Assembly: GCA_964348495.1 (NCBI GenBank)
Contig: CAYGCZ010000002.1
Location: 8,588 to 68,807 of the forward strand
Direction: 5' to 3'
Source of the DNA: an uncultured Candidatus Saccharibacteria bacterium
GTDB lineage: Bacteria > Patescibacteriota > Minisyncoccia > Phycocordibacterales > UBA2135
DNA length: 60,220 bases
The position numbers and the translations under genes are program-made. Positions 1 to 60,220 of the stretch are shown in pieces (within the stretch, counting starts at the first letter, position 1; each line of letters begins with the position of its first letter). The notes beneath the pieces were generated by a model. That model made no database searches. It saw only the letters and a list, made by a program, of their open reading frames with translations, and had not been told where the DNA came from.

Positions 1-173
1 CGCCGGCGACGAATTCTTTGTCTCAAAAGGTGCACCGCATCGCATTGGTGCCGGTTCGCAGGAACTCGTCTTTTTGGAGATCGCTTTGGGCGATTTTGAT
101 GAAGAGGACGTTGTACGCATCGACGATGCGTACGGTCGGGCATAGACCGGTGCGTGAGGGGGGTTATGTGATC

Positions 174-1319
174 ATGATATCCATACCATTACAAACAGGC
201 GATCTGGTGCTGATTGCATTTCTCATCGCGGTTTTACTCATCGCAACCTGGTTTTTGGCGTGGTTTGCCGGCGCATATGCCGTACGCAAGGCGATACGCC
301 GCCCACATCTTACTCGCTCGCCTCACAACCCGATCGTCGCCCCTATCGCCGGGTATCCGTGGCAGAGCGAGGCGGTCTTCAACCCTGCGGCGGTGCTCGG
401 CGAAGATGGCCGTGTGCATCTTTTCTATCGCGCCGTAGGTGGTGATGGCGTCTCTCGCATAGGACACGCCTCCAGTGCCGATGGTCAGCACTTTGATGAG
501 CGTTCGCCATACCCCGTTTTCATGTTACAGGAAGGGTACGAAGAGCAGGGGATGCGCACCGGACGGCCGGCATATTATAAGGAGCGGTACCCGGTCGTTT
601 CCGCCTCGGGTGGCGGTTGGGGCGGAAGCGAAGACCCGCGCGCCGTGTCATTGGAGGGCAAGATCGTCCTGACCTTCTCTGCTTTCCAGGGTTGGGATTC
701 TCTGCGTATGATGATGACGTCGCTCCGCGGGGGCGATCTCGCGCGGCGCGCATGGCGTTGGGAGACCCCCGCCTTCCTCTCTCCTCAAGGTCAAGTGCAT
801 AAGAATTGGGTGCTCTTCCCCGAAAAGATCGCCGGCAAGTATGCCGTCATCCACTCAATCACGCCGCGCATTCAGATCTGCTACGTCGATGCACTCGATG
901 CATCGCATGAAGGGTTGGGCATAGAGAGCGTGCATCAGCAATCATCCGGGGCCGATCATCCGTGGGCGGAGCGCATACGGGGGGCTGGAGCGCCGCCCCT
1001 CAAAACGCCGTATGGCTGGCTCCTCTTCTACCACGCTCTGCAGCGCGGTGAGCCGGATCGCTACAAACTCGGCGTGATGCTCTTGGACCTCGATCATCCC
1101 GAGCGCGTTCTGTATCGTTCGAGCTATCCCGTCTTGGAGCCGGAGACCTTCTATGAGAACGATGGCAAGCCCGGGGTGGTCTATGTGTGCGGCACCGTCG
1201 TTAAAGACGGCACACTCTATGTCTACTATGGCGGGGGCGACAAGACGGTCAATCTGGCCACTGCGCCTCTCGCCACTTTTCTGCGCGAGTTGATCCGCCC
1301 TGACCACGCCGTTTTATAA
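174..1319 (+). CDS. GH130-family (DUF377-type) glycoside phosphorylase/hydrolase with N-terminal transmembrane anchor
   Basis: The ORF 18..1319 opens with TTG. The ATG at 174 follows GAGGGGGG and gives a hydrophobic helix (LVLIAFLIAVLLIATWFLAWFAGAYAV). GH130-like motifs follow: SPHNPIVAP, WQSEAVFNPAAV, HLFYRAVG, SEDPR and a C-terminal YYGGGD. Confidence 0.8.
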   Translation: MISIPLQTGDLVLIAFLIAVLLIATWFLAWFAGAYAVRKAIRRPHLTRSPHNPIVAPIAGYPWQSEAVFNPAAVLGEDGRVHLFYRAVGGDGVSRIGHASSADGQHFDERSPYPVFMLQEGYEEQGMRTGRPAYYKERYPVVSASGGGWGGSEDPRAVSLEGKIVLTFSAFQGWDSLRMMMTSLRGGDLARRAWRWETPAFLSPQGQVHKNWVLFPEKIAGKYAVIHSITPRIQICYVDALDASHEGLGIESVHQQSSGADHPWAERIRGAGAPPLKTPYGWLLFYHALQRGEPDRYKLGVMLLDLDHPERVLYRSSYPVLEPETFYENDGKPGVVYVCGTVVKDGTLYVYYGGGDKTVNLATAPLATFLRELIRPDHAVL

Positions 1320-1331
1320 TCATCTCCATGT

Positions 1332-3257
1332 ATGTACGTCGCTCAACGCTCATCACACAATCCTATTTTGACGCCCAACCATAATCGTCCATGGGAGGCG
1401 TTGGGGGCGTTTAATCCTTCGCCGGTGCGGCGCGGTAGTGCGGTTCATATGCTCTATCGTGCACTCGGACTACCCGATACCCTCACCGGCAACATAAGTA
1501 TTTCTACCATCGGCAAGGCGGTCGCCGAGGACGGTATTGAGTTTCAGAGCCGCAAACAACTCGTCGTACCGGAGGAACTGTGGGAGCGCTACGGATGCGA
1601 AGACCCTCGCGTTACCTTTTTTGAGGGTCAGTATGTTATTTTTTACACAGCATTGAGCGGCGTCCCTTTTTCAAAAGATACGATCAAGGTCGCCTGCGCT
1701 ATCTCGCCCGATCTTGAGCAGGTGACTGAGCGCCATCTCGTTACGCCCTTCAACGGGAAGGCGATGACGCTCTTCCCCGAGCGCGTAAACGGCAAGGTGA
1801 CGGTGATCTTCAGCATGAACACCGACGATCCGCCGGCAAAGATCATGATTGCGCAGTGCGACCGGCTGGAACAATTATGGGATCCGGCTTTCTGGGAAGC
1901 ATGGCGGAGGGAGGGGATGGGGGCGCCTCTTGATCCGCGCCGTACCGATCGTGATCACGTCGAGATTGGTTCGCAACCGTTACAGACCGCCGCCGGTTGG
2001 CTCGTCTTCTATTCATACATCCAAAATTATTTCGGCGGCGGACCGCGCGTTTTCGGCATCGAGGCACTGCTCTTGGACGCTCAAGACCCTCGCCATATCG
2101 TTGGCAAGACGCACGGGCCGATCATGGTTCCCGAAGAGGTGTATGAACACTACGGCATGGTACCCAACGTCGTCTTTCCCTCGGGAGCAACTTTGGAGAA
2201 GAACGGAATCGTGGATATCTATTACGGCGCGGCGGATACCGTCTGCGCCAAGATGTCTCTCAACGTCGACGACTTACTCACCGCCATTTTGCTGGAGCGT
2301 GTCAGTTTTGCCGAGCGTTCCGCGCACAACCCCATCCTTGCGCCGATTGCCGAACATCCGTGGGAGAGCAAAGCCGTCTTTAACGCGGCGGCGATCGACA
2401 TCGACGACACTATCCATCTGCTCTATCGGGCAATGGGATCCGATAATACCTCCGTTTTGGGGTATGCGACAACAAAGAACGGCGAGACGATCACCGAGCG
2501 ATTGCCTGAGCCCGCATATGTGCCGCGTGAGCCCTTCGAGATGAAACGCGGCTCTCCCAACGGCAACTCGGGATGCGAAGATCCGCGCATCACGCGGATC
2601 GGCTCAACTTTGTACATGACCTACACCGCCTTCGACGGGATCGGCCCGTGGCGCGTCGCACTCTCGTCGATATCGGTCAAGGACTTTGTCGCAAAGCGTT
2701 TCCACGCATGGACGAAGCCCGTACTCATCACCCCCGAGAATGTAAACGACAAGAACATGTGTTTGTTCCCCGAAAAGATCGCCGGACAATACATGATCAT
2801 GCACCGTATCGGTAACATTCTCTGCGCCGACTTCCTGCCATCGTTGGATTTCTCCAAACAGGGCATTCGGCGATGCGTGGAGATCATGGGTCCGCGCGCC
2901 GGCATGTGGGACAGTCAAAAAATCGGCATCGCCGGTCCGCCGATCAAGACTGAGAAGGGGTGGGTACTCATCTACCACGGCATTTCCGTGAACATGACCT
3001 ACCGTCTCGGTGCCGTCCTCCTTGATCTCGATGATCCAACGCTCGTGCTTTCGCGCACCTCCGATGTCATCCTTGAGCCGCAGGAGTCGTACGAAAAGCA
3101 AGGGCAAGTGCACAATGTCGTCTTTTCCTGCGGGGTTGTGCGTCGCAAGGATACCTTGCTTATCTACTATGGCGGCGGCGATACCACACTTGATGTCGCC
3201 AAAGTGTCGCTCAAAAAATTACTCAAAATTTTATCCCCCAAGGGAATGGATTTATAA
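1332..3257 (+). CDS. Tandem double GH130-domain protein
   Basis: Two complete GH130-like modules in one 641-aa ORF. The first starts at SSHNPILTP..WEALGAFNPSPV and ends at YYGAAD. The second starts at SAHNPILAP..WESKAVFNAAAI and ends at YYGGGD. Both contain CEDPR. Confidence 0.85.
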   Translation: MYVAQRSSHNPILTPNHNRPWEALGAFNPSPVRRGSAVHMLYRALGLPDTLTGNISISTIGKAVAEDGIEFQSRKQLVVPEELWERYGCEDPRVTFFEGQYVIFYTALSGVPFSKDTIKVACAISPDLEQVTERHLVTPFNGKAMTLFPERVNGKVTVIFSMNTDDPPAKIMIAQCDRLEQLWDPAFWEAWRREGMGAPLDPRRTDRDHVEIGSQPLQTAAGWLVFYSYIQNYFGGGPRVFGIEALLLDAQDPRHIVGKTHGPIMVPEEVYEHYGMVPNVVFPSGATLEKNGIVDIYYGAADTVCAKMSLNVDDLLTAILLERVSFAERSAHNPILAPIAEHPWESKAVFNAAAIDIDDTIHLLYRAMGSDNTSVLGYATTKNGETITERLPEPAYVPREPFEMKRGSPNGNSGCEDPRITRIGSTLYMTYTAFDGIGPWRVALSSISVKDFVAKRFHAWTKPVLITPENVNDKNMCLFPEKIAGQYMIMHRIGNILCADFLPSLDFSKQGIRRCVEIMGPRAGMWDSQKIGIAGPPIKTEKGWVLIYHGISVNMTYRLGAVLLDLDDPTLVLSRTSDVILEPQESYEKQGQVHNVVFSCGVVRRKDTLLIYYGGGDTTLDVAKVSLKKLLKILSPKGMDL

Positions 3258-3267
3258 TGGAGTTTGT

Positions 3268-4020
3268 ATGGAACCATCACCACGTCTCGTCGCCTTCGAT
3301 CTGGATGGCACACTCGCCGAAAGTAAGACACCTATGACCAAAGACATGGGTGTTTTGCTCGCACGCCTTTTGAACAAGGTGCCTGTCGCCGTCATGTCCG
3401 GCGGTTCGTTTCCGCAGTTTGAACGTCAATTTTTTCCCGGATTGCCGGAGGGACAACCGCTCGGAGCATTGTATATGTTTCCTACGAGCGGCGCCCAATG
3501 CTATCGGCACGAGGGCGGGTCGTGGAAGTTGGTATATGATTGTTCGTTTGATGAGGAGGAACAACAGCGTATCATTGACGTACTCTGCGAGACGGCCCGC
3601 ATGACCGGACTTGATGCGCCGGCCCGCATGTGGGGGCACCTCATTGAAGACCGAGGCGCGCAAGTCACTTTTTCCGCTCTCGGACAGGAGGCGCCGCTTG
3701 CGGAAAAGCAAGAGTGGCACAAGGCGCACGATGCCGATCGTCAAAAAATGCGCGAGATGGCCGCGGCGATGCTCCCCAACTATTCGGTGCGCACCGGCGG
3801 ATTGACCTCCATCGACGTAACCCGTGCGGGCATCACCAAAGCATATGGCGTGCGCTGTCTTGAACGCCTGACGATGATCCCCGCCGCCGATATGCTCTAT
3901 GTGGGCGATGCCTTGTATGAAGGGGGCAACGACGAGGTCGTCAAAGAAGCCGGAGTTGCAACACGACAGGTAAGTGGTCCCGAGGAGACGGCGGGTGTGA
4001 TAGAGGGGTTGGTGAGGTAA
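3268..4020 (+). CDS. HAD-IIB hydrolase, eukaryotic-type phosphomannomutase-like
   Basis: An in-frame ATG at 3268 lies just after the upstream stop. Motifs: FDLDGTL (HAD motif I), VAVMSGGS, RTGGLTSIDV..GITKAY and VGD..EGGNDE. Their order matches PMM-type HAD proteins. Confidence 0.7.
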   Translation: MEPSPRLVAFDLDGTLAESKTPMTKDMGVLLARLLNKVPVAVMSGGSFPQFERQFFPGLPEGQPLGALYMFPTSGAQCYRHEGGSWKLVYDCSFDEEEQQRIIDVLCETARMTGLDAPARMWGHLIEDRGAQVTFSALGQEAPLAEKQEWHKAHDADRQKMREMAAAMLPNYSVRTGGLTSIDVTRAGITKAYGVRCLERLTMIPAADMLYVGDALYEGGNDEVVKEAGVATRQVSGPEETAGVIEGLVR

Positions 4021-4043
4021 CTTTTTTGCGCCCCGCTGGTGTG

Positions 4044-4063
4044 TGATATACTCGTACTACTAT
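4044..4063 (+). promoter_or_regulatory. Extended -10 boxes upstream of coiled-coil gene 4071
   Basis: TGATATACT (4044..4052) and TACTAT (4058..4063). The latter is 7 nt from the ATG. Confidence 0.45.
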
Positions 4064-4070
4064 TCCCACT

Positions 4071-4373
4071 ATGATCGACGAAACGACAAAACACATCTTG
4101 GAGATAATCACTAATATCCAAGAGAACATGGCGACGAAAGACGATATCAAGAACATGGCCACGAAGGATGATATTGCCTCTCTAGAGGCACGTATGGCAA
4201 CGAAGGATGACCTCTCTGAACTTCGTAGAGATGTGAGTGCGCGCATAGATGAAAACACAAAAGCCATCGAAGAACTGCGCGAAGAGGTGCACGGCATGCG
4301 TGGCTATGCAAAAGAAATCGATCACGTCATCTCGCGCGTATCCGTGTTGGAGCATCATGCAGGTGCGCGGTAG
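4071..4373 (+). CDS. Small coiled-coil protein (paralog 1) with three MATKDD(I/L) repeats
   Basis: 100-aa ORF with internal repeats starting at 4128, 4155 and 4194. The C-terminal 40 aa are identical to those of ORF 5444..5746. Confidence 0.65.
   Translation: MIDETTKHILEIITNIQENMATKDDIKNMATKDDIASLEARMATKDDLSELRRDVSARIDENTKAIEELREEVHGMRGYAKEIDHVISRVSVLEHHAGAR
4251..4373 (+). repeat. Direct repeat copy 1 (123 nt), 122/123 identical to 5624..5746
   Basis: Base-by-base comparison by hand shows one difference: G at 4346 versus A at 5719 (synonymous Val codon). Confidence 0.95.
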
Positions 4374-4378
4374 GAAAT

Positions 4379-5410
4379 ATGAAAAAAATTCTTTTAGAAC
4401 GGTATCCCAACAACGAAGACCCTGTTCCGATTTTGATGCCACGGAACGATGTTGAATGGGAGGCAAAGGCGGTTTTCAATCCCTCGGTCTTCAAAGATCA
4501 GGGTGTCTTTCATATGGTATATCGCACCTATCCAAAGATATTGGAGGAGGGTGCGCCACGGTATAAACGACCGGGGCGGTATCTTATTAATCAGGCCTCA
4601 TATATTGGCTATGCCCAAAGTACTGATGGCATACACTTTGAGCGTCGAGACTTTTCACTTATTGCGCCCGATCAAGAGTATGATCGCTATGGGTGTGAAG
4701 ATCCGCGTATCACCAAGATAGGCGATACGTTTTATATCACCTATACGGCGATTGATGCACCGTTAGATAAAAAGAAAGAATATCGCCCCAACATTCGCAT
4801 CGCTCTTGCGACTACTAAAGATTTTGTAACCATAGAGAAGCGTGGAATTATAGGTCCGTCGGTGCAATCAAAAGCCGCGGCATTTTTTCCTGATTTTGTT
4901 GCGGGCGGCAGGATTGGTCTCTTAATGACGATCAATGCTGATTCGGTGAATTCACGGATTGCCATACGATATTATGATTCCATCGACGACATACTCACCT
5001 CTCGAAGCGACAAAGATTGGGGACACTATTTCGAGAATCCATCTATCGTTTTTGATACGGCGTGGTGGTTACATCGTGGTCCCGAGTTGGGCGCTCCTCC
5101 TATAAAGACGGATAAGGGGTGGTTGATTATTTTTTCAGCGGAATCAATGTCTGATACGTGGACGATCGGCGCGGCATTACTTGATCTTGAAAATCCTCAG
5201 AAACTGATCGCGCGGGTACCCGGATACTTGTTGCAACCTGTTACCGCATATGAGCGCGATGGATTGGTGCCTCAGGTAACGTTTCCCGGAGGTGCTGTTA
5301 TTGTCGATGATGAATTGTATGTTTACTATGGTTGTGCCGATACGGTGATTGGTCTTGCACGATGCAGACTTACTGAGTTGCTGGCGTACCTAGAAGCATG
5401 TCGGCAATAG
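4379..5410 (+). CDS. GH130-family glycoside phosphorylase/hydrolase (visibly lower GC than the neighbouring GH130 genes)
   Basis: Motifs WEAKAVFNPSVF, HMVYR, CEDPR and a C-terminal YYGCAD. Codon usage is AT-richer than in genes 174..3257. Confidence 0.85.
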   Translation: MKKILLERYPNNEDPVPILMPRNDVEWEAKAVFNPSVFKDQGVFHMVYRTYPKILEEGAPRYKRPGRYLINQASYIGYAQSTDGIHFERRDFSLIAPDQEYDRYGCEDPRITKIGDTFYITYTAIDAPLDKKKEYRPNIRIALATTKDFVTIEKRGIIGPSVQSKAAAFFPDFVAGGRIGLLMTINADSVNSRIAIRYYDSIDDILTSRSDKDWGHYFENPSIVFDTAWWLHRGPELGAPPIKTDKGWLIIFSAESMSDTWTIGAALLDLENPQKLIARVPGYLLQPVTAYERDGLVPQVTFPGGAVIVDDELYVYYGCADTVIGLARCRLTELLAYLEACRQ

Positions 5411-5428
5411 AGAGGAAATCTTGGTATA

Positions 5429-5437
5429 TGATATACT
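5429..5437 (+). promoter_or_regulatory. Extended -10 (TGATATACT), 6 nt from ATG 5444
   Basis: Sequence match and spacing. Confidence 0.5.
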
Positions 5438-5443
5438 AAAATC

Positions 5444-5746
5444 ATGATCGACGAAACAGCAAAACACATCTTGGAGATTGTTACCGATATTCAAGAAAAG
5501 ATGGCGACAAAAGAGGATCTCGCCGAAGTTCGCACTGAACTCAAAAATAACATCGCCGAAGTTCGCGCTGAATTAAAAGGTGAAATTATGGAGGTGCGTA
5601 CTGAGTTGGGTGCGCAGATTCGCGAAAACACAAAAGCCATCGAAGAACTGCGCGAAGAGGTGCACGGCATGCGTGGCTATGCAAAAGAAATCGATCACGT
5701 CATCTCGCGCGTATCCGTATTGGAGCATCATGCAGGTGCGCGGTAG
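5444..5746 (+). CDS. Small coiled-coil protein (paralog 2) with three 11-aa AEVRxELKxxI repeats
   Basis: 100-aa ORF with 33-nt repeats starting at 5522, 5555 and 5588. N- and C-termini match ORF 4071..4373. Confidence 0.65.
   Translation: MIDETAKHILEIVTDIQEKMATKEDLAEVRTELKNNIAEVRAELKGEIMEVRTELGAQIRENTKAIEELREEVHGMRGYAKEIDHVISRVSVLEHHAGAR
5624..5746 (+). repeat. Direct repeat copy 2 (123 nt)
   Basis: See copy 1. Both copies end with the stop codon of a coiled-coil gene. Confidence 0.95.
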
Positions 5747-5768
5747 AGGAGGTGCGTATGATCTCCTT

Positions 5769-6581
5769 TTACAAAATAGCGATCGCAAAGACGATGGCTA
5801 TCGCGATGCGGTAGATACCAAACGAGGCAAACGAGTGTGAGCGAATATAGGTGAGGAGCCAGCGGATAGCGATGATGGCGGTTATAAACGAAGCGACAAA
5901 GCCGATGGCAAGCGAGAGGAATTGGTCGGTGTTGAATGCACCGGCGTTTTTAATAAGATCCAATCCTGTCGCCGCCGCCATCGTGGGGATGGCGAGGAGG
6001 AATGAGAATTCGGCGATGGTGCGTCGCTCAATGCCCATGAGCAAACCCCCGACGATCGTCGCCCCCGAGCGGGAGACGCCCGGTATCATGGCGACGGCTT
6101 GAAAGATACCCAGTGCGAGTGCTTGCCCGTAGGAGACACCCATGGCGATGTCGAGCGGTGCCGTTGGCTCTTCCGGCTTGCGGGGCGCGGCGGCCACGGC
6201 CGCCGCGCCCCTTCGGAGATGCCACTCCACGAAGATAAGGACAATACCACCCAGAGCAAGCGCCCACAGCATGAGTGAGAGGTTGCCGATCAGATACGTT
6301 TTGACCACCTTGTAGAGCGCGAGGCCAATGATGCCGGTAGGGATAAAGGCGACGATGATTTTTTTGATAAGGGGCAGGTCGGTAATGCGTCTCCAATAGA
6401 GCACAGCGACGGCAAGGATCGCACCGCTCTGGATCGCGATCTCAAAGGACTTTACATACTCCGTTTGCGCGATGCCCAAAAGATGTGAGGTGAGGATGAG
6501 GTGCGCCGTTGAGGAGATGGGGAGGAACTCGGTGATACCTTCCACGATGCCGAGGATGAGGGAGGAGAAGATGTCTATCAT
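5769..6581 (-). CDS. uppP: Undecaprenyl-diphosphate phosphatase
   Basis: The N-terminus GIVEGITEFLPISSTAHLIL is the classic UppP/BacA signature. The protein is polytopic and membrane-embedded. Confidence 0.93.
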   Translation of the reverse strand: MIDIFSSLILGIVEGITEFLPISSTAHLILTSHLLGIAQTEYVKSFEIAIQSGAILAVAVLYWRRITDLPLIKKIIVAFIPTGIIGLALYKVVKTYLIGNLSLMLWALALGGIVLIFVEWHLRRGAAAVAAAPRKPEEPTAPLDIAMGVSYGQALALGIFQAVAMIPGVSRSGATIVGGLLMGIERRTIAEFSFLLAIPTMAAATGLDLIKNAGAFNTDQFLSLAIGFVASFITAIIAIRWLLTYIRSHSFASFGIYRIAIAIVFAIAIL

Positions 6582-6655
6582 AGAACCCTCAGTATAGCAT
6601 GTCTGTGTGGGTAACTTTGTTTCAGAGTGTATGGTGTCCAGGTATACTTAAGTAC

Positions 6656-7204
6656 ATGAACGAAACACACGAAACGGCGGTCTTTGGGGGAGGGTGTTTC
6701 TGGTGTACCGAGGCGGTTTTCAAGATGCTGAAGGGCGTCATCTCCGTAGGCCCCGGCTATGCGGGCGGCACGACGGAAAACCCAACGTATGAAGAGGTAA
6801 GCAGTGGCACAACGGGCCACGCCGAAGTGATCAAAATCGTCTTTGATCCTGTGCAGGTTACCTATCGCACCTTGCTGACCGTCTTTTTCGGCAGTCACGA
6901 TCCGACGACCAAGAATAGACAGGGTAACGACGTCGGCACCCAATACCGTTCCGTTATCTTGTACACGACGCCCGAGCAGAAGGAGGTCGCCGAGAGTTTT
7001 ATTCGCGAGCTCAATGCGTCGGCGAGCGAGGGCGCCCCGATTGTGACGGAGGTCGCCCCGCTTACGAAATTCTACGATGCGGAGGAGTATCATAAGGATT
7101 ATTACGCGCGCAACAAGAATGCCGGATATTGTCAGGTCGTCATCAATCCTAAGTTGGAAAAAGTGCAGAAGGAGTTTGCGGGATTATTAAAAGACATTTC
7201 ATAA
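6656..7204 (+). CDS. msrA: Peptide-methionine (S)-S-oxide reductase
   Basis: GGGCFWCTEAVF active-site motif. The ATG at 6656 lies 7 nt after a TATACT box. Confidence 0.92.
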   Translation: MNETHETAVFGGGCFWCTEAVFKMLKGVISVGPGYAGGTTENPTYEEVSSGTTGHAEVIKIVFDPVQVTYRTLLTVFFGSHDPTTKNRQGNDVGTQYRSVILYTTPEQKEVAESFIRELNASASEGAPIVTEVAPLTKFYDAEEYHKDYYARNKNAGYCQVVINPKLEKVQKEFAGLLKDIS

Positions 7205-7214
7205 GTATCCGCGT

Positions 7215-7299
7215 GATACACCGACAGTGCCGCCACGAGAGGGCGCTCCGGGCCGCTCGGCCAAGTCCTACCCTCTCGCAACGGCACAGTCGGTATATC
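7215..7299 (+). other. Nested stem-loop element between msrA and msrB
   Basis: The outer arms GATACACCGACAGTGCCG (7215..7232) and CGGCACAGTCGGTATATC (7282..7299) have two mismatches. The inner 8-bp stem CGAGAGGG/CCCTCTCG (7236..7243, 7271..7278) is perfect. No U-tract. Confidence 0.6.
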
Positions 7300-7315
7300 A
7301 TCACTTTGTATCTTT

Positions 7316-7717
7316 ATGGCGAACACTAACAATAATCAACCGATGCCGCAGAACGAAGGGGAGTGGAAGGAGCGGCTCACTCCGGAGCAGTACGCCGTCT
7401 TGCGCGAGAAGGGCACCGAAGCGGCTTTTTCAGGCAAACTCGGAGCCCCCGACAAAGACGGCGTGTATCATTGCGCCGCGTGCGGCAATCCGCTCTTTGC
7501 GGCCGGTGCCAAGTTTGACTCCGGTACGGGGTGGCCCAGTTTCGACGAAGCCCTCCCCGGCGCCGTGCGCCTCGTGGCCGATACCTCGTACGGCATGGAG
7601 CGTACCGAGGCGGTGTGCGCGAAGTGCGGCTCGCACCTCGGACACCTCTTTGACGACGGGCCCACCGACACCGGCAAGCGGTATTGCATGAACGCCGTGT
7701 GCCTTACGAACGAATAG
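7316..7717 (+). CDS. msrB: Peptide-methionine (R)-S-oxide reductase
   Basis: Zinc motifs CAACGNPLF and CAKCGSHLGHLF, plus GWPSF. Confidence 0.92.
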   Translation: MANTNNNQPMPQNEGEWKERLTPEQYAVLREKGTEAAFSGKLGAPDKDGVYHCAACGNPLFAAGAKFDSGTGWPSFDEALPGAVRLVADTSYGMERTEAVCAKCGSHLGHLFDDGPTDTGKRYCMNAVCLTNE

Positions 7718-7753
7718 CCATACTTCATTATTCCTGCTTCCTCATTCATTTGT

Positions 7754-8179
7754 ATGGAAATCATCATCAATCACTACGCGGTCATCGTGGCCGCCATCTC
7801 GAGCATTGTTATGGGCTCACTCTGGTACGGTCCCCTCTTCGGTAAGCAGTGGATGGCGCTTATGGGCTTTACTCAAGAGCAGATGGAAGCAGCAAAAAAG
7901 AAGGGTATGACAAAGAGCTATCTTTTTGCTCTCGTCGGCTCCTTCCTCACAGCATATGTGCTCGCCTATGCAATCGCATTTACCAATACACTCTTTGGTA
8001 CGCAAGGCGGGGTGATTGGCATCACCGTTGGTTACTTCGCATGGCTCGGCTTCGTCGTCCCCGCATCTTTGAGCACCGTCTTGTGGGAGGGGCGGCCGTG
8101 GAAGCTCTTCTTCCTCAACATCGGTTATTACCTCGCGCTCTTTGTCGTGATGGGAGCAATCCTCGGCGCGTGGATGTAG
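7754..8179 (+). CDS. DUF1761-family membrane protein
   Basis: An N-terminal SLWYGPLFGKQWMALMG motif and four hydrophobic segments. Confidence 0.7.
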   Translation: MEIIINHYAVIVAAISSIVMGSLWYGPLFGKQWMALMGFTQEQMEAAKKKGMTKSYLFALVGSFLTAYVLAYAIAFTNTLFGTQGGVIGITVGYFAWLGFVVPASLSTVLWEGRPWKLFFLNIGYYLALFVVMGAILGAWM

Positions 8180-8182
8180 TAG

Positions 8183-8250
8183 AGAATGTAGAATTTGGAA
8201 TATAGAATATGGAGAATATCGGCCGCATCGCTTCGCGATGCGGCCGATAT
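8183..8250 (+). repeat. REP/MITE-like element copy A: AGAATGTAGAAT motif plus a perfect 16-bp hairpin
   Basis: It starts 4 nt after the stop codon of the DUF1761 gene. The hairpin ATATCGGCCGCATCGC-TTC-GCGATGCGGCCGATAT spans 8216..8250 and has no U-tract. Confidence 0.8.
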
Positions 8251-8366
8251 TTGCGGGACATGCTTCAGAGAAAGAACCTATCATACCTTTTCCGCGCAGT
8301 TCTGCAACACGTGATCATATTGCAGAAGCAAGAACGATATAAACGTGTGATATACTGCCAACATGG

Positions 8367-8404
8367 GGTTGGTCGCCATCGGCGGTCAACCTTTTGTGCT
8401 TTTT
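8367..8404 (+). terminator. Orphan intrinsic terminator-like hairpin in the 8180-8515 intergenic region
   Basis: GGTTGGTCGCC-ATC-GGCGGTCAACC (11 bp including two G-U pairs), followed by TTTTGTGCTTTTT. Confidence 0.5.
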
Positions 8405-8515
8405 CGGAGTGATGTAGAAACGTGATATACTGCCGAAAAAGATAACAATCAAATTTGCAGGCACAAGAAAAATTAACCAATGAGCTTATAGAGATTATCA
8501 AAAAGAAGATTTGAT

Positions 8516-9247
8516 ATGGATAAAAAAGATAATGAAAATGAAATAATCGGTTCAGTAAATGGCGTTTTGAAGTCCCGTCTATTTACAAATGTCTATGGTA
8601 CGTTTGCAATATCATGGGCTATTTTTCATTGGGAGTTTATCTATACGCTCATTTCGGTTAATGAGCAATTGATTTTTGATGCTACGGGATTATTAAAACA
8701 TACGTATCTTCTACATACTTTTTTTGATGTAACCCGTTGGTATTTTTGGTGGTCGTGGATGGCACCTTTCTTCACTACATGGTTTATTATATGGGAACTT
8801 CCAAACAGGGTTTTGTTCCCAGCATTTATAGAGGAAGATACTTTTCGCAGTAAAAAGATGAAAATTCGTCTTGAAAATGATCGTCTTATTTTAGAATCAG
8901 AAACAAAGTTTATTAAAGAAGAAGAGAAACAACTGATCGCTAAAGAAAAAAAGGTGGCTACTCAGAAAAAGGTAGAAGAGACTAGCCCTGAGGTTTTGTG
9001 GGAGAAAGAATATCAAGAATTTAAAAAAAGTCCGCAGTACTCAAGCCTTTTTCTGATTATAAAATCTATTTATGAAGAGAGGGGTGCTATTTCTCGGAAT
9101 GGTATCCCGATTGTGGGAAAGGATTTATTGGCGTATGCGCACTCACACGATCTTGTAGAGATTGAAGATGATAACCTTGCAAGAACAATCTCGCTCACCC
9201 TTAAGGGGAAGTATTTTGTCGCTCAGTATACGCAAGAAAATAAATAA
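8516..9247 (+). CDS. Hypothetical membrane/coiled-coil protein in an AT-rich islet
   Basis: 243-aa ORF with aromatic-rich hydrophobic N-terminal segments, a Lys/Glu-rich middle and a C-terminal globular part. A hairpin and T-tract follow at 9279..9306. I recognise no family. Confidence 0.55.
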   Translation: MDKKDNENEIIGSVNGVLKSRLFTNVYGTFAISWAIFHWEFIYTLISVNEQLIFDATGLLKHTYLLHTFFDVTRWYFWWSWMAPFFTTWFIIWELPNRVLFPAFIEEDTFRSKKMKIRLENDRLILESETKFIKEEEKQLIAKEKKVATQKKVEETSPEVLWEKEYQEFKKSPQYSSLFLIIKSIYEERGAISRNGIPIVGKDLLAYAHSHDLVEIEDDNLARTISLTLKGKYFVAQYTQENK

Positions 9248-9278
9248 AAAATAAGAGTCTCATTTGAGATTTGATATA

Positions 9279-9306
9279 ACCCAAGCACAATGCTTGGGTT
9301 TTTGTT
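9279..9306 (+). terminator. Intrinsic terminator after ORF 8516
   Basis: ACCCAAGCA-CAA-TGCTTGGGT followed by TTTTTGTT. Confidence 0.8.
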
Positions 9307-9317
9307 ATAGTACACCC

Positions 9318-9845
9318 ATGGAATATCTATTCACGTTGCGCGATGAGGACATTTTTCGAGAACCGGAGTTTCCGACCCCTGCATCATATGAGAAGCGGGT
9401 GACGGTAAAAGCGATAGTGCGCAATGAAGCTGGGCTGTATGGATTTGTAACAAACCCTGTCCATGATTGTATTTTGCTTGCGGGTGGCGGTGCGGAAAGC
9501 CCTGATCTTCAAAAGGAGGTACTGCGAGAATGTGATGAAGAGTTATTTTGCGAGGTTGAGGTTATAGGTACTATTGGCACCGCGCACGAATTTCGTAACA
9601 GGAACGGCGTGGAGTATGAGACGGCATGTTATGTTGCCAAGGCGGTGGGTGAGGCGCATGAAGACACCCGTACTGACGATGAAAAAAAGAATGGTCTTTA
9701 TCCCGTTTGGCTTTCTGGTGATGAGGCACTACAAAAGATGAAAATGCAGGAGGAAAAAGTTCGGGCGAGGGAGGTCGCTTTTTACAACACCGCTTTCAAT
9801 ATAATTCGCGACCTGCGTTTTTTTGAGATATTTTTGAGCCGGTGA
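9318..9845 (+). CDS. NUDIX-like hydrolase (degenerate NUDIX box)
   Basis: LAGGGAESPDLQKEVLRECDEELFCEV resembles GX5EX7REUXEEXGU, but the spacing is off. The ORF-track start at 9264 (TTG) lies inside the upstream terminator, so I use the ATG at 9318. Confidence 0.5.
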   Translation: MEYLFTLRDEDIFREPEFPTPASYEKRVTVKAIVRNEAGLYGFVTNPVHDCILLAGGGAESPDLQKEVLRECDEELFCEVEVIGTIGTAHEFRNRNGVEYETACYVAKAVGEAHEDTRTDDEKKNGLYPVWLSGDEALQKMKMQEEKVRAREVAFYNTAFNIIRDLRFFEIFLSR

Positions 9846-9851
9846 TACGGA

Positions 9852-9860
9852 TGCTATACT
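9852..9860 (+). promoter_or_regulatory. Extended -10 (TGCTATACT), 8 nt from ATG 9869
   Basis: Sequence match and spacing. Confidence 0.5.
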
Positions 9861-9868
9861 GAAGATAT

Positions 9869-10312
9869 ATGAAATTAAAAAACATTATTTTTTGCGGGTG
9901 CGGGGAGAGGTGGCAGGATCTCTCGCCGCTTATTCTGCGCTTCATTACAGGTCTCGCCTTTATCATGCATGGGTGGATGAAGTACCCAAACATTGAGGGC
10001 TTCACAGGTTTTCTTACCAGTATGAATGTGCCCATGGCCGCTTTTTTTGGGCCGTTCATCGTCTACTTGGAGATCGTGGGCGGCGGTTTGCTCATCGTCG
10101 GATTGCTGACGCACTGGGTCTCCAAACTGCTTGCGATCAACATGCTCGTCGCGGTGGCGTTGGTGCACTGGAAGAACGGCTTCTTCGTGCAGGATGGAGG
10201 GTATGAGCTCGCGCTTCTCCTCCTTGCCATGTCCCTTTCACTTATGATCACAGGGGCGGGGAGGTGGTCGCTTGATCATCTCTTACTGAAGAAGACACCC
10301 GAACATATGTAG
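9869..10312 (+). CDS. DoxX-family membrane protein
   Basis: LILRFITGLAFIMHGWMKY and four transmembrane segments are typical of DoxX. Confidence 0.8.
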   Translation: MKLKNIIFCGCGERWQDLSPLILRFITGLAFIMHGWMKYPNIEGFTGFLTSMNVPMAAFFGPFIVYLEIVGGGLLIVGLLTHWVSKLLAINMLVAVALVHWKNGFFVQDGGYELALLLLAMSLSLMITGAGRWSLDHLLLKKTPEHM

Positions 10313-10331
10313 ATGGAGTACCCACCCACAC

Positions 10332-10354
10332 AAAAACCGCCTCGGCGGTTTTTG
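10332..10354. terminator. Bidirectional terminator between the convergent doxX and rlmB-like genes
   Basis: AAAAACCGCC-TC-GGCGGTTTTT, with A- and T-tracts on either side. Confidence 0.55.
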
Positions 10355-10473
10355 TGTGTTTAGATATGCGGCGAAAAAAACAATGGGGAGTGCGTATGAA
10401 AAATGTCTGGTTGAGCGAAGCGACCCGAGGACTTTTTCAGGCGTACCTCCCCATTGTTTTTGTACCTCCTCAA

Positions 10474-11229
10474 TTATTTACCGACTACCTTCGGATGCTT
10501 CACGCTCCAGGCGTACATGGCGACGGCGGCGGAGGCGGCGACGTTGAGCGATTCGCAGCCCTTTGCCATGGGGATGGCGAGGAGCTTGTCGCAGTGCTCG
10601 CGCGTCTTTTCGCGAATACCCGTTGACTCATTGCCAAGGATAAGCGCCGACGGCGTGTCGAATGCTTCATTGCCGATCATCTCGGTCGCCTCGCTGGCGA
10701 GGCCGTAGATCCAGAAGCCGCGCTCTTTGAGGTCGCCGATCGTGGTATTGATATTGCCGATCGTCACGAGGGGAATATGGAAGACCATGCCCGCGGAGAC
10801 CTTGGCGACGGTACCAGTGATGGGCGCTTGGTTGTGCTCCGGCATAAAGATAGCCGATGCGCCAAACGCCGCCGCTGAGCGGATGATCGCACCGACGTTA
10901 TGCGGGTCTTGCACTTCGCCGAGGATCACGAAGAGTGTGTTGGGGGTGGCCGCGAACGAACGCATGAAGTCGTGGTATTCGCGCATGAGCTTGCTCGGGT
11001 CGATGACGCCGATCACGCCCTGATGAGCCGCCTGCTCGATCTCCTTGTTCGCGGTTTGTTTCGCCGAGAGGACGCCGATGCGCACATGCGCGCGCTGGAG
11101 AGAGAGGCGCAGTTCGTCATCGCGAAAGTCCTCCGCCAAAAAGACCTTCTCCAGTGCATGGGGAGCTTTGGTGAGGGCTTCGGCTACGGCATGCTTGCCG
11201 TAAATGTATGCTTTGTCGTGTGATGCCAT
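10474..11229 (-). CDS. TrmH/SpoU-family RNA 2'-O-methyltransferase (RlmB-like)
   Basis: Motifs YGKHAVAEAL, VQDPHNVGAIIRSAAAFG, LILGNESTGI and CESLNVAASAAVAMY. Start chosen at MASHDK; upstream in-frame ATGs remain possible. Confidence 0.85.
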   Translation of the reverse strand: MASHDKAYIYGKHAVAEALTKAPHALEKVFLAEDFRDDELRLSLQRAHVRIGVLSAKQTANKEIEQAAHQGVIGVIDPSKLMREYHDFMRSFAATPNTLFVILGEVQDPHNVGAIIRSAAAFGASAIFMPEHNQAPITGTVAKVSAGMVFHIPLVTIGNINTTIGDLKERGFWIYGLASEATEMIGNEAFDTPSALILGNESTGIREKTREHCDKLLAIPMAKGCESLNVAASAAVAMYAWSVKHPKVVGK

Positions 11230-11298
11230 AATAGGTGAAACGATACCATACTTTGTTTCATTTGTCATCATAGGCGAGCTGTGGCAGAATGGGCACAT

Positions 11299-12069
11299 AT
11301 GGCACGACACGGAAAACGGTCCCACCCGACATCACAAAGGTTCAGTCGAGGCGGGCAGGCATTTTCTAAAAAGAACCCAAAGCAGGGCAAGCAGTTTTGG
11401 GACAAGGAATATGCGGGCGCACAGAACCTCGCGCTCTCAACGGAACCGAGCGAGGATGTGGTGAAGTTCACGCGGTTTTTGGAGCGGCATGATCCGGCGG
11501 CGCTTTCGCCGGATGAGCGCGCCGCCGACCTCGGCTGTGGCAACGGGCGCAATCTTGTCCATCTTGCACGCACCTATGGCATAGGCGGGGCGGGCTTTGA
11601 TATCTCACAAGAGGCGATCGCACAGGCACGATCGCTTGGTGAGGGGCTCCACCTCTCATATGAAGTGCGTTCGCTCGCCGATCCTGTTTTGCTCACTGAT
11701 GAGTCGCATGTGATCGTCATCGACGCGATGGCGTCGCATGTGCTCCCCAAGGCGGGGCGCGATCGTTTGCGTGCGGAGGAGGCGCGTATCCTAAAACCGA
11801 ACGGTTGGCTTTTTCTCAAAACCTTTCTCCGCGAGGGCGACCTGCACGCCGAACGCATGTTGCGCGATCACCCGGCTTCCGAAGATGGTTCCTACATCCA
11901 CCCCAAGATCGGCATCATGGAGCACGTCTATACCGAAGAAGATCTTGCCGAGGAGCTCGCGCCGTATTTTGAAGTGGTAAAGACTATCAAATCCTACCGC
12001 CATCGCGACAAGGCGGGCCGCGCCTTCAAACGCCGCAGTATCGTGGTCTATGCGCGGAAGAATGGTTAG
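11299..12069 (+). CDS. Class I SAM-dependent methyltransferase
   Basis: The ADLGCGNGRNLVHLA glycine-rich SAM motif. The start is ambiguous between GTG 11281 and ATG 11299. Confidence 0.75.
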   Translation: MARHGKRSHPTSQRFSRGGQAFSKKNPKQGKQFWDKEYAGAQNLALSTEPSEDVVKFTRFLERHDPAALSPDERAADLGCGNGRNLVHLARTYGIGGAGFDISQEAIAQARSLGEGLHLSYEVRSLADPVLLTDESHVIVIDAMASHVLPKAGRDRLRAEEARILKPNGWLFLKTFLREGDLHAERMLRDHPASEDGSYIHPKIGIMEHVYTEEDLAEELAPYFEVVKTIKSYRHRDKAGRAFKRRSIVVYARKNG

Positions 12070-12087
12070 TACTACAATGCCGGGATT

Positions 12088-12465
12088 ATGGACAGTATCC
12101 ATCAATCCTCAAAGTCTGTCTCCTCGCTTACGAAGCAACAGAATAAGAAAGAGATTGAGCGTCATATTGCATGCAAATCACAACAGCGATGTGGTGTTTT
12201 GCGCAGGTTTGTTTCATTGGAAAAATTTATAGAGGCAAATGAGAGGAGAAAAGATGCCGGTTTGCGATTTAAGGTGTTTTTTGTTGCTCTGGATATTATA
12301 AAAGGGGCACGGTGCTATTCTGAAAAAATACTGGATGGATATCGGTGTTTTGAGATTGTGGGTTGTGCTTGCAGAGGAGAAACAGTAACAGTACATTTGC
12401 GCGAAGAAAGGGACGAGCGTGGTAATAAAACACTCTACCTTATATCTTGTTTCCACAAACCGTGA
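12088..12465 (+). CDS. Hypothetical Cys-containing basic protein (orphan, AT-richer islet)
   Basis: 125-aa ORF followed by a hairpin and T-tract at 12482..12513. No recognisable motif. Confidence 0.45.
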   Translation: MDSIHQSSKSVSSLTKQQNKKEIERHIACKSQQRCGVLRRFVSLEKFIEANERRKDAGLRFKVFFVALDIIKGARCYSEKILDGYRCFEIVGCACRGETVTVHLREERDERGNKTLYLISCFHKP

Positions 12466-12481
12466 TCATTGAAAAGTAAAA

Positions 12482-12513
12482 CCCCCTCCCATAGCATGCT
12501 GGGAGCGGGTTTT
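12482..12513 (+). terminator. Intrinsic terminator after ORF 12088
   Basis: CCCCCTCCC..AGCATGCT..GGGAGCGGG followed by TTTT. Confidence 0.5.
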
Positions 12514-12670
12514 GAGAATCCGTTTTGATGATGCGGAATTTACCAGACATTTTGCAAAAGCAAAACCGAACCGTATCACCAGACTGGGATGTGTCATTAT
12601 TGTATACAATAATGTGCATATATGCAATATGTATCTTGGGTTATGCGGGGAGGGAATTCACCCGCAAAAA

Positions 12671-12700
12671 TTGACTTATATAATAATGTGATGTTATATC
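12671..12700 (+). promoter_or_regulatory. Promoter for ORF 12732
   Basis: TTGACT, an 18-nt spacer containing TG, then TATATC. Confidence 0.45.
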
Positions 12701-12731
12701 TACCGTAGAGTATCTTACTTAAAAGGAGATA

Positions 12732-13082
12732 GTGATGATTTCAGCACATGTCTTGCCTCTCTGTGTGGACAGAGAGAAAACCTGTTTTAATGTAGTACAT
12801 GGAGGCGGTACCTATGCCATTATCGCCTTTAACCAGAAAATCTCTGGTTTTGAGGTCCGGAATGCGTTCTATCAGATGAGCGTGACGCATGGAGGATTGG
12901 ATGAGCTCAATCATGCGCGAAATCTTCTGCAAACGCAGAAGCGTGTCGGCATGATCGTGGCACTCCACGAGCAAGGAAAGCATCTCATCTGGGATCCGGC
13001 AGTGTATAGTCTGTCATGCTGTCATCGGGATGAGACGACATACTATCCGAAAGGAACTCTCTTTATAGGGGTCAACACATGA
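12732..13082 (+). CDS. Hypothetical protein (orphan, AT-richer islet)
   Basis: 116-aa ORF with an AAGGAGA Shine-Dalgarno sequence, an upstream TTGACT-N18-TATATC promoter and a downstream terminator at 13091..13121. Confidence 0.55.
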   Translation: MMISAHVLPLCVDREKTCFNVVHGGGTYAIIAFNQKISGFEVRNAFYQMSVTHGGLDELNHARNLLQTQKRVGMIVALHEQGKHLIWDPAVYSLSCCHRDETTYYPKGTLFIGVNT

Positions 13083-13090
13083 CCTTGAAT

Positions 13091-13121
13091 CGCCGCGCGC
13101 ACCTGCGCCGGCGGTTTTTTT
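13091..13121 (+). terminator. Intrinsic terminator after ORF 12732
   Basis: A GC-rich hairpin CGCCG(C)GCGC-ACCT-GCGCCGGCG followed by TTTTTTT. Confidence 0.75.
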
Positions 13122-13147
13122 GTATCATGGTAGTCTGACAGACGCTA

Positions 13148-13184
13148 CATGGTACTTCATACTTCCTACGTCATACTTTATACT
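13148..13184 (+). promoter_or_regulatory. Conserved upstream box (homologous to 42981..43014) ending in TATACT, 7 nt from ATG 13192
   Basis: 29 of 40 ungapped identities with the smc upstream region. Contains CATACT, ATACT and TATACT. Confidence 0.5.
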
Positions 13185-13191
13185 TAAGGGC

Positions 13192-14853
13192 ATGACCCCC
13201 AATCAACTCCATGAAATGCTCGCCACCTGCTTGCGCGTGCGCGCCGATGCGACGATAGAACCCTCGGCGCGCCGCCGTGTGAGCCGCGATACCAGTATCT
13301 TTGAGCGCATACCGAGTGCTGTCGTTGCCCCGCGCGATACGGCCGATGTTGCCGCCGTGGTGAGATGTGTCCACGGCAAGCGGGCGGCGGGGGAGAATAT
13401 CTCCATCACGGCGCGTTCCGCGGGGACGGACATGACGGGCGGCCCGCTTACGTCTTCGATCGTCATGTCGTTCACTGAACACGTAAACCATATCGGTCCT
13501 GTAGAACATGATGAGATAACGGTGGAGCCCGGCGCGTACTATCGCGATTTGGAGCGGGCGACTCTTGCTTGGGGTCTCCTTCTGCCCAGCTATCCTGCAT
13601 CCAAGGATATCTGTGCCGTCGGCGGCATGATCGCCAACAATGCAGGCGGCGAGCGCACCCTCAAGTACGGCAAGACCGAGCGCTATATACGCTCATTGGA
13701 TGTGGTCTTGTCGGATGGTACGAAGGCGGTGCTCCGACCCCTTTCGCGGGAGGAATTGGAGGAGAAAAAGAAACGCGCGGGTTTGGAGGGCGAGATATAT
13801 CGCCGCATGGAGCGATTGCTTACCGATCATGCATCAGCTATTGAGGAGGCCCGCCCGAAGGTACCTAAGAACTCTGCGGGGTATGCACTTTGGAATGTGA
13901 TCGACCGCAAGCGCGGCATGTTTGATCTTACCCAACTCATCGTCGGTTCGCAGGGGACGCTCGCGCTCGTGACGGGTGCACGCCTTGCGCTTGTTCGCCC
14001 CAAAGAGCATCGCGCCATGCTCATCGTATTCTTGCAGGACCTTAACGCGGTTCCCGAGATCGTTCGTCGCGTGCTCGGGTATGGTCCGGAATCCTTTGAA
14101 TCCTACGATGACCACACCCTCAAGCTCGCCGTGCGTTTCTTTCCTCACATGCTTCGCCAGATGGGTCTTATCCGTGCGGCGTCGCTCGGTCTTTCATTCA
14201 TTCCCGAGGTATGGATGGCGGCAACGGGCGGCGTGCCGCGGCTTATCCTCATGGCCGAGTTTGCCGAAGATACGAAAGAGGAGGCGGTGGCGAAGTGCCG
14301 CGAGGCGCGGCAGGCCCTTGCCGATCTCCCTGTCTCTACGCGTATCGCCTCCTCTTCGGTGTCGGCGCGAAAGTATTGGATCGTGAGGCGCGAGAGCTTT
14401 GCCCTCCTGCGCAAGAATTTGAGCGGCCTCTACGCCGCACCCTTCATCGACGACTTCGTCGTGAGCCCTGATTTTTATCCGGAGTTTCTACCGCGCCTCA
14501 CCGCGCTTTTGGAGCACCATCATCTCATCTACACTATCGCGGGGCATGTCGGCAACGGCAACTTTCATATCATCCCGCTTATGGATTTGAGTGATCCTGC
14601 CGCGCGTGCGATTATCACCGAGCTGGCGCCCAAGGTCTATGCGCTCGTCGTAGAATATGGCGGCTCCATAACGGGCGAGCACAACGATGGCATCATGCGC
14701 ACGCCCTATCTGCCGATGATGTTCGGCGAAAAGATGGTCGCACTCTTCAAAGAAGTGAAAGACATCTTTGATCCTTTGGGTGTCTTCAACCCCGGAAAAA
14801 AGATTGGCGGCACGGTGGAGGATATAGAACGGGACATGATCAAAGAGAGGTAA
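13192..14853 (+). CDS. FAD-linked oxidase/dehydrogenase (PCMH-type, GlcD/D-lactate dehydrogenase-like)
   Basis: ITARSAGTDMTGGPL and VGGMIANNAGGERTLKYG FAD-binding motifs, plus a C-terminal GGSITGEHNDG and FNPGK. The ATG at 13192 lies 7 nt after a TATACT box. Confidence 0.8.
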   Translation: MTPNQLHEMLATCLRVRADATIEPSARRRVSRDTSIFERIPSAVVAPRDTADVAAVVRCVHGKRAAGENISITARSAGTDMTGGPLTSSIVMSFTEHVNHIGPVEHDEITVEPGAYYRDLERATLAWGLLLPSYPASKDICAVGGMIANNAGGERTLKYGKTERYIRSLDVVLSDGTKAVLRPLSREELEEKKKRAGLEGEIYRRMERLLTDHASAIEEARPKVPKNSAGYALWNVIDRKRGMFDLTQLIVGSQGTLALVTGARLALVRPKEHRAMLIVFLQDLNAVPEIVRRVLGYGPESFESYDDHTLKLAVRFFPHMLRQMGLIRAASLGLSFIPEVWMAATGGVPRLILMAEFAEDTKEEAVAKCREARQALADLPVSTRIASSSVSARKYWIVRRESFALLRKNLSGLYAAPFIDDFVVSPDFYPEFLPRLTALLEHHHLIYTIAGHVGNGNFHIIPLMDLSDPAARAIITELAPKVYALVVEYGGSITGEHNDGIMRTPYLPMMFGEKMVALFKEVKDIFDPLGVFNPGKKIGGTVEDIERDMIKER

Positions 14854-14898
14854 AACAGGATTTCCTACGTACGCTCCGCTGTAGTATACTGCCCATAT

Positions 14899-15285
14899 AT
14901 GAAATCGCGTTCAAACCGTATCGTGGCCGGCATCATCGTACTCGCTCTTGCGGGTGTTATCTATATGGTCGCCACCAAAGAACGCGCCCCGAGCAAACTG
15001 GACGGCTTTGCGGCCTGCATCCAAGAGAGTGGCGCGACCTTCTACGGCGCCTTCTGGTGCCCGCACTGCCAGAACCAAAAGGCCATGTTCGGCAGGTCGG
15101 CAAAACTGCTCCCGTATGCGGAGTGTTCCACGCCAGATGGCCGCGGCCAACTTACCGGCTGTAAGGATTTGGCCATCACCACCTACCCGACATGGGTCTT
15201 TGGCGATGGCTCAACGACCACGGGCGAGATCCCGTTGAAGATACTTGCCGAAAAAACCTCCTGCGCACTGCCGCTTGAGGAGTGA
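14899..15285 (+). CDS. Membrane-anchored thioredoxin-fold protein (WCPHC), VKOR-associated Trx-like type
   Basis: An N-terminal transmembrane helix, then FYGAFWCPHCQNQKAMFG and YPTW. Confidence 0.75.
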   Translation: MKSRSNRIVAGIIVLALAGVIYMVATKERAPSKLDGFAACIQESGATFYGAFWCPHCQNQKAMFGRSAKLLPYAECSTPDGRGQLTGCKDLAITTYPTWVFGDGSTTTGEIPLKILAEKTSCALPLEE

Positions 15286-15288
15286 TCT

Positions 15289-15846
15289 ATGAACCCGACG
15301 GTTGTTCAACTCAACTTCCTCCTCGCTCTCGGCACAGTCGCGATGCAGGTCGCGATTCTTTGCCTGCTCGGTTCACTGGTCTACGAGCGCATTGCGAAGC
15401 GCCGTACGGCGGCACTCAATCGCGTGGCGGCGTGGGGTATGTCGCTGGTTGCGGCACTTGCCGTCTTCGGCACCGCGTTCACGCTTCTCTACTCGGAGGT
15501 CTTTGGCTTCGTGCCGTGCTCGCTCTGCTGGTTCCAGCGCATCTTCCTCTACCCGCAGGCGATTGTGGCACCCCTCGCGCTCTTCATGAAAGATACGCGC
15601 TATACCCCCGCATATCTCATAGCCCTCTCGTCCTTCGGATCGCTCTTCGCCCTCTACCAACACTACCTGCAAATGAGCGGTAGTCCGTTGCCATGTCCTG
15701 CGGGCGGGGGAGATTGCGGACAACGCATCGTCTTTGAGTTCGGGTATATAACCTTCCCGCTCATGGCATGGTCGCTCTTTGTGCTTATCATCGTCATTAT
15801 GAGTATTGTTCTTATGCGGCGCGCCGCCGACCGCGCAGCGATCTGA
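15289..15846 (+). CDS. dsbB: Disulfide bond formation protein DsbB (BdbC type)
   Basis: VPCSLCWFQRIFLYP, four transmembrane segments and a second Cys pair (CPAGGGDC) in the distal loop. Confidence 0.8.
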   Translation: MNPTVVQLNFLLALGTVAMQVAILCLLGSLVYERIAKRRTAALNRVAAWGMSLVAALAVFGTAFTLLYSEVFGFVPCSLCWFQRIFLYPQAIVAPLALFMKDTRYTPAYLIALSSFGSLFALYQHYLQMSGSPLPCPAGGGDCGQRIVFEFGYITFPLMAWSLFVLIIVIMSIVLMRRAADRAAI

Positions 15847-15858
15847 TCCCCGCCTCAT

Positions 15859-16566
15859 ATGTTATCTGCAACCTACAAACATCATGAAGAAGCCGCGGCG
15901 ATTGCCTTAAACGACGACGCCGCGCGCGCGGAGGAGAAGGCCCGCCACGACGGCTATCAGTATTCCCGCGTCTCGCGCTTCTTCGGCCGCATACTTATCG
16001 GCTTGGGCAACATCGTGTATGGCGAAGGCCCCTCGTATATCAAGTTTCGTGCGCTTGAAATCATCGCGCGCGTGCCGTATCACTCGTGGGAGTCGGCCGC
16101 TTACACACTGCTCACCCTTTTTTACTCTCAAGAGAAGAAGGCGATCCGTCTCTCGCGTTTTTCGGCGTTTGCACGGCACGCCCAGGACAACGAGACGATG
16201 CACGTCATCGTCATATCGCACATCGCCAAGAAGGAGTGCGCCCATTCGTTCATGCGTACGACGCTTATCCCCGTGTTCTTTGCTTTTATGTATTTTTGGG
16301 CCGCCTATGTGCTCTACCTCGTACATCGTCGTTGGGCGCTTGAGTTGAATGCACTGTTTGAAGATCACGCCTTTGAACAATACGACCGCTTTATTACCGA
16401 GTGGCAGGCGGCTCTCAAAGAGAAGCCGGTAGAGAGCGACTTTCTCACCTTCTATGGCAGGGTTGCGCCGACGCAGTTGGATTTTTTCCGTCTGGTGCGC
16501 AACGACGAGCTGATGCACCGTAACCGCTCGCTTGATCAGATCGCGCTCTCCGGCATTCGGCTCTGA
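15859..16566 (+). CDS. Alternative oxidase-like diiron carboxylate protein (AOX/PTOX family)
   Basis: Four motifs in AOX order: ALEIIARVP (Glu), DNETMHV (ExxH), FEDHAFEQY (Glu) and NDELMHRN (ExxH). Confidence 0.65.
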   Translation: MLSATYKHHEEAAAIALNDDAARAEEKARHDGYQYSRVSRFFGRILIGLGNIVYGEGPSYIKFRALEIIARVPYHSWESAAYTLLTLFYSQEKKAIRLSRFSAFARHAQDNETMHVIVISHIAKKECAHSFMRTTLIPVFFAFMYFWAAYVLYLVHRRWALELNALFEDHAFEQYDRFITEWQAALKEKPVESDFLTFYGRVAPTQLDFFRLVRNDELMHRNRSLDQIALSGIRL

Positions 16567-16620
16567 CACGTTTTTGTGTGAAGGTTATGCACTTTTTTCA
16601 ACGCAGTGGTTTTTTCATCG

Positions 16621-16629
16621 TGGTATAAT
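16621..16629 (+). promoter_or_regulatory. Extended -10 (TGGTATAAT) upstream of the histidine kinase
   Basis: Sequence match, 21 nt from the ATG. Confidence 0.45.
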
Positions 16630-16650
16630 GTAATCAAGGATTGATCTACC

Positions 16651-18018
16651 ATGACGAAACCTTTCTTTATCGCTGTGATCACAGGTGTTGTCGCCTTCCT
16701 GCTCTGTGGTATGTATCGTCAAGCGCGCTCGTACAAGACACTACTCAAAGAAAAAGCTGATCTGCAAGACGCACTGGCAAATGCCGAGCGAATGCGCGAT
16801 GCGTTGGTCGGCAAGGAGGGCGATCTGACACATACCATAAGCGACCTGCGCGACATCAAGAGTGCAACTCTCAATATATTAGAGGATCTTGAGCGTGAAC
16901 GTGATCATTCAGAACAAGAGACGCGCAAGCTCGGAGTAATCTTGCAGAGCATCGGCGAGGGCATCTTTGTGGTAGATACCGCTTCGCGTGTCCTGATCTT
17001 CAACGATGCCGCCAGTATCCTCTCGGGATTTTTCAAAGACGAGGTGGTTGGAAAGCCCTATCAGTCTGTCTTGCGTTTCGTCTATGAAGAGACGGGACTG
17101 CCTTACAGCGCAGCAATCAAGACGGCCTTTGTCGGCGGCGCGGTGCACGAGATAGCGGGCAAGACAGCGCTTTTGCGCAAGGATGGAACGCGCATGCCGG
17201 TCGTCGTCGGCGCGGCTCCACTGCGCGATGCCGCGGGAGGTCTTACCGGTGTTGTTGTCGTCTTTCGGGACGTGACCAAAGAGCGCGAGATAGAACGGCA
17301 AAAGAGCGACTTCGTCTCGTTTGCTTCCCATCAACTCAAATCGCCTCTTACCGGTATCCGCCTCTATACTGAGATGCTCATCTCGGGGCAATCCGGGCCG
17401 CTTACTGATGCACAGCGAGATACTCTGTCTGCTATTTATCAAGGCAGTGAGCGCATGCTCTCCCTCATCAAAGCTCTCTTGGACATTTCGCGTATCGAGC
17501 GCGGCATGATCGGTGCGGAGCGGGATATCATCGTCATACCTCATATTATCGAGAAGGCCTTGGAAGACCTTGCACCCAACGTCAACGAAAAGAAGCTGAA
17601 GGTGGCGACCGATTATGATACATCTCTCCCCGCCGTCATGGAAAACCAAAAATTCATGGAGATGGTCTTTCAAAACTTACTCTCAAACGCCGTCAAATAC
17701 ACACCCTCAGGCGGTTCAATCACTGTCAAAATCCGCAAAGTGAAGGACGAGATCATCGCGAGCGTCTCGGATACGGGGTGCGGCATCCCGCGTGAGGATC
17801 AGGCACATATCTTTGGTCGTTTCTTCAGGGCGCGCAACGTCGTCGACAAGTCCGCTATTGAAGGCATGGGTCTTGGATTATATATTGTAAAGGAGTTCAT
17901 CGAGAACATCGGCGGTCGCATCTGGTTTGAATCCACAGAGGGAAAGGGGACGACCTTCTACGTCGCCTGGCCCATACGAGTCGCACTACAAACCGTGCCG
18001 ACGGGAGGCAAAAAATAA
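16651..18018 (+). CDS. Sensor histidine kinase (TM-coiled coil-PAS-HisKA-HATPase)
   Basis: H-box FVSFASHQLKSPLTGI, N-box LLSNAVKYT and G-boxes DTGCGIP and GMGLGLYIV. Confidence 0.9.
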   Translation: MTKPFFIAVITGVVAFLLCGMYRQARSYKTLLKEKADLQDALANAERMRDALVGKEGDLTHTISDLRDIKSATLNILEDLERERDHSEQETRKLGVILQSIGEGIFVVDTASRVLIFNDAASILSGFFKDEVVGKPYQSVLRFVYEETGLPYSAAIKTAFVGGAVHEIAGKTALLRKDGTRMPVVVGAAPLRDAAGGLTGVVVVFRDVTKEREIERQKSDFVSFASHQLKSPLTGIRLYTEMLISGQSGPLTDAQRDTLSAIYQGSERMLSLIKALLDISRIERGMIGAERDIIVIPHIIEKALEDLAPNVNEKKLKVATDYDTSLPAVMENQKFMEMVFQNLLSNAVKYTPSGGSITVKIRKVKDEIIASVSDTGCGIPREDQAHIFGRFFRARNVVDKSAIEGMGLGLYIVKEFIENIGGRIWFESTEGKGTTFYVAWPIRVALQTVPTGGKK

Positions 18019-18021
18019 ATC

Positions 18022-19578
18022 ATGGATATTCTACAGCGCATTCCCATCTTCGGGTGGGCCATAAGTGCGGGGGTGGTGCTCGCCATTGGCGGATTCTTCA
18101 TCGCGGGCAAGGAGGAAGGTGCGGAGGCCTACGAGTATGTCGTTGCCACCACGACCGACGTGGTGCGCGAGGTGACGGTGACGGGTCATGTGAAGCCCGC
18201 ATCCGGCATTGATCTTTCATTCGATCAAGCAGGTACGCTCGCGGCTCTGTTTGTGGAGGTGGGAGACCGTGTTGACGCGGGTGATCCTATCGCCTCACTC
18301 ATAAACGACGATATACGAGCCGATCTCGATCAGGCGCGAGCAACCGCCGCCTATCAGGAAGCACAGTACGATCTCCTCATCTCGGGAGCGCGCACCGAAG
18401 CGATCCAGCTTGATCGGGCAAAAGTCGTTGCCGCCGAGCAATCCTTGGAAGACGCCTCTCGCTCCGCCGTGGACGCCCTCGGCGATGCATATACGGCGGC
18501 CGATGACGCTATTCGCAACAAGGTCGATCAATTCTTTGATAATCCGCGCACGAACATTCCTCAAGTAACCTTCTCTCTGTCGGATGTCCAATTACGCCAG
18601 GTGATTGAGAGCGGGCGCGTGACGATCGAGGGGGTGCTTGTCGCATGGGAGGTGCCCCTTGCCGCTTCTGCCGGTCCCGCGATGCTCTCGTTGGCACTTG
18701 AAAATTCTGTCAATCGTCTGCGGGCGGTACGTGATTACCTCGCATCGGTTGCCCTCGCCGTGAACAGTTTAAAGGCGGACACGTCGCAATCGCAAGCGAC
18801 AATCGACGGATACCGTACCGATATCGGCACGGCGCGCTCGCAGATAGACACCGCCCTTAGTTCACTGACGGCGGCGCAGACGGCGGTGCGATCGGGAGTC
18901 TCTTCGCTTGAAGTCGTGCGTCGTACGCTCGCGCTTACTGAGGCACCTCTGCGCGAAGAGGATCGCCTCGCCGCCGCGGCAAAGCTCACCGAAGCGCGCG
19001 CCGCTTTGCGCCGCGCACATGCTCGCCTCAACAAGACTGCACTCTCGGCACCGTTCGACGCCGTTGTGGACAAAAAGAATGTTACGGTGGGGGAGAGTGT
19101 CGGCGTGCACGAGCCTATCGTGCGGCTTTCCGCCGATGCGGCACTTACGATTGAAATGTTCGTGCCCGAGACGGATGTCGTCAGTCTTGCGATCGGCGAT
19201 ACGGCGCGCGTGTCCTTTGACGCCTATGACGGCCTGCGCCTTTTTGCCGCGGCGGTTACGAGCATAGAATCGGCCGAGACGATCATCGAAGGAGTGCCGA
19301 CCTACAAAACAACCCTCATACTCACCACTCCCGATGAGCATATTCGTTCCGGCATGACGGCGACTATTATCATAGAAACGGAGCGTCGCGAAGGGGTCGT
19401 AGCGGTGCCGGGCCGTTCTGTCATAGAAAGCGAAGGGCGGATCTATGTGCGCATTTTGAACGATGACACCATTGTTGAAGAACGAGATATTGTTACGGGC
19501 GTTCGCGGCAGTGATGGTATGGTCGAGGTGTCCTCGGGAGTTTCTTTGGGCGATCGGGTGATCGTCTTTACTCGCTGA
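18022..19578 (+). CDS. HlyD/MacA-like periplasmic adaptor subunit
   Basis: An N-terminal transmembrane helix, a lipoyl-like hairpin, long Ala-rich coiled coils and a C-terminal beta-barrel. It sits immediately upstream of MacB-like genes. Confidence 0.75.
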   Translation: MDILQRIPIFGWAISAGVVLAIGGFFIAGKEEGAEAYEYVVATTTDVVREVTVTGHVKPASGIDLSFDQAGTLAALFVEVGDRVDAGDPIASLINDDIRADLDQARATAAYQEAQYDLLISGARTEAIQLDRAKVVAAEQSLEDASRSAVDALGDAYTAADDAIRNKVDQFFDNPRTNIPQVTFSLSDVQLRQVIESGRVTIEGVLVAWEVPLAASAGPAMLSLALENSVNRLRAVRDYLASVALAVNSLKADTSQSQATIDGYRTDIGTARSQIDTALSSLTAAQTAVRSGVSSLEVVRRTLALTEAPLREEDRLAAAAKLTEARAALRRAHARLNKTALSAPFDAVVDKKNVTVGESVGVHEPIVRLSADAALTIEMFVPETDVVSLAIGDTARVSFDAYDGLRLFAAAVTSIESAETIIEGVPTYKTTLILTTPDEHIRSGMTATIIIETERREGVVAVPGRSVIESEGRIYVRILNDDTIVEERDIVTGVRGSDGMVEVSSGVSLGDRVIVFTR

Positions 19579-19587
19579 TTGTCGGAT

Positions 19588-20301
19588 ATGGACGTGATCA
19601 CGGTGGACAAGCTTTCCAGGACCTACGATGGCGGCGCGCCGACGCCTGCCTTGCGTGAGGTTTCTTTTCGTATCGCACAAGGGGAGTTTACCGCGGTGAT
19701 GGGTCCTTCCGGTTCGGGCAAGTCCACCCTTCTGCATATTCTCGGCCTTCTTGATACCGCCAGTTCGGGGACATATCACCTGCACGGCATTCCCGTTGCA
19801 TCGTACAGTCCCGTCGAAGCGGCGCGCATTCGCAACAAAGAGATTGGGTTTATCTTTCAGATGTTCAATCTTCTGCCGCGCACGACCGTGCTTAGGAATG
19901 TTATGTTGCCTCTTCTCTACTCGGGTATCCCTGAGTATGAGTGGCACGATCGGGCAGAGCGCGCCGTCGAGTCCGTCGGCCTGACACACCGCATCGGGCA
20001 TGTAACGAGCCAGCTTTCCGGCGGCGAACGCCAGCGGGTCGCCATCGCCCGAGCATTGGTCACCGACCCCTCGATCATCCTCGCCGATGAACCGACCGGC
20101 AGTCTTGATTCGGTCTCCGGTGGCGCGGTCATGAAGATCATTCAGGATCTGAACGAACGACAAGGGCGGACGGTGATCCTCATCACCCACGAAACGTATA
20201 CCGCCGCCCATGCCGGCCGCATCATTCGCCTCCACGACGGCATGATCGCCGAAGACAAACAAGTCGACCACCGCCACGCCGCGGGAGATTTCAGTAAATA
20301 A
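19588..20301 (+). CDS. ABC transporter ATP-binding protein (MacB/LolD-like)
   Basis: Walker [10 protein letters not shown], signature LSGGERQR and Walker B ILADEPTG. Confidence 0.92.
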
Positions 20302-20306
20302 CCCCC

Positions 20307-21551
20307 ATGTCGTTCGCACATATTTTAAAAACGGCCGTTGCGGGGCTCGTCGTCAACAAGGCGCGTTCCGCGCTCACCATGCTCGGTATCGTGATCGGCA
20401 TCGTCGCCGTTATCATGATGATGTCCTTGGGCAAGGGCGCCGAGAGATTGATTATAAGTCAGATCGGCAATCTGGGTGCCGAGACGATTATCATCCGGCC
20501 CGGCCGCGAGCCGAAAGGCCCTTCCGATGTCGGGCAGACGCTCTTCTCCGATTCTCTCAAGAATCGGGATGTTCAGCTTTTGCAACGCAAGGAGAACGCT
20601 CCTTACATCGTCGACGTGATGCCGGTACTCCTCGTACCCGGAAGTTTGTCCTATCGGGGCGAGACTTTCACCCCCACCCTTATCGGCGGCACCGTGGCTT
20701 TTTTCGTCGACGCCTTTGGGGTGCGTTTGGCCGAGGGGCGTCTCTTTGACGAGCATGATATTCGCGATCAATCGGCGGTCATCGTTATCGGTGCCAAGGT
20801 ACGGCGTGAGCTTTTTGGCGATGCGACCGCGATCGGAGAATATGTGCGGATCAAGGATCGTTCGTTTCGCGTGATCGGGACGCTCGCATCCAAAGGGCAG
20901 ACGGGCATCTTTAATTTTGATGAGGTGGCGGTCGTGCCGCATACCGCCGCACAAAAGTATTTGCTCGGTATCAATCATTATCATGAGATCATCGTGCGGA
21001 CGACGGGGCCCGATGCCGTCGCCCGAACCGTGGTGGATATAGAGGCGACGCTCCGCGAGGCACACCGCATCTCAAGCCCCGCCAAAGACGACTTCTTCAT
21101 CGTTACCCAGCAAGGAGTCGTCGAGCAGGTACAGACAATCCTTGGGGCGCTCACCGCCTTCCTCTCGTCCGTCGTCGCCATCGGGCTCGTGATCGGCGGG
21201 ATTGGCATCATGAATATCATGCTCGTCTCCGTTACCGAGCGGACGCGCGAGATCGGCTTGCGCAAGGCCATCGGGGCGACGGAAGGCGATATTCTCAAGC
21301 AATTTCTCGTCGAGGCGATCCTCTTGACCGGTGTGGGCGGCTTGGTCGGGGTTATCCTCGGCGCCCTCTTCTCCTATGGGCTGACCCTAGCGTTGCGCAC
21401 CTTTGCAGGCCTTGATTGGCAGTTTGTCTTTCCGCTCTCCGCCGTATGGCTCGGACTCTCCGTATCGGCCGCGGTGGGGCTTGTCTTCGGTATCTACCCT
21501 GCGCGTCAAGCCGCCCGCAAAGACCCCATTGAGGCACTGCGATATGAATGA
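20307..21551 (+). CDS. ABC transporter permease (MacB/FtsX-type)
   Basis: A MacB periplasmic-core layout with a C-terminal FtsX domain (ERTREIGLRKAIGA). Confidence 0.88.
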   Translation: MSFAHILKTAVAGLVVNKARSALTMLGIVIGIVAVIMMMSLGKGAERLIISQIGNLGAETIIIRPGREPKGPSDVGQTLFSDSLKNRDVQLLQRKENAPYIVDVMPVLLVPGSLSYRGETFTPTLIGGTVAFFVDAFGVRLAEGRLFDEHDIRDQSAVIVIGAKVRRELFGDATAIGEYVRIKDRSFRVIGTLASKGQTGIFNFDEVAVVPHTAAQKYLLGINHYHEIIVRTTGPDAVARTVVDIEATLREAHRISSPAKDDFFIVTQQGVVEQVQTILGALTAFLSSVVAIGLVIGGIGIMNIMLVSVTERTREIGLRKAIGATEGDILKQFLVEAILLTGVGGLVGVILGALFSYGLTLALRTFAGLDWQFVFPLSAVWLGLSVSAAVGLVFGIYPARQAARKDPIEALRYE

Positions 21552-21573
21552 GGAGCCCTTTTTAATGAAGAAC

Positions 21574-21602
21574 TTGCATTTTCATAAAATATATGGTACT
21601 GT
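21574..21602 (+). promoter_or_regulatory. Promoter for ORF 21650
   Basis: TTGCAT, a 17-nt spacer, then TACTGT. Confidence 0.45.
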
Positions 21603-21649
21603 ACGGAAAGTATAGTTGGTTGTTTTTTCACAAATAGAGAGGTGAGTAT

Positions 21650-22291
21650 ATGAACGAGCAGTTCAATATATACACGCCGCGCAGGGATGAAAGCGGCAGG
21701 ATTGTGGGAATGGAGTATGGTCTAACACCAGTACGATCCGCTCGAATTTTGGATCGAGTGGTGGGGAAAAATCACGGGTGGATCAAGGATGGGAGTAAAG
21801 GAACCATCATCCGTTTTTCGGAATCGGATAGCCGATCCATGGACCATGTGATTTTTGTCCTCTGGGATGAGAAACATATCGGCGTCACGGATGCAAAATT
21901 TTCCGAGATACAACAACTTACGGAAGAGAGTGCTTTGCCTGTCGAGACACTTATGTATCTCGGGGAAAAGGATCCTCAACTCTTGGAACAGTATCGTTGC
22001 CAAGAGACTGAGAAGATACTGAACTCCGCGCCGGAAGAACATCGTCGAAAACTGCAAGGATTGCAATTCAAGATAGACATGGAGCGCCGCAAAGCAAAGA
22101 CACCTATGGCGGCTTGTTTAAAGCTGGCGGCGATGATGCAGGATAGTTTCTTAAAACTTCGGGAGGCGTTGAATCAGATCGCCGCCGACAACCCACCCAA
22201 ACATGTCTCGGTAACATCTACCGCCAAAGCCCCGGCGACAAAACCAACGGGGCGCAAGGTGCTCCCGTTTCAGCCAAAAAACAAGGAGTAG
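21650..22291 (+). CDS. Hypothetical protein (C-terminal half possibly DUF3135-like)
   Basis: 213-aa ORF with a GAGAGGTGAG Shine-Dalgarno sequence, an upstream TTGCAT-N17-TACTGT promoter and a downstream terminator. RKLQGLQFKIDMERRKAKTPMAA resembles DUF3135 from memory only. Confidence 0.55.
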   Translation: MNEQFNIYTPRRDESGRIVGMEYGLTPVRSARILDRVVGKNHGWIKDGSKGTIIRFSESDSRSMDHVIFVLWDEKHIGVTDAKFSEIQQLTEESALPVETLMYLGEKDPQLLEQYRCQETEKILNSAPEEHRRKLQGLQFKIDMERRKAKTPMAACLKLAAMMQDSFLKLREALNQIAADNPPKHVSVTSTAKAPATKPTGRKVLPFQPKNKE

Positions 22292-22304
22292 TTCTTTCGT
22301 TCAG

Positions 22305-22333
22305 GCCCGAATCTCACGATATCGGGCTTTTTT
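22305..22333 (+). terminator. Intrinsic terminator after ORF 21650
   Basis: GCCCGA-loop-TCGGGC followed by TTTTTT. Confidence 0.7.
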
Positions 22334-22348
22334 CATGCTATTTCGCCC

Positions 22349-22377
22349 CCTACTTAGAAATCGGGTTTCTAAGTAGG
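22349..22377. repeat. Perfect 12-bp inverted repeat CCTACTTAGAAA-TCGGG-TTTCTAAGTAGG upstream of the rplY promoter
   Basis: Hand-checked reverse complement. It ends 21 nt upstream of the TTGCAT -35 box. Confidence 0.85.
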
Positions 22378-22398
22378 TTCTAAATAGGTTTGAGGGCG

Positions 22399-22427
22399 TT
22401 GCATTTTTTTTACCGCAATGATAGTAT
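22399..22427 (+). promoter_or_regulatory. rplY promoter
   Basis: TTGCAT, a 17-nt spacer with TGA, then TAGTAT (22422..22427). The ATG follows 7 nt later. Confidence 0.55.
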
Positions 22428-22434
22428 TCTGCGC

Positions 22435-23064
22435 ATGGTACAGATTACTGCAGAGAAGCGAGACATCTCCATAAAGCCCTACGCCATTCGCGCGGCGGGA
22501 AATATTCCGGCTGTCTTTTATAGCGGCAAGGAGCAGGCGACCTCTATCGTGATCCCGCTGAGTGTCTTCAGCAAGGTCTACAAGGAGGCCGGCGAGTCGA
22601 GCGTCGTCACGCTTGATGTTGCCGGACGGCAGGTCAATGTGCTCATCCACGATGTCGCCTTCCACCCCGTAACGAGCGCCCCGATCCACGTTGATTTTTA
22701 TGCTATCGAGGCCGACAAGCCCGTCGAGGTTGATGTGTCGCTTGAGTTCACGGGCACCGCTCCCGCCGAGAAGCTGGGCGGTATCCTCGTCAAAGTCATG
22801 CACGAGATCACCGTCAAAGGTTTGCCCAAAGACCTGCCCCACGAAGTTACGGTAGATGTCGGCGTACTTCGCACGTTTGAAGATCACATCACCATCGCCG
22901 ACCTCGTCCTCCCTTCAGGTATTGTCGCCGTCGCCGATGCCGATGAGGTCGTCGCACTGATCGGCAGTGCCGCCGCTGAAGAAGAGGCACCTGCCGCAAC
23001 TTTTGATGCCGCCGCCGTCGCCGTAGAGAAGAAAGGCAAGAAAGAAGAGGACGCCGAGGCATAA
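22435..23064 (+). CDS. rplY: Ribosomal protein L25/Ctc
   Basis: An L25 N-terminal domain (AIRAAGNIPAVFYSGKE.., IHDVAFHPV..IHVDF) with an acidic/Ala-rich tail. Confidence 0.85.
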   Translation: MVQITAEKRDISIKPYAIRAAGNIPAVFYSGKEQATSIVIPLSVFSKVYKEAGESSVVTLDVAGRQVNVLIHDVAFHPVTSAPIHVDFYAIEADKPVEVDVSLEFTGTAPAEKLGGILVKVMHEITVKGLPKDLPHEVTVDVGVLRTFEDHITIADLVLPSGIVAVADADEVVALIGSAAAEEEAPAATFDAAAVAVEKKGKKEEDAEA

Positions 23065-23088
23065 TCTCACTCATTGGTTTCTTTGCAA

Positions 23089-23114
23089 AACACCCGCCAA
23101 TAACGGGTGTTTTC
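23089..23114 (+). terminator. Intrinsic terminator after rplY
   Basis: AACACCCG-loop-CGGGTGTT followed by TTTCGTT. Confidence 0.7.
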
Positions 23115-23132
23115 GTTGGTTGCGCCCGGGTA

Positions 23133-23141
23133 TGCTATACT
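23133..23141 (+). promoter_or_regulatory. Extended -10 (TGCTATACT) upstream of the lytic transglycosylase gene
   Basis: Sequence match, 45 nt from the GTG start. Confidence 0.45.
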
Positions 23142-23186
23142 GGGTGAACATACAGGCGTTTCTCGAAATGAAACGTCACACTATCT

Positions 23187-24494
23187 GTGTTTGGGGATGT
23201 TTCTAAAAAATTGACAGCGTATCTGATGGTAGCATGCATAGCATGTGCGCCCTTTACCGTGGTTGGGCAGACGGGTGATCAGGGTGTTTTGGAAAAGCGA
23301 GCTCAACTTGAGCAGGAATTGGCGGGTTTGGAAAAAGAAATCGAGGTGCAGCAGCAGGTCTTGCAGGAGAAACAACGTCAATCCGTCTCGTTGGAGCGTG
23401 ATATCACGATCTTTGATACCAAGATCCAGTCGGCACAGTTGAGTATCAAGGCGCGCAACCTCGCGATCAGTAAACTTAAACGCGAGATTGATCTCAAATC
23501 CCAAACCATCGCCGAGCTCAACAATAAGCTCGGCAGGCAAAAGGAGTCCCTCGGACAGCTCTTGCGCAAGACGCGCGAGCTGGATTCCTATACGCTCGTC
23601 GAGGTGATGCTGGGCACCAAAAATCTTTCCAGATTCTTTGAGGATGTGGAGAGTTTCACCGCCATCAAGGCCTCCTTGGAGGATTCTTTCATACAGATCG
23701 ATAAGACCAAACAGGCGGCGGCCAAGGAGCAGGAATACCTCCAGGACAACCAGCAGGAAGAGGAGGAGCTCCGCCGTTTGCAGGAACTCCAGAAGATTCG
23801 CCTTGAAGCCGACAAGACCGAGAAACGTCAACTTTTGAATGCAACCAAAGGTGAAGAAAAGAAGTATCAAGAGATCGTTGAGGCAAAGAAACGAAGCGCC
23901 GCGTCCATTCGCAGTCAGCTCTTTTCGTTGCGCGGCTCGGAGGCGATCCCTTTTGAAAAGGCTCTTGAGTACGCCAACCTCGCCTCCGCGAAGACCGGCG
24001 TGCGCCCCGCCTTCATTCTTGGCCTGATCAAAAACGAGTCGCGCTTGGGCGAGTATATCGGCACCGGCAGTTGGCGTGTGGATATGCACCCCACGCGCGA
24101 TCAGCCGATCTTCCTCGAGATCACGCGTCGTCTCGGGCTCAACCCTGACGATATGCCCGTCTCCAAGAAGCCCTGGTACGGGTGGGGAGGGGCGATGGGT
24201 CCGGCGCAGTTCATCCCCTCCACGTGGATCCTCTACGAGGATCGTATTGCAACCCTCTCCGGCCACACGCCGCCCAATCCATGGATACCGCTTGATGCCT
24301 TTATGGCCGCGGCCGTCCTCCTGAAGGACAATGGCGCGGCGAAGGGAGGGGAGGCCGCCGAGCGCCTCGCCGCCTTGCGGTACTTTGCCGGATGGAAGAA
24401 CGCCACCAAGAAAGCCTATGCTTTTTATGGCGAGGATGTGCTCGCCTACGCCGCCGAATTTCAAGAACTCATTGACATCTTGAAATCCAATTAG
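23187..24494 (+). CDS. Secreted coiled-coil protein with C-terminal lytic transglycosylase (SLT_2/MltB-like) domain
   Basis: A GTG start gives a signal-peptide-like N-terminus. About 230 aa of coiled coil follow, then NESRLGEY and GAMGPAQFIPSTW. Confidence 0.75.
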   Translation: MFGDVSKKLTAYLMVACIACAPFTVVGQTGDQGVLEKRAQLEQELAGLEKEIEVQQQVLQEKQRQSVSLERDITIFDTKIQSAQLSIKARNLAISKLKREIDLKSQTIAELNNKLGRQKESLGQLLRKTRELDSYTLVEVMLGTKNLSRFFEDVESFTAIKASLEDSFIQIDKTKQAAAKEQEYLQDNQQEEEELRRLQELQKIRLEADKTEKRQLLNATKGEEKKYQEIVEAKKRSAASIRSQLFSLRGSEAIPFEKALEYANLASAKTGVRPAFILGLIKNESRLGEYIGTGSWRVDMHPTRDQPIFLEITRRLGLNPDDMPVSKKPWYGWGGAMGPAQFIPSTWILYEDRIATLSGHTPPNPWIPLDAFMAAAVLLKDNGAAKGGEAAERLAALRYFAGWKNATKKAYAFYGEDVLAYAAEFQELIDILKSN

Positions 24495-24527
24495 GTTTGT
24501 AGTATACATAGATATTCACAAGAAGGT

Positions 24528-24842
24528 ATGAAAAAGGATATTCACCCAACCTATAACCCCGTCATCACCGCGTCATGCGTTTGTGGCAATGCGTTCACCG
24601 TCGGCTCGACGCTTAAAGCGATCAATGTCGAGGTGTGCAGTAACTGCCATCCGTTCTACACGGGTGAGGAGCGCATCGTAGACACCGCCGGCCGCGTGGA
24701 GAAGTTCAAGGCTCGCCGTGAGACCGCCAAGGAGAAGCAGGCGACCATGAAGCCCAAGAAGCCCCGCGCCAAGAAGAACGCCAAAAAGGGCGAGGAAGAA
24801 GCCGCCTCTGTCGCAGAAGGCGCAGAGACGACGACCGCCTAA
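24528..24842 (+). CDS. rpmE: Ribosomal protein L31 with Lys-rich C-terminal extension
   Basis: MKKDIHPTY.., [10 protein letters not shown]. Confidence 0.92.
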
Positions 24843-24855
24843 TACCGGTTACACC

Positions 24856-24902
24856 GTCTCCTCCACAAAAGCCGCCCGTAGGGCGGCTTTTGTGGAGGAG
24901 AC
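24856..24902 (+). terminator. Terminator hairpin after rpmE (22-bp perfect stem)
   Basis: GTCTCCTCCACAAAAGCCGCCC-GTA-GGGCGGCTTTTGTGGAGGAGAC. The inner GC stem is followed by TTTTG. Confidence 0.7.
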
Positions 24903-24912
24903 GACACACCAC

Positions 24913-24941
24913 TTGCATTATTTTTGTATATGTGTTATACT
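24913..24941 (+). promoter_or_regulatory. Near-consensus promoter for ORF 24980
   Basis: TTGCAT, a 17-nt spacer ending in TGT, then TATACT (24936..24941). Confidence 0.6.
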
Positions 24942-24979
24942 CTGAAACAGATTTAATTATTTTTTTGGAGGGTCGGATT

Positions 24980-25309
24980 ATGGAAGCAGATAGAACCCCG
25001 ACCTTCAAAAAGGTCGGGATTGGGCAGGTTTTTTCTTTTCGATCACCACAAAAGGGTGATCAAAGAAAAAAAGGGGGGAAAAATCAAGAAAAAAAGGATC
25101 TGCCGGGATGGTGGATCAAGGAGGAGATCAAACAAGGACGTGGTATAGGGGGAGGGAAAATCTCCACGAACGCTCTCCATGTGGAGACAGGAGAGCGAGC
25201 TTTTTTCAAGGATGGAGACATGGTAGGTCTGGGGTACCATCCCCCAAGACGTTATATTCCTCGTTGGGCCTCCAAGAAGACGGGCAATGTCCCAAAGCAC
25301 ACCTCATAA
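24980..25309 (+). CDS. Hypothetical small basic protein
   Basis: An ATG after a GGAGGG Shine-Dalgarno sequence, a near-consensus upstream promoter (24913..24941) and a terminator overlapping the stop codon. No recognised family. Confidence 0.5.
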   Translation: MEADRTPTFKKVGIGQVFSFRSPQKGDQRKKGGKNQEKKDLPGWWIKEEIKQGRGIGGGKISTNALHVETGERAFFKDGDMVGLGYHPPRRYIPRWASKKTGNVPKHTS

Positions 25310-25324
25310 GGGTGTGCTTTTTTG
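25295..25324 (+). terminator. Intrinsic terminator after ORF 24980
   Basis: AAGCACACC-loop (contains the stop codon)-GGTGTGCTT followed by TTTTTG. Confidence 0.75.
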
Positions 25325-25359
25325 TTGTATCTATGGCATACTCTTGACACATCCCATTC

Positions 25360-26325
25360 ATGGATCTCACAAAATATACCGACAACCCAAAGACGCAATT
25401 CCTCGCCGGTCAGTACGCGGCTCTTGTGCGTGAGGAAGAAGAACTCGCGCGCCTCAACGACAGCGACCCTGCATACGCCGAACTGGCGGTGGACGACGCG
25501 CGCCGCATTGAGGAGCAAAAGGCCGCCATCAAAGGACAGATGGACGCTATCATCGCCGCCGAAGAAGAGGAAGACCGCTTTCCCAACGAGATCATTTTGG
25601 AGGTCCGTGCAGGCGTGGGCGGGCAGGAAGCGGCGCTTTTCGCCTTTGAGCTTGCCGAGATGTATGCGCGCTATGCCGAGCGTCGGGGTTGGGGTTGGCG
25701 AACGCTCGATGAGTCTACGAGCGAATTGGGCGGTTACAAAGAGGCATCTTTTGAAGTTCGTGGGCTCGATGTCTACAAGCGCCTGCGCTTTGAAACGGGC
25801 GTGCATCGTGTCCAGCGTATCCCTGCCACCGAGAAGCAGGGGCGCATCCACACCTCCACCGCCTCCGTCGCCATCATGCCCGTGCGCAAGAAGCACAAGA
25901 TGGAGATCAATCCCGCCGACATTGAGATGGAGTTCTCGCGCTCCGGCGGCGCCGGCGGCCAGAACGTCAACAAGGTGGAAACCGCCGTCCGTTTGATACA
26001 TACGCCGACGGGTATTGATGTACGGTGCACCTCAGAGCGCAGTCAGTTGAAGAACCGCGAAAAGGCGATGGCGATCCTCATTTCAAAATTAGAGGCGTTC
26101 CGCGAAGAGGAAGAGGCGAAGAAATACGCCGCCAATCGCAAAGGCCAGATCGGCACCGGCGATCGTTCCGAAAAGATCCGCACCTACAATGCCCCCCAAG
26201 ATCGCGTAACCGATCATCGCATCAAAGAGAGTTGGCACAACGTGGAGGGGATCATGGCAGGGGGTCTCGACCCGCTTCTTGATGCACTCGAAAATGCCGC
26301 CGATGCAGAAGGTATCGCGAGGTAA
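25360..26325 (+). CDS. prfA: Peptide chain release factor 1 (short form)
   Basis: GGQ motif ([17 protein letters not shown]) and the RF1-type PAT tripeptide in [14 protein letters not shown]. Confidence 0.9.
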
Positions 26326-26331
26326 GAATAA

Positions 26332-26340
26332 TGCTATACT
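26332..26340 (+). promoter_or_regulatory. Extended -10 (TGCTATACT), 6 nt from ATG 26347
   Basis: Sequence match and spacing. Confidence 0.5.
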
Positions 26341-26346
26341 GAGGAC

Positions 26347-27561
26347 ATGTCCCTTTTTCAGCGTTCTTCTTCTGATGCTTTGGTGGCCGCTTTTGATATC
26401 GGCAGTGCAAGTATTGGCGGGTCGCTCATCATGGTGAACCCTGCGAAACCGCCGCGCATCGTCTATACGGTACGACATGCCGTCGCAGTACAGCGTGAAA
26501 TGCAACAGGATCGTCTCTTTCTTATCATGGGTGATGCACTCACCGCCGTCGCCGATGATCTTCGCAAGAATGGTGCCAGACATCTCTCATTCACCCGTTT
26601 TGGCACATCGCGGCCCGTGGCTGCATACTGCACCTTTACCGCACCATGGCCATCCGTCTATGCGCGTAGGGTTACGTATACGCACGATGAACCCTTCACC
26701 GTTACACCGGCATTACTCGACACTCTTGCGGCGCAGGAACTTGCGGCAATCACCAAAGAGTACGGGGGAGAGGGCGGTGCGGGAGATCTTGTCGAGCATC
26801 GCATCGCCGATCTGAAGGTCAACGGCTACAGCGTTTCGCGCATAAACGGTCAGCAGGGGGTCGCGGTGGAAATGATCATCTACGCAAGCTTCATCCCGCG
26901 CCAGATCGCAGATTTCGTGCGCGAGCGTATACGCGAAGCATTCTCCCTGCGCACGCGCAACGTCTCCATCGGGTCGTTCATGCTCTCATTCTTTACCGTG
27001 GTGCGCGATATTTGGCACAAAGAAGAGGATTTTTTGCTCGTAGATATCACGGGAGAAATGACCGAGGTCGCCGTCGTGAAAGATGGCACGTTGGTGGAGA
27101 CGGTCTCCTTTCCCATCGGCAAGAATGTCTATATTCGCGAGGTTGCCAAGGACGGCAATATCACATCGCACGAGGCTTCGTCGCTCGTTTCACTCTATCT
27201 CACCGGAGCGACGCATGATCAACTTCTCTCGGGTATAGAGCAAAGTATGGAGCGTGCGGATCATGAGTGGTATTCGCTCTTCAAGACAGTGACTGCCCGA
27301 CTTACCGAATCGTTTTTCGCCCCCGGCAGAGTGTTTCTTTCGGTCTCCGATCCTTTCAGTAAGAGGTATGTCAATCTTATTGAACATTCTGGTTCTGCTG
27401 AAAGAGAAATTCAGCCTTCAATAAACGGTACCTACAAGGTCATAGTCTTACATGCCTCGGCACTTCGTCATACTGTGGAATTCCCCAAGGAGACTCCGCA
27501 TGACCCGTTCTTGGCCGTTAACGCGCTCCACATGCACATCATGCGTCGCGATCAAAAATAA
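26347..27561 (+). CDS. Divergent actin-like (ASKHA-fold) protein, FtsA/PilM-like
   Basis: AAFDIGSASIGGS (phosphate-1-like) and LLVDITGEMTEVAVV (phosphate-2-like). Otherwise unrecognised. Confidence 0.45.
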   Translation: MSLFQRSSSDALVAAFDIGSASIGGSLIMVNPAKPPRIVYTVRHAVAVQREMQQDRLFLIMGDALTAVADDLRKNGARHLSFTRFGTSRPVAAYCTFTAPWPSVYARRVTYTHDEPFTVTPALLDTLAAQELAAITKEYGGEGGAGDLVEHRIADLKVNGYSVSRINGQQGVAVEMIIYASFIPRQIADFVRERIREAFSLRTRNVSIGSFMLSFFTVVRDIWHKEEDFLLVDITGEMTEVAVVKDGTLVETVSFPIGKNVYIREVAKDGNITSHEASSLVSLYLTGATHDQLLSGIEQSMERADHEWYSLFKTVTARLTESFFAPGRVFLSVSDPFSKRYVNLIEHSGSAEREIQPSINGTYKVIVLHASALRHTVEFPKETPHDPFLAVNALHMHIMRRDQK

Positions 27562-27625
27562 GGTGAGCGCGGTGAGTTATAAACACCCTTGCGCTTTACT
27601 GTTTGTATGCTCTCGCAACGCACTA

Positions 27626-27634
27626 TGCTATACT
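27626..27634 (+). promoter_or_regulatory. Extended -10 (TGCTATACT) upstream of ORF 27668/27722
   Basis: Sequence match. Confidence 0.4.
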
Positions 27635-27721
27635 GTGAGGGACATCTCCTGACGGTGCTTTAGTACTATGTGCCGTCTTGTGACGCGTTCGTTCATCACG
27701 TACATAGCACCAATCATTCTT

Positions 27722-29155
27722 ATGCCACAAAAGAAAGTGCAAGATATCATCGTACCCGTCAAAAAAACCAGGAAGTCGGCGACAGAAGCGACACCTCGTA
27801 CGGTGATCGAATCGGTACGCCGCCCCGCCTCTGTTGCTGACGTCCCGCACGACGAAGAAGATGTGGCGATACCGCGTATGCCGCCAATCCAGCGGCCGAC
27901 CCTTCGACCGGCACCTCCCGTAACGCGTCCGGTCGTTCGCCCTGCCGGATCTCCCGTCTATGCCGCGACTCTCACACGCCCCGTACGCAGTGGCGGCCGC
28001 GCCCGTTGGATGATCTGGGGTATCGCCGGCGCTACGCTCATAGGGCTTTTTGTCGCAATTTCCACCATGTTCGAGCATGCGACCCTCACCATAACCCCTC
28101 GGCAATCCGTCGCCGACTTGGATTTCTTCTTTACCGCCGAAAAAAACGCCGATCCCTCCAAGATTCCTTTTGAGGCGATGACGCTCGCACAGACCGACTC
28201 CGTTACCGTCCCTGCGACCGCCAATGAGAAGGTCGAGCGTCGCGCTACGGGAACCATCGTCATTTACAACAACTTTGACGCATCAACCCAACGTCTCATC
28301 AAAAACACTCGCTTCGAGAGTGCCGACGGACTCATCTACCGTATCTCCGCCTCTGTCGATGTTCCGGGCAAAAAGACCGTCAATGGACAGGCAACTCCCG
28401 GAAGTGTTGAGGCAGTCGTGACCGCCGACGAATCGGGAGATCGCTACAATGCCGAGTCCGCCGAGTTCACTATTCCGGGTTTCAAAAACACCCCCCGCTT
28501 CGCCGGCTTTTATGCCAAGACCAAGACGCCTCTCTCCGGCGGCTTCTCAGGCATGATGCCCGTTGTGCCACACGACGAACTTACAAAGGCGCAAGAGATT
28601 CTCAAAAATACCATTTCTACACGGCTTATGGATGATGCAAAGGCGCAAAAGCCGGCGGGCTTTACCCTCTTTAGCGATGCCGTCTTCCTAGTCTATGGCG
28701 AGCCGATAGTTGCCGAAGCGGAAAAGGGTGCTCAAACGGCAAAGATCACCCAAACCGCAACGCTCTACGGCATGATCTTCAACACCGAGGTGTTGAGTAA
28801 CTATCTTGCGCGCAAAGTGATCCCTCAATTCAATGAAGCAGATCGTGTACTGATCGAAAATGTAGATACACTTGATTTCAGGATCGTCAGTAAACAGACC
28901 GTCACTCCGGCAAGCGTTATCTCCTTCTCCTTCTCACTCAAAGGAGCACCTCTCTTCGTATGGCAGTTCAATGAGGCGGAGCTCAAGAGTGCTGTTGCCG
29001 GACTTGCACGCAAAGAACTCAGAGACATTCTCTTTGAACGCTTCCCCGGCATCACTAAAGCAGACGGTACGATACGACCCTTCTGGAAACAAACCTTCCC
29101 AAAAGATGTTGAGGATATCACCATCAAGACGATGCTACAAAATCTTGCGCAGTAA
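27722..29155 (+). CDS. Single-pass membrane protein with Pro/Arg-rich cytoplasmic N-terminus and large extracytoplasmic domain
   Basis: A Pro-rich stretch, a transmembrane helix (WMIWGIAGATLIGLFVAISTMF), then about 370 aa of beta-rich sequence. An alternative start exists at 27668. Confidence 0.5.
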   Translation: MPQKKVQDIIVPVKKTRKSATEATPRTVIESVRRPASVADVPHDEEDVAIPRMPPIQRPTLRPAPPVTRPVVRPAGSPVYAATLTRPVRSGGRARWMIWGIAGATLIGLFVAISTMFEHATLTITPRQSVADLDFFFTAEKNADPSKIPFEAMTLAQTDSVTVPATANEKVERRATGTIVIYNNFDASTQRLIKNTRFESADGLIYRISASVDVPGKKTVNGQATPGSVEAVVTADESGDRYNAESAEFTIPGFKNTPRFAGFYAKTKTPLSGGFSGMMPVVPHDELTKAQEILKNTISTRLMDDAKAQKPAGFTLFSDAVFLVYGEPIVAEAEKGAQTAKITQTATLYGMIFNTEVLSNYLARKVIPQFNEADRVLIENVDTLDFRIVSKQTVTPASVISFSFSLKGAPLFVWQFNEAELKSAVAGLARKELRDILFERFPGITKADGTIRPFWKQTFPKDVEDITIKTMLQNLAQ

Positions 29156-29265
29156 TAAAAATGTGGTATTTTTAGAAAGCCTTACGCAGTAAAGCTCATA
29201 AATCCTTGCTAGGTAAGGTGATTATGGAAATCCTCTCAAAACCCTCGTTACACCCATTATCCCAG

Positions 29266-29295
29266 TTGACATTCATATCACCAATCTGTTACTAT
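29266..29295 (+). promoter_or_regulatory. Sigma70-type promoter of the infA-rpmJ-rpsM... operon
   Basis: TTGACA (29266..29271), an 18-nt spacer, then TACTAT (29290..29295), 12 nt before the infA ATG. Confidence 0.6.
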
Positions 29296-29307
29296 TCTCC
29301 AGACAAG

Positions 29308-29523
29308 ATGAATAATAATACCAATCTTGATAAGCGGCTTGGAACTGTCGTCGAGGCACTTCCCAATGCGCTCTTTCGCATTCGTTTGGAGAACGAACAG
29401 GAGACGCTGGGATATCTTGCGGGAAAGATGCGCATGCATAGGATCAAAGTGCTCGTCGGAGACAAAGTTGAGGTCGTCATTGATCACTACGGCGGTAAGA
29501 GCCGCATTACCAGAAGACTGTGA
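29308..29523 (+). CDS. infA: Translation initiation factor IF-1
   Basis: [43 protein letters not shown]. Confidence 0.92.
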
Positions 29524-29551
29524 TGCGTATCGGTTCGCATAGTTCTTGCAT

Positions 29552-29665
29552 ATGAAAGTACGAGCATCAGTAAAAAAAATTTGCGCACAGTGCAAAATGG
29601 TACGGCGAAAAGGCCGTGTCTGTATTTTGTGCAAAACTCCCAAGCACAAACAGCGTCAGGGTTAA
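29552..29665 (+). CDS. rpmJ: Ribosomal protein L36
   Basis: Hand-translated; the gene is absent from the ORF track because it is short. Sequence [37 protein letters not shown], 37 aa. Confidence 0.9.
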
Positions 29666-29729
29666 GTGCGCATTGCCCAATCGGGGCATACGCCGTTTTT
29701 CAGTTATTACACTAGCAATCAGATATCAC

Positions 29730-30110
29730 ATGAGAGTTTCAGGTATCACCATTCCGGATAATAAGCGCCTCGAAGTCGGCTTGACCGTCATGTATGGCAT
29801 TGGCACAGCCCGCGCCCGCGACATTTTGAACAAAGCCCACGTCAGTTTTGATGTTCGTGCCAAAGATCTCACCGCCGAACAAGAGAGCGAGATTCGCAAA
29901 CACATTGAGTCCTACACCCTTGAGGGTGAGCTCAAGCGTGAGGTGAGTTCGCACATCAAACGCCTCAAGGATACCGGCTCGTACCGCGGGTCGCGCCACG
30001 CCAAAAAACTTCCCGCTCGCGGACAGAACACCAAGACCAATTCACGCACGGTACGCGGCAACGTGAGGAAGACCATGGGTTCGGGTCGCAGGAAGGTTGA
30101 TAAGAAATAG
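29730..30110 (+). CDS. rpsM: Ribosomal protein S13
   Basis: MRVSGITIPDNKRLEVGLTVMYGIG... Confidence 0.92.
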   Translation: MRVSGITIPDNKRLEVGLTVMYGIGTARARDILNKAHVSFDVRAKDLTAEQESEIRKHIESYTLEGELKREVSSHIKRLKDTGSYRGSRHAKKLPARGQNTKTNSRTVRGNVRKTMGSGRRKVDKK

Positions 30111-30137
30111 TTCACGATCTCTTTTAGTAATTGACCT

Positions 30138-30572
30138 ATGGGTAAAAAACGAACAGTTAAAAAAGCGGGAGGTGGTTTTCAGCACGAACTGAAGGCGCGC
30201 TCGCTTTCCAAGTTGATCAAGCGCAAGATTGCCGCTGGCTCGGTGCATATCACGGCGAGCTTCAACAACACGAGCATGGTGCTCTCCGACAAGGATGGCA
30301 ACGCGCTCGCATGGTCGTCGAGCGGCGCACTTGGTTTCAAGGGTGCCAAGAAGGGAACGCCTTTCGCCGCCGCCAAGGTGGGCGAGGTGATAGGCGAGAA
30401 GGCAACGCTTGCCGGCATTAGGGAAGTCGATGTCAACATGAAAGGTGTTGGCCAAGGCCGCGAATCGGCAATCAGGTCGTTTGCGTCAAAAGGGATCGAT
30501 ATCAGCTCTATCAAAGATCGCACACCGGTGCCCTTCGGTGGAACGCGTCCGCGCAAGGCACGTCGCGTCTAA
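30138..30572 (+). CDS. rpsK: Ribosomal protein S11
   Basis: HITASFNNT...GFKGAKKGTPFAA. Confidence 0.92.
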   Translation: MGKKRTVKKAGGGFQHELKARSLSKLIKRKIAAGSVHITASFNNTSMVLSDKDGNALAWSSSGALGFKGAKKGTPFAAAKVGEVIGEKATLAGIREVDVNMKGVGQGRESAIRSFASKGIDISSIKDRTPVPFGGTRPRKARRV

Positions 30573-30600
30573 CGCCTTCTAGTTTTATCACGCATCACGT

Positions 30601-31212
30601 ATGGCAAAAATCAAGCAATTCAAACTGGCACGTCGTTTGGGAGTACCGCTCTTCCCCAAGTGCAAGAGCTCAAAGTTTTCTCTTGCACCCAAGACGCAGG
30701 GCAAGAGTAAACACTTCTCTCAAAAGACCGATTACGGACTTCAGCTTCTTGAGAAGCAGAAGGCTCGTTATTCGTACATGGTCCAGGAGCGGCAGTTTGC
30801 ACGTTATGTCAAGGATGCTCTTATGAAAAAGGGCGTCAAGACAACCGACGAACTCTATCGCCTTTTGGAGACGCGTCTTGATAACGTTGTGTATCGCCTT
30901 GGCCTCGGGCCGAGTCTCTTGGCCGCGCGCCAGTTGGTATCCCATGGACACATCATGGTCAACGGTCGTCGCGTGACGGTACCATCGTACCACGTCAAGA
31001 AGGGTGATAGTGTGGCGATCCGCACGGAGAGCCAGGCAAAACCCGTCTTTAGTACCTTGTCCGAGCGTCTCAAAGAGCATCGCACACCGTCATGGTTGAC
31101 ATTCGATGAAAAGAAGCGTTCCGGAACAGTCGAGGGGGTTCCTACGATAAGCGAGGCCAAGGATGCGATTTTTGATCTGGGACCCGTTATTGAGTTTTAC
31201 AGTCGTTCATAG
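30601..31212 (+). CDS. rpsD: Ribosomal protein S4
   Basis: An S4 N-terminal region followed by the S4 RNA-binding domain (RLDNVVYRLG..ARQLVSHGHIMVNG). Confidence 0.92.
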   Translation: MAKIKQFKLARRLGVPLFPKCKSSKFSLAPKTQGKSKHFSQKTDYGLQLLEKQKARYSYMVQERQFARYVKDALMKKGVKTTDELYRLLETRLDNVVYRLGLGPSLLAARQLVSHGHIMVNGRRVTVPSYHVKKGDSVAIRTESQAKPVFSTLSERLKEHRTPSWLTFDEKKRSGTVEGVPTISEAKDAIFDLGPVIEFYSRS

Positions 31213-31268
31213 CATTTTGGGAGCGTGCGCACCGCATTGGCGCATTATTCATCTTTTCTCACAACACC

Positions 31269-32243
31269 ATGCTTGACTACACTATTATCCTTCCGTCGAA
31301 GCCAAAAATCGTTTCAGAACGCGATTTTACGGGTGTATATGAAGTGGACAGCCTCTACCCCGGCTACGGCCATACATTGGGCAACTCGCTTCGCAGGATC
31401 ATTCTTTCATCACTGGAGGGTACGGCAATCACGTCGGTCAAGATTGCCGGCGTCAGTCATGAGTTCTCAACGATCGACGGCGTTAAAGAAGACGTTATCG
31501 CCCTCCTGCTTAATCTCAAAAAGATCAACTTCGCGTTGCACACGCGCGAACCGCAGGTCGTAACCATCTCCGCAAAAGGTCCTAAGAAGGTCACTGCCGG
31601 TGATATGGTATCGCATGGGCAGGTTTCCGTCTTGAACCCCGATCAGCACATTGCCGAGATCACCGTGAAGAATGTGTCGCTTACGATTGAGCTTACTCTT
31701 GAACATGGTTTTGGCTATGTTTCTAAAGAGGTGCTTATGAAGGACAAGGTGGATATCGGCGTTATTGCGCTTGATGCCGTCTTCTCACCTATCCGCCGCG
31801 TCAACTACGAGGTGGAGAACATGCGCGTCGGCGACCGTACAGACTACAACAAACTCCGTTTTTTCATCGAGACTAACGGCACGATTATGCCGCGCGAGGC
31901 GCTTGAGAGTGCGATCCATATTATGATCCGCCAGCTCCAGGCCATCGTCGGTTTTCAGGAGGAGATGTCGACGGTGGGGGAGCTTCCTCTACCCTCAGCA
32001 GACGTTCATATTGAAAAGGCGACCGAAGGAGGCGAGGATGACAAAGAGTTCTTGAAGACCAAAGTTGAGACGCTTGGCTTCTCGACCCGCACCGCCAACG
32101 CTCTGGACAAGGCAAGTATTCGCACGGTGGGAGGCATGATCAAGAAGAGTGAGGAAGACCTCCTCGACCTTGAGGGGTTGGGTGAGAAGGGCGTGCAGGA
32201 GATAAAGCGCACGCTCGGTAACTTCGGGTTGACGCTTAAATAA
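31269..32243 (+). CDS. rpoA: DNA-directed RNA polymerase alpha subunit
   Basis: GHTLGNSLRRILLSS-type N-terminal domain and a C-terminal domain with LGFSTRTANAL. The position after rpsD is conserved. Confidence 0.93.
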   Translation: MLDYTIILPSKPKIVSERDFTGVYEVDSLYPGYGHTLGNSLRRIILSSLEGTAITSVKIAGVSHEFSTIDGVKEDVIALLLNLKKINFALHTREPQVVTISAKGPKKVTAGDMVSHGQVSVLNPDQHIAEITVKNVSLTIELTLEHGFGYVSKEVLMKDKVDIGVIALDAVFSPIRRVNYEVENMRVGDRTDYNKLRFFIETNGTIMPREALESAIHIMIRQLQAIVGFQEEMSTVGELPLPSADVHIEKATEGGEDDKEFLKTKVETLGFSTRTANALDKASIRTVGGMIKKSEEDLLDLEGLGEKGVQEIKRTLGNFGLTLK

Positions 32244-32289
32244 CAGGATACTGTAAACTGCCTGCACACGACATTTTTAATCAATCGCT

Positions 32290-32640
32290 ATGAGACATCA
32301 TAACACCAACAGAAAATTCGGACGTACCCGCAACCAGCGCGCGGCGCTTCTTCGTTCTCTTGCGCTGTCCCTCATAAAGCATGGCAAGATCACCACGACC
32401 GAGGCAAAGGCGAAGGAACTTCGTCCATTCATCGAAAAGATGGTGACCAAGGGCAAAGGGGAGACGATTTCCGCCCGCCGACTTCTTGTTGCTCGTCTCG
32501 GCAGTGAGACGGGGGGATCCGCATTGATCAAAGATATAGCACCTCGCTATAAGGAGCGAGCCGGCGGCTACACCCGCATCGTTAAGCTCCCTAAGCGTAC
32601 GACCGATGCGAGCCCTATGGCACTCATCGAATTTGTCTAA
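32290..32640 (+). CDS. rplQ: Ribosomal protein L17
   Basis: MRHHNTNRKFGRTRNQRAALLRSLA... Confidence 0.92.
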   Translation: MRHHNTNRKFGRTRNQRAALLRSLALSLIKHGKITTTEAKAKELRPFIEKMVTKGKGETISARRLLVARLGSETGGSALIKDIAPRYKERAGGYTRIVKLPKRTTDASPMALIEFV

Positions 32641-32691
32641 GACGCCGCTCTTGCTTTGCGCGAGAGTATGATATAAGATACTCACCATAGT

Positions 32692-33036
32692 ATGAAACAT
32701 GTGATAGACGCATCAGGAAAGAAGTTGGGACGAGTCGCCAGTCAGGCGGCGGCGTTGCTGATGGGCAAAATGTCCCCCGATTTTCAACGTCACCAAATGT
32801 CCTTGGATATGGTGGAGATCGTCAACGCCTCCGGCCTCGCCATCGACGAGCGCAAGAAGGGTGAAAAGATATACAAACGTTACTCCGGATACCCTGGCGG
32901 TCTTCGCGAGATATCTATGAAAAAGGTCATTGCCTCGAAGGGATACGCGGAAGTTTTGAAAAAAGCCATCGGCGGCATGATCCCGCGCAATCGCATGAAG
33001 GACCGTGTTTTGAAGAAACTGGTCGTCAAAGAATAA
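32692..33036 (+). CDS. rplM: Ribosomal protein L13 (short)
   Basis: GKKLGRVASQAAALLMGK.. and YSGYPGG. Confidence 0.88.
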   Translation: MKHVIDASGKKLGRVASQAAALLMGKMSPDFQRHQMSLDMVEIVNASGLAIDERKKGEKIYKRYSGYPGGLREISMKKVIASKGYAEVLKKAIGGMIPRNRMKDRVLKKLVVKE

Positions 33037-33047
33037 TCTATCTCTCT

Positions 33048-33503
33048 ATGGAAGAAACAGCATCAATCACCCACAGCGCGCCTTCGACGAGCACCAAGCT
33101 CGCAGGAGGTCGGTACATCGAAGGTATCGGTCGTCGCAAGACGGCTACCGCTCGCGTGCGTATCACCGAAGATAACGCCGGTACTAATGCCTTTACCGTC
33201 AACGGAAAGGATGTTGGTCAGTACTTTCCTACCGATGAGATGCGGATGATCCCCGTTGAGCCCGTCAACAAGGTCAAAGGCATGAATACGTTTGCCGTCT
33301 CCGCGCAAGTAAAGGGCGGTGGCATCCATGCCCAAGCCGAGGCGGTTCGCCATGGTCTCTCTCGCGCCCTCGTTGCTTTTGAGGAAGAATGGCGCAAGCG
33401 TTTCAAAAAAAGCGGATTGCTCAAACGTGATGACCGCGCAGTAGAGCGCAAGAAGTTCGGCCTGAAGAAGGCCCGCAAGAGCGCACAGTGGTCAAAACGC
33501 TAG
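33048..33503 (+). CDS. rpsI: Ribosomal protein S9
   Basis: GRRKTATARVRI and a C-terminal RKKFGLKKARKSAQWSKR. Confidence 0.92.
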   Translation: MEETASITHSAPSTSTKLAGGRYIEGIGRRKTATARVRITEDNAGTNAFTVNGKDVGQYFPTDEMRMIPVEPVNKVKGMNTFAVSAQVKGGGIHAQAEAVRHGLSRALVAFEEEWRKRFKKSGLLKRDDRAVERKKFGLKKARKSAQWSKR

Positions 33504-33520
33504 TTTCAAAGCTAGAGTCT

Positions 33521-33568
33521 GCCACACAAAAAAGACGACCGGAGAGCAGGTCGTCTTTTTTGTGTGGC
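33521..33568. terminator. Bidirectional terminator between the convergent rpsI and thrS
   Basis: A 20-bp perfect stem GCCACACAAAAAAGACGACC / GGTCGTCTTTTTTGTGTGGC with an 8-nt loop. Confidence 0.8.
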
Positions 33569-33688
33569 ATGAGTTGGCTGGAGAGGTGTGGAATGCTTGT
33601 TGTAGAGATGGTAACAGCGAGGAGTTCTGCATTGAAGGCGGACACTCCTCCGTCTCGCCGGGGGTGGTTCAGAGCTTTCTATCGTGTC

Positions 33689-35437
33689 TCACTGCGCATT
33701 TGGGTGCTTCTCGCCGACAAGGCGCGCGATGAGTGCGTCGTGCGCGAGGGGTTCGGAGAGTCCTTTCACGCGATGCTCCAGAGCGTATGCGCCACTCTCA
33801 ATCTCTTTGTCACCGATGACGATCCAATACGGCAGTTTGTGGGTCTTGACGGCGCGGATTCGTTTGCCGAGCGTCTCGTCCTCGCTGTGATACTCGGCGC
33901 GGATGCCGGCTTCTGTGAGTGCGGTATAGAGCGATCGGGCATGGTCGGCATGCGCCGCCGCGACAGGGAGGATGGCGATCTGTACGGGGGCGATCCAGAA
34001 GGGGAATGCGCCGGCGTAGTGCTCAATGAGGATGCCCATGAAGCGTTCCAGAGAGCCGGAGATGGCACGATGGATCACGACGGGGCGCTCCTTCTCGCCC
34101 TTTTCGTTTATAAACGAGAGATCAAAGCGCTCGGGGAGGTTGAAGTCGCACTGGATGGTGGCGAGTTGCCACTCTCGGCCGATGGCATCTTTGAACATGA
34201 AGTCGAGCTTGGGGCCATAGAAAGCGGCTTCACCCTCGACGCGCTTGTAGTTGAGGCTATTTTCTTTCGCCGCTCGTTCAAGGGCCACCTCCGCCGTTTG
34301 CCAGACCTCGTCATCGCCGAGATACTTCTCGCGATTGTCGTCGCGTACCGAGAGGGAGACCCAATAACCGTCCATCATGCCAAAGGTTGTGTAGAAGGAC
34401 TTGATGATGGAGACGATCGTTGATACCTCGCTCTCTATGTGTGAGATGCGGCAAAAGAGGTGTCCGTCGTCTTGGGTGATTGAGCGCACGCGCGTGAGCC
34501 CGCCGAGCTGGCCGGACTTTTCGTCGCGGTAGACGGTCGCCGGTTCAAAGTAGCGCATCGGCATATCGCGGTAGGAGAAGTGGTTGTCGGCAAAGATCTG
34601 CATGTGGTGCGGGCAGTTCATCGGCTTCATGATAAACTTTTCTTCTTTGCCCGAGACGCGGAAGAGCTCGTCGCCGAACTTTGCCGCATGACCGGAGGTT
34701 ATGTAGAGTTCCTCGCGCGCGATGTGCGGCGTCCAGACACGATGGTAGTGTTTGCCTGTATGGAGGTCCCAGAGGAAGTCTTCAATTGTTTTGCGGATGA
34801 TCATGCCCTTGGGCTGGATGAGCGGCAATCCGGCGCCTATAAGGGGAGAGATGGTGAACAGCCCCAGCTCCTTGCCGAGTTTTTTGTGGTCGCGTTTCTT
34901 GGCTTCTTCCATCATCGTGAGATGGGCGCCCAGCTCGGTTTTGCTTTCAAAAGCGAGGCCATAGATGCGGGTGAGCATCGGGTTCTTTTCATCGCCGCGC
35001 CAGTAGGCGCCCGCAAGGTGGGTGAGAGTAAAGGCATCGCTTGCTATCTCTCCCGTTGCCTCCGCGTGGCCGCCCTTGCACAGGTCGGTGAAGTCGCCGA
35101 CGGTGTAGGCGGTCAAGGTCTTGCCCTCAGTGGCGTACTCGCGCAAGAGCTCAAGCTTAAACGGCTCGTTGGCAAAGAGTACTTCGCCTTCTTCTAGGGT
35201 GATCTCGCGCCCCGTCATGGGCAGGTTGCGGGCAATCAGGCCGCGCATCTTTTTTTCAAACGCCCTAAGATCGCTCTCCGAGGGCGTCTTTGAGAAGAGG
35301 AAGTCGTAGTAGAAGCCGGTATCCGTCGTGGGGCCGATGCCCAACTTGACGGCAGGGTCAAACTCCTTGGCTGTCGTCGCCAACAGGTGAGCCAGCGTGT
35401 GGCGAATAGCGTGTAGATGCTCGTTTTTTTCTTCCAT
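33689..35437 (-). CDS. thrS: Threonine--tRNA ligase lacking the N-terminal TGS domain
   Basis: It begins directly at the editing-domain motif IRHTLAHLLA. Class II motifs and an anticodon-binding domain are present. The ORF-track extension to 35506 runs into a palindrome, so I use the ATG at 35437 after GGAG. Confidence 0.9.
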   Translation of the reverse strand: MEEKNEHLHAIRHTLAHLLATTAKEFDPAVKLGIGPTTDTGFYYDFLFSKTPSESDLRAFEKKMRGLIARNLPMTGREITLEEGEVLFANEPFKLELLREYATEGKTLTAYTVGDFTDLCKGGHAEATGEIASDAFTLTHLAGAYWRGDEKNPMLTRIYGLAFESKTELGAHLTMMEEAKKRDHKKLGKELGLFTISPLIGAGLPLIQPKGMIIRKTIEDFLWDLHTGKHYHRVWTPHIAREELYITSGHAAKFGDELFRVSGKEEKFIMKPMNCPHHMQIFADNHFSYRDMPMRYFEPATVYRDEKSGQLGGLTRVRSITQDDGHLFCRISHIESEVSTIVSIIKSFYTTFGMMDGYWVSLSVRDDNREKYLGDDEVWQTAEVALERAAKENSLNYKRVEGEAAFYGPKLDFMFKDAIGREWQLATIQCDFNLPERFDLSFINEKGEKERPVVIHRAISGSLERFMGILIEHYAGAFPFWIAPVQIAILPVAAAHADHARSLYTALTEAGIRAEYHSEDETLGKRIRAVKTHKLPYWIVIGDKEIESGAYALEHRVKGLSEPLAHDALIARLVGEKHPNAQ

Positions 35438-35478
35438 ATTTCTCCATAGTACGTGAGAACAAACCACCCCGCAACGCA

Positions 35479-35516
35479 GTAACCTAAAATGATGCACGTG
35501 CATCATTTTAGGTTAC
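35479..35516. repeat. 38-bp perfect palindrome GTAACCTAAAATGATGCAC|GTGCATCATTTTAGGTTAC
   Basis: Verified by hand as an exact reverse complement. It lies in the divergent intergenic region between thrS and ORF 35634. Confidence 0.95.
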
Positions 35517-35633
35517 GATTTTATAATCCCGAACCGGCCTGAACCGACCCGAACAGGGGTGGTTGTTTTTTTGCTGGGTGTGTGGTACGGTGAGGCCTGA
35601 TTTCACGCAAACACCTATAACCGAGGAGGATGT

Positions 35634-35819
35634 ATGTCAGATTGTGATGGCTGTTGCAGTTGCGGATCAAGAAGGGGAGCGCGCGGTATAACCCAAGAGG
35701 AGAAGGCTGAGAGGTGGAAAAAAATGAGGGAATACAACTTTTTACCCCAAGATTCTTTTTGGGGAAAAGTAAAAAAACAGGGAGGGAGATTCCTGCAGAG
35801 ATTTAAAACAAAGAGATGA
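35634..35819 (+). CDS. Small protein with Cys-rich N-terminus (CDGCCSC) and basic C-terminus
   Basis: A GAGGAGG Shine-Dalgarno sequence 5 nt upstream and a strong terminator at 35825..35853. No recognised family. Confidence 0.5.
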   Translation: MSDCDGCCSCGSRRGARGITQEEKAERWKKMREYNFLPQDSFWGKVKKQGGRFLQRFKTKR

Positions 35820-35824
35820 TCCTC

Positions 35825-35853
35825 AAAACGCGCACCATGGTGCGCGTTTTTTT
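35825..35853 (+). terminator. Intrinsic terminator after ORF 35634
   Basis: AAAACGCGCACC-AT-GGTGCGCGTTTTTTT. Confidence 0.8.
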
Positions 35854-35898
35854 ATACCACTATAGAACCTGCGGATCAGGAGTTTTGAACGTGATACA

Positions 35899-36924
35899 AT
35901 GCCAATACGTATGGAAGAAACAGGATCACACAACGACATACTTATTTATACCGCTGATGGTGGTGTGCCGCGCCTTGAGGTGCGCATGCAAGGGGAGACG
36001 GTATGGCTTAATCAAGCCCAGGTTGCCGAGCTGTTCGGGGTACAGCGACCAGCCGTTACCAAGCACCTGCAAAATATCTTTGAAAGTGGCGAATTGGACG
36101 AGGATTCAGTTAGTTCCATTTTGGAACATACTGCTACCGACGGAAAAACTTACAAAACAAAGTTTTATAACCTTGATGTCGTTATCTCAGTAGGGTATCG
36201 GATACACTCCGCTACCGCTACTCGTTTCCGTCAGTGGGCAACGGCACGGCTCAGGGAATATATTGTAAAGGGTTTTACCATGGACGACGAACGCCTCAAA
36301 AACCTCGGCGGCGGTGGCTACTGGAAGGAGCTCCTTGGGCGCATTCGTGATATTCGCGCGAGCGAGAAGGTCTTTTATCGCCAAATATTAGAAATCTATG
36401 CGACGAGTATTGATTATGATAAGGACGTTCAATTATCACAAGACTTTTTCAAAAAGGTGCAAAATAAAGTCCACTATGCGGTACATGGCAATACCGCCGC
36501 CGAAGTCGTTTATTATCGCGCCGACGCGGAAAAAGATTTTATGGGACTTACGACATTTGTCGGATCAAAGCCGCGACTTACTGATGTAAAAACGGCAAAA
36601 AATTATTTGGATGAAAAGGAGCTGCGCGCCCTCGGGCAGATCGTCTCCGGGTATTTGGACTTTGCCGAGCGTCAAGCGGAACGTGAAGTGCCGATGAAGA
36701 TGGAGGATTGGGTGAAGCACCTCGATGCCATCCTCACCTCAACGGGAGAGGAGCTTTTGCTTGGTGCAGGCAAGATTAGCCACGAACAAGCGATGGAGAA
36801 AGCAGAGGGGGAGTACAAAAAATATCAGCAAAAAACCTTGAGCGACGTCGAACGCGCCTATCTCGATAGTGTGAAGGTGTTGGAGAAGAAGGTTGAGAAG
36901 GATATCGATGAAATGAAGGAATAA
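35899..36924 (+). CDS. RhuM-family protein
   Basis: ETVWLNQAQVAELFGV..., YNLDVVISVGYRIHS..ATRFRQWAT..L.EYIVKGF..DDERLK is typical of RhuM. An alternative start exists at 35911. Confidence 0.8.
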   Translation: MPIRMEETGSHNDILIYTADGGVPRLEVRMQGETVWLNQAQVAELFGVQRPAVTKHLQNIFESGELDEDSVSSILEHTATDGKTYKTKFYNLDVVISVGYRIHSATATRFRQWATARLREYIVKGFTMDDERLKNLGGGGYWKELLGRIRDIRASEKVFYRQILEIYATSIDYDKDVQLSQDFFKKVQNKVHYAVHGNTAAEVVYYRADAEKDFMGLTTFVGSKPRLTDVKTAKNYLDEKELRALGQIVSGYLDFAERQAEREVPMKMEDWVKHLDAILTSTGEELLLGAGKISHEQAMEKAEGEYKKYQQKTLSDVERAYLDSVKVLEKKVEKDIDEMKE

Positions 36925-37015
36925 AGAGAAGCTCCATGAAAAGAAAACCCGACATGGATCTTTTTGAGCGTGGGGTGTGAGAGGGGTGCAACGCACCGAG
37001 GGTATCTGACAGGCT

Positions 37016-40000
37016 CTATACCAACTTCTTTATGCTCTCCACGAGCATGCTCAACTCATCGTTGCGGCGCGAGACTTTTCCCTCAATCAGGAGCGGCAGG
37101 TTGGGAACGAGGAGGTCTTTGACCTCGGCATAGGTGCGGGGGAAGACGACGGCCTCAAGCAAGTCGTTCCAGTCGGCTATTTTTACGAAGGCCATTTGCT
37201 CGCCCTTGCCGGTTAAGATGACCTTGACCTCCTCCACAATGACCGCGACGCGCGCCACCTTGCCCTCGTCGTACTTGCGCACGCGGCCGAGAGAAAGTTT
37301 TAAGAGCTCGATACGCCGCGCGTGTTTGTCGAGCGGATGTCCGGAGACATAGAGGCCAAGGAGATCTTTCTCGCACTGGAGCTTTTCTTCGGTAGGCACC
37401 GCCTTACCCTTGCGCAGACGCAGGGTGGGGAGGGTGGCGGTATCCGCCATAAGGCCGAAGAGCGAGTGCTGGGATTCGCTGGCCTTCCCGTGTTGGCGGT
37501 GGTAGGCGAGCAGGTCGTCGAGATTCTCGAGCATGGTGCCGCGGTCGTCGAGCGCATCGAGCGCGCCGCATTTGATAAGCGCCTCAAACGATTTTTTATT
37601 GAGACTTTTTTGGTTCACGCGCGCGAGCATGTCGGGGAAGGAGGTGAAGGGGCCGTGCTTCTTGCGCTCGGCGATCAGCGCATCGGCGACCTCGTTGCCG
37701 AAGTTTTTTATGGAGTAGAGGCCGAAGCGGATCGCGGGCTTGCCGGCCTCGTCGCGCACGACGGCAAAGGTTCCCTCGCTCTCGTTCACATCGGGGCGCA
37801 AGACGGCGATACCCATGCGGCGGCACTCGGCGACGAACTCGGCGATCTTCTCCACATCGCCCGCGTCGGCGGTTAAGATCGCGGTCATATACTCGGCCGG
37901 GTAGTTGGCCTTCATATAGGCGGTCTGATAGGCGACGCGGCCATAGCTCGCGGCGTGCGCTTTGTTGAAGCCGTAGGCGGCGAAGGTCTCGATCTTTTCC
38001 CACAGCTCGTGCACGGCTTCCTTGCTCATGCCGCCGTCGATACACCCCTTCATGAACTTGTCTTTTTGGGCCTGCATCTCTTCGGGGATCTTCTTGCCGA
38101 TGGCCTTGCGAAACTTGTCGGCCTCGCCCCAGCTGTAGCCGGCCATTCCAATAGCCATCAGGAGAATGTCGTCCTGGTAGGTGATGATGCCGTAGGATGC
38201 CTCAAGGATATTCTTCATGCGCGGGTCGAGGTAGGTGATCTTGGAGGGGTCATCCTTGCGCGCAATGTAGTCGGGTATGAAGGCCATCGGCCCCGGGCGG
38301 TAGAGGGCGACCATGGCGTTGATGTCGTGGATGGAGGTGGGTTTGAGCTCCTTCAAGTAGCGCGTCATGCCCGCACCGTTCAACTGAAAGAGCGCCATCG
38401 TCTGCCCCTCGGTGAGGAGCTTGAAGGTGGCGGGGTCGTCCATGGGGATCCGCTCAATATCAATCTCGGCGCCATGATGCTTTTTGACGAGGGCGATGGC
38501 GTCGGCGAGGATGGAGAGGTTTTTGAGGCCGAGGAAGTCGAACTTCAGAAGCCCCATGTCTTCAACGCAGTGCATGTCGTACTGGGTGATGATCTTTTCG
38601 CCGCCCGGATCGTACTGGACGGGGATGAACTCATCGAGCGGGCGCGGCGAAATGACGACGCCGGCGGCGTGGATGGAGACGTGGCGCACCGTGCCCTCAA
38701 GACGGCGTGCGAGGTCGATGATCTCTCGCGCGTCGTCTTCTTGTTTGTAGATTGCGTCGAGTTCGGGGATCATCTCCAAAGCGCGATCGATCGTCATGGG
38801 AAAGCCCTGCGAACCCATGGGGATGAGTTTGGAGATGCGGTCGCCGACGGCATACGGGTGGCCCGTGGCGCGCGCCACGTCGCGCACGGATCCGCGCGCC
38901 ATCATGGTACCGTAGGTGCCGATCTGGGCGACGTTGCCGTCGCCGTATTTTGCGCGGGCGTACTGCACCATCTCGTCGCGGCGGGTATCGGCGAAGTCCA
39001 TGTCGATATCGGGCGCGGAGGGTCGCTCGGGGTTTAAGAAGCGTTCAAAGGGAAGTTTGAAGGCGAGGGGATCGACGTTGGTGATACCTGTCAGATATGA
39101 GACGAAGGATCCTGCGGCGGAGCCGCGCGTCGTGGTGAGGATGCCGCTTGTGCGGGCGAATTGAAGCAGGTCGGAGACGACGAGGAAGTAGGGTGAAAAG
39201 CCTTTTTTTTGAATAATGCCGAGCTCGTATTCTATACGATCGCGCACCTCGGGCGTCTCTTCAATGCCGCGAAAGGCGAGGCCTGCATAGGCGGCGCGGC
39301 GAAGCTCCTCGTCGTGGGTCGTACCTTCAGGTATTACGAACAAGGGAAAGGTCCACGTGCCGAGGGTGAATTCGAGGTTGCATCGGTCGGCGATTTTTAG
39401 GGTGTTCTCCACCGCTTCGGGGACGTCTTTAAAATACTCGCAGGCCGTCTTGGCGTCGATGAACGAAAAATCATCGCCCGAGGTAAAGAGGGTACGGGCG
39501 TCGTCGGAGTCGGCACCATGTGCGACGGCGAGGAGCGCCTCGTGGGCGGGCACATCGGCGGCGTGAAGGTAGTGCGAGTCTTGCGTGGCGACGAGCGGGA
39601 TGCCAAGCGTGCGTGAAAGCGCGATCGTCCCCTCGCGTATGCCGCTATTTTCGGTGACGAGCGGGTGGTGGGTTATCTCCAGGTAATAGTTGTCTTTGCC
39701 GAAGATGTCTTGATACTCACGGGCAATCTCCTCGGCTTTGGTGGTCGCGCCGCTCGCAAGTGCGCGGGCAAGCTCGGAGGAGCCGCATCCGGAGAGGCAG
39801 ATCAAACCCTCGGCGTGCGCGCGAAGCGTCTCTTTGTCTATGCGCGGTTTGTGATGAAAGCCGTGCAGGTGTCCGGCGGTTACCAATTTGACGAGATTGG
39901 TGTAGCCCGTAGTATCCTTGGCGAGGAGGGTGAGGTGGTGGCGGTCGCCCTCGGGGCTTGGGCGGCGATCACCCATCGCATAGGAGGTAACGTATGCCTC

Positions 40001-40195
40001 CATGCCGATGATGGGTTTGATATTCTTTTTTTTGCAGGCCTTGTAAAACTCCACAGCCCCATAAAGTGAGCCGTGGTCGGTGAGCGCCAGGGCTGGCATG
40101 CCGTGAGATGCCGCCAACGCGACCATTTCGGGGATGTTGGAGAGCCCGTCCAAAAAGGAGTAGTGAGAGTGCGTGTGGAGGTGGACGAACGACAT
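37016..40195 (-). CDS. dnaE: DNA polymerase III alpha subunit
   Basis: PHP-domain N-terminus MSFVHLHTHSHYSFLDG. The 1059-aa protein has the usual polymerase core and OB-fold order. Confidence 0.95.
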   Translation of the reverse strand: MSFVHLHTHSHYSFLDGLSNIPEMVALAASHGMPALALTDHGSLYGAVEFYKACKKKNIKPIIGMEAYVTSYAMGDRRPSPEGDRHHLTLLAKDTTGYTNLVKLVTAGHLHGFHHKPRIDKETLRAHAEGLICLSGCGSSELARALASGATTKAEEIAREYQDIFGKDNYYLEITHHPLVTENSGIREGTIALSRTLGIPLVATQDSHYLHAADVPAHEALLAVAHGADSDDARTLFTSGDDFSFIDAKTACEYFKDVPEAVENTLKIADRCNLEFTLGTWTFPLFVIPEGTTHDEELRRAAYAGLAFRGIEETPEVRDRIEYELGIIQKKGFSPYFLVVSDLLQFARTSGILTTTRGSAAGSFVSYLTGITNVDPLAFKLPFERFLNPERPSAPDIDMDFADTRRDEMVQYARAKYGDGNVAQIGTYGTMMARGSVRDVARATGHPYAVGDRISKLIPMGSQGFPMTIDRALEMIPELDAIYKQEDDAREIIDLARRLEGTVRHVSIHAAGVVISPRPLDEFIPVQYDPGGEKIITQYDMHCVEDMGLLKFDFLGLKNLSILADAIALVKKHHGAEIDIERIPMDDPATFKLLTEGQTMALFQLNGAGMTRYLKELKPTSIHDINAMVALYRPGPMAFIPDYIARKDDPSKITYLDPRMKNILEASYGIITYQDDILLMAIGMAGYSWGEADKFRKAIGKKIPEEMQAQKDKFMKGCIDGGMSKEAVHELWEKIETFAAYGFNKAHAASYGRVAYQTAYMKANYPAEYMTAILTADAGDVEKIAEFVAECRRMGIAVLRPDVNESEGTFAVVRDEAGKPAIRFGLYSIKNFGNEVADALIAERKKHGPFTSFPDMLARVNQKSLNKKSFEALIKCGALDALDDRGTMLENLDDLLAYHRQHGKASESQHSLFGLMADTATLPTLRLRKGKAVPTEEKLQCEKDLLGLYVSGHPLDKHARRIELLKLSLGRVRKYDEGKVARVAVIVEEVKVILTGKGEQMAFVKIADWNDLLEAVVFPRTYAEVKDLLVPNLPLLIEGKVSRRNDELSMLVESIKKLV

Positions 40196-40250
40196 GATAC
40201 TATAATAGCACGTTGCGGCGGCACGTCGCCGACAGTTCGCTTACAGTATC

Positions 40251-40847
40251 ATGAAATATTTGGTGGGAGTAGATGAAGCGGGAAGGGGGCCTTTGGCGGG
40301 GCCGGTTTCGGTGGGGGCTGTGCTCTGGCGGGGTACCTATGTTAAAAGCTCGGTTTTTAACATGTTTGAAGGGTTGAACGATAGTAAAAAATTGACCGCG
40401 CGTGCACGCGAGCGGCTCTACGCGCGCCTCGTAGAGGCGCGCGACGAGGGCCTGCTTGATTTCGCCGTGTGCTTTTCGTCGCACACAATTATCGACCGGC
40501 AAGGTATTGTCCCTGCGATACGGAGCGCGCTTGCGCGGGCACTCGGCGGCATCGCCTGCGGCGATGCCGCCGAGTGCCGCATCCTCCTAGACGGCGGTCT
40601 GCGTGCTCCGGCACACTTCACGGATCAAGAGACGATCATCCGTGGCGATGGGGTGGAGCCGCTCATCATGCTCGCCGCAATCGCCGCAAAAGTGGAGCGC
40701 GACACGCTGATGCGCCGCGCCGCCACACAGTATCCGCACTATGGCTTTGAGACACATAAAGGGTATGGCACCAGAGCGCATTATGAGGCATTGCACCGCC
40801 ATGGGCCGTGTGAACTGCATCGAATGAGCTTTTTGAAGTCGTTGTAG
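40251..40847 (+). CDS. rnhB: Ribonuclease HII
   Basis: VGVDEAGRGPLAGPV and DSKKL. Confidence 0.92.
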   Translation: MKYLVGVDEAGRGPLAGPVSVGAVLWRGTYVKSSVFNMFEGLNDSKKLTARARERLYARLVEARDEGLLDFAVCFSSHTIIDRQGIVPAIRSALARALGGIACGDAAECRILLDGGLRAPAHFTDQETIIRGDGVEPLIMLAAIAAKVERDTLMRRAATQYPHYGFETHKGYGTRAHYEALHRHGPCELHRMSFLKSL

Positions 40848-40877
40848 GCCTTTTTTCTTGCCTTTTTTAAGCCACTA

Positions 40878-40885
40878 TGTATAAT
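40878..40885 (+). promoter_or_regulatory. Extended -10 (TGTATAAT), 8 nt from the rpmF ATG
   Basis: Sequence match and spacing. Confidence 0.5.
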
Positions 40886-40893
40886 AAACAATT

Positions 40894-41109
40894 ATGGTAG
40901 TACGAATGCGACATACGCGGGCGCACACGGCAAATCGCCGTTCGCACCACGCTCTCACGGCGCCCCGCCTCTCGGCATGCGTCGAGTGCAAGGCAATGCA
41001 CGTCCGTCACCGCGCCTGCCCTTCATGCGGCACCTATCGCGGCAAGGCGGCTATGGCCTCGCGCACCGTCGCGGCACGCCCTTCAAAGAAGGCCGCCGTA
41101 AAGGCATAA
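40894..41109 (+). CDS. rpmF: Ribosomal protein L32
   Basis: RHTRAHTANRRSHHAL and the CxxC..CxxC zinc ribbon. Confidence 0.88.
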   Translation: MVVRMRHTRAHTANRRSHHALTAPRLSACVECKAMHVRHRACPSCGTYRGKAAMASRTVAARPSKKAAVKA

Positions 41110-41179
41110 GTTTTGGGTCTTTACGACCCCCGCGCCCTCTCGGCGCATATCTGCTCATTGATTTCACTATCTCCTCACC

Positions 41180-42079
41180 ATGGCAAACAGGCACCTTTCG
41201 CGAAGTATCGTCCTCCAAACGCTCTTTGAGTGGGATTTCAACGGTCGGGATGACGCGCATGCGCAGGGTATCGTCGATCGCGACATCGCCGAGTTCGCTC
41301 CGGGCTCCGGCGATGTGAGCTTCACCAAGGAATTGCTCGCCAATATCTTGAGCAAGCGTTCATCGCTTGATGCCATCATCGAAAAGGCGGCACCCGAGTG
41401 GCCGCTCGACAAGATCTCCATCGTCGATCGCAACGTCTTGCGCATCGGTCTCTATGAGTTGCTCTACGGCGACAAGAAAGAAGTACCCGCCAAGGTGGCG
41501 ATCAACGAGGCGATTGAGCTTGCCAAGACCTTCAGCGGCGTCAACAGCGGCAAGTTTGTAAACGGCGTCTTGGGCTCCGTCTATCGCGAGATGGGCGAGC
41601 CGGGCAAAGACGAGGTCGGCACGCGCGGCAAGCGCGGGCCGGTAGACCCGTCAAAGATGATTATCGAGCGTCTTGGCGGTGCCGTCGTCTATGCGCACAA
41701 AGACGGCGAGGTCTTTTTTGCCCTCGTGCACGACGTCTTCGGTTACTGGACATTGTCCAAGGGCAAGATGGAGGGCGAAGAAGACGCGACGACGGGCACC
41801 ATCCGCGAGATCAAAGAAGAGATGGGTATCGATATCGCCATCAAGGCCGATATCGGCACCAACGAATACATTGCCAGCGATCCGGAGCGCGGCAAGATTC
41901 GCAAACAAGTCCATTACTTCCTCGGCGAGGCGCCGTATGGCGCACTGACCCTTGGCACCTCGGGCGGCTTGGACGATACGCGCTGGTTCCCCCTTGCCGA
42001 ACTGCCCAACCTGCGCATGTACGACGACATTCTTCCCATCATCACGAAGGGTATTGAATTGCTCCGCGCGCAGGGGTAG
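41180..42079 (+). CDS. nusB: NusB antitermination factor fused to a C-terminal NUDIX hydrolase domain
   Basis: The NusB part contains DRNVLRIGLYELLY and INEAIELAK.F...SGKFVNGVLG. After a linker comes a perfect NUDIX box, GKMEGEEDATTGTIREIKEEMGI. Confidence 0.8.
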   Translation: MANRHLSRSIVLQTLFEWDFNGRDDAHAQGIVDRDIAEFAPGSGDVSFTKELLANILSKRSSLDAIIEKAAPEWPLDKISIVDRNVLRIGLYELLYGDKKEVPAKVAINEAIELAKTFSGVNSGKFVNGVLGSVYREMGEPGKDEVGTRGKRGPVDPSKMIIERLGGAVVYAHKDGEVFFALVHDVFGYWTLSKGKMEGEEDATTGTIREIKEEMGIDIAIKADIGTNEYIASDPERGKIRKQVHYFLGEAPYGALTLGTSGGLDDTRWFPLAELPNLRMYDDILPIITKGIELLRAQG

Positions 42080-42188
42080 CGCCGACAGCCGGTTTTGTTT
42101 ATCAGTTCATCATGTACGCAAATTGCGGAATAGCATATGACCGTCGGTCACTGACATTCCATAGTTTGTGTCATACATAATACGTTGT

Positions 42189-42884
42189 ATGCACAGTAAT
42201 TTCTCTGATTTTGAGCACAAGGTCGGCATCACCTTCGCCGACAAAAAACTTTTGCGCCAGGCATTCCTCCATCGCTCGTATCTCAACGAGCATCCCGACG
42301 AAGAGTCGGGGCACAACGAGCGTTTGGAATTTCTCGGCGACGCCGTTTTGGAGCTCGTCGTAACCGACTTTCTCTACAAGGCCTACCCCGACAAGACGGA
42401 GGGCGACCTTACCGTGTATCGCGCCGCCATGGTCAACACCAACAGCATCTCCGATGCCGCGCATGCTCTTGGCATGAACGACTACCTCCTTCTCTCCAAA
42501 GGTGAGGCAAAGGACACCGGCAAGTCGCGCAGTTATATCCTCGCCAATACCTTCGAGGCCTTTATCGGCGCCGTGTATCTCGACCGAGGCTACGATGCCG
42601 CGCAGGCATTTATCGCGCGGATGCTCTTCGACAAGGTGGATGCTATTGTGAAGGGCCGCCTTTGGCAGGACGACAAGAGCCGCTTCCAAGAAAAGGCGCA
42701 AGAGGTTCGCGGCATCACGCCCGCATACCGCGTGCTCAAAGAAGATGGCCCCGACCACGACAAGACCTTTACCGTCGGCGTCTTCCTCAATGAGGAACAG
42801 TTTGGCGAGGGGAATGGTCACTCCAAACAAGATGCCGAACAACACGCCGCCCACGATGCGCTCGCAAAGACGGGGTGGAAGTAG
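42189..42884 (+). CDS. rnc: Ribonuclease III
   Basis: NERLEFLGDAVLELVV signature and a C-terminal dsRBD. Confidence 0.92.
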   Translation: MHSNFSDFEHKVGITFADKKLLRQAFLHRSYLNEHPDEESGHNERLEFLGDAVLELVVTDFLYKAYPDKTEGDLTVYRAAMVNTNSISDAAHALGMNDYLLLSKGEAKDTGKSRSYILANTFEAFIGAVYLDRGYDAAQAFIARMLFDKVDAIVKGRLWQDDKSRFQEKAQEVRGITPAYRVLKEDGPDHDKTFTVGVFLNEEQFGEGNGHSKQDAEQHAAHDALAKTGWK

Positions 42885-42895
42885 ATGGGGAATTT

Positions 42896-42960
42896 TAGAA
42901 TGTAGAATATAGAGAATATAGCCGCCGCAAAAAATCGCCGAGGAGCGATTTTTTGCGGCG
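42896..42960 (+). repeat. REP/MITE-like element copy B: TAGAATGTAGAATAT motif plus a perfect 16-bp hairpin
   Basis: It lies 12 nt after the rnc stop codon. The hairpin CGCCGCAAAAAATCGC-CGAGGA-GCGATTTTTTGCGGCG spans 42923..42960 and has no trailing U-tract. Confidence 0.8.
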
Positions 42961-42980
42961 CACACCGGCGTGGTCGTCGC

Positions 42981-43014
42981 CACACTTCATACTTACTTCG
43001 GAATACTCTATACT
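42981..43014 (+). promoter_or_regulatory. Conserved upstream box ending in TATACT, 6 nt from the smc ATG
   Basis: Homologous to 13151..13184. Confidence 0.5.
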
Positions 43015-43020
43015 ATAGGT

Positions 43021-45312
43021 ATGTTGTTGAAGCGTCTCGAGCTCTCCGGTTTTAAGTCCTTCGCCCGTCCCACGACGCTTGATTTCACGACGCCCGTTAC
43101 GGCGATCGTCGGTCCCAACGGCTCCGGAAAATCAAACATCTCCGAGGCGATCCGCTTCGTGCTCGGTGAGCAATCCATGAAGTCTCTGCGCAGTAAGCAG
43201 AGCGAAGATCTTATCTTCAATGGCACCAAGGACGCCGCCCGCTTGAACCGCGCGAGCGTCGCCATAACCTTCGACAACCGTTCGCGCATCTTGCCGATAG
43301 ACTACGACGATGTGGAGGTGAAGCGGGACATCTACCGCGATGGGCAATTTTTGTATTACATAAACGGCGAAAAGGTTCGCCTTAAAGACATTGTGGAGCT
43401 CCTCTCCGCCGTCAATATCGGTATCTCAAGCCATCACATCATCTCGCAAGGCGAGGCCGATCGCATTCTCGCCGCATCTCCCAAGGAGCGGCGGATCATG
43501 ATCGAGGATGCTCTCGGTCTGCGCGCCTACTACCACAAGAAGAACGAAAGTACGCGTAAACTCGCAAAGACCCGAGAGAATGTCGCCAAGGTAGAATCCT
43601 TGCGCCGCGAACTCGCTCCCCATCTGCGCTTCCTGGAAAAGCAGGTTCAAAAGATACAAGAGGCGCGGGAGCTCAAGGCCGATCTCGTCGTCCGCTGTCG
43701 CGAATACTTTAAGATCGCCGACGCCCTCATCCGCCATGAGCGCGAGCATCTCGCGCGCGAGCGTTCCGCCCCCGTTCTCGCCCTTGCCGGCATTGAGGGC
43801 GAGATCGCCGAGAAGGGTCGCACCCTCGCCGAGATGGAGGCGCGCGAGCACAAGAGCGACCGCGTCGCCGCGTTGGAGGTGGCTCTCAAAGAGGCGCAAG
43901 ATCGCAAGGACGATCTCTCCCGCACCCTCGGGCGGCTCGAAGGCATGTACGAGTATGAAGAGCGGCGCATCCGCGAGGAGGAGGCGCGCCGCGAAGAGGC
44001 GCGGCAAGCCGCCGACAGACCCGTCTCCGTGCCGCTCTCCGCGTTGCGTTCGTTCATCGGCTCTCTGCGCGCACTCGTCGCCGAGGCCGAGAGCGCGTCG
44101 CTCCTTGATGCGGTCAAGAGCGTACTTCTGCGCGTACGCGAGACCGCCGACATGTTCGATGTGCGCTATGGTTCTCAAGGGGCACAAAGCGCCGAGGAAG
44201 CTTTGCAGGAGATATCGCGTGAAGCACTCGAACGTATCGGCGCGCAAAAGCACGACGCAGAAGAGCGATTACGCACAGCACAGGACGATGAGCACTCCTT
44301 GTATGCACAGTATCGCACGGCAAAAGATACCGTAGAGGAGGGCCGCAGTGCCGCGCGTCTTTTAGAGCGTGAGATATTCACCCTGCGCGAGGAGCGCGGG
44401 CGGCTCGTCGCACGCGTGGGCATGCTCGATGCCCACGACGAGCGCCTGCGCAGCGAGGAGGAACGCCTCATGACCGAGCGCACCGATGCGGCGCATCTTT
44501 TGGGCGTGCATGTTCTCCACGACGACGCATCCGCGCCGCCCGTTACAATCGATCGTGCCGACGAGGTGCGCTCTGCGCAGGAAGATCGCCGCCGCACCAT
44601 TGAACGCATGAAGATGAAGGTCGAAGATATGGGCGGGGGAGGCGAGGAGATCATAAAAGAACATAAGGAGACGATTGAGCGCGACTTGTACCTCGTGCGC
44701 GAACTCGACGATCTTGCGCACAGTATCGCATCACTCACGACACTCATCGACGAGTTGGGTGAAAAGATACGGAGCGAGTTTGCCGCCGGCGTCGCCTCCA
44801 TCAATGTCCGTTTCCAAGAGCTTTTTGCCGCCATGTTTGAAGGTGGCGGTGCCTCTCTTGCTACAATCGCACTGCAAAAGCGCGTACGAGGCGGCGAGGA
44901 ACTTATGGGCGGTGAAGGTGAGGAGGGCGAAGAGGAAGATGCGGCCGAGGAGGTGTCGGAGGAGGGTGTTGAGATTGCCGTCACCCTGCCACACAAGCGG
45001 TTGAAGGGTATGCATATGCTCTCGGGCGGCGAGCGAGCGCTCACTTCAATCGCACTCATTTTTGCCGTAACTCTCGTGCACCCGCCACCGTTTATCGTCT
45101 TGGACGAGACCGATGCCGCACTCGATGAATCCAACGCGCGCAAGTACGGCCTTATGGTAGAGCGCATCTCCGGCACAACGCAATTCATCATCATCACGCA
45201 CACGCGCGAAACGATGGCGCGCGCTCAGGCACTCTATGGCGTAACCGCGGCCGCAGACGGCATCTCGCGCCTCCTCTCCATCAAATTCGACGAAGCCGCC
45301 CGTATCGCTTAG
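43021..45312 (+). CDS. smc: SMC-like chromosome segregation ATPase, unusually short (763 aa)
   Basis: N-terminal head MLLKRLELSGFKSF..GPNGSGKSNISEAIRFVLGEQS, and a C-terminal head with LSGGERALTSIAL and FIVLDETDAALD. No hinge-like segment is visible by eye. Confidence 0.8.
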   Translation: MLLKRLELSGFKSFARPTTLDFTTPVTAIVGPNGSGKSNISEAIRFVLGEQSMKSLRSKQSEDLIFNGTKDAARLNRASVAITFDNRSRILPIDYDDVEVKRDIYRDGQFLYYINGEKVRLKDIVELLSAVNIGISSHHIISQGEADRILAASPKERRIMIEDALGLRAYYHKKNESTRKLAKTRENVAKVESLRRELAPHLRFLEKQVQKIQEARELKADLVVRCREYFKIADALIRHEREHLARERSAPVLALAGIEGEIAEKGRTLAEMEAREHKSDRVAALEVALKEAQDRKDDLSRTLGRLEGMYEYEERRIREEEARREEARQAADRPVSVPLSALRSFIGSLRALVAEAESASLLDAVKSVLLRVRETADMFDVRYGSQGAQSAEEALQEISREALERIGAQKHDAEERLRTAQDDEHSLYAQYRTAKDTVEEGRSAARLLEREIFTLREERGRLVARVGMLDAHDERLRSEEERLMTERTDAAHLLGVHVLHDDASAPPVTIDRADEVRSAQEDRRRTIERMKMKVEDMGGGGEEIIKEHKETIERDLYLVRELDDLAHSIASLTTLIDELGEKIRSEFAAGVASINVRFQELFAAMFEGGGASLATIALQKRVRGGEELMGGEGEEGEEEDAAEEVSEEGVEIAVTLPHKRLKGMHMLSGGERALTSIALIFAVTLVHPPPFIVLDETDAALDESNARKYGLMVERISGTTQFIIITHTRETMARAQALYGVTAAADGISRLLSIKFDEAARIA

Positions 45313-45349
45313 AGTTGCTTCATCGTTTATAATCCGTTATCCTTAGAGC

Positions 45350-45901
45350 ATGGCTTACGATTTTTCGCCTCTTAAGGCACGCATTGCCGAGGTCAAAGAG
45401 TGGCTCGCCGCCGAGTATACGGCGGTGCGCACAGGCAGGGCAACCCCCTCCATCCTCGATACTGTCAAAGTGGAGTCTTACGGCTCCCGAATGCCGATAG
45501 CGCATGTCGCCACGGTGAGTGTTGAGGATGCGACAACTCTGCGCATCACTCCGTGGGATAAAGATCAGATCAAAGGCATTGAGCAGGCGGTCCGCCTCGC
45601 CGATCTGGGGCTTGGTGTTGCCGCAGACGGTATGGGGCTGCGCATTACCTTCCCGATGCTTACCGGTGAACGGCGCACGGCACTCGTCAAAATCGTCCGT
45701 TCCAAGTTGGAAGAGGCGCGCGTCTCTCTGCGCAAGGAGCGCGAAGAGGTGTGGGGTGATATCCAGAAGAAACAAAAAGACGGCGAGATGGGCGAAGACG
45801 AAAAGTTTCGCCTCAAGGACGATATGCAAGCGCTCATAGATGCCGCCAACACCGCCTTCGGCGAAATGGCCGAAAAAAAGGAGAAAGAATTGGAGAATTA
45901 A
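45350..45901 (+). CDS. frr: Ribosome recycling factor
   Basis: RTGRATPSILD..V.VESYG and a C-terminal coiled region. Confidence 0.92.
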   Translation: MAYDFSPLKARIAEVKEWLAAEYTAVRTGRATPSILDTVKVESYGSRMPIAHVATVSVEDATTLRITPWDKDQIKGIEQAVRLADLGLGVAADGMGLRITFPMLTGERRTALVKIVRSKLEEARVSLRKEREEVWGDIQKKQKDGEMGEDEKFRLKDDMQALIDAANTAFGEMAEKKEKELEN

Positions 45902-45905
45902 CACT

Positions 45906-47003
45906 ATGTCTGTCCTCCTCTTTTTCATCATTTTGGCACTCCTGATACTCGTCCACGAGTTCGGGCATTTTATCATCGCCAAGAAATCAGGTATTCGGGT
46001 TGATGAGTTTGGGCTTGGTTTCCCGCCCAAACTCTTCGGCAAGAAGATCGGCGAGACGGAGTATACCTTGAACTTGATTCCCTTCGGCGGCTTCGTCAAA
46101 ATCTTCGGTGAGACGCCGGATGAGGCGTCACTCACCGGTACCGACAGTGCGCGCAGTCTCGTCCGCAAGCCGCGGCTCATTCAAGCGGCCGTCATCTCGG
46201 GCGGCGTGCTCTTCAATGTGCTCTTTGCATGGCTTTTGATCTCAGCGGGTTTTATGGTCGGTTTGCCGACCTCCGTTGAGAATGCGCCGATCGGTGCGCG
46301 CATCGTCGACGAGCACCTCGCAATCATCGGTGTTGAGCAGGGTTCACCTGCCGCCGAGGCGGGGCTGAAGCCCGGCGATCGTATCTTGTCGTTGCGTGCG
46401 GGTGAGGATGCACTGTCCGATCCGACCGCTTCCGCGGTGCGAGACTTTACCGCCGAGCGCGGCGCACAAGAGATCGAACTTTTCATCCGCCGCGGCGAGA
46501 CGGTCGTCTCCGCCCGCGTAACACCTGTAACCGGTATTGTAGAGGGAAGGACCGCTATCGGTATCGGCATGGATCGGGTGGGCATCGTTTCTCTTCCGCC
46601 GCACCGCGCCCTCATTCACGGCGTCGAGGCGACATGGTCGCTGACCGTGGCGACGGCGGGAGCATTGTGGGGCATCCTCGCAGGGTTATTTGAGGGTAAT
46701 GCTCGTCTCTCCGACCTTACCGGGCCTGTCGGCATCGTCGGCGTCGTGGGTGATGCCGCGCAGGTCGGTTTCGCCTATTTGGTGAGCCTCACCGCGCTTA
46801 TCTCCATCAACTTGGCAATTATTAATATCCTGCCCATTCCCGCGCTCGACGGCGGGCGTTTGCTCTTTATCATAGTGGAGGCGATCACACGTCGACCGGT
46901 GAATACGCGTTTTGCCAATGCCGCGCATACCATCGGCTTTGTGCTTCTCATCGGCCTGATGCTTCTCATCACCTACCATGATATTATAAAATTGATACAT
47001 TAG
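45906..47003 (+). CDS. rseP: RIP metalloprotease RseP (site-2 protease)
   Basis: HEFGHF zinc motif, a central PDZ domain and a C-terminal NLLPIPALDGG-type motif (NILPIPALDGG). Confidence 0.9.
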   Translation: MSVLLFFIILALLILVHEFGHFIIAKKSGIRVDEFGLGFPPKLFGKKIGETEYTLNLIPFGGFVKIFGETPDEASLTGTDSARSLVRKPRLIQAAVISGGVLFNVLFAWLLISAGFMVGLPTSVENAPIGARIVDEHLAIIGVEQGSPAAEAGLKPGDRILSLRAGEDALSDPTASAVRDFTAERGAQEIELFIRRGETVVSARVTPVTGIVEGRTAIGIGMDRVGIVSLPPHRALIHGVEATWSLTVATAGALWGILAGLFEGNARLSDLTGPVGIVGVVGDAAQVGFAYLVSLTALISINLAIINILPIPALDGGRLLFIIVEAITRRPVNTRFANAAHTIGFVLLIGLMLLITYHDIIKLIH

Positions 47004-47052
47004 AGGCATGTGCGCGGTAGAGGCCGTGTTCGGGGGGTTGTTTGATTATTTT

Positions 47053-47436
47053 ATGGAAACACCGAAAAAGCATATTTTGATGATCGACGATGATCCTTCA
47101 ACGCGACGTCTCTTCGGAGGAATACTCGCCATGGAGGGGTTCGAGGTCATCTATGCCAAGGACGGCAACGAGGGGCGGGAAATGGCGCGCCGTTTCCAGC
47201 CCGATCTCATTACTCTGGACTTCAATCTTCCCATCATGGACGGCATTACGGTCGTCTCATATATCAAGCAGGAAGAACAAACAAAAAACATTCCTATCGT
47301 CTTCTTCACCAATGCAGATCTTTCTATTGAGGCCGAAAAGAACATGCGTGAGCTCGGTATCGCCGACTATATGCAAAAGGGCGTCGATACGCATGAATTC
47401 ATTGCGCGCATCAAGAAAGCGTGCGGCATGACATAG
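47053..47436 (+). CDS. Receiver-only response regulator (CheY-like)
   Basis: ILMIDDD, the phospho-acceptor context LITLDFNLPIMDG, and a conserved K in ADYMQKG. Confidence 0.85.
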   Translation: METPKKHILMIDDDPSTRRLFGGILAMEGFEVIYAKDGNEGREMARRFQPDLITLDFNLPIMDGITVVSYIKQEEQTKNIPIVFFTNADLSIEAEKNMRELGIADYMQKGVDTHEFIARIKKACGMT

Positions 47437-47565
47437 ATGACCTCGAACCCTCCCGTGCGCGATCAAAGCCCGTCATCGTGATGGGCTTTGATCTGATGTT
47501 CACCAGTATGAACAGATGCTGTCAAACTTTGAAAACGCGCCCACATGGGCTACCATGATGATATT

Positions 47566-48798
47566 ATGACCCGATTTTCCCACGCATTCATTCGCACACA
47601 CAAAGATGCTCCCAAAGACGAGGTGTCGCGCAACGCACAGCTCTTGGTTCGTGCGGGATATGTCGATAAGCTTTCGGCGGGCGTGTATACGTTTCTTCCA
47701 CTCGGTCTTCGGGTGATGAAAAAAATAGAACGCATCATCCGACGTGAGATGAACGCCATAGGCGGTCAGGAACTTCTTATGCCCGCACTGCATCCCAAGG
47801 AAAATTGGGTTACCACCGGTCGCTGGGATGCGATGGACGATCTCTATAAAGTAACCGATGTGAGCGGTCGCGAGTCTGCCCTTGGAGCGACTCATGAAGA
47901 GATCGTGGTGCCGATCGCCAAAAATTTTATTTCATCCTACAAAGATCTTCCTTTCGCGCTTTACCAATTTCAAAACAAATTTCGCATGGAACTGCGCGCA
48001 AAGTCAGGTCTTCTGCGCGGTCGCGAATTCCTCATGAAGGATCTCTATTCCTTTCACGCCACACAAGAAGATGCTGAGGCCTTTTATGCCAAAGTGCGCG
48101 ACGCCTATATGCGCATCTTTACCGCCGCGGGTATCGGCGAGAAGACCTACCTGACCTTCGCATCGGGCGGCAGTTTTTCAAAATACTCGCATGAGTTCCA
48201 GACGCTCACCGATGCCGGCGAGGATCTGATCCATATCTGCGGACATTGCAGGATTGCCATCAACGAAGAGATCTTTTCCGACCAGAAGACGTGCCCCGAG
48301 TGCGGCGGTTCCGAGTTTACGACCGAAAAATCCGTCGAGACCGGCAATATTTTTGACTTAAAGACCAAATACTCCGATCCCTTCCACCTCGCCTTCAAGG
48401 ACGAGACAGGTGCATTGAAGCCCGTGCTCATGGGATGCTACGGTATCGGCCTTGGCCGCTTGATGGGCACAGTTGTCGAGGTGCACGCCGACGAACGCGG
48501 CATCGTCTGGCCGGAGCAGATAAGCCCGTACCAGTATCATCTCATCATGCTCGGTGGCAACGACGATGTGCGTCGTCGAGCGGATGAGGTCTACGAGATG
48601 CTCTCCGCCTCCGGTGTGGAGGTGCTCTACGACGATCGCGATGTGAGCTCCGGTGTCAAATTCGCCGATGCCGACCTTATCGGTATCACCCGCCAGATCG
48701 TGATCGGTAAGAAGGCGATGGAGACACCAGGCCTCGTGGAGGTCAAAGATCGTATAACCGGCGAGGTTCGTACGATCGCGGCGGAAGAACTCTCGTAA
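47566..48798 (+). CDS. proS: Proline--tRNA ligase, bacterial type, with the INS editing domain replaced by a short CxxC..CxxC segment
   Basis: The N-terminus, motif 1/2 region (FRMELRAKSGLLRGREFLMKD.YSFH) and motif 3 (GCYGIGLGRL) are colinear with bacterial ProRS. Only about 40 aa, including CGHC..CPEC, sit where INS normally lies. Confidence 0.85.
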   Translation: MTRFSHAFIRTHKDAPKDEVSRNAQLLVRAGYVDKLSAGVYTFLPLGLRVMKKIERIIRREMNAIGGQELLMPALHPKENWVTTGRWDAMDDLYKVTDVSGRESALGATHEEIVVPIAKNFISSYKDLPFALYQFQNKFRMELRAKSGLLRGREFLMKDLYSFHATQEDAEAFYAKVRDAYMRIFTAAGIGEKTYLTFASGGSFSKYSHEFQTLTDAGEDLIHICGHCRIAINEEIFSDQKTCPECGGSEFTTEKSVETGNIFDLKTKYSDPFHLAFKDETGALKPVLMGCYGIGLGRLMGTVVEVHADERGIVWPEQISPYQYHLIMLGGNDDVRRRADEVYEMLSASGVEVLYDDRDVSSGVKFADADLIGITRQIVIGKKAMETPGLVEVKDRITGEVRTIAAEELS

Positions 48799-48816
48799 TA
48801 GCATCCTTCACGGGGT

Positions 48817-49878
48817 ATGAAAACCTATCTCAAAAAAATTCAAGCGATCTTCTCCAACGACATCGGTATCGATCTCGGTACGGCGAATACGCTTGTCTAT
48901 ATCAAGAAGTACGGGATCGTTATCAACGAGCCCTCGGTTGTTGCGCTCAACGAAAAGACCGGACAGGTTGTTGCTGTCGGCACTCAGGCAAAACAGATGC
49001 TTGGCCGCACTCCCGCACACGTAAGCGCTATACGGCCCCTCGTCGACGGTGTTATTTCCAATTTCGAGGTTGCTGAGGAGATGATCGCCTATTTTCTCAA
49101 CAAGACAAGCAAACTCGTGCCCAAGATGCTCCGCCCGCGTGTGCTTATCGGTGTTCCTTCAGGAATCACCAATGTCGAGACGCGCGCCGTGCGCGATGCC
49201 GCCCGCAATGCCGGAGCGCGCGAAGTGCATATCATCGAAGAACCGATGGCCGCCGCAATCGGCATTGGTTTGCCGGTAACCGATCCTGTTGGAACCATGG
49301 TGATCGATATCGGCGGCGGCACGACCGATATCGCCGTTATCTCGCTCTCCGGTGTCGTGCGTGCCAAGAGTCTCAAAATCGCCGGCGATAAGTTCGATGA
49401 AGACATCTCCTCGTATGTACGCAATGAGTTCAAGATCATTATCGGCAAGCGTACGGCGGAAGATGTGAAGATCGCCATCGGTTCCGTTATGGAGGATGGT
49501 GCGCCGGCGGAGGCATCGGTGCGCGGGCGCGATCTTTTGACCGGTTTGCCGCGCGAGGTCGTCCTCACCGATGCCGACATTCGCGAAGCAATTGCCCCCT
49601 CTATCGCTCAGCTTATAGAGGCGGTCAAAGAGGTCATGGAGACGACGCCGCCCGAGGTGCTCTCCGATGTCATGGCACGAGGAATTGTACTTGCGGGCGG
49701 CGGATCAGTGATCAAAGGACTTGCCGATCTTCTGCGTTCTGAGCTTAAAATCCCCATCCATATCGCACACGAGCCGCTCACAGCGGTGGTACGCGGTACG
49801 GGAATCGTCCTTGAACAGTTTGATTTTTACGAAGAAGTATTACTTGATGCCAATGATGAATTCTCGCCCATGGCATAA
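48817..49878 (+). CDS. mreB: Rod shape-determining protein MreB
   Basis: IGIDLGTANTLVY and DIGGGTTDIAV. Confidence 0.94.
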   Translation: MKTYLKKIQAIFSNDIGIDLGTANTLVYIKKYGIVINEPSVVALNEKTGQVVAVGTQAKQMLGRTPAHVSAIRPLVDGVISNFEVAEEMIAYFLNKTSKLVPKMLRPRVLIGVPSGITNVETRAVRDAARNAGAREVHIIEEPMAAAIGIGLPVTDPVGTMVIDIGGGTTDIAVISLSGVVRAKSLKIAGDKFDEDISSYVRNEFKIIIGKRTAEDVKIAIGSVMEDGAPAEASVRGRDLLTGLPREVVLTDADIREAIAPSIAQLIEAVKEVMETTPPEVLSDVMARGIVLAGGGSVIKGLADLLRSELKIPIHIAHEPLTAVVRGTGIVLEQFDFYEEVLLDANDEFSPMA

Positions 49879-50689
49879 ACAACAAAAGCGCCGCATACCG
49901 AGATTGGTTATCGCGGTTCTTTCCATTGCGGTGCTTGCGACACTCTGGCGGATCAATATTTTCAGAGAGGTTACCTCCATCGCCGCACTTTCAGTTTCTG
50001 CGCCCGTCTTCTCGGTCGGTTCCGATCTCAAAGATCGCGCCGCGTTCTTTACCGAGGGGCTGCGCAGTCGCGATGAGCTCGCTGTGGAGAATATCCGTCT
50101 GCGCGACGAACGTGCCGCGCTCACAGCCGTCGAGGTGCATTATCAAACCCTTGAAGCGGAAAATCGGGAACTTCGTTCCATACTCGGCATGAGCGATCCC
50201 GATCTCGATACGGTACTTGCCGACGTGCTTGCCTCGCCCGATCGTACGCCGTACGATACGCTCATCATCAATGCCGGTTCGTCCGACGGGGTTGCTGTGG
50301 GTGATCGCGTTATTACGGCACATGGCGGTGTTGCACTCGGAGAGATCAAGGTTGCGGGGCATTATACGTCACGTGTCGTCCTGTTTTCGTCCTCAGGTGG
50401 CGAATACGATGCAGTGCTCGGTGCCGAGCATTACCCGGTGCGAATCCGTGGCGAGGGAGGGGGTAATTTCGTCGCGGAATTCCCCAGGGAGATCGGTGTT
50501 GTGGTAGGAGACGAGGTCATACTGCCGGCCTTTGGCAATCGCATCGTCGGTGTGGTCGGCACTATCGCTCAAGAAACAGCCGACCCTTTTGCAACTCTTC
50601 GTATCATGATACCGGTCAATATGTATACCCTGCCGCGCGTGTTAGTCGTACGCGGAAATGCCGAGGTGTCGCCGGAGGAAGAATTATGA
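49847..50689 (+). CDS. mreC: Rod shape-determining protein MreC
   Basis: Position after mreB, an N-terminal transmembrane helix, a coiled coil (LRDERAAL..LEAENRELRSILG) and beta-rich domains. The start is uncertain among 49847, 49853 and 49856 and overlaps the end of mreB. Confidence 0.8.
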   Translation: MPMMNSRPWHKQQKRRIPRLVIAVLSIAVLATLWRINIFREVTSIAALSVSAPVFSVGSDLKDRAAFFTEGLRSRDELAVENIRLRDERAALTAVEVHYQTLEAENRELRSILGMSDPDLDTVLADVLASPDRTPYDTLIINAGSSDGVAVGDRVITAHGGVALGEIKVAGHYTSRVVLFSSSGGEYDAVLGAEHYPVRIRGEGGGNFVAEFPREIGVVVGDEVILPAFGNRIVGVVGTIAQETADPFATLRIMIPVNMYTLPRVLVVRGNAEVSPEEEL

Positions 50690-50943
50690 AGCGTGTCGCA
50701 CTCAACTTCGCACTCGGAGTATCCCTCCTCTTTTTTCCCTGGTGGTGCACAGTCGCGTGTGCCATAGCGGGGCTCGTACTCTTCGGATCGTTCTATGAAC
50801 TGATCGCATGGGGAGTATTTGCCGACGCCCTCTACGGCGGTACGTCGACGTCGTGGTTGTCGGCGCAGGGAATGATGAGTATACGTGCACTCATCGTTGT
50901 CGCCATTGCCGCGCGCGTGCAGTCAATCATCCGTTTTTCATAA
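50686..50943 (+). CDS. mreD: Small membrane protein in the MreD position
   Basis: 85 aa with 2-3 hydrophobic segments, lying between mreC and mrdA. It is start/stop-coupled on both sides (ATGA overlap, TAATG overlap). Confidence 0.55.
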   Translation: MKRVALNFALGVSLLFFPWWCTVACAIAGLVLFGSFYELIAWGVFADALYGGTSTSWLSAQGMMSIRALIVVAIAARVQSIIRFS

Positions 50944-52655
50944 TGAAAAAGCGCAGACATTACAATACCGAGATCAACCCCGATGAGATCTTTTTGGACT
51001 CGAGTAATTTGCCCGACTTCGATATGCATCAATTCGAAGGGCGTATCGAAACGCCTATCCGCAAGAGGGCGGTTATCCTCATAGGTTTTTTTTTCTTTGT
51101 GGTCGGCGGTCTTTTCGCGGGGAAATTGTGGAATGTGCAAGTGCGCGATGGTGCCTCATTTCGCGTCATCGCCGACAATAATCATCTGCGCGAGGTGCCG
51201 CTCTTCTCGGAGCGCGGGGTGATCCTCGACCGCAACGGCGTACCACTCGCATGGAATTCCACGTTTCCCGAGGAGGAAGAGAAGCCTTTTTTTAGGCGCG
51301 AATATATCAAGAAACCCGGCTTTGCACATGTGCTCGGTTATGTGGCGTATCCATCGCGCGATAAGGCGGGTAATTATTATCGCGTGGACTTTGAGGGCAA
51401 GGATGGTGTGGAGCAGCGTTACGATGCGACCTTGCAGGGTGTCTCAGGTATGAAGATCATGGAGACCGACGCTCTCGGTGGCGTGCGATCCGAAAATGTC
51501 GTGCGCGCGGGTGTCGATGGCGGCACGCTTACTCTCACGATCGACAGCCGCATACAAGAGATCATGCATCGCGAGATCGCCTCTCTCGCCGCACGCGTCG
51601 GATTTACCGGCGGAGCGGGCGTCATGATGGACGTACGCACCGGCGAGGTGATCGCGCTTACCAACTACCCTGAATACGACCCGAACATTCTTTCCAACGG
51701 AAAAGAAGGAGATGCTATACATGCCTATGTGCGGAGTCGCGGCTTGCCATTCTTGAATCGCGCCGTTTCCGGCCTCTATACGCCCGGTTCAATCGTCAAA
51801 CCTTTTGTCGCCCTTGCCGCCCTCAACGAAGGCGTCATCACACCTGAGAAACACATTTTGAGTACCGGATCAATCTCCGTGCAAAACCCCTACGATCCGA
51901 GCAAGAAGACCGTCTTTAGGGACTGGAAGGCGCACGGTCTGGTTGCGGTGCGCGACGCCCTCGCCGTCTCATCCGATGTCTACTTTTACGAAGTTGGTGG
52001 CGGCTTCGGCGACCAAAAAGGCATCGGTATAGAAAAAATCAAGGCATACATGAATCTCTTTGGCGTTGGTACGCAGACAGGCATAGACTTGGACGGCGAA
52101 AAGCTTGGTCTCATCCCCACACCTGAGTGGAAGCAGTCCGTCTTTAACGACCCGTGGCGTGTCGGTGATACCTACATCACTGCCATCGGACAATATGGCT
52201 TTCAGGTTACACCCATCCAGATGGCGCGAGCCATTGCAGCTGTCGCGAGCGATGGCCTTTTGACCGAGCCGCATATCGTCAGATCTGTTGCACGCGACAC
52301 TTCCGCCGGCACGCGTATCGCTCTGTTGTATGACGTACACAAAATCGGTTATATCGAGCAAGAGTATTTCACGATCGTCAAAGAGGGTATGCGCCAAGCC
52401 GTTACCGCCGGTACCGCCCAAGGTTTGAGTGTGCCCTTCGTTAAGGTGGCGGGTAAGACGGGCACCGCCGAGATTGGCGCAAAAAAGCAATTCGTCAATT
52501 CGTGGATCGTCGGCTTTTTCCCCTATGAGTCGCCGCGGTACGTCTTTACTGTCGTCATGGAACATGGACCGCACACCAATCTCGTCGGCGGTACCTATGT
52601 CATGCGGCAGGTTCTCGACTGGATGGGAAAAAATACTCCAGAATATTTTGAGTGA
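50943..52655 (+). CDS. mrdA: Penicillin-binding protein 2 (class B transpeptidase)
   Basis: Its position after mreCD, a transmembrane anchor, the SxxK context (PGSIVKP), SSD (SxN-like) and KTGTA. Confidence 0.88.
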   Translation: MKKRRHYNTEINPDEIFLDSSNLPDFDMHQFEGRIETPIRKRAVILIGFFFFVVGGLFAGKLWNVQVRDGASFRVIADNNHLREVPLFSERGVILDRNGVPLAWNSTFPEEEEKPFFRREYIKKPGFAHVLGYVAYPSRDKAGNYYRVDFEGKDGVEQRYDATLQGVSGMKIMETDALGGVRSENVVRAGVDGGTLTLTIDSRIQEIMHREIASLAARVGFTGGAGVMMDVRTGEVIALTNYPEYDPNILSNGKEGDAIHAYVRSRGLPFLNRAVSGLYTPGSIVKPFVALAALNEGVITPEKHILSTGSISVQNPYDPSKKTVFRDWKAHGLVAVRDALAVSSDVYFYEVGGGFGDQKGIGIEKIKAYMNLFGVGTQTGIDLDGEKLGLIPTPEWKQSVFNDPWRVGDTYITAIGQYGFQVTPIQMARAIAAVASDGLLTEPHIVRSVARDTSAGTRIALLYDVHKIGYIEQEYFTIVKEGMRQAVTAGTAQGLSVPFVKVAGKTGTAEIGAKKQFVNSWIVGFFPYESPRYVFTVVMEHGPHTNLVGGTYVMRQVLDWMGKNTPEYFE

Positions 52656-52683
52656 TCGGACATGGACAGCCGTCGTTTTTCCC

Positions 52684-52691
52684 TGTATACT
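52684..52691 (+). promoter_or_regulatory. Extended -10 (TGTATACT) upstream of greA
   Basis: Sequence match, 26 nt from the ATG. Confidence 0.4.
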
Positions 52692-52717
52692 GTCCCCATA
52701 ACAACACTTCTTATCTT

Positions 52718-53182
52718 ATGGACGAAAAAAACTATCTTAGCAAGGAGAAGTTCGACGAGCTGGAGAATGAGCTCGAGGAACTCAAGACCGTAAAGCGCAA
52801 AGAGGTCGCGCAGAAGCTTGAGTATGCCAAAGCCCTCGGCGATCTTTCCGAGAATGCCGAGTATCAGGAAGCGCGTGAGGCGCAAGCCGCCATTGAGGAT
52901 CGCATCTCCACCCTTGAAGCCGTACTCATGTCGGCGGTTATCGTTTCCACGCACCGCACCGATAAGGTCGGCATTGGTTCCAAAGTAACTCTCCAAAAAA
53001 AGGGCGGTAAGGCATCTGTCGTCTATGAGGTCGTCGGTTCCGAAGAATCCAACGTCGATCTGGGGAAGATCTCCAACAAGTCACCACTCGGCTTGGCGCT
53101 CATAGGCAAGGTAGAAGGAGAGGTCTTCTCGTTCAAGGCGCCGGGCGGCGAGATATCGTACACCGTGCTTACAATCGCCTAA
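52718..53182 (+). CDS. greA: Transcription elongation factor GreA
   Basis: GDLSENAEYQEAREAQ and a C-terminal ISNKSPLGLALIGK. Confidence 0.92.
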   Translation: MDEKNYLSKEKFDELENELEELKTVKRKEVAQKLEYAKALGDLSENAEYQEAREAQAAIEDRISTLEAVLMSAVIVSTHRTDKVGIGSKVTLQKKGGKASVVYEVVGSEESNVDLGKISNKSPLGLALIGKVEGEVFSFKAPGGEISYTVLTIA

Positions 53183-53191
53183 TGTTCGTAT

Positions 53192-53217
53192 GATACCCGC
53201 GCTTATACGCGGGTATC
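53192..53217 (+). terminator. Terminator hairpin after greA
   Basis: GATACCCGCG-CTTATA-CGCGGGTATC followed by a T-rich stretch. Confidence 0.65.
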
Positions 53218-53241
53218 TCTTCGTTCTTGTTCACACCACCT

Positions 53242-54720
53242 ATGGCATCATTGGAGATACTTCGAGCCGAGCGCATCAAAAAACTTGAGTTCTTGCGAGA
53301 GCGGGGCATGGATCCCTATCCTGCAGAGACCGCACGGGATCATTCTCTTGCCGAGTTCCTCGAACAGTTCGACGTGCTTAACGTGGCGCAGGCGTCATGC
53401 ACGCTCGCCGGGCGCATTCGAGCCATCCGCGGGCAAGGCGGGCTCGTCTTTTTGTCCATCGACGATGGCGAAGGATCGGTGCAGGGCATGCTCAAAAAAG
53501 AGCATATGGACGCCGCTTTGTTTGATCTGTTTACCGAGGCGGTCGACGTGGGCGATTTTGTCGCATTGACCGGCGTACCCTTCACCACCAAGCGCGGCGA
53601 GCGATCGATCCTCGCCTCCTCCTGGCACATACTCTCTAAGAGCTTGCTTCCCTTGCCCGACAAGTGGCACGGGCTTGCCGACGTGGAAGAGCGCTTCCGC
53701 AAGCGCTATCTGGATACCCTTGCTTCGCCCGAGGTGAAGGAGCGTTTTATTTCTCGGTCGCGCATCGTTTCCGCCATTCGCGCCTTTTTGGATGCGCGCG
53801 GCTATCTTGAGGTGGAGACACCCGTCCTCCAGCCGCTCTACGGCGGCGCAAGTGCCAAACCCTTCACGACGCACCACAACGCGCTTGATACCGATTTTTA
53901 TCTTCGCATCTCCGACGAGCTCTACTTGAAGCGCTTGCTCGTTGGCGGCTTCCCAAAAATCTACGAGATCGCTAAGAATTTTCGCAATGAGGGTATCGAC
54001 GTAACGCACAACCCGGAGTTCACCATGATTGAATGGTACGAGGCCTATGCCGATGCTGCCTACCAGCGAGGTCTCGTCGAGGCACTTGTCCGCCACCTTG
54101 CGGTGGATATCTTACAAACACCCGCCATTCCGCACGATGACGGTGCAATAGACATGACGGCGCCCTTTGTCGTCGTTACCTATGCCGATCTGTTTGCGCG
54201 ACATGCCGACCTGCCGGATATCGGCGCGATGGATCGTGAGGCCTTGGCCGATGCCGCGCGTGAGCGCCACGTCGGTGTTGCCGAAAGCGACGGTCGCGAA
54301 AAGATTTTGGACAATATTTACAAAAAACACTGCCGTCCCAAGCTCATCGCGCCCACGTTCATCATAGACTACCCCTCGGCAATGTTGCCGCTCGCCAAGA
54401 AGAAGGCGGGGGAGGCGGGAGTGGTGGATGCCTTTCAGCTGGTTGTCGGCGGGGTTGAGCTCGTCAAAGCATTCTCCGAACTCAACGATCCGCTTGATCA
54501 GCGTGCGCGATTCGAGGCGCAAATGAAGATGGCGAAAGCGGGCGATGACGAAGCTCAGCAATTGGACGAGGAGTATCTAACCGCGATGGAACACGGCATG
54601 CCGCCCGCAGGCGGCGTCGGTATCGGCATTGATCGCCTCGTCATGCTTCTCACCAACACCAAAAACATCCGCGAGGTCATCCTCTTCCCCACCTTGCGGC
54701 CAAAGGGCAATCTCTCATAA
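53242..54720 (+). CDS. lysS: Lysine--tRNA ligase (class II)
   Basis: An OB anticodon-binding N-terminal domain, motifs FRNEG and GGVGIGIDRLVMLLT. Confidence 0.93.
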   Translation: MASLEILRAERIKKLEFLRERGMDPYPAETARDHSLAEFLEQFDVLNVAQASCTLAGRIRAIRGQGGLVFLSIDDGEGSVQGMLKKEHMDAALFDLFTEAVDVGDFVALTGVPFTTKRGERSILASSWHILSKSLLPLPDKWHGLADVEERFRKRYLDTLASPEVKERFISRSRIVSAIRAFLDARGYLEVETPVLQPLYGGASAKPFTTHHNALDTDFYLRISDELYLKRLLVGGFPKIYEIAKNFRNEGIDVTHNPEFTMIEWYEAYADAAYQRGLVEALVRHLAVDILQTPAIPHDDGAIDMTAPFVVVTYADLFARHADLPDIGAMDREALADAARERHVGVAESDGREKILDNIYKKHCRPKLIAPTFIIDYPSAMLPLAKKKAGEAGVVDAFQLVVGGVELVKAFSELNDPLDQRARFEAQMKMAKAGDDEAQQLDEEYLTAMEHGMPPAGGVGIGIDRLVMLLTNTKNIREVILFPTLRPKGNLS

Positions 54721-54750
54721 TCGCGGGTTGTGCTCTGTATCGCCCCGGCG

Positions 54751-54756
54751 TATACT
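54751..54756 (+). promoter_or_regulatory. -10 box (TATACT), 7 nt from ATG 54764
   Basis: Sequence match and spacing. Confidence 0.45.
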
Positions 54757-54763
54757 GGTGAGT

Positions 54764-55150
54764 ATGATAACCGATAAAGATGTCGAGAAACTTAAAGAGG
54801 TCTTTGTTACAAAAGATGAATTTCATGAAGCCATTGATCGTCTCAGCAATGATTTCTCAAATCTTAAACATGATGTTTCAAATCTTAAACATGATGTTTC
54901 AAATCTTAAACATGATGTTTCAGAGCTTAAACATGATGTTTCAGAGCTTAAACATGATGTTTCAAATATTAAAGAATCGTTGAGTGGACTTACTGAACTT
55001 GTTCAAGGTATCGCCGTCGCCGTAGACAAATCCGCCCGCGCGGAAGACGAACGGCGAATGGAAATGGCTGCCTTTTATGGCAAAAGTAAGCGGCACGAAG
55101 AATGGATAGTTATGGCCGCACCCAAGGTTGGTGTTCCGTTTGAGGTGTAA
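54764..55150 (+). CDS. Small coiled-coil protein with five to six tandem heptads (NLKHDVS)
   Basis: The ATG lies 7 nt after TATACT. A 21-nt tandem repeat spans 54857..54975, and a strong terminator lies at 55170..55201. The architecture resembles ORFs 4071 and 5444 (MI.D.. N-terminus, TKDE(F/L), repeat core). Confidence 0.65.
   Translation: MITDKDVEKLKEVFVTKDEFHEAIDRLSNDFSNLKHDVSNLKHDVSNLKHDVSELKHDVSELKHDVSNIKESLSGLTELVQGIAVAVDKSARAEDERRMEMAAFYGKSKRHEEWIVMAAPKVGVPFEV
54857..54975 (+). repeat. In-frame 21-nt tandem repeat (TCAAATCTTAAACATGATGTT), five full copies plus a degenerate sixth
   Basis: Copies at 54857, 54878 and 54899 are identical. Copies at 54920 and 54941 carry the GAG variant. 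A partial copy starts at 54962. Confidence 0.95.
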
Positions 55151-55169
55151 CCCATCCAGACATTAAGAC

Positions 55170-55201
55170 AAAAGCCCGAAGCTATGCTTCGGGCTTTTTT
55201 T
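55170..55201 (+). terminator. Intrinsic terminator after ORF 54764
   Basis: AAAAGCCCGAAGC-TAT-GCTTCGGGCTTTTTTT. Confidence 0.85.
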
Positions 55202-55222
55202 GTGTGGATAACCGGGTATGCC

Positions 55223-55280
55223 AAGTGGGAGAAAGTGGAGTATACTATTAGGTAAGTGGGAGAAAGTGGAAAAAGTAAGG
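55223..55280 (+). promoter_or_regulatory. Putative mraZ promoter with MraZ operator repeats
   Basis: A 17-nt perfect direct repeat AAGTGGGAGAAAGTGGA at 55223..55239 and 55254..55270 flanks TATACT (55241..55246). AGTGG sub-boxes recur about every 10 nt, with a degenerate AAAGTAAG at 55272. Confidence 0.6.
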
Positions 55281-55300
55281 AAAACCCACGAAGTATCATC

Positions 55301-55735
55301 ATGCTTATCGGCGAATACCGACACACCGTAGACGCCAAAAAACGCCTTTCTCTGCCGGCGAAATTTCGCAAGGAGATGGGCGAGAGTATGGTGATGACGC
55401 GCGGTTTTGACAATTGCGTCTACATCTACCCGCTCGCCGAGTGGGAGAAGGTGACGGAAAAGCTCCGCGGTCTCTCCATGGGACAGGCCGACACGCGTGG
55501 CTTTGCACGCTTCATGCTCTCGGGGGCGTCGGATGTCTCGCTCGACGCTCTCGGGCGCATTCTGATCCCCGACTTTTTGAAGGAGTTTGCCAAGCTTGCC
55601 ACCAAGGTCGTCGTCGTCGGTATCAATGATCACGTCGAGATTTGGGACGAAGCCATGTGGGATACCTACAAAAAACGCATCGAGTCGCAGGCCGATGCGA
55701 TGGCGGAGAAGCTTGGAGAAGTTGGTGTCATCTAA
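55301..55735 (+). CDS. mraZ: Transcriptional regulator MraZ
   Basis: MLIGEYRHTVDAKKRLSLPAKFR plus a second SpoVT/AbrB-like repeat (DALGRILIP). Confidence 0.92.
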   Translation: MLIGEYRHTVDAKKRLSLPAKFRKEMGESMVMTRGFDNCVYIYPLAEWEKVTEKLRGLSMGQADTRGFARFMLSGASDVSLDALGRILIPDFLKEFAKLATKVVVVGINDHVEIWDEAMWDTYKKRIESQADAMAEKLGEVGVI

Positions 55736-55738
55736 GAT

Positions 55739-56632
55739 ATGCATACGACAGTTTTGCTGCATGAAACGATAGATGGTTTGGCACTCGCAGAAGGCGATGT
55801 CGTCTTCGATCTCACCCTCGGTGACGGAGGCCATGCGGCGGCGGCATGCCGTGCGGTGGGTGCCTCCGGTACGGTCGTCGGCATCGATGCGGACGAGGCG
55901 GCCATCCGACGCGCAACCCAAAAACTCTCCGCCGAGCCGTGCCGTTTCCTCTCTGCACGTGAGAACTTCAGAAACATCGACGAGGTGGCGCGCCAGCATA
56001 AGGTCGGTGCGATCAACAAGATCATTATGGATTTGGGGTTGCGGACGGGACACCTTGAAGAGTCGGGTAGGGGATTTTCATTCAAGAAGGACGAACCCTT
56101 GCTGATGACCTTTGATTCTGCTCCGGGGGAAGGAGTGCTCACTGCCTACGAGGTGGTCAATACCTGGAGCGAGCAGGACCTAACCGATATCATCCGCGAG
56201 TACGGCGAGGAGCGATTCGCCCGACCTATCGCGCAGGCGATCGTCGCCGAGCGGGGGAAGAAGCGCGTCGGCACGACGGCCCATCTCGCCGAGATCGTCG
56301 AAAGCGCGGTGCCGGCATGGTATCGCCGAGCGCGCTTGCATCCCGCGACCAAGACTTTTCAGGCGATCCGCATGGCGGTCAACGACGAGCTTCCCGCTCT
56401 GCAGGAGGCACTTGAGAAAGGGGTCGCACTCTTGGCACGAGAGGGGCGCATCGCGGTTATCAGTTTTCACAGCTTGGAAGATCGCGTCGTAAAGAATTTT
56501 TTTAGAACACAAGAAAAAGAGGGCGGCTATCGGCAGATCACCAAGAAACCGATCGTACCCTCCCGCGGCGAGGTGGCGCGAAATCCTCGCTCGCGCAGCG
56601 CCAAATTGCGCATTTTAGAGAAAGAGAAGTAG
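55739..56632 (+). CDS. rsmH: 16S rRNA (cytosine1402-N4)-methyltransferase
   Basis: HTTVLLHETIDGL, DLTLGDGGH, ISFHSLEDR.VK. Confidence 0.93.
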   Translation: MHTTVLLHETIDGLALAEGDVVFDLTLGDGGHAAAACRAVGASGTVVGIDADEAAIRRATQKLSAEPCRFLSARENFRNIDEVARQHKVGAINKIIMDLGLRTGHLEESGRGFSFKKDEPLLMTFDSAPGEGVLTAYEVVNTWSEQDLTDIIREYGEERFARPIAQAIVAERGKKRVGTTAHLAEIVESAVPAWYRRARLHPATKTFQAIRMAVNDELPALQEALEKGVALLAREGRIAVISFHSLEDRVVKNFFRTQEKEGGYRQITKKPIVPSRGEVARNPRSRSAKLRILEKEK

Positions 56633-56652
56633 CGAGTAAACATCCAGTATCT

Positions 56653-56970
56653 ATGAACACAACCACACTGACATTACGGAACTACTGTTCAGAAAAGACC
56701 TTGGTTATGGGTTTGTTTGCCGCGCTTGGTATCTGCTTTCTCATCTATGGATATTTTGTAAATGCAACGATCGTCAACATCGTTGAGCGTCAGACGGGAG
56801 AACGCATCGAGGGTGAGCTCACCGCCGCTATCGGCGATCTTGAGGCGAGGTATGCGCGGCTCCGCACCGACATGACCTACGAACGAGCGCAGGCACTCGG
56901 TTTTTCCGAGCCGCCGAACCGAACCTTTGTTTCAGTGGGCGGTTTTGAAAGCGTCTCGGCGGCCTTTTAG
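56653..56970 (+). CDS. FtsL-like small bitopic membrane protein
   Basis: Positioned between rsmH and ftsI, with one transmembrane helix followed by a short coiled coil. Confidence 0.5.
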   Translation: MNTTTLTLRNYCSEKTLVMGLFAALGICFLIYGYFVNATIVNIVERQTGERIEGELTAAIGDLEARYARLRTDMTYERAQALGFSEPPNRTFVSVGGFESVSAAF

Positions 56971-56986
56971 GATTGCTGATTTGTTT

Positions 56987-56995
56987 TGGTATACT
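56987..56995 (+). promoter_or_regulatory. Extended -10 (TGGTATACT) upstream of ftsI
   Basis: Sequence match, 41 nt from ATG 57037. Confidence 0.35.
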
Positions 56996-57036
56996 ATCTC
57001 TATAGTCCCCGCCGTGCGTTCGGGGTTGTGCGCATC

Positions 57037-58749
57037 ATGGGCGATCTGTTTACTTTCCGATTATATGTCCTCTGCGCCTTCGTGATCGGAGGTGCTTTCG
57101 TCTTGGGGGGTAAGCTTGCGCTGGTACAGGTCGTACACGGTTCAGCGTTGAGCGAGCGTGCTGATCGTCAGTACAGTGCCCCCTCTCTCAACGTCTTCGA
57201 TCGGGGGAATATCTTTTTTACGGGACGCGATGGCACGCTCGTATCGGCGGCAACTCTCAAGACCGGCTACTTCGTCGCGCTTCAGCCGGCATTGATACAA
57301 GACACGCATGCAACCTTTGCCGCCTTGAAGCGCATCATCCCGGAGTTGGATGAGCAGGCATTCCTCCTTCGTGCCGGAAAAAAAGACGACCCGTACGAAG
57401 AGATAGCGCGCCGTCTCACCAAAGAAGATGCCGATGCTGTTATCGCCCTTGCGACCCCGGGCGTTCGAGTTTATAAGGAAAAATGGCGCGTCTATCCGTA
57501 TGGTACGCTCGCCGCGCATACGATCGGTTTTGTCGGCTATCGGGACGACACCTACGGAGGGCGCTATGGTATTGAGCGGTATTACGACGACGTACTCTCA
57601 CGCACGGGCGAGGGGGCATATGTAAACTTTTTTGCTGAAGTCTTCGCCAATATCGAGCGGTCGTTCTTTTATGAGAATTCTCGGGAGGGAGATGTTGCAC
57701 TGACCATCGAGCCGGAGGTGGAGCGTATGCTTGAGGAACGATTGGACGGCATCATGGCAAAGTATCGGGCAGATCTCGCGGGAGGAATCGTTATCGATCC
57801 GCATACCGGTGCCATTCGTGCTATGGGTGTGCGTCCGACCTTCGACCCCAACACCTTCTCGAGCGAGAATGATTATGGCGTCTTCCTCAATCCTCTCGTG
57901 GAAAGTGTCTTTGAAATGGGGTCGATCGTCAAACCGCTCACGGTTGCGGCTGGTATTGATACAGGCGTCATTACCCCCGAGACGACCTATACCGACAAAG
58001 GGTACATCGTTTTGAATGGTGCACGCATCAATAATTACGACGGCAAGGCACGCGGTATCGTTACGATGCAAGAGGTGCTCAATCAGTCGCTCAACACAGG
58101 TGTCGTCTTCATCCAACAAAAGGTGGGCAATGAACGATTCGCCCGTTATTTCACCGAATTGGGTTTCGGAGAAGAGACGGGCATCGATCTTCCCGCCGAG
58201 GAGCCGGGGCTTATCACCAACCTTACCAGCACGCGCGATGTGGAATATGCGACCGCTTCATTCGGTCAGGGTATCGCCATGACGCCTATTGAAATCACAA
58301 GGGCACTCTCCACACTCGCCAACAAGGGTGTTGCGGTAACACCTCATGTGGGCGACCATGTCGCCTACTCTCTCGGTCGCGATCATGCAATAACCTACGG
58401 CGGCGAAAAGCGTATTTTTCAGGAAAAAAGCGTCGAAGAGGTTACGCGTATGCTCGTGAAGGTGGTAGACACGGCACTTGCCAACGGAGCGGTGAAGAAC
58501 GAACACTATACCATCGCCGCAAAGACAGGTACCGCACAGATGGCGCGCGAAGATGGAAAGGGGTATTATGACGACCAATACCTCCACTCGTTCTTCGGTT
58601 ATTTTCCCGCCTATGAGCCAAAGTTCTTGATCTTTTTCTTCATCGTCAACCCTAAGGAGGTGCAGTATGCTTCACAAACACTCGCCACACCCTTTTCGGA
58701 GATGGTTCGATTTTTGATCAATTATTATGAGATACCGCCCGATAGATAA
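57037..58749 (+). CDS. ftsI: Penicillin-binding protein (FtsI-type class B transpeptidase)
   Basis: Its position in the dcw cluster, a transmembrane anchor, GSIVKP (SxxK), SLN (SxN) and KTGTA. Confidence 0.88.
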   Translation: MGDLFTFRLYVLCAFVIGGAFVLGGKLALVQVVHGSALSERADRQYSAPSLNVFDRGNIFFTGRDGTLVSAATLKTGYFVALQPALIQDTHATFAALKRIIPELDEQAFLLRAGKKDDPYEEIARRLTKEDADAVIALATPGVRVYKEKWRVYPYGTLAAHTIGFVGYRDDTYGGRYGIERYYDDVLSRTGEGAYVNFFAEVFANIERSFFYENSREGDVALTIEPEVERMLEERLDGIMAKYRADLAGGIVIDPHTGAIRAMGVRPTFDPNTFSSENDYGVFLNPLVESVFEMGSIVKPLTVAAGIDTGVITPETTYTDKGYIVLNGARINNYDGKARGIVTMQEVLNQSLNTGVVFIQQKVGNERFARYFTELGFGEETGIDLPAEEPGLITNLTSTRDVEYATASFGQGIAMTPIEITRALSTLANKGVAVTPHVGDHVAYSLGRDHAITYGGEKRIFQEKSVEEVTRMLVKVVDTALANGAVKNEHYTIAAKTGTAQMAREDGKGYYDDQYLHSFFGYFPAYEPKFLIFFFIVNPKEVQYASQTLATPFSEMVRFLINYYEIPPDR

Positions 58750-58761
58750 TACAGTTCATTC

Positions 58762-60063
58762 ATGGTAAAACAAATTCTAAAATCCATCGTCGTTTTCATC
58801 CTCACTCTTGAGGCGCGTATCGTTCTGTGGAAGTATCGGCCCACGATCATCGCCGTTACGGGCAGTGTGGGCAAGACTACGGTCAAAGATGCGATTGTGT
58901 TTGCCTTGTCCAAATCTTTTTTTGTACGAGGAAGTGCCAAGAGTTTCAACAGCGAGTTGGGCGTGCCACTTACCGTGCTCGGCTGTGAGAGCGGAGGATG
59001 GGAGAGTGTGCGAGCATGGCTCTCCATCATTGGAGAAGGGCTGGCACTCATTGCTTTTCAGAACCATTATCCGAAGGTGCTTGTGGTTGAAGTAGGTACC
59101 GACAAACCCGGCGATATCGCTCGCATCACAAGATGGCTCAAGCCGAATGTTGCGGTGGTAACGCGCGTTGGCGATGTTCCCGTGCATGTCGAGTTCTTCT
59201 CTTCTCGCTCAGAGCTCATCGCCGAGAAGGGCAACATCGTCGGAGCTCTTAAAGCAAACGGTATCGCGGTATTGAGTGCCGATGATCCCGATGTCATCTC
59301 AATGCGCACGAGAGCTCCGTATGCCAAAATCTTTACCTACAGCATGACAGGGTCGGCGGATGTGACGGGGAGTGATGCGGATCTGTTCTACAGCAAAGAA
59401 GGTGTTCCGATGGGTGTCGAGTGTGTCGCGACCTACGCCGGTGAGAATGCTCCGCTTATCATCAAAGGGACGGCGAATTTTTCCGCTCTGCATGGCGCGT
59501 TGGCGGCGTGTGCTGTTGCAATCGTACTCGGTGCGCCCTTTCAAGAGACGGTGCGCGCTTTTGAGTCGTTTACAGTTCCCAAAGGTCGCTCGCGTCTCAT
59601 CGAGGGTATCCGTGGGTCGATTATTATAGACGACACTTACAATGCATCGCCCGCGGCAGTCGCCGCCGCCTTGGATGCCTTGGGGCGTATTGATACCGGA
59701 GGAAGAAAGATCGCCATTCTCGGCGATATGCTTGAACTTGGCAAACATAGCGTTGAGGCGCACAAAAAGATGGGTGTGCATGCTTCCGAGGTCGCCGATA
59801 TTCTTATTACCGTCGGGCTTCGTTCCGAGGTTGCGGGAGCCGAGGCGGAGCTCTGCGGTATGTACAAAGAGGATGTACATCACTTTACCGACTCCGTCGC
59901 GGCGGGAGAGTTCTTGAAGATGGTCGTCAAAGATCACGATGTCGTCTTGGTCAAAGGTTCCCAGCGCGTTCGCATGGAGCGCATCGTCGAGCGGATCATG
60001 GCTCATCCTGAACAAAAGCACAATCTCCTTGTACGACAAGAGGAGGCGTGGCAAGATCGTTAG
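58762..60063 (+). CDS. murF: UDP-N-acetylmuramoyl-tripeptide--D-alanyl-D-alanine ligase
   Basis: VTGSVGKTT P-loop and a Mur ligase C-terminal domain with DDTYNASP. Confidence 0.85.
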   Translation: MVKQILKSIVVFILTLEARIVLWKYRPTIIAVTGSVGKTTVKDAIVFALSKSFFVRGSAKSFNSELGVPLTVLGCESGGWESVRAWLSIIGEGLALIAFQNHYPKVLVVEVGTDKPGDIARITRWLKPNVAVVTRVGDVPVHVEFFSSRSELIAEKGNIVGALKANGIAVLSADDPDVISMRTRAPYAKIFTYSMTGSADVTGSDADLFYSKEGVPMGVECVATYAGENAPLIIKGTANFSALHGALAACAVAIVLGAPFQETVRAFESFTVPKGRSRLIEGIRGSIIIDDTYNASPAAVAAALDALGRIDTGGRKIAILGDMLELGKHSVEAHKKMGVHASEVADILITVGLRSEVAGAEAELCGMYKEDVHHFTDSVAAGEFLKMVVKDHDVVLVKGSQRVRMERIVERIMAHPEQKHNLLVRQEEAWQDR

Positions 60064-60165
60064 AATGTAGAATAGGGAATATAGCCGCGAGCACGGCTTG
60101 CGCAACGACAAACGCGACCGCCTATGGCGGTCGCGTTTGTTCTACATTTCATATTCTACATTCTA
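60061..60165 (+). repeat. REP/MITE-like element copy C: two inverted TAGAATGTAGAATA motifs flanking a perfect 15-bp hairpin
   Basis: The left arm at 60061..60074 overlaps the murF stop codon, and the right arm at 60152..60165 is its exact reverse complement. The central hairpin ACAAACGCGACCGCC-TAT-GGCGGTCGCGTTTGT spans 60108..60140. Confidence 0.8.
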
Positions 60166-60220
60166 GAGTTAAGTAAGATTTCGTGGAGGTTTTCACCCCC
60201 GTTTTGACGCAAGAAAATAC

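Follow-up and report, generated by a model that had tools for sequence, protein, structure and literature searches.

In this genome, one co-directional cluster unites three redox modules, each of which is conserved by itself in Paceibacteria. The cluster comprises four plus-strand open reading frames spanning positions 13192-16566 of the window (the whole 60,220-nucleotide stretch of DNA analysed), with spacers of 45, 3 and 12 nt, and encodes an FAD-dependent dehydrogenase, a thioredoxin-like (Trx) protein with its DsbB, and an oxidase related to plastid terminal oxidase (PTOX). Genes whose products should reduce a membrane quinone therein adjoin a gene whose product should re-oxidise it with O2. 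Judged from the protein families, electrons would most likely flow from thiols, and perhaps from a D-2-hydroxyacid, to quinone and on to O2. The reading that the modules were joined after insertion of a cassette, and work as such a thiol/hydroxyacid-to-quinone-to-O2 chain, is given a probability of about one half. The first-pass annotation had described the same four genes and spacers, which were verified, and its four protein identities were borne out by domain, sequence and structure matches. The organism belongs to the candidate phyla radiation (CPR) and has a tiny genome.

Identity of the encoded proteins

The first gene (13192..14853, plus strand) encodes a 553-aa FAD-dependent D-2-hydroxyacid dehydrogenase-like enzyme according to Pfam and PDB matches. 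The protein matches FAD_binding_4 (1.3e-27) and FAD-oxidase_C (1.4e-44), in agreement with the PCMH-type FAD-linked dehydrogenase first proposed, and is probably a cytoplasmic enzyme of the VAO/PCMH fold in the GlcD, D-lactate dehydrogenase and D-2-hydroxyglutarate dehydrogenase group, with no transmembrane or hydrophobic segment predicted. Its PDB matches include glycolate oxidase (1.9e-31), LctD (1e-27), and LDHD and D2HGDH (about 2e-21), while its homologs are 58-61% identical. The GHxGxGNxH and GEH motifs, which we take to be metal-site motifs, are kept as in GlcD, LDHD, D2HGDH and YdiJ. Alignment with the NCBIfam YdiJ model covers positions 32-539 of 1018 and scores 259 bits, the cutoff being 1350. 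The protein thus resembles the N-terminal half of the Escherichia coli D-2-hydroxyglutarate dehydrogenase YdiJ, with FAD-binding and cap domains aligned full-length, but lacks the C-terminal Fe-S/CCG half that couples YdiJ to quinone.

The second gene (14899..15285, plus strand) encodes a 128-aa membrane-anchored thioredoxin-fold protein with a WCPHC motif and a predicted transmembrane segment at about residues 8-26. This motif had been described as usually associated with VKOR, and the protein indeed matches residues 168-280 of Synechococcus VKOR (3kp9), comprising TM5 and the Trx-like domain, at E 2.5e-22; its match to Pfam Thioredoxin reaches only 0.021. It is presumed to be a DsbA-like partner of the adjoining DsbB, and its orthologs (124-129 aa, 55-58% identical) lie directly 5' of DsbB in all contexts examined. 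The third gene (15289..15846, plus strand) encodes a BdbC-type DsbB of 185 aa, as originally annotated, which matches PF02600 (6.3e-10, 40.1 bits against a cutoff of 22.1) and the BdbC-type model PRK03113 of NCBIfam (2.2e-21, with 76 bits lying below the model cutoff of 124). The CxxC pair (C77, C80), R84 four residues after it and the second pair C136/C143 are kept in 119-120 of 120 homologs. E. coli DsbB aligns weakly with this protein around C41/C44/R48. In three contexts unrelated to one another the two genes stand close together, 3-23 nt apart, and they make up a self-contained cassette that carries a TATACT promoter box of its own.

The fourth gene (15859..16566, plus strand) encodes a 235-aa diiron carboxylate protein of the PTOX/AOX family, a putative quinol:O2 oxidoreductase. 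It matches Pfam AOX (PF01786) at 1.8e-10, with 41.3 bits against a cutoff of 22.7, and no other Pfam family at E<=1. The motifs noticed at first, E / ExxH / E / ExxH and ARVP, are real: the ligands are E67, E112-x-x-H115, E168 and E217-x-x-H220, with Tyr175 seven residues after E168, and all seven residues are shared by 120 of 120 homologs, five distant PTOX-like proteins and two phage PTOX. One strongly hydrophobic helix lies at about residues 137-155. For the AF2 model (pLDDT 83, pTM 0.83), the top 14 Foldseek PDB matches are all trypanosome alternative oxidase (TAO; TM 0.51-0.58, probability about 1, E about 0.05), and the top viral-library matches are cyanophage PTOX (E 1e-5, TM 0.60-0.69). 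All 12 phage tblastn matches of the protein are cyanophage PTOX as well. The AOX/PTOX assignment therefore held, with Pfam, Foldseek and phage searches matching this family only; the alternatives COQ7 and rubrerythrin-like were rejected, no such family being matched. The protein is closer to PTOX (23-27% identity to phage PTOX) than to mitochondrial AOX, the family being about 15-18% identical to TAO, which its sequence profile did not find. The family is a compact group of its own (17 representatives at E<=1e-30) that covers at least 281 species and is barely described.

Promoters, gene order and a proposed insertion history

A promoter scan placed a promoter-like site before the FAD gene (13156..13184, plus strand; TTCATA, 17-nt spacer, TATACT). 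Its -10 box (13179-13184) ends 7 nt 5' of the ATG in a leaderless-type layout, and the octamer TCCTACGT lies within the site at 13164-13171. The sequence of the 45-nt FAD-Trx gap holds a second promoter-like element (14863..14890, plus strand), in which TCCTACGT at 14863-14870 is followed by TATACT at 14885-14890, 8 nt before the Trx ATG. Two copies of CCTACGT..TATACT are present in the window against 0.02 expected, and 9 of 30 TATACT sites in the window stand 5-9 nt 5' of an ATG with an ORF of at least 60 aa, compared with 4.5% for composition-matched hexamers. Additionally, (G)GTATACT-N6-8-ATG stands in front of the Trx gene in most of the 13 further Paceibacteria loci that were inspected (seven by eye). 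The single conserved promoter box of the first-pass annotation must accordingly be replaced by two, and two transcription units are therefore likely, one with the FAD gene alone and the other with Trx-DsbB-AOX.

Within the second unit, neither a promoter box nor a terminator was found by sequence reading and scan in the 3-nt and 12-nt gaps, so that dsbB and the oxidase gene are unlikely to be transcribed independently. Because the oxidase gene starts 12 nt after dsbB and the sequence of that gap contains no promoter box, the gene is probably read from the promoter of the cassette; co-transcription is what the sequence suggests. The claim that no terminator interrupts the cluster is supported, since none in 13192-16566 is convincing and the four weak terminator-like matches compare with 5.6 expected by chance.

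Among about 170 related loci, the four-gene order was found in this genome only. None of 80 genome loci and none of four closest-homolog contigs has a DsbB or Trx-like gene within 6-8 kb of the oxidase gene, and none of three DsbB contexts or 15 FAD-plus-DsbB loci carries the oxidase gene; thus the operon envisaged earlier, including its DsbB-AOX link, is conserved in no relative. The oxidase gene mostly stands alone, and its surroundings vary widely (84 contexts examined). The DsbB-Trx pair lies convergent to the FAD gene, 13-4232 nt downstream, in 15 of the 48 loci with enough flank, and therefore is not co-transcribed with it there. Since housekeeping genes (HisS, exonuclease and SET-domain) are conserved in the same block, this neighbourhood may be inherited synteny in one clade rather than selected linkage.

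The FAD and AOX genes are adjacent and co-directional, in that order, in ten independent loci, namely L028, L032, L034, L048, L054 and L068 of the oxidase-locus set (6 of 80) and L162, L170, L174 and L175 of a second set (4 of the 63 FAD loci whose downstream flank reaches at least 800 nt). This adjacency raises the possibility, somewhat on the unlikely side, that the functional pair is the FAD dehydrogenase and the PTOX-like oxidase, a two-enzyme, non-energy-conserving "D-2-hydroxyacid oxidase" for which Trx-DsbB is a passenger tied to the oxidase by any shared quinone pool only. That some of these loci are collinear with the window, that DsbB never adjoins the oxidase elsewhere and that the cassette brings its own promoter all agree with such a pairing. 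However, only a minority of loci show the adjacency, most of them on a single branch of the FAD tree, and in such loci the oxidase gene is preceded by a promoter-like box of its own, so FAD-AOX need not be an operon even there, whereas the oxidase gene of the window, without such a box, would depend on the cassette.

In L170 and L174 the order is GH130a-GH130b-PMM-FAD-AOX, collinear with GH130a (18), GH130b (1332), PMM (3268), FAD and AOX of the window, and between FAD and AOX the oxidase gene is preceded by a TGnTAnnnT-N6-8-ATG box. Because of this collinearity, the sequences suggest that the Trx-DsbB cassette was inserted between ancestral FAD-oxidase and AOX genes. As the most economical history, insertion would have left the oxidase gene 12 nt behind dsbB without a box of its own, and its expression would thereby have become dependent on the cassette. 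The window also differs from L170 and L174 by a roughly 9 kb insertion, and the area contains low-GC islands. These signs of a rearranged area, the uniqueness of the four-gene order and the many genes in this genome with their own leaderless-type TATACT box would also fit pure juxtaposition, in which four genes of a variable region are transcribed and used independently and tight spacing reflects a compact genome. This is unlikely, as the quinone-acting families DsbB, PTOX-like and DoxX recur around the FAD gene in many loci, the FAD gene itself belongs to a flavin dehydrogenase family often acting on quinones, and the 3- and 12-nt gaps hold neither box nor terminator.

Redox neighbours, quinone and proposed electron flow

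A DoxX/DoxD-family membrane protein (9869..10312, plus strand; DoxX 4.1e-18, DoxD 2.3e-7) is encoded 2.9 kb upstream of the unit behind its own TATACT box and may belong to the same redox neighbourhood. MsrA and MsrB are likewise encoded upstream in the window, with AhpC/redoxin farther upstream. In relatives, the surroundings of the FAD gene repeatedly include DoxX-like, DsbA-like and CcdA/redoxin genes, and in ten related loci a gene for a 345-aa DoxX-like membrane protein (DoxX E 4.3e-4, below cutoff) lies directly 3' of the FAD-oxidase gene. A search of the 60 kb window and the adjoining 8.5 kb or so upstream on its contig revealed neither a quinone-biosynthesis gene nor any further respiratory component, the sole near-candidate being a generic methyltransferase with a UbiE-family match. 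CPR bacteria are generally reported to be without quinone synthesis.

A quinone-less organism would be suited by a PTOX-fold diiron enzyme that acts on another substrate, such as an oxygenase/hydroxylase or an O2/peroxide scavenger with a different reductant; the cluster would then be a loose oxidative-stress and thiol-redox island with no electron chain. The distance of the family from characterised AOX/PTOX, with TAO missed by its profile, the solitary oxidase genes in varied contexts, the lack of quinone genes nearby and the stress/repair neighbours MsrA, MsrB, DoxX and AhpC/redoxin all point that way. Such an activity is nevertheless distinctly unlikely, given strictly kept ligands, Tyr at +7 from the third Glu, ARVPY and NExxH, and family, structure and phage matches to AOX/PTOX only. 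Furthermore, DsbB occurs widely across the same lineage, with 845 homologs, and needs quinone in characterised systems, so some quinone is probably present.

DsbB reduces quinones, terminal oxidases re-oxidise quinols in E. coli, and AOX and PTOX oxidise quinol with O2. In the proposed chain, cysteines of exported proteins would be oxidised by the Trx-like protein, which DsbB would re-oxidise via its two Cys pairs while reducing membrane quinone; the PTOX-like enzyme would then re-oxidise the quinol, converting O2 to water without proton pumping. The flavoenzyme may pass electrons from D-lactate or another D-2-hydroxyacid to the same pool, in which case the chain would also provide O2 scavenging and redox balancing. 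Inferred here are the presence of a quinone and its type (perhaps acquired from a host), the direction of electron flow and the acceptor of the dehydrogenase. The self-contained chain of the first-pass annotation thus stands as a reasonable biochemical proposal for this organism, but not as a conserved operon or one with a quinone source in the region searched. Counted against the chain are that no relative has DsbB beside the oxidase (0/84 oxidase and 0/18 DsbB contexts), that the flavoenzyme is without the YdiJ Fe-S half, that the oxidase family is very divergent and that no quinone-biosynthesis gene lies in the window or 8.5 kb upstream.

Comparison with known redox systems

The E. coli oxidative-folding pathway reportedly runs from DsbA through DsbB and ubiquinone to cytochrome bd/bo oxidase (Bader et al. 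1999; Inaba and Ito). The window shares with it a thioredoxin-fold oxidant, presumably recycled by a DsbB with two Cys pairs and an Arg after CxxC, and, as proposed here, passage of electrons through quinone and a terminal oxidase to O2. The partner, however, is a membrane-anchored VKOR-type Trx-like protein rather than soluble DsbA, DsbB is BdbC-like and carries an additional hydrophobic segment at its N terminus (residues 10-28), and the place of the haem-copper or bd oxidase is presumably taken by a diiron PTOX-like enzyme that pumps no protons, encoded 12 nt 3' of dsbB, whereas the E. coli genes are unlinked.

In bloodstream trypanosomes, an FAD-glycerol-3-phosphate dehydrogenase, ubiquinone and TAO make up a two-enzyme "glycerol-3-phosphate oxidase", a minimal non-energy-conserving dehydrogenase-quinone-diiron oxidase chain like that proposed here. 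TAO (3VV9, 3VVA) is also the nearest solved fold, although the 235-aa protein lacks its long N-terminal arm and the dehydrogenase of the window is of the D-2-hydroxyacid (VAO/PCMH) class. PTOX/IMMUTANS serves phytoene desaturase through plastoquinone, and both this desaturase-plastoquinone-PTOX route and the trypanosome oxidase are likened to the possible FAD-PTOX pair. PTOX also serves the flavoenzyme protoporphyrinogen oxidase (PPX) through plastoquinone (PMC6499784). Plastid, cyanobacterial and cyanophage PTOX share with the 235-aa protein their Pfam family, the six ligands and Tyr, and the ARVPY, NExxH, E-x-HA-x-x-Y and DExxH motifs; cyanophage PTOX is its best viral-library structural match, and an FAD enzyme would likewise deliver electrons through quinone and a diiron oxidase to O2. 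In contrast, identity is low, and the organisms here are CPR bacteria with reduced genomes that do not photosynthesise and have no known pathway for plastoquinone or any other quinone.

The cassette resembles Bacillus subtilis BdbC-BdbD in pairing a short BdbC-type DsbB with an adjoining membrane-anchored thioredoxin-fold oxidase, but the partner is not of the DsbA-like BdbD type and DsbB falls short of the cutoff of PRK03113, its best NCBIfam model. The 128-aa protein aligns with the linking transmembrane helix and fused Trx-like domain of Synechococcus VKOR (3KP9, 4NV2), including YGAxWCPHCQxQK, but it is unfused and encoded by a separate gene directly 5' of a DsbB-family gene. A presumed partner of the VKOR type is thus coupled with DsbB, the alternative membrane enzyme for making disulfides.

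Layout and transcription signals of the four genes

Four genes follow one another on the plus strand, encoding an FAD-linked oxidase (FAD; 13192..14853, 553 aa), a thioredoxin-like WCPHC protein (Trx; 14899..15285, 128 aa), DsbB (15289..15846, 185 aa), and an oxidase resembling plastid-type terminal oxidase (PTOX) and alternative oxidase (AOX) (15859..16566, 235 aa). The reading frames and the intervening gaps of 45, 3, and 12 nt are those of the first-pass annotation, and a longer TTG-started reading of the FAD gene from 13120 is unlikely because of the promoter box at 13179.

The hexamer TATACT is followed 5-9 nt on by the ATG of an ORF of at least 60 aa in 9 of its 30 occurrences in the window, against 4.5% for composition-matched hexamers, and it behaves as the -10 box of the source genome in a leaderless-type layout. 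Examples lie at 5432, 6643, 9855, 13179, 14885, 26335, and 54751 on the plus strand and at 6596 on the minus strand, and the TATACT-N5-9-ATG layout suggests leaderless or near-leaderless mRNAs for many of the genes in this Paceibacteria genome. Two of the nine gene-preceding sites belong to the cluster: one at 13179-13184 serves FAD, and the other, at 14885-14890, lies in the 45-nt gap and serves Trx. The single promoter box proposed earlier is thus replaced by two, the second of which is kept in other genomes, where (G)GTATACT-N6-8-ATG precedes the Trx gene in most of 13 other Paceibacteria loci (seven read by eye); a TGnTAnnnT variant precedes the oxidase genes of relatives. The 3-nt gap between Trx and DsbB and the 12-nt gap between DsbB and the oxidase contain no TATACT-type box and no terminator, and terminator-type hairpins within the cluster do not exceed chance, as expected from the earlier remark that no internal terminator is visible. 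Because of the second box, the box-free small gaps, and the chance-level hairpins, two transcription units, FAD alone and Trx-DsbB-oxidase, are probable rather than one. Outside the cluster, a G+C-rich hairpin with a T run lies ahead of the FAD promoter at about 13085-13120, and a TATAAT box at 16624-16629 belongs to the histidine kinase gene downstream of the oxidase.

The octamer TCCTACGT is found exactly at 13164-13171 and 14863-14870, just 5' of both TATACT boxes, and nowhere else in the 60 kb. As a conserved operator it was rejected, being missing 5' of Trx in all 13 other loci and 5' of FAD in 76 of 80; it is therefore a genome-specific element at most, and may be an operator of this genome common to the FAD and Trx genes.

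The encoded proteins

The 235-aa protein scores 41.3 bits with Pfam AOX (PF01786), above the gathering score of 22.7, over profile positions 49-209 of 216. The AOX-like identity proposed at first sight is upheld, as no other ferritin-like family matches better: COQ7, rubrerythrin, and RNR-R2 were considered and set aside, AOX being the sole Pfam match at E<=1 and NCBIfam giving nothing. The six iron ligands E67, E112/H115, E168, and E217/H220 follow the E, ExxH, E, ExxH order. Every one of 120 homologs from the candidate phyla radiation (CPR) keeps all six, and the same six ligands occur in five distant PTOX-like proteins, which carry ETIARVPYF / NELHH / EEHAxxTY / RDDExxH, and in two cyanophage PTOX. 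Y175 (E168 + 7), invariant across all aligned sequences, is the counterpart of the conserved catalytic tyrosine of trypanosome alternative oxidase (TAO), Y220. When the two phage PTOX are aligned, the invariant columns are the six ligands, Y175, and an I-A-R-x-x-Y motif.

An AlphaFold (AF2) model built from 16 family members (pLDDT 83, pTM 0.83), together with Foldseek, gives a four-helix bundle resembling solved AOX structures. Against the PDB, the top 14 matches are all TAO (probability 0.97-1.0, TM 0.51-0.58), with E weak at 0.05-0.5, and no later match exceeds a probability of 0.2. Cyanophage PTOX ranks first in the viral structure library (E 1e-5 and 2e-4, TM 0.60-0.69), and tblastn against 50,697 phage genomes returned 12 matches only, all annotated as plastoquinol terminal oxidase. 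By sequence, a 16-member profile of the CPR family retrieved no TAO chain at E<=10, nor did a eukaryote-type PTOX relative (P0325) match TAO, so it is Pfam and fold that connect the protein with AOX, and sequence that connects it with PTOX. Intermediate relatives looked up by cluster name bear the automatic label 'ubiquinol oxidase' as their sole one. Taken together, these comparisons place the protein in the AOX family as a divergent, PTOX-like member and a putative quinol oxidase. An enzyme that is not a quinol oxidase would fit the missing sequence match to TAO and sit poorly with the invariant ligands and tyrosine, and we regard it as improbable; if the oxidase should prove inactive on quinols, it would represent a new activity within the AOX fold instead.

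DsbB matches PF02600 with 40.1 bits against a threshold of 22.1 and the BdbC-type model PRK03113 (NCBIfam) at 2.2e-21, yet under the model cutoff (76 vs 124 bits). C77-S-L-C80, R84, and C136/C143 are kept in 119-120 of 120 homologs, and C77/C80/R84 align, with weak E, to C41/C44/R48 of the Escherichia coli protein; the earlier assignment to BdbC-type DsbB, with CSLC and a second Cys pair, agrees with both model matches and with the conservation of both pairs. A hydropathy scan places an additional N-terminal segment at residues 10-28 besides the core, whose helices are partly resolved at the window threshold used. Such a hydrophobic segment is found in Paceibacteria DsbB generally (about 175-185 aa; residues 1-45, window 15289-15400; homologs P0122-P0240), whereas E. 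coli DsbB and the BdbC-type model of about 139 positions are without it; as read from hydropathy, it implies a putative fifth transmembrane helix or an altered topology.

The Trx protein combines one predicted N-terminal transmembrane segment with the WCPHC motif and reaches only E 0.021 with Pfam Thioredoxin. Its residues 14-127 align at E 2.5e-22, with WCPHCQ conserved, to positions 168-280 of 3kp9 (Synechococcus VKOR), which comprise the last transmembrane helix and the fused thioredoxin-like domain, and this homology bears out the suggestion that the protein is of the VKOR-associated kind. No VKOR membrane domain is fused to or adjoins it: the 128-aa protein stands alone, and the neighbouring membrane enzyme is DsbB. 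A VKOR-type thioredoxin partner recruited to DsbB would be a mix of both known bacterial disulfide-generating systems.

The 553-aa flavoenzyme carries FAD_binding_4 (1.3e-27) and FAD-oxidase_C (1.4e-44), and in the PDB it is related to glycolate oxidase, LctD, LDHD, and D2HGDH; domain architecture and relatives both accord with the PCMH-type, GlcD/D-lactate-dehydrogenase-like identity first assigned. Within NCBIfam it comes closest to the N-terminal half of YdiJ (D-2-hydroxyglutarate dehydrogenase; positions 32-539 of 1018, 259 bits), although it lacks the Fe-S half of that enzyme, and NCBIfam supplies no equivalog-level name (YdiJ 259 vs cutoff 1350 bits, GlcD 187 vs 568). The hydropathy scan found no hydrophobic segment. 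From its domains, its relatives, and the lack of such a segment, the flavoenzyme is predicted to be a cytoplasmic protein of the D-2-hydroxyacid dehydrogenase type; a known quinone-coupling domain is absent.

Gene neighbourhoods and the origin of the cluster

The gene order, whose absence from all relatives would count against the operon reading of the first-pass annotation, was looked for in 80 oxidase loci from GTDB genomes, 80 metagenome FAD loci, and 7 further contexts, and was found in none (0/80, 0/80, 0/7), sub-pairs alone recurring. The CPR-type oxidase gene is present in at least 281 of 185,579 GTDB species genomes, mostly solitary and in variable contexts. In the sequence flanking the 80 best of these loci (up to 8 kb), tblastn at E<1 gave nothing credible as a DsbB or Trx-like gene, and both genes are also missing around the four closest oxidase homologs (56-62% identical), which adjoin GrpE, HD/NUDIX, META/GIY-YIG, and similar genes. 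An FAD ortholog (58-65% identical) lies directly upstream of the oxidase on the same strand in 6 of the 80 loci. Two neighbours are the commonest across these loci (L001-L080). A protein of about 188 aa, by eye a putative PduO-type cob(I)alamin adenosyltransferase, occurs in 14 of them and is the convergent +1 gene in 9; a 153-aa membrane protein occurs in 13 and occupies -1 in 8. Neither has an obvious functional link to the oxidase.

The search for DsbB yielded 845 homologs, again from Paceibacteria. The Trx-like gene, which supplies the presumed thioredoxin-fold partner of DsbB and lies 3 nt upstream of it here, precedes DsbB directly by 3-23 nt in three other, unrelated contexts (55-58% identical), none of which has an oxidase or FAD gene within 5 kb of DsbB. 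Among the 80 metagenome loci with an FAD gene 58-65% identical, 48 extend at least 2.5 kb downstream of FAD; in 15 of these 48, DsbB occurs 13-4232 nt beyond FAD and invariably in the reverse orientation, and Trx stands beside it in 13 of the 15. Of the 63 loci that reach at least 800 nt past FAD, 4 have the oxidase as the next gene in the same orientation, and none of the 80 has both DsbB and the oxidase. DsbA-like and CcdA/redoxin genes recur near FAD, and HisS, exonuclease, and SET-domain genes are conserved in the same FAD-DsbB block. Since these housekeeping genes are co-conserved and the DsbB-associated FAD genes cluster in the tree, part of the FAD-DsbB association may be inherited synteny rather than selection. 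Additionally, a polytopic DoxX-like membrane protein of about 345 aa (DoxX E 4.3e-4, below cutoff) directly follows FAD on the same strand in 10 loci (L106, L116, L121, L126, L129, L131, L135, L146, L147, and L155) and could be a membrane or quinone partner of the flavoenzyme; the window holds no homolog of this protein or of the DsbA-like or SET-domain proteins.

Two FAD loci, L170 and L174, have the order GH130a-GH130b-PMM-FAD-oxidase, collinear with the window genes at 18, 1332, 3268, 13192, and 15859. Relative to this backbone, the window has about 9 kb of additional genes before FAD (BacA, MsrA, MsrB, DUF1761, two low-GC ORFs, DoxX, SpoU, and a methyltransferase), and the 0.96 kb Trx-DsbB cassette sits between FAD and the oxidase. 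The spacer of FAD-oxidase loci carries a TGnTAnnnT-N6-8-ATG box for the oxidase, which the window does not have.

In the simplest reading, a Trx-DsbB cassette with its own promoter went in between ancestral FAD-dehydrogenase and oxidase genes, the oxidase gene then being transcribed from the cassette promoter. Homology and the established biochemistry of DsbB and of AOX and PTOX predict that DsbB reduces a membrane quinone and that the putative PTOX-like oxidase re-oxidises the quinol with O2; the flavoenzyme may supply electrons to the same quinone pool. To this model as a whole we assign about an even chance. That FAD and the oxidase are the real unit and Trx-DsbB a mere passenger is a more doubtful reading, which would suit the recurring FAD-oxidase pair and accounts less readily for an oxidase gene left with the cassette promoter and a 12-nt gap. 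Pure juxtaposition of all four genes would suit the 0/80, 0/80, and 0/7 counts and is harder to square with the box-free 3-nt and 12-nt gaps; we hold it to be rather unlikely. Three points weaken the insertion-and-quinone model: the DsbB-oxidase linkage is confined to the source genome among the loci compared, the flavoenzyme has no known quinone-coupling domain, and about 68 kb of the contig shows no quinone source. Provided that a quinone pool exists, coupling through it needs no gene adjacency, and the cluster is then a genomic hint, not proof.

Homologs of the cluster proteins come almost solely from Paceibacteria/Parcubacteria MAGs (such as Kaiser-, Yonath-, and Nomurabacteria), which identifies the source as a CPR bacterium. 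One CPR-type oxidase gene lies on a contig labelled 'Bacillota bacterium' (L020, JBLNCF010000017.1), and many Paceibacteria-like CAY*/CAZ* loci are labelled 'uncultured Candidatus Saccharibacteria'; these labels look like mis-binning or generic naming rather than true distribution.

The window has a G+C content of about 55%, and its remaining genes are a housekeeping set typical of a reduced genome (among them ribosomal proteins, RpoA, ThrRS, DnaE, RNase HII, RNase III, SMC, RseP, MreBC, PBPs, GreA, MraW, and a Mur ligase); Rfam and tRNA scans found no rRNA, tRNA, or other RNA in it. Low-GC islands at 8001-10000 (0.42), 4001-6000 (0.47), and 12070-13190 (0.51 in the 12001-14000 bin) border the cluster and may represent a recent acquisition. 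Their ORFs 8516..9247 (weak YagK/YfjJ_C only), 9264..9845, and 12732..13082, the last followed by a G+C-rich hairpin and T run, have no family match. An oxidative-stress/redox neighbourhood at 5769-10312 comprises BacA (minus strand), MsrA, MsrB, DUF1761, two unannotated ORFs, and DoxX/DoxD, and the same contig outside the window (L095) encodes an AhpC/redoxin-Thioredoxin_10 protein, a LUD-domain (LutC-like) protein, and a methyltransferase with a UbiE-family match. Elsewhere, the ORF at 41180-42079 unites a NusB domain (7.5e-33) with a NUDIX domain (5e-11) at its C terminus, a fusion that is unusual to our knowledge. A RhuM-family ('Virulence_RhuM') gene at 35899-36924 adjoins dnaE at 37016-40195, a stretch that a second assembly from this sample places on a 6.1 kb contig of its own (L094). 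At 23181-24509, the two strands carry overlapping ORFs of nearly full length (435 aa, plus; 442 aa, minus), of which only the plus ORF, with a faint SLT_2 match and no clear family, is called as a gene.

A possible quinone-linked route to oxygen

CPR/Patescibacteria are usually pictured as anaerobic fermenters without electron transport, and Paceibacteria are regarded as fermentative, with neither a respiratory chain nor quinone synthesis. No quinone-biosynthesis genes were found in the 60 kb window plus 8.5 kb upstream (about 68 kb of the contig). A tentative wider reading is that Paceibacteria use a minimal aerobic electron sink on a scavenged, probably host-derived quinone, which DsbB, through extracytoplasmic disulfide formation, and a D-2-hydroxyacid dehydrogenase would load with electrons and the lineage-specific PTOX-like oxidase would unload onto O2, the loop being joined in one transcript here alone. 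If this is true, CPR bacteria would need O2 and a borrowed cofactor for oxidative protein folding, and non-photosynthetic bacteria would be a large reservoir for the PTOX branch of the AOX family.

All four families are known, as is the principle of DsbB passing electrons through quinone to an oxidase. New or nearly undescribed are a large and tightly conserved family of PTOX-like proteins in CPR bacteria that are not photosynthetic, a stand-alone VKOR-type thioredoxin systematically paired with DsbB, and, in the source genome, the joining of Trx-DsbB with the oxidase into one probable transcript. This oxidase, widespread in Paceibacteria, has hardly been noticed so far, and together with the lineage's ubiquitous DsbB it raises questions about the identity and source of the quinone, the consumption of O2, and the re-oxidation of DsbB. 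Literature searches on AOX, PTOX, quinol oxidase, and DsbB in CPR, Parcubacteria, and Patescibacteria found no study of the CPR PTOX-like family and no paper linking DsbB and AOX genetically or as an operon; one CPR hit has been mentioned in passing, which the authors took for a probable transfer from Proteobacteria (PMC9540462). Although not a conserved system, the cluster is well suited to experiment, and Trx-DsbB-oxidase (14899-16566) offers a compact, testable construct of about 1.7 kb.

Among the closest analogues of the proposed chain is that of E. coli, in which DsbB passes electrons through ubiquinone to a terminal oxidase. Plastid desaturase, which works through plastoquinone and PTOX, is likewise analogous, and the pairing of glycerol-3-phosphate dehydrogenase with TAO in trypanosomes is a third analogue. 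A comparable plastid route leads from PPX through plastoquinone to PTOX (PMC6499784).

Follow-up and report, generated by a model that had tools for sequence, protein, structure and literature searches.

A stretch of 60,220 nt (hereafter the window) from the genome of an uncultured Candidatus Saccharibacteria bacterium carries, at the 3' ends of three genes, a short recurring motif followed by a perfect GC-rich hairpin, which raises the question of what these elements are and how they came to lie between genes. A preliminary description of the window took them for dispersed repeats and likened them to TA-inserting miniature elements or to REPs. Part of this stands, in that they form a class of dispersed, hairpin-forming, non-coding repeats at gene ends that are not ordinary U-tract terminators, whereas the presumed TA duplications, the descent from one MITE, the link with a RAYT and the status of a 12-mer as the conserved unit are not borne out.

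The repeated motif and its period

The 12-mer AGAATGTAGAAT is indeed present four times in the window, at 8183, 42897 and 60062 on the + strand and at 60153 on the - strand, where 0.22 copies are expected and where at least four were reached in 0 of 100 shuffles. The second block that had been reported, GAATAT(A/C)G(C/G)CCGC, was likewise recovered in the three loci, referred to here as copies A, B and C. Searched genome-wide, the 12-mer has five exact copies, four of which lie within the window, and it corresponds to two units of a period-7 array, a feature that had been missed. Three successive GAATs with a period of 7 nt occur eight times, and none were found at any other period from 4 to 12. 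Three TAGs at the same spacing, (TAG-N4)n, occur 35 times in this genome against 0.4 expected, and 400 kb of the relative G005 harbor 93 period-7 TAG arrays against 0.3 expected; at periods of 5, 6 and 8-10 nt, the two genomes have 0-2 triple TAGs. In both of them TAG is by a wide margin the top trinucleotide at period 7. The conserved feature is thus TAG at a 7-nt spacing rather than the 12-mer, which is one "flavor" of a general rule.

The arrays are tandem and intergenic and comprise 3-6 units. Their N4 flavors are many and vary greatly within one genome (TAGAATG, TAGTGAA, TAGGGTT, TAGCCAC and others), and degenerate units often have GAG, AAG or CAG in place of TAG. Flavors are also local, as seen from the clustering of the exact 12-mers in this window and from the elements of the atp operon, all of which are of the TAGTGRA type. 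Rfam searches with the window and the G005 elements returned no family, only chance miRNA-like matches, and no paper on heptad repeats or terminators was found in the literature on Patescibacteria.

Arms, hairpins and gene ends

The three copies differ in the number and state of their arms (Table 1). In copy A, the array starts 3 nt past the stop codon (8177-8179) of the DUF1761 gene (PF08570), and this locus, with a predicted fold of -32.9 kcal/mol (z -4.9), has kept the stop-proximal arm and the hairpin only. Copy B extends from the stop codon of rnc (RNase III, 42168-42884), which is, in phase, the first TAG of its 5' arm, to just before the ATG of smc (SMC_N) at 43021, and is the sole copy in the window that reaches a start codon. 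Its 3' arm holds a promoter-like TTCATA-17-TATACT. In the predicted fold of copy B (-44.8 kcal/mol, z -3.3), the arms bring the stop codon of rnc into pairing with a CUA ending 6 nt upstream of the smc AUG, such that the stop is clamped to the start. Copy C (60061-60165) makes up all of the spacer that separates the convergent murF (Mur ligase) gene from a PfkB-family kinase (PF00294) gene, the latter running on into contig C7 and having been read by joining the end of C2 with the start of C7. The first TAG of its left arm is the murF stop codon and that of its right arm the stop codon of the kinase gene, and the whole element folds with -58.5 kcal/mol (z -10.9). An IS later inserted into the right arm of copy C and split it; the IS-like repeat is found at seven contig ends, with a depth of 75.8 versus 16.6.

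Table 1. Coordinates in the window of the heptad arms, hairpins and adjoining IS features.
Feature	Position	Strand	Description
Copy A, one-armed heptad array	8182..8216	+	GAGAATG TAGAATT TGGAATA TAGAATA TGGAGAA; period-7 signal
Copy A, hairpin	8215..8251	+	Perfect, 17 bp, AATATCGGCCGCATCGC-TTC-GCGATGCGGCCGATATT, without U-tract
Copy B, 5' arm	42882..42925	+	TAGATGG GGAATTT TAGAATG TAGAATA TAGAGAATA TAGCCGC
Copy B, hairpin	42923..42960	+	Perfect, 16 bp, GC
Copy B, degenerate 3' arm	42961..43020	-	NAG at period 7 on the minus strand
Copy C, left arm	60061..60084	+	TAGAATG TAGAATA GGGAATA TAG
Copy C, small inner hairpin	60083..60098	+	AGCCG-CGAGCA-CGGCT
Copy C, main hairpin	60108..60140	+	Perfect, 15 bp, GC
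Copy C, right arm	60138..60165	-	Minus-strand reading TAGAATG TAGAATA TGAAATG TAGAACA
IS target-site duplication, 8 bp	60158..60165	.	ACATTCTA; found directly next to the IS end on C2 and again on C7
End of multi-copy IS-like repeat	60166..60220	+	Terminal 25 nt GAGTTAAGTAAGATTTCGTGGAGGT; not part of the heptad element

The arrays have a marked orientation with respect to hairpins. Of 28 arrays, 9 have a perfect hairpin of at least 11 bp within 40 nt on their 3' side and none has one on its 5' side, compared with 1.3 for random placement, and the arrays read 5'-TAG toward the hairpin. With each arm pointing at the central hairpin, the two arms of a two-armed copy converge from opposite strands, and the copy folds as one long stem. 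Paired arrays were convergent in 19 cases and in the opposite arrangement in none (5:0 in this genome and 14:0 in G005). With respect to genes, one-armed arrays are found in either orientation, which a purely sense-strand role of the RNA does not predict.

The stems of copies A, B and C are GC-rich stem-loops, as in intrinsic terminators, but no clean U-tract follows any of the three, in agreement with the preliminary description, and the sequences 3' of the stems are TTGCGGG (copy A), CACACCGG (copy B) and TCTACATTTCAT (copy C). Nor are they restricted to the ends of transcription units, as the same arrays are found inside the atp and ribosomal protein (r-protein) operons; given their presence inside the atp operon, they are not simple terminators. 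A role of the TAGAAT sequences as -10 promoter boxes was also rejected, because they would fire into the hairpin and because the real -10 boxes are TATACT-like and adjoin start codons.

The view that the loci represent a TA-inserting MITE with 14-bp terminal inverted repeats, or a REP mobilized by a RAYT, is largely refuted and keeps hardly any probability. It could draw on the ends of copy C, which are exact 14-bp inverted repeats (60061-60074 and 60152-60165), on the GTAG within the motif, and on the three Y1_Tnp-like ORFs of the genome. However, these inverted ends are heptad arrays, of a kind also present in one-armed copies, the flanking "TA duplications" are the first two bases of the TAG with which murF and the kinase gene each end, and the 105-bp "unit" is merely the whole intergenic spacer. 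Copies A and B have no matching second end. As the hairpin cores, perfect and unique to each copy, are unrelated in sequence, the three loci are not copies of one MITE, and they do not share the common imperfect palindrome that defines REPs. Many near-identical full-length copies, typical of MITEs, are not found here either, although the G005 copies do share loop sequence. The Y1/RAYT transposase (PF01797), present in three copies in this genome, does not track the arrays. Its correlation with array abundance is weak (rho 0.26), one of the three Y1 ORFs (C3:28065-28286) is flanked by copies of a different palindrome, and PF01797 is absent from the array-rich genomes G005, G038 and G060, for which reason Y1/RAYT was rejected as the mobilizer.

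Turnover among relatives and the PF05635 cassettes

Arrays of four units, (TAG-N4)x4, were found in 39 of 61 genomes of the order and in 81 of 151 genomes of the phylum, and about 36% of the order's genomes have none. In this genome, elements fill the atpB-atpE, atpE-atpF and atpG-atpD gaps of the atp operon, and in G005 they occupy gaps of the r-protein operon. The arrays do not mark conserved junctions, a possibility ruled out at atpE and in the r-protein operon. The atpE junctions of 10 other genera have no array of at least three units, and three G005 elements are missing at the orthologous r-protein junctions of G010, which belongs to the same genus and has gaps of 3-43 nt there. Turnover is fast. 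In an empty-site comparison of G005 with G010, no clean footprint or target duplication was seen, the spacers being otherwise unalignable, and a comparison of contigs revealed breaks of the assembly at arrays but neither strain variants nor empty sites, with no strain variants for this genome. Among the G005 elements, loop sequences are conserved between copies. Of 19 start-proximal arms, 12 terminate exactly 5 nt upstream of the ATG, and the arm sequence depends systematically on gene polarity, being TAGGCRY downstream of stops and CTAAAGC upstream of starts.

Fast turnover and a patchy phyletic distribution are what might be expected of neutral repeat debris, in which heptamer arrays would be a by-product of slippage or fold-back copying at palindromes, filtered only against ORF extension and devoid of RNA function. 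The local flavors, with each locus or neighborhood having its own, would fit as well, as would the excess of heptamer SSRs known in bacteria (PMC4692102). Such an origin nevertheless appears very improbable. TAG is the rarest trinucleotide and yet is 85- to 300-fold enriched at period 7, and TAA and TGA are not equivalent to it. Inheritance of the TAG from a duplicated stop codon was ruled out because 12 of 19 G005 arrays follow TAA stops. Chirality is strict, and the spacing to the ATG is fixed.

Small PF05635 genes, which code for an Avd-like protein of 23S rRNA intervening sequences (IVSs), offer a link to a larger cassette. At 12 loci examined in relatives, at least 8 of these genes are bracketed by convergent TAG/CTA arrays; one cassette gene is G013:C2:84966-85283. 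Over 61 genomes, array count rises with the copy number of PF05635 (Spearman 0.56, p 3e-6; Fisher p 0.002). Around the PF05635 genes, as in copy C, an insert is enclosed by inverted arms that form a stem. Because the same convergent arms bracket the gene in relatives, the flagged copies may be regarded as the gene-less form of an IVS-like cassette, standing to it as a MITE does to its parent element. No match to PF05635 was found in this genome or in array-rich G005, so that the cassette link is one of architecture and correlation only, and the window copies are at most ORF-less derivatives of the cassettes seen in relatives. The copies do behave like the gene-less derivative of a larger cassette, in which respect the preliminary reading is supported.

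The explanation that we prefer, with about as much confidence as reserve, is that the three loci belong, as ORF-less and IVS-like members, to a class of heptad-armed hairpin spacers extending across Patescibacteria, which we infer to function as transcribed inserts that close reading frames and fold away. The unrelated hairpin cores of copies A, B and C argue against it insofar as they leave room for in situ growth by slippage beside pre-existing hairpins. A bolder proposal, which we consider rather unlikely, is that the array-PF05635-array units form a previously unrecognized family of mobile cassettes of Patescibacteria, kin to the rRNA IVSs and to Avd of diversity-generating retroelements. 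The pentameric four-helix-bundle protein would recognize some five TAG heptads in single-stranded nucleic acid and promote copying or excision of the unit, and the hundreds of gene-less hairpins, the three of this window among them, would be MITE-like offspring, co-opted as stop-to-start bridges and 3' stem-loops where the anti-Shine-Dalgarno (SD) tail has been lost.

The arrays might also be binding sites of an oligomeric protein that reads NAG triplets at a 7-nt spacing on single-stranded RNA or DNA, with HutP, TRAP, Csp- or S1-type proteins or a pentameric PF05635 protein as models, and that controls termination, processing or mobility at the hairpin. The HutP site has the pattern UAG-N4-UAG-N4-UAG. 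As in the hut operon of Bacillus subtilis, where the hairpin is a terminator, the UAGs here are 4 nt apart and just upstream of a hairpin, with 3-6 units placed strictly before it on their own strand, and the GAG, AAG or CAG of degenerate units also fits such a reader. However, HutP (PF09021) is found in 0 of 31 genomes, with B. subtilis as a positive control, and unlike the hut site the arrays lie by the dozen behind unrelated genes and on both strands. The correlation with PF05635 copy number is in favor of a protein reader, as are the PF05635 relatives, which assemble from five four-helix bundles and share homology with Avd, a protein that handles nucleic acids (PMC10053308). Against this, both this genome and G005 carry arrays without PF05635, and the N4 flavors vary widely inside one genome, which leaves a dedicated binding protein quite improbable.

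Proposed function and known systems

In the preferred explanation, that of IVS-like spacers, each arm is made of tandem 7-nt units with a near-invariant TAG, 5'-(TAG-N4)n-3', facing the central hairpin, and the elements, which fill whole gene junctions, would be transcribed along with the neighboring genes, including within the atp operon. The TAG arm would close all three reading frames right behind the ORF, while arms and core would form a stable stem-loop in which the insert is tucked away. By analogy with rRNA IVSs, the stem is probably an RNase III-type processing structure or one that protects 3' ends; rnc is encoded in the genome. The sequencing runs found for this genome, G005 and G013 are all of DNA. 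At tandem junctions, the stem may bring the stop codon beside the next start codon in genomes without SD pairing. The elements would arise, spread and decay quickly, and would be dispensable at any given junction.

The same bridging of stop and start is central to another hypothesis, according to which the elements are a host-selected translational device that arose in situ. The heptad arms would clamp the stop to the next start, the terminating ribosome would unmask the SD-less start or reinitiate there, and operon-end arms with their GC hairpin would serve as terminator or stabilizer, the arrays growing by slippage and not being mobile. The pairing of the rnc stop codon with the CUA before smc is in line with this, as are the 5-nt spacing and polarity-dependent arms of G005 and the elements within the atp and r-protein operons. 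SD cores upstream of starts are not enriched (11.9% versus 14.2% in the background), and the 16S 3' tails of G005 and G013 contain no CCUCC, which also favors a device of this kind. Direct pairing of the arrays with the 16S 3' tail was rejected, since, in the two tails examined, only minor flavors (TAGAAAT) match that of G005 and none that of G013; the assembly of this genome contains no 16S. On the other hand, copies A and C are not followed by a start codon that could be coupled, the orthologous junctions of the congener work with short, element-free gaps, the atpE junctions of other genera and more than a third of the order's genomes do without elements, and the conserved loops and the PF05635 cassette link point to copying between loci. 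Overall, a host-selected device seems unlikely.

23S rRNA IVSs with a PF05635 (S23p) ORF are known from Leptospira and Coxiella, for example. In these IVSs as in the present elements, inverted arms make a long stem around an insert in which the PF05635 gene is optional, and, by analogy, the insert would be tolerated in the transcript of a host that has RNase III. The inserts described here differ in lying between protein-coding genes, in having arms of tandem TAG heptads and, for the window copies, in being ORF-less. Correia/NEMIS and ERIC-type MITEs are co-transcribed with genes and cut by RNase III. Like the present elements, they are short non-coding inserts with inverted repeats that lie at gene junctions and fold in the mRNA. 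Their family sequences are fixed, however, and they have TA duplications and ends derived from ISs, whereas here the sequence is free save for the period-7 TAG and no target duplication was seen.

Other heptamers have been described in intergenic DNA. To our knowledge, no TAG rule, obligatory hairpin-facing orientation or cassette link has been described for the STRR heptamers of heterocystous cyanobacteria or for over-represented heptameric SSRs. The arrays resemble both in being short tandem heptamers dispersed in non-coding DNA (PMC4692102 for the SSRs). TAACTGA direct repeats occur between genes in marine Beggiatoaceae, some Cyanobacteria and Bacteroidetes (MacGregor 2015, PMC4679880). They too consist of 7-nt units in 2-6 intergenic copies a few nt from start codons, are stop-rich in forward orientation, and rarely share a spacer with an SD site (PMC4679880). 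Proximity to start codons in SD-poor spacers is found in G005 and, in the window, only in copy B. In contrast with the elements described here, the TAACTGA repeats have one fixed heptamer, 169 direct sets versus 1 indirect set, and no predicted structure (PMC4679880); in the heptad elements only TAG and the period are fixed, convergent pairs surround hairpins, and arrays also follow stops.

The genomes of Patescibacteria are tiny and have little spare DNA, yet up to hundreds of spacers per genome obey one strict grammar, with a TAG every 7 nt that always faces a hairpin, the whole fitting into the gap from one stop codon to the start that follows. As the anti-SD is missing from the 16S rRNA of the two relatives checked, the elements sit where the hand-over of translation needs other means. 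In practical terms, metagenome assemblies break at the arrays, which may also be taken for MITEs, terminators or telomere-like repeats. The PF05635/Avd-like link provides a concrete protein candidate for testing, and it suggests a bridge between rRNA intervening sequences, the accessory proteins of retroelements, and intergenic repeats such as STRR and TAACTGA.

Period-7 TAG arrays and the hairpins they face

When read in register, each of the three flagged copies (A, after the DUF1761 gene; B, between rnc and smc; C, after murF) consists of tandem 7-nt units. Triple GAAT occurs eight times at period 7 and not once at any other period from 4 to 12, and when all 64 trinucleotides were scanned without bias, TAG emerged as the common denominator. 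TAG-N4-TAG-N4-TAG is found 35 times in this genome against 0.4 expected, while triple TAG at periods 5, 6, 8, 9 and 10 occurs 0-2 times. This result is matched in the relative G005, which belongs to the same family and is an independent genome with 42% G+C (93 observed versus 0.3 expected over 400 kb). More widely, (TAG-N4)x4 is present in 39 of 61 genomes of the order, 22 being array-less, and in 81 of 151 sampled across the phylum, with a maximum of 284 matches per genome and a usually low reversed-pattern control. The 28 strict arrays of this genome come in several locally clustered flavours; TAGTGAA/TAGTGGA is dominant, and TAGGGTT, TAGCCAC and the flagged TAGAATG are among the others. A perfect (TTAGGGT)x3-4 run on contig C18, reminiscent of plant-type telomeres, is the TAGGGTT flavour; it adjoins a terminator-like hairpin, and a start codon lies 11 nt away. 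A further period-7 array in the window, ending 7 nt upstream of the ATG that heads an FAD-oxidase/DsbB operon, is a start-proximal arm with TAC replacing CTA.

The preliminary description had pointed to a 12-mer, AGAATGTAGAAT, occurring four times in the window (0.22 matches expected from shuffles of the window), to a second shared block and to three GC hairpins. All were found as described, the hairpins being perfect, mutually unrelated in sequence and devoid of clean U-tracts. In the whole assembly (770 kb, 31 contigs, 52% G+C), only five exact copies of the 12-mer exist, including those four.

The arrays are oriented toward hairpins: a perfect hairpin of at least 11 bp lies within 40 nt on the 3' side of 9 of the 28 and on the 5' side of none, compared with 1.3 (maximum 6 in 500 trials) for random intergenic placement. 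Array pairs, defined as two arrays within 150 nt on opposite strands, are always convergent (5:0 in this genome, 14:0 in G005), and therefore both strands read TAG arm, core, CTA arm. The G005 cores are just AT-rich loops of 10-19 nt, and it is the arms that pair with each other, matching in 5-6 of the 7 positions of each unit; elements of this genome, where G+C is higher, often have a perfect GC hairpin of unique sequence as their core. A rival explanation, neutral slippage debris, has to be weighed beside these regularities. This genome holds 254 perfect hairpins with stems of at least 11 bp (roughly one for every three genes); two are runs of N and not real, and many of the remainder have the AAAA-stem-loop-stem-TTTT form of bidirectional terminator-like palindromes.

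Coordinates of the arrays and associated features
Feature	Location	Description
12-mer AGAATGTAGAAT	window 8183(+), 42897(+), 60062(+), 60153(-)	
Copy A	window 8182-8251	single arm plus hairpin, 3' of DUF1761 gene; array in 7-nt register GAGAATG TAGAATT TGGAATA TAGAATA TGGAGAA
GTGATATACTGCC copies	window 8347-8359, 8422-8434	downstream of copy A
Further period-7 array	window 13152-13187 (C2:21739-21774)	GTACTTC ATACTTC CTACGTC ATACTTT ATACTTA
Copy B	window 42882-43020	begins at rnc stop codon, in phase; 16-bp GC core; degenerate inverted arm ending just before smc ATG
Copy C	window 60061-60165	complete spacer between murF and convergent PfkB-family kinase gene
IS-like repeat	window 60166-60220	
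atp elements, TAGTGRA flavour	C28:372-533	atpG-atpD
	C28:3952-4032	atpE-atpF
	C28:4300-4397	atpB-atpE
Telomere-like array	C18:13779-13806	
Y1_Tnp-like ORF	C3:28065-28286	
Palindrome family	C3:27770-28540, C1:50510, C3:51427, C4:239, C25:1813	AACTCGGCAAATC(A/T)GATTTGCCGAGTT
PF05635 gene	G013:C2:84966-85283	exactly between two arrays
G013 cassette		TAGTTTG TAGTGAG TAGTGGG TAGTGAG TAG - PF05635 gene - CTACTCA CTACCCA CTACTCA CTA
16S rRNA, G005	G005:C3:326672-328055	
16S rRNA, G013	G013:C4:13272-15499	

Position between stop and start codons

Copy C had been likened to a miniature element (MITE) bounded by TA target duplications. Its inverted ends are indeed exact over 14 bp, but in the site restored across the C2/C7 contig join the stop codon of the adjoining gene, murF or the kinase gene, serves as the first TAG in each arm; the supposed TA duplications are therefore stop codons, which argues against the TA-MITE model. 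The spacer folds as one stem on either strand (-58.5 kcal/mol, z -10.9), and in the predicted fold of copy B the rnc stop codon pairs with a CUA ending 6 nt ahead of the smc AUG (z -3.3).

The window ends 55 nt beyond copy C, inside a multi-copy IS-like repeat. Its 25-nt terminus, GAGTTAAGTAAGATTTCGTGGAGGT, is found at seven contig ends (the window end and C1, C7, C9, C14, C17 and C21) and is followed by two alternative interiors, which fits the left and right ends of an IS. The body of the element is absent from the assembly; its contig depth is 75.8 versus 16.6 for the genome, which puts the copy number at about 4-5. An identical 8 bp, ACATTCTA, abuts the IS ends on both contigs (at the C2 end and, in reverse complement, where C7 starts); it is the IS target duplication at the murF/pfkB spacer and joins C2 to C7. 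Near copy A, GTGATATACTGCC is an extended -10 box lookalike (TGnTATACT), the first copy of which lies 3 nt (AAC) upstream of ATG 8363, opening a 20-codon ORF.

The elements fit between stop and start codons. Of the 19 G005 genes that have a CTA arm in front, 12 show the last CTA exactly 5 nt before the ATG; 8 of 19 stop codons share the phase of the array, and arm sequence varies with gene polarity (TAGGCRY behind stop codons, CTAAAGC ahead of start codons). That TAG is a duplicated stop codon was rejected because 12 of 19 G005 arrays follow TAA. Elements also occupy three gaps of the atp operon in this genome (atpB-atpE, atpE-atpF and atpG-atpD) and gaps of a ribosomal-protein operon in G005; transcription therefore very probably runs through them, and a simple-terminator reading was rejected.

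Shine-Dalgarno pairing is not used in this lineage. With simple gene calls, Shine-Dalgarno cores are not enriched upstream of starts in this genome (11.9% versus a 14.2% background inside genes), and the anti-Shine-Dalgarno CCUCC is absent from the 16S rRNA 3' tails of G005 (GGAACAAUUUCUAAG) and the relative G013 (GGAUUAUUUCAAAUUG; E. coli equivalent, GGAUCACCUCCUUA); no 16S gene was found in the assembly of this genome. Genome-wide, TATACT-type -10 boxes are the most enriched hexamers upstream of starts, and among words lying no more than 22 nt from a start codon TATACT and TGCTATACT show the strongest enrichment, a sign that leaderless mRNAs may be frequent.

Turnover, PF05635 cassettes and related systems

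The elements are labile and turn over rapidly. Three G005 elements are missing at the orthologous junctions of G010, of the same genus, where the spacers (36, 90 and 43 nt) are array-free, and the G010 gaps matching other G005 hairpin repeats measure just 3-4 nt. In ten other genera of the order, the junctions at atpE carry no array of at least three units, the relative G036 having two-unit TAG pairs only. A loop sequence common to the G005 copies, GGAAAAAACGATATTCC, indicates copying between loci. A purpose-built coupling device, a rival reading of the elements, is to be considered alongside this turnover.

A Y1/RAYT transposase, proposed earlier as a partner, was rejected, as its distribution does not track the arrays. 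Separate palindromes, (GT)AACTCGGCAAATC(A/T)GATTTGCCGAGTT(AC), lie on both sides of a Y1_Tnp-like ORF and recur at other sites of the genome, in a layout of REP/RAYT type that has no connection with the heptad arrays. The arrays have also been considered as the site for a NAG-reading protein; a search for HutP was negative. The arrays are associated in cassettes with genes of PF05635, the 23S-rRNA-intervening-sequence protein family, which is homologous to Avd of diversity-generating retroelements and of which a representative is an assembly of five four-helix bundles (PMC10053308). These genes are multi-copy in many relatives (up to 8 per genome, e.g. G054, G050, G013 and G045), and of 12 loci inspected, at least 8 have the gene flanked by a TAG arm on one side and a CTA arm on the other. 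Array count correlates with PF05635 copy number (Spearman 0.56, p 3e-6, 61 genomes). At the G054, G050, G013 and G045 loci each gene is bracketed by a TAG array and a CTA array, and several have inserted between genes of pilus or secretion type. No PF05635 gene was found in this genome or in G005, though both carry arrays, so the elements there are ORF-less.

To our knowledge, cyanobacterial STRRs are functionally unexplained and do not share the rules of the present elements (convergent arms, hairpin, TAG only). The same is true of the TAACTGA heptamer repeats (PMC4679880), which together with STRRs are the nearest described phenomena. A literature search found no paper on heptad elements in Patescibacteria. 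The rRNA intervening sequences, a stem with an optional PF05635 ORF, have this design in common with the heptad elements, residence in rRNA being theirs alone. The best-supported reading of copies A, B and C is that of ORF-less, intervening-sequence-like, heptad-armed hairpin inserts. They would be transcribed along with their neighbours, the use of TAG would be explained by frame closure, and the insert may be tolerated or used by way of RNase III processing or stop-start bridging.
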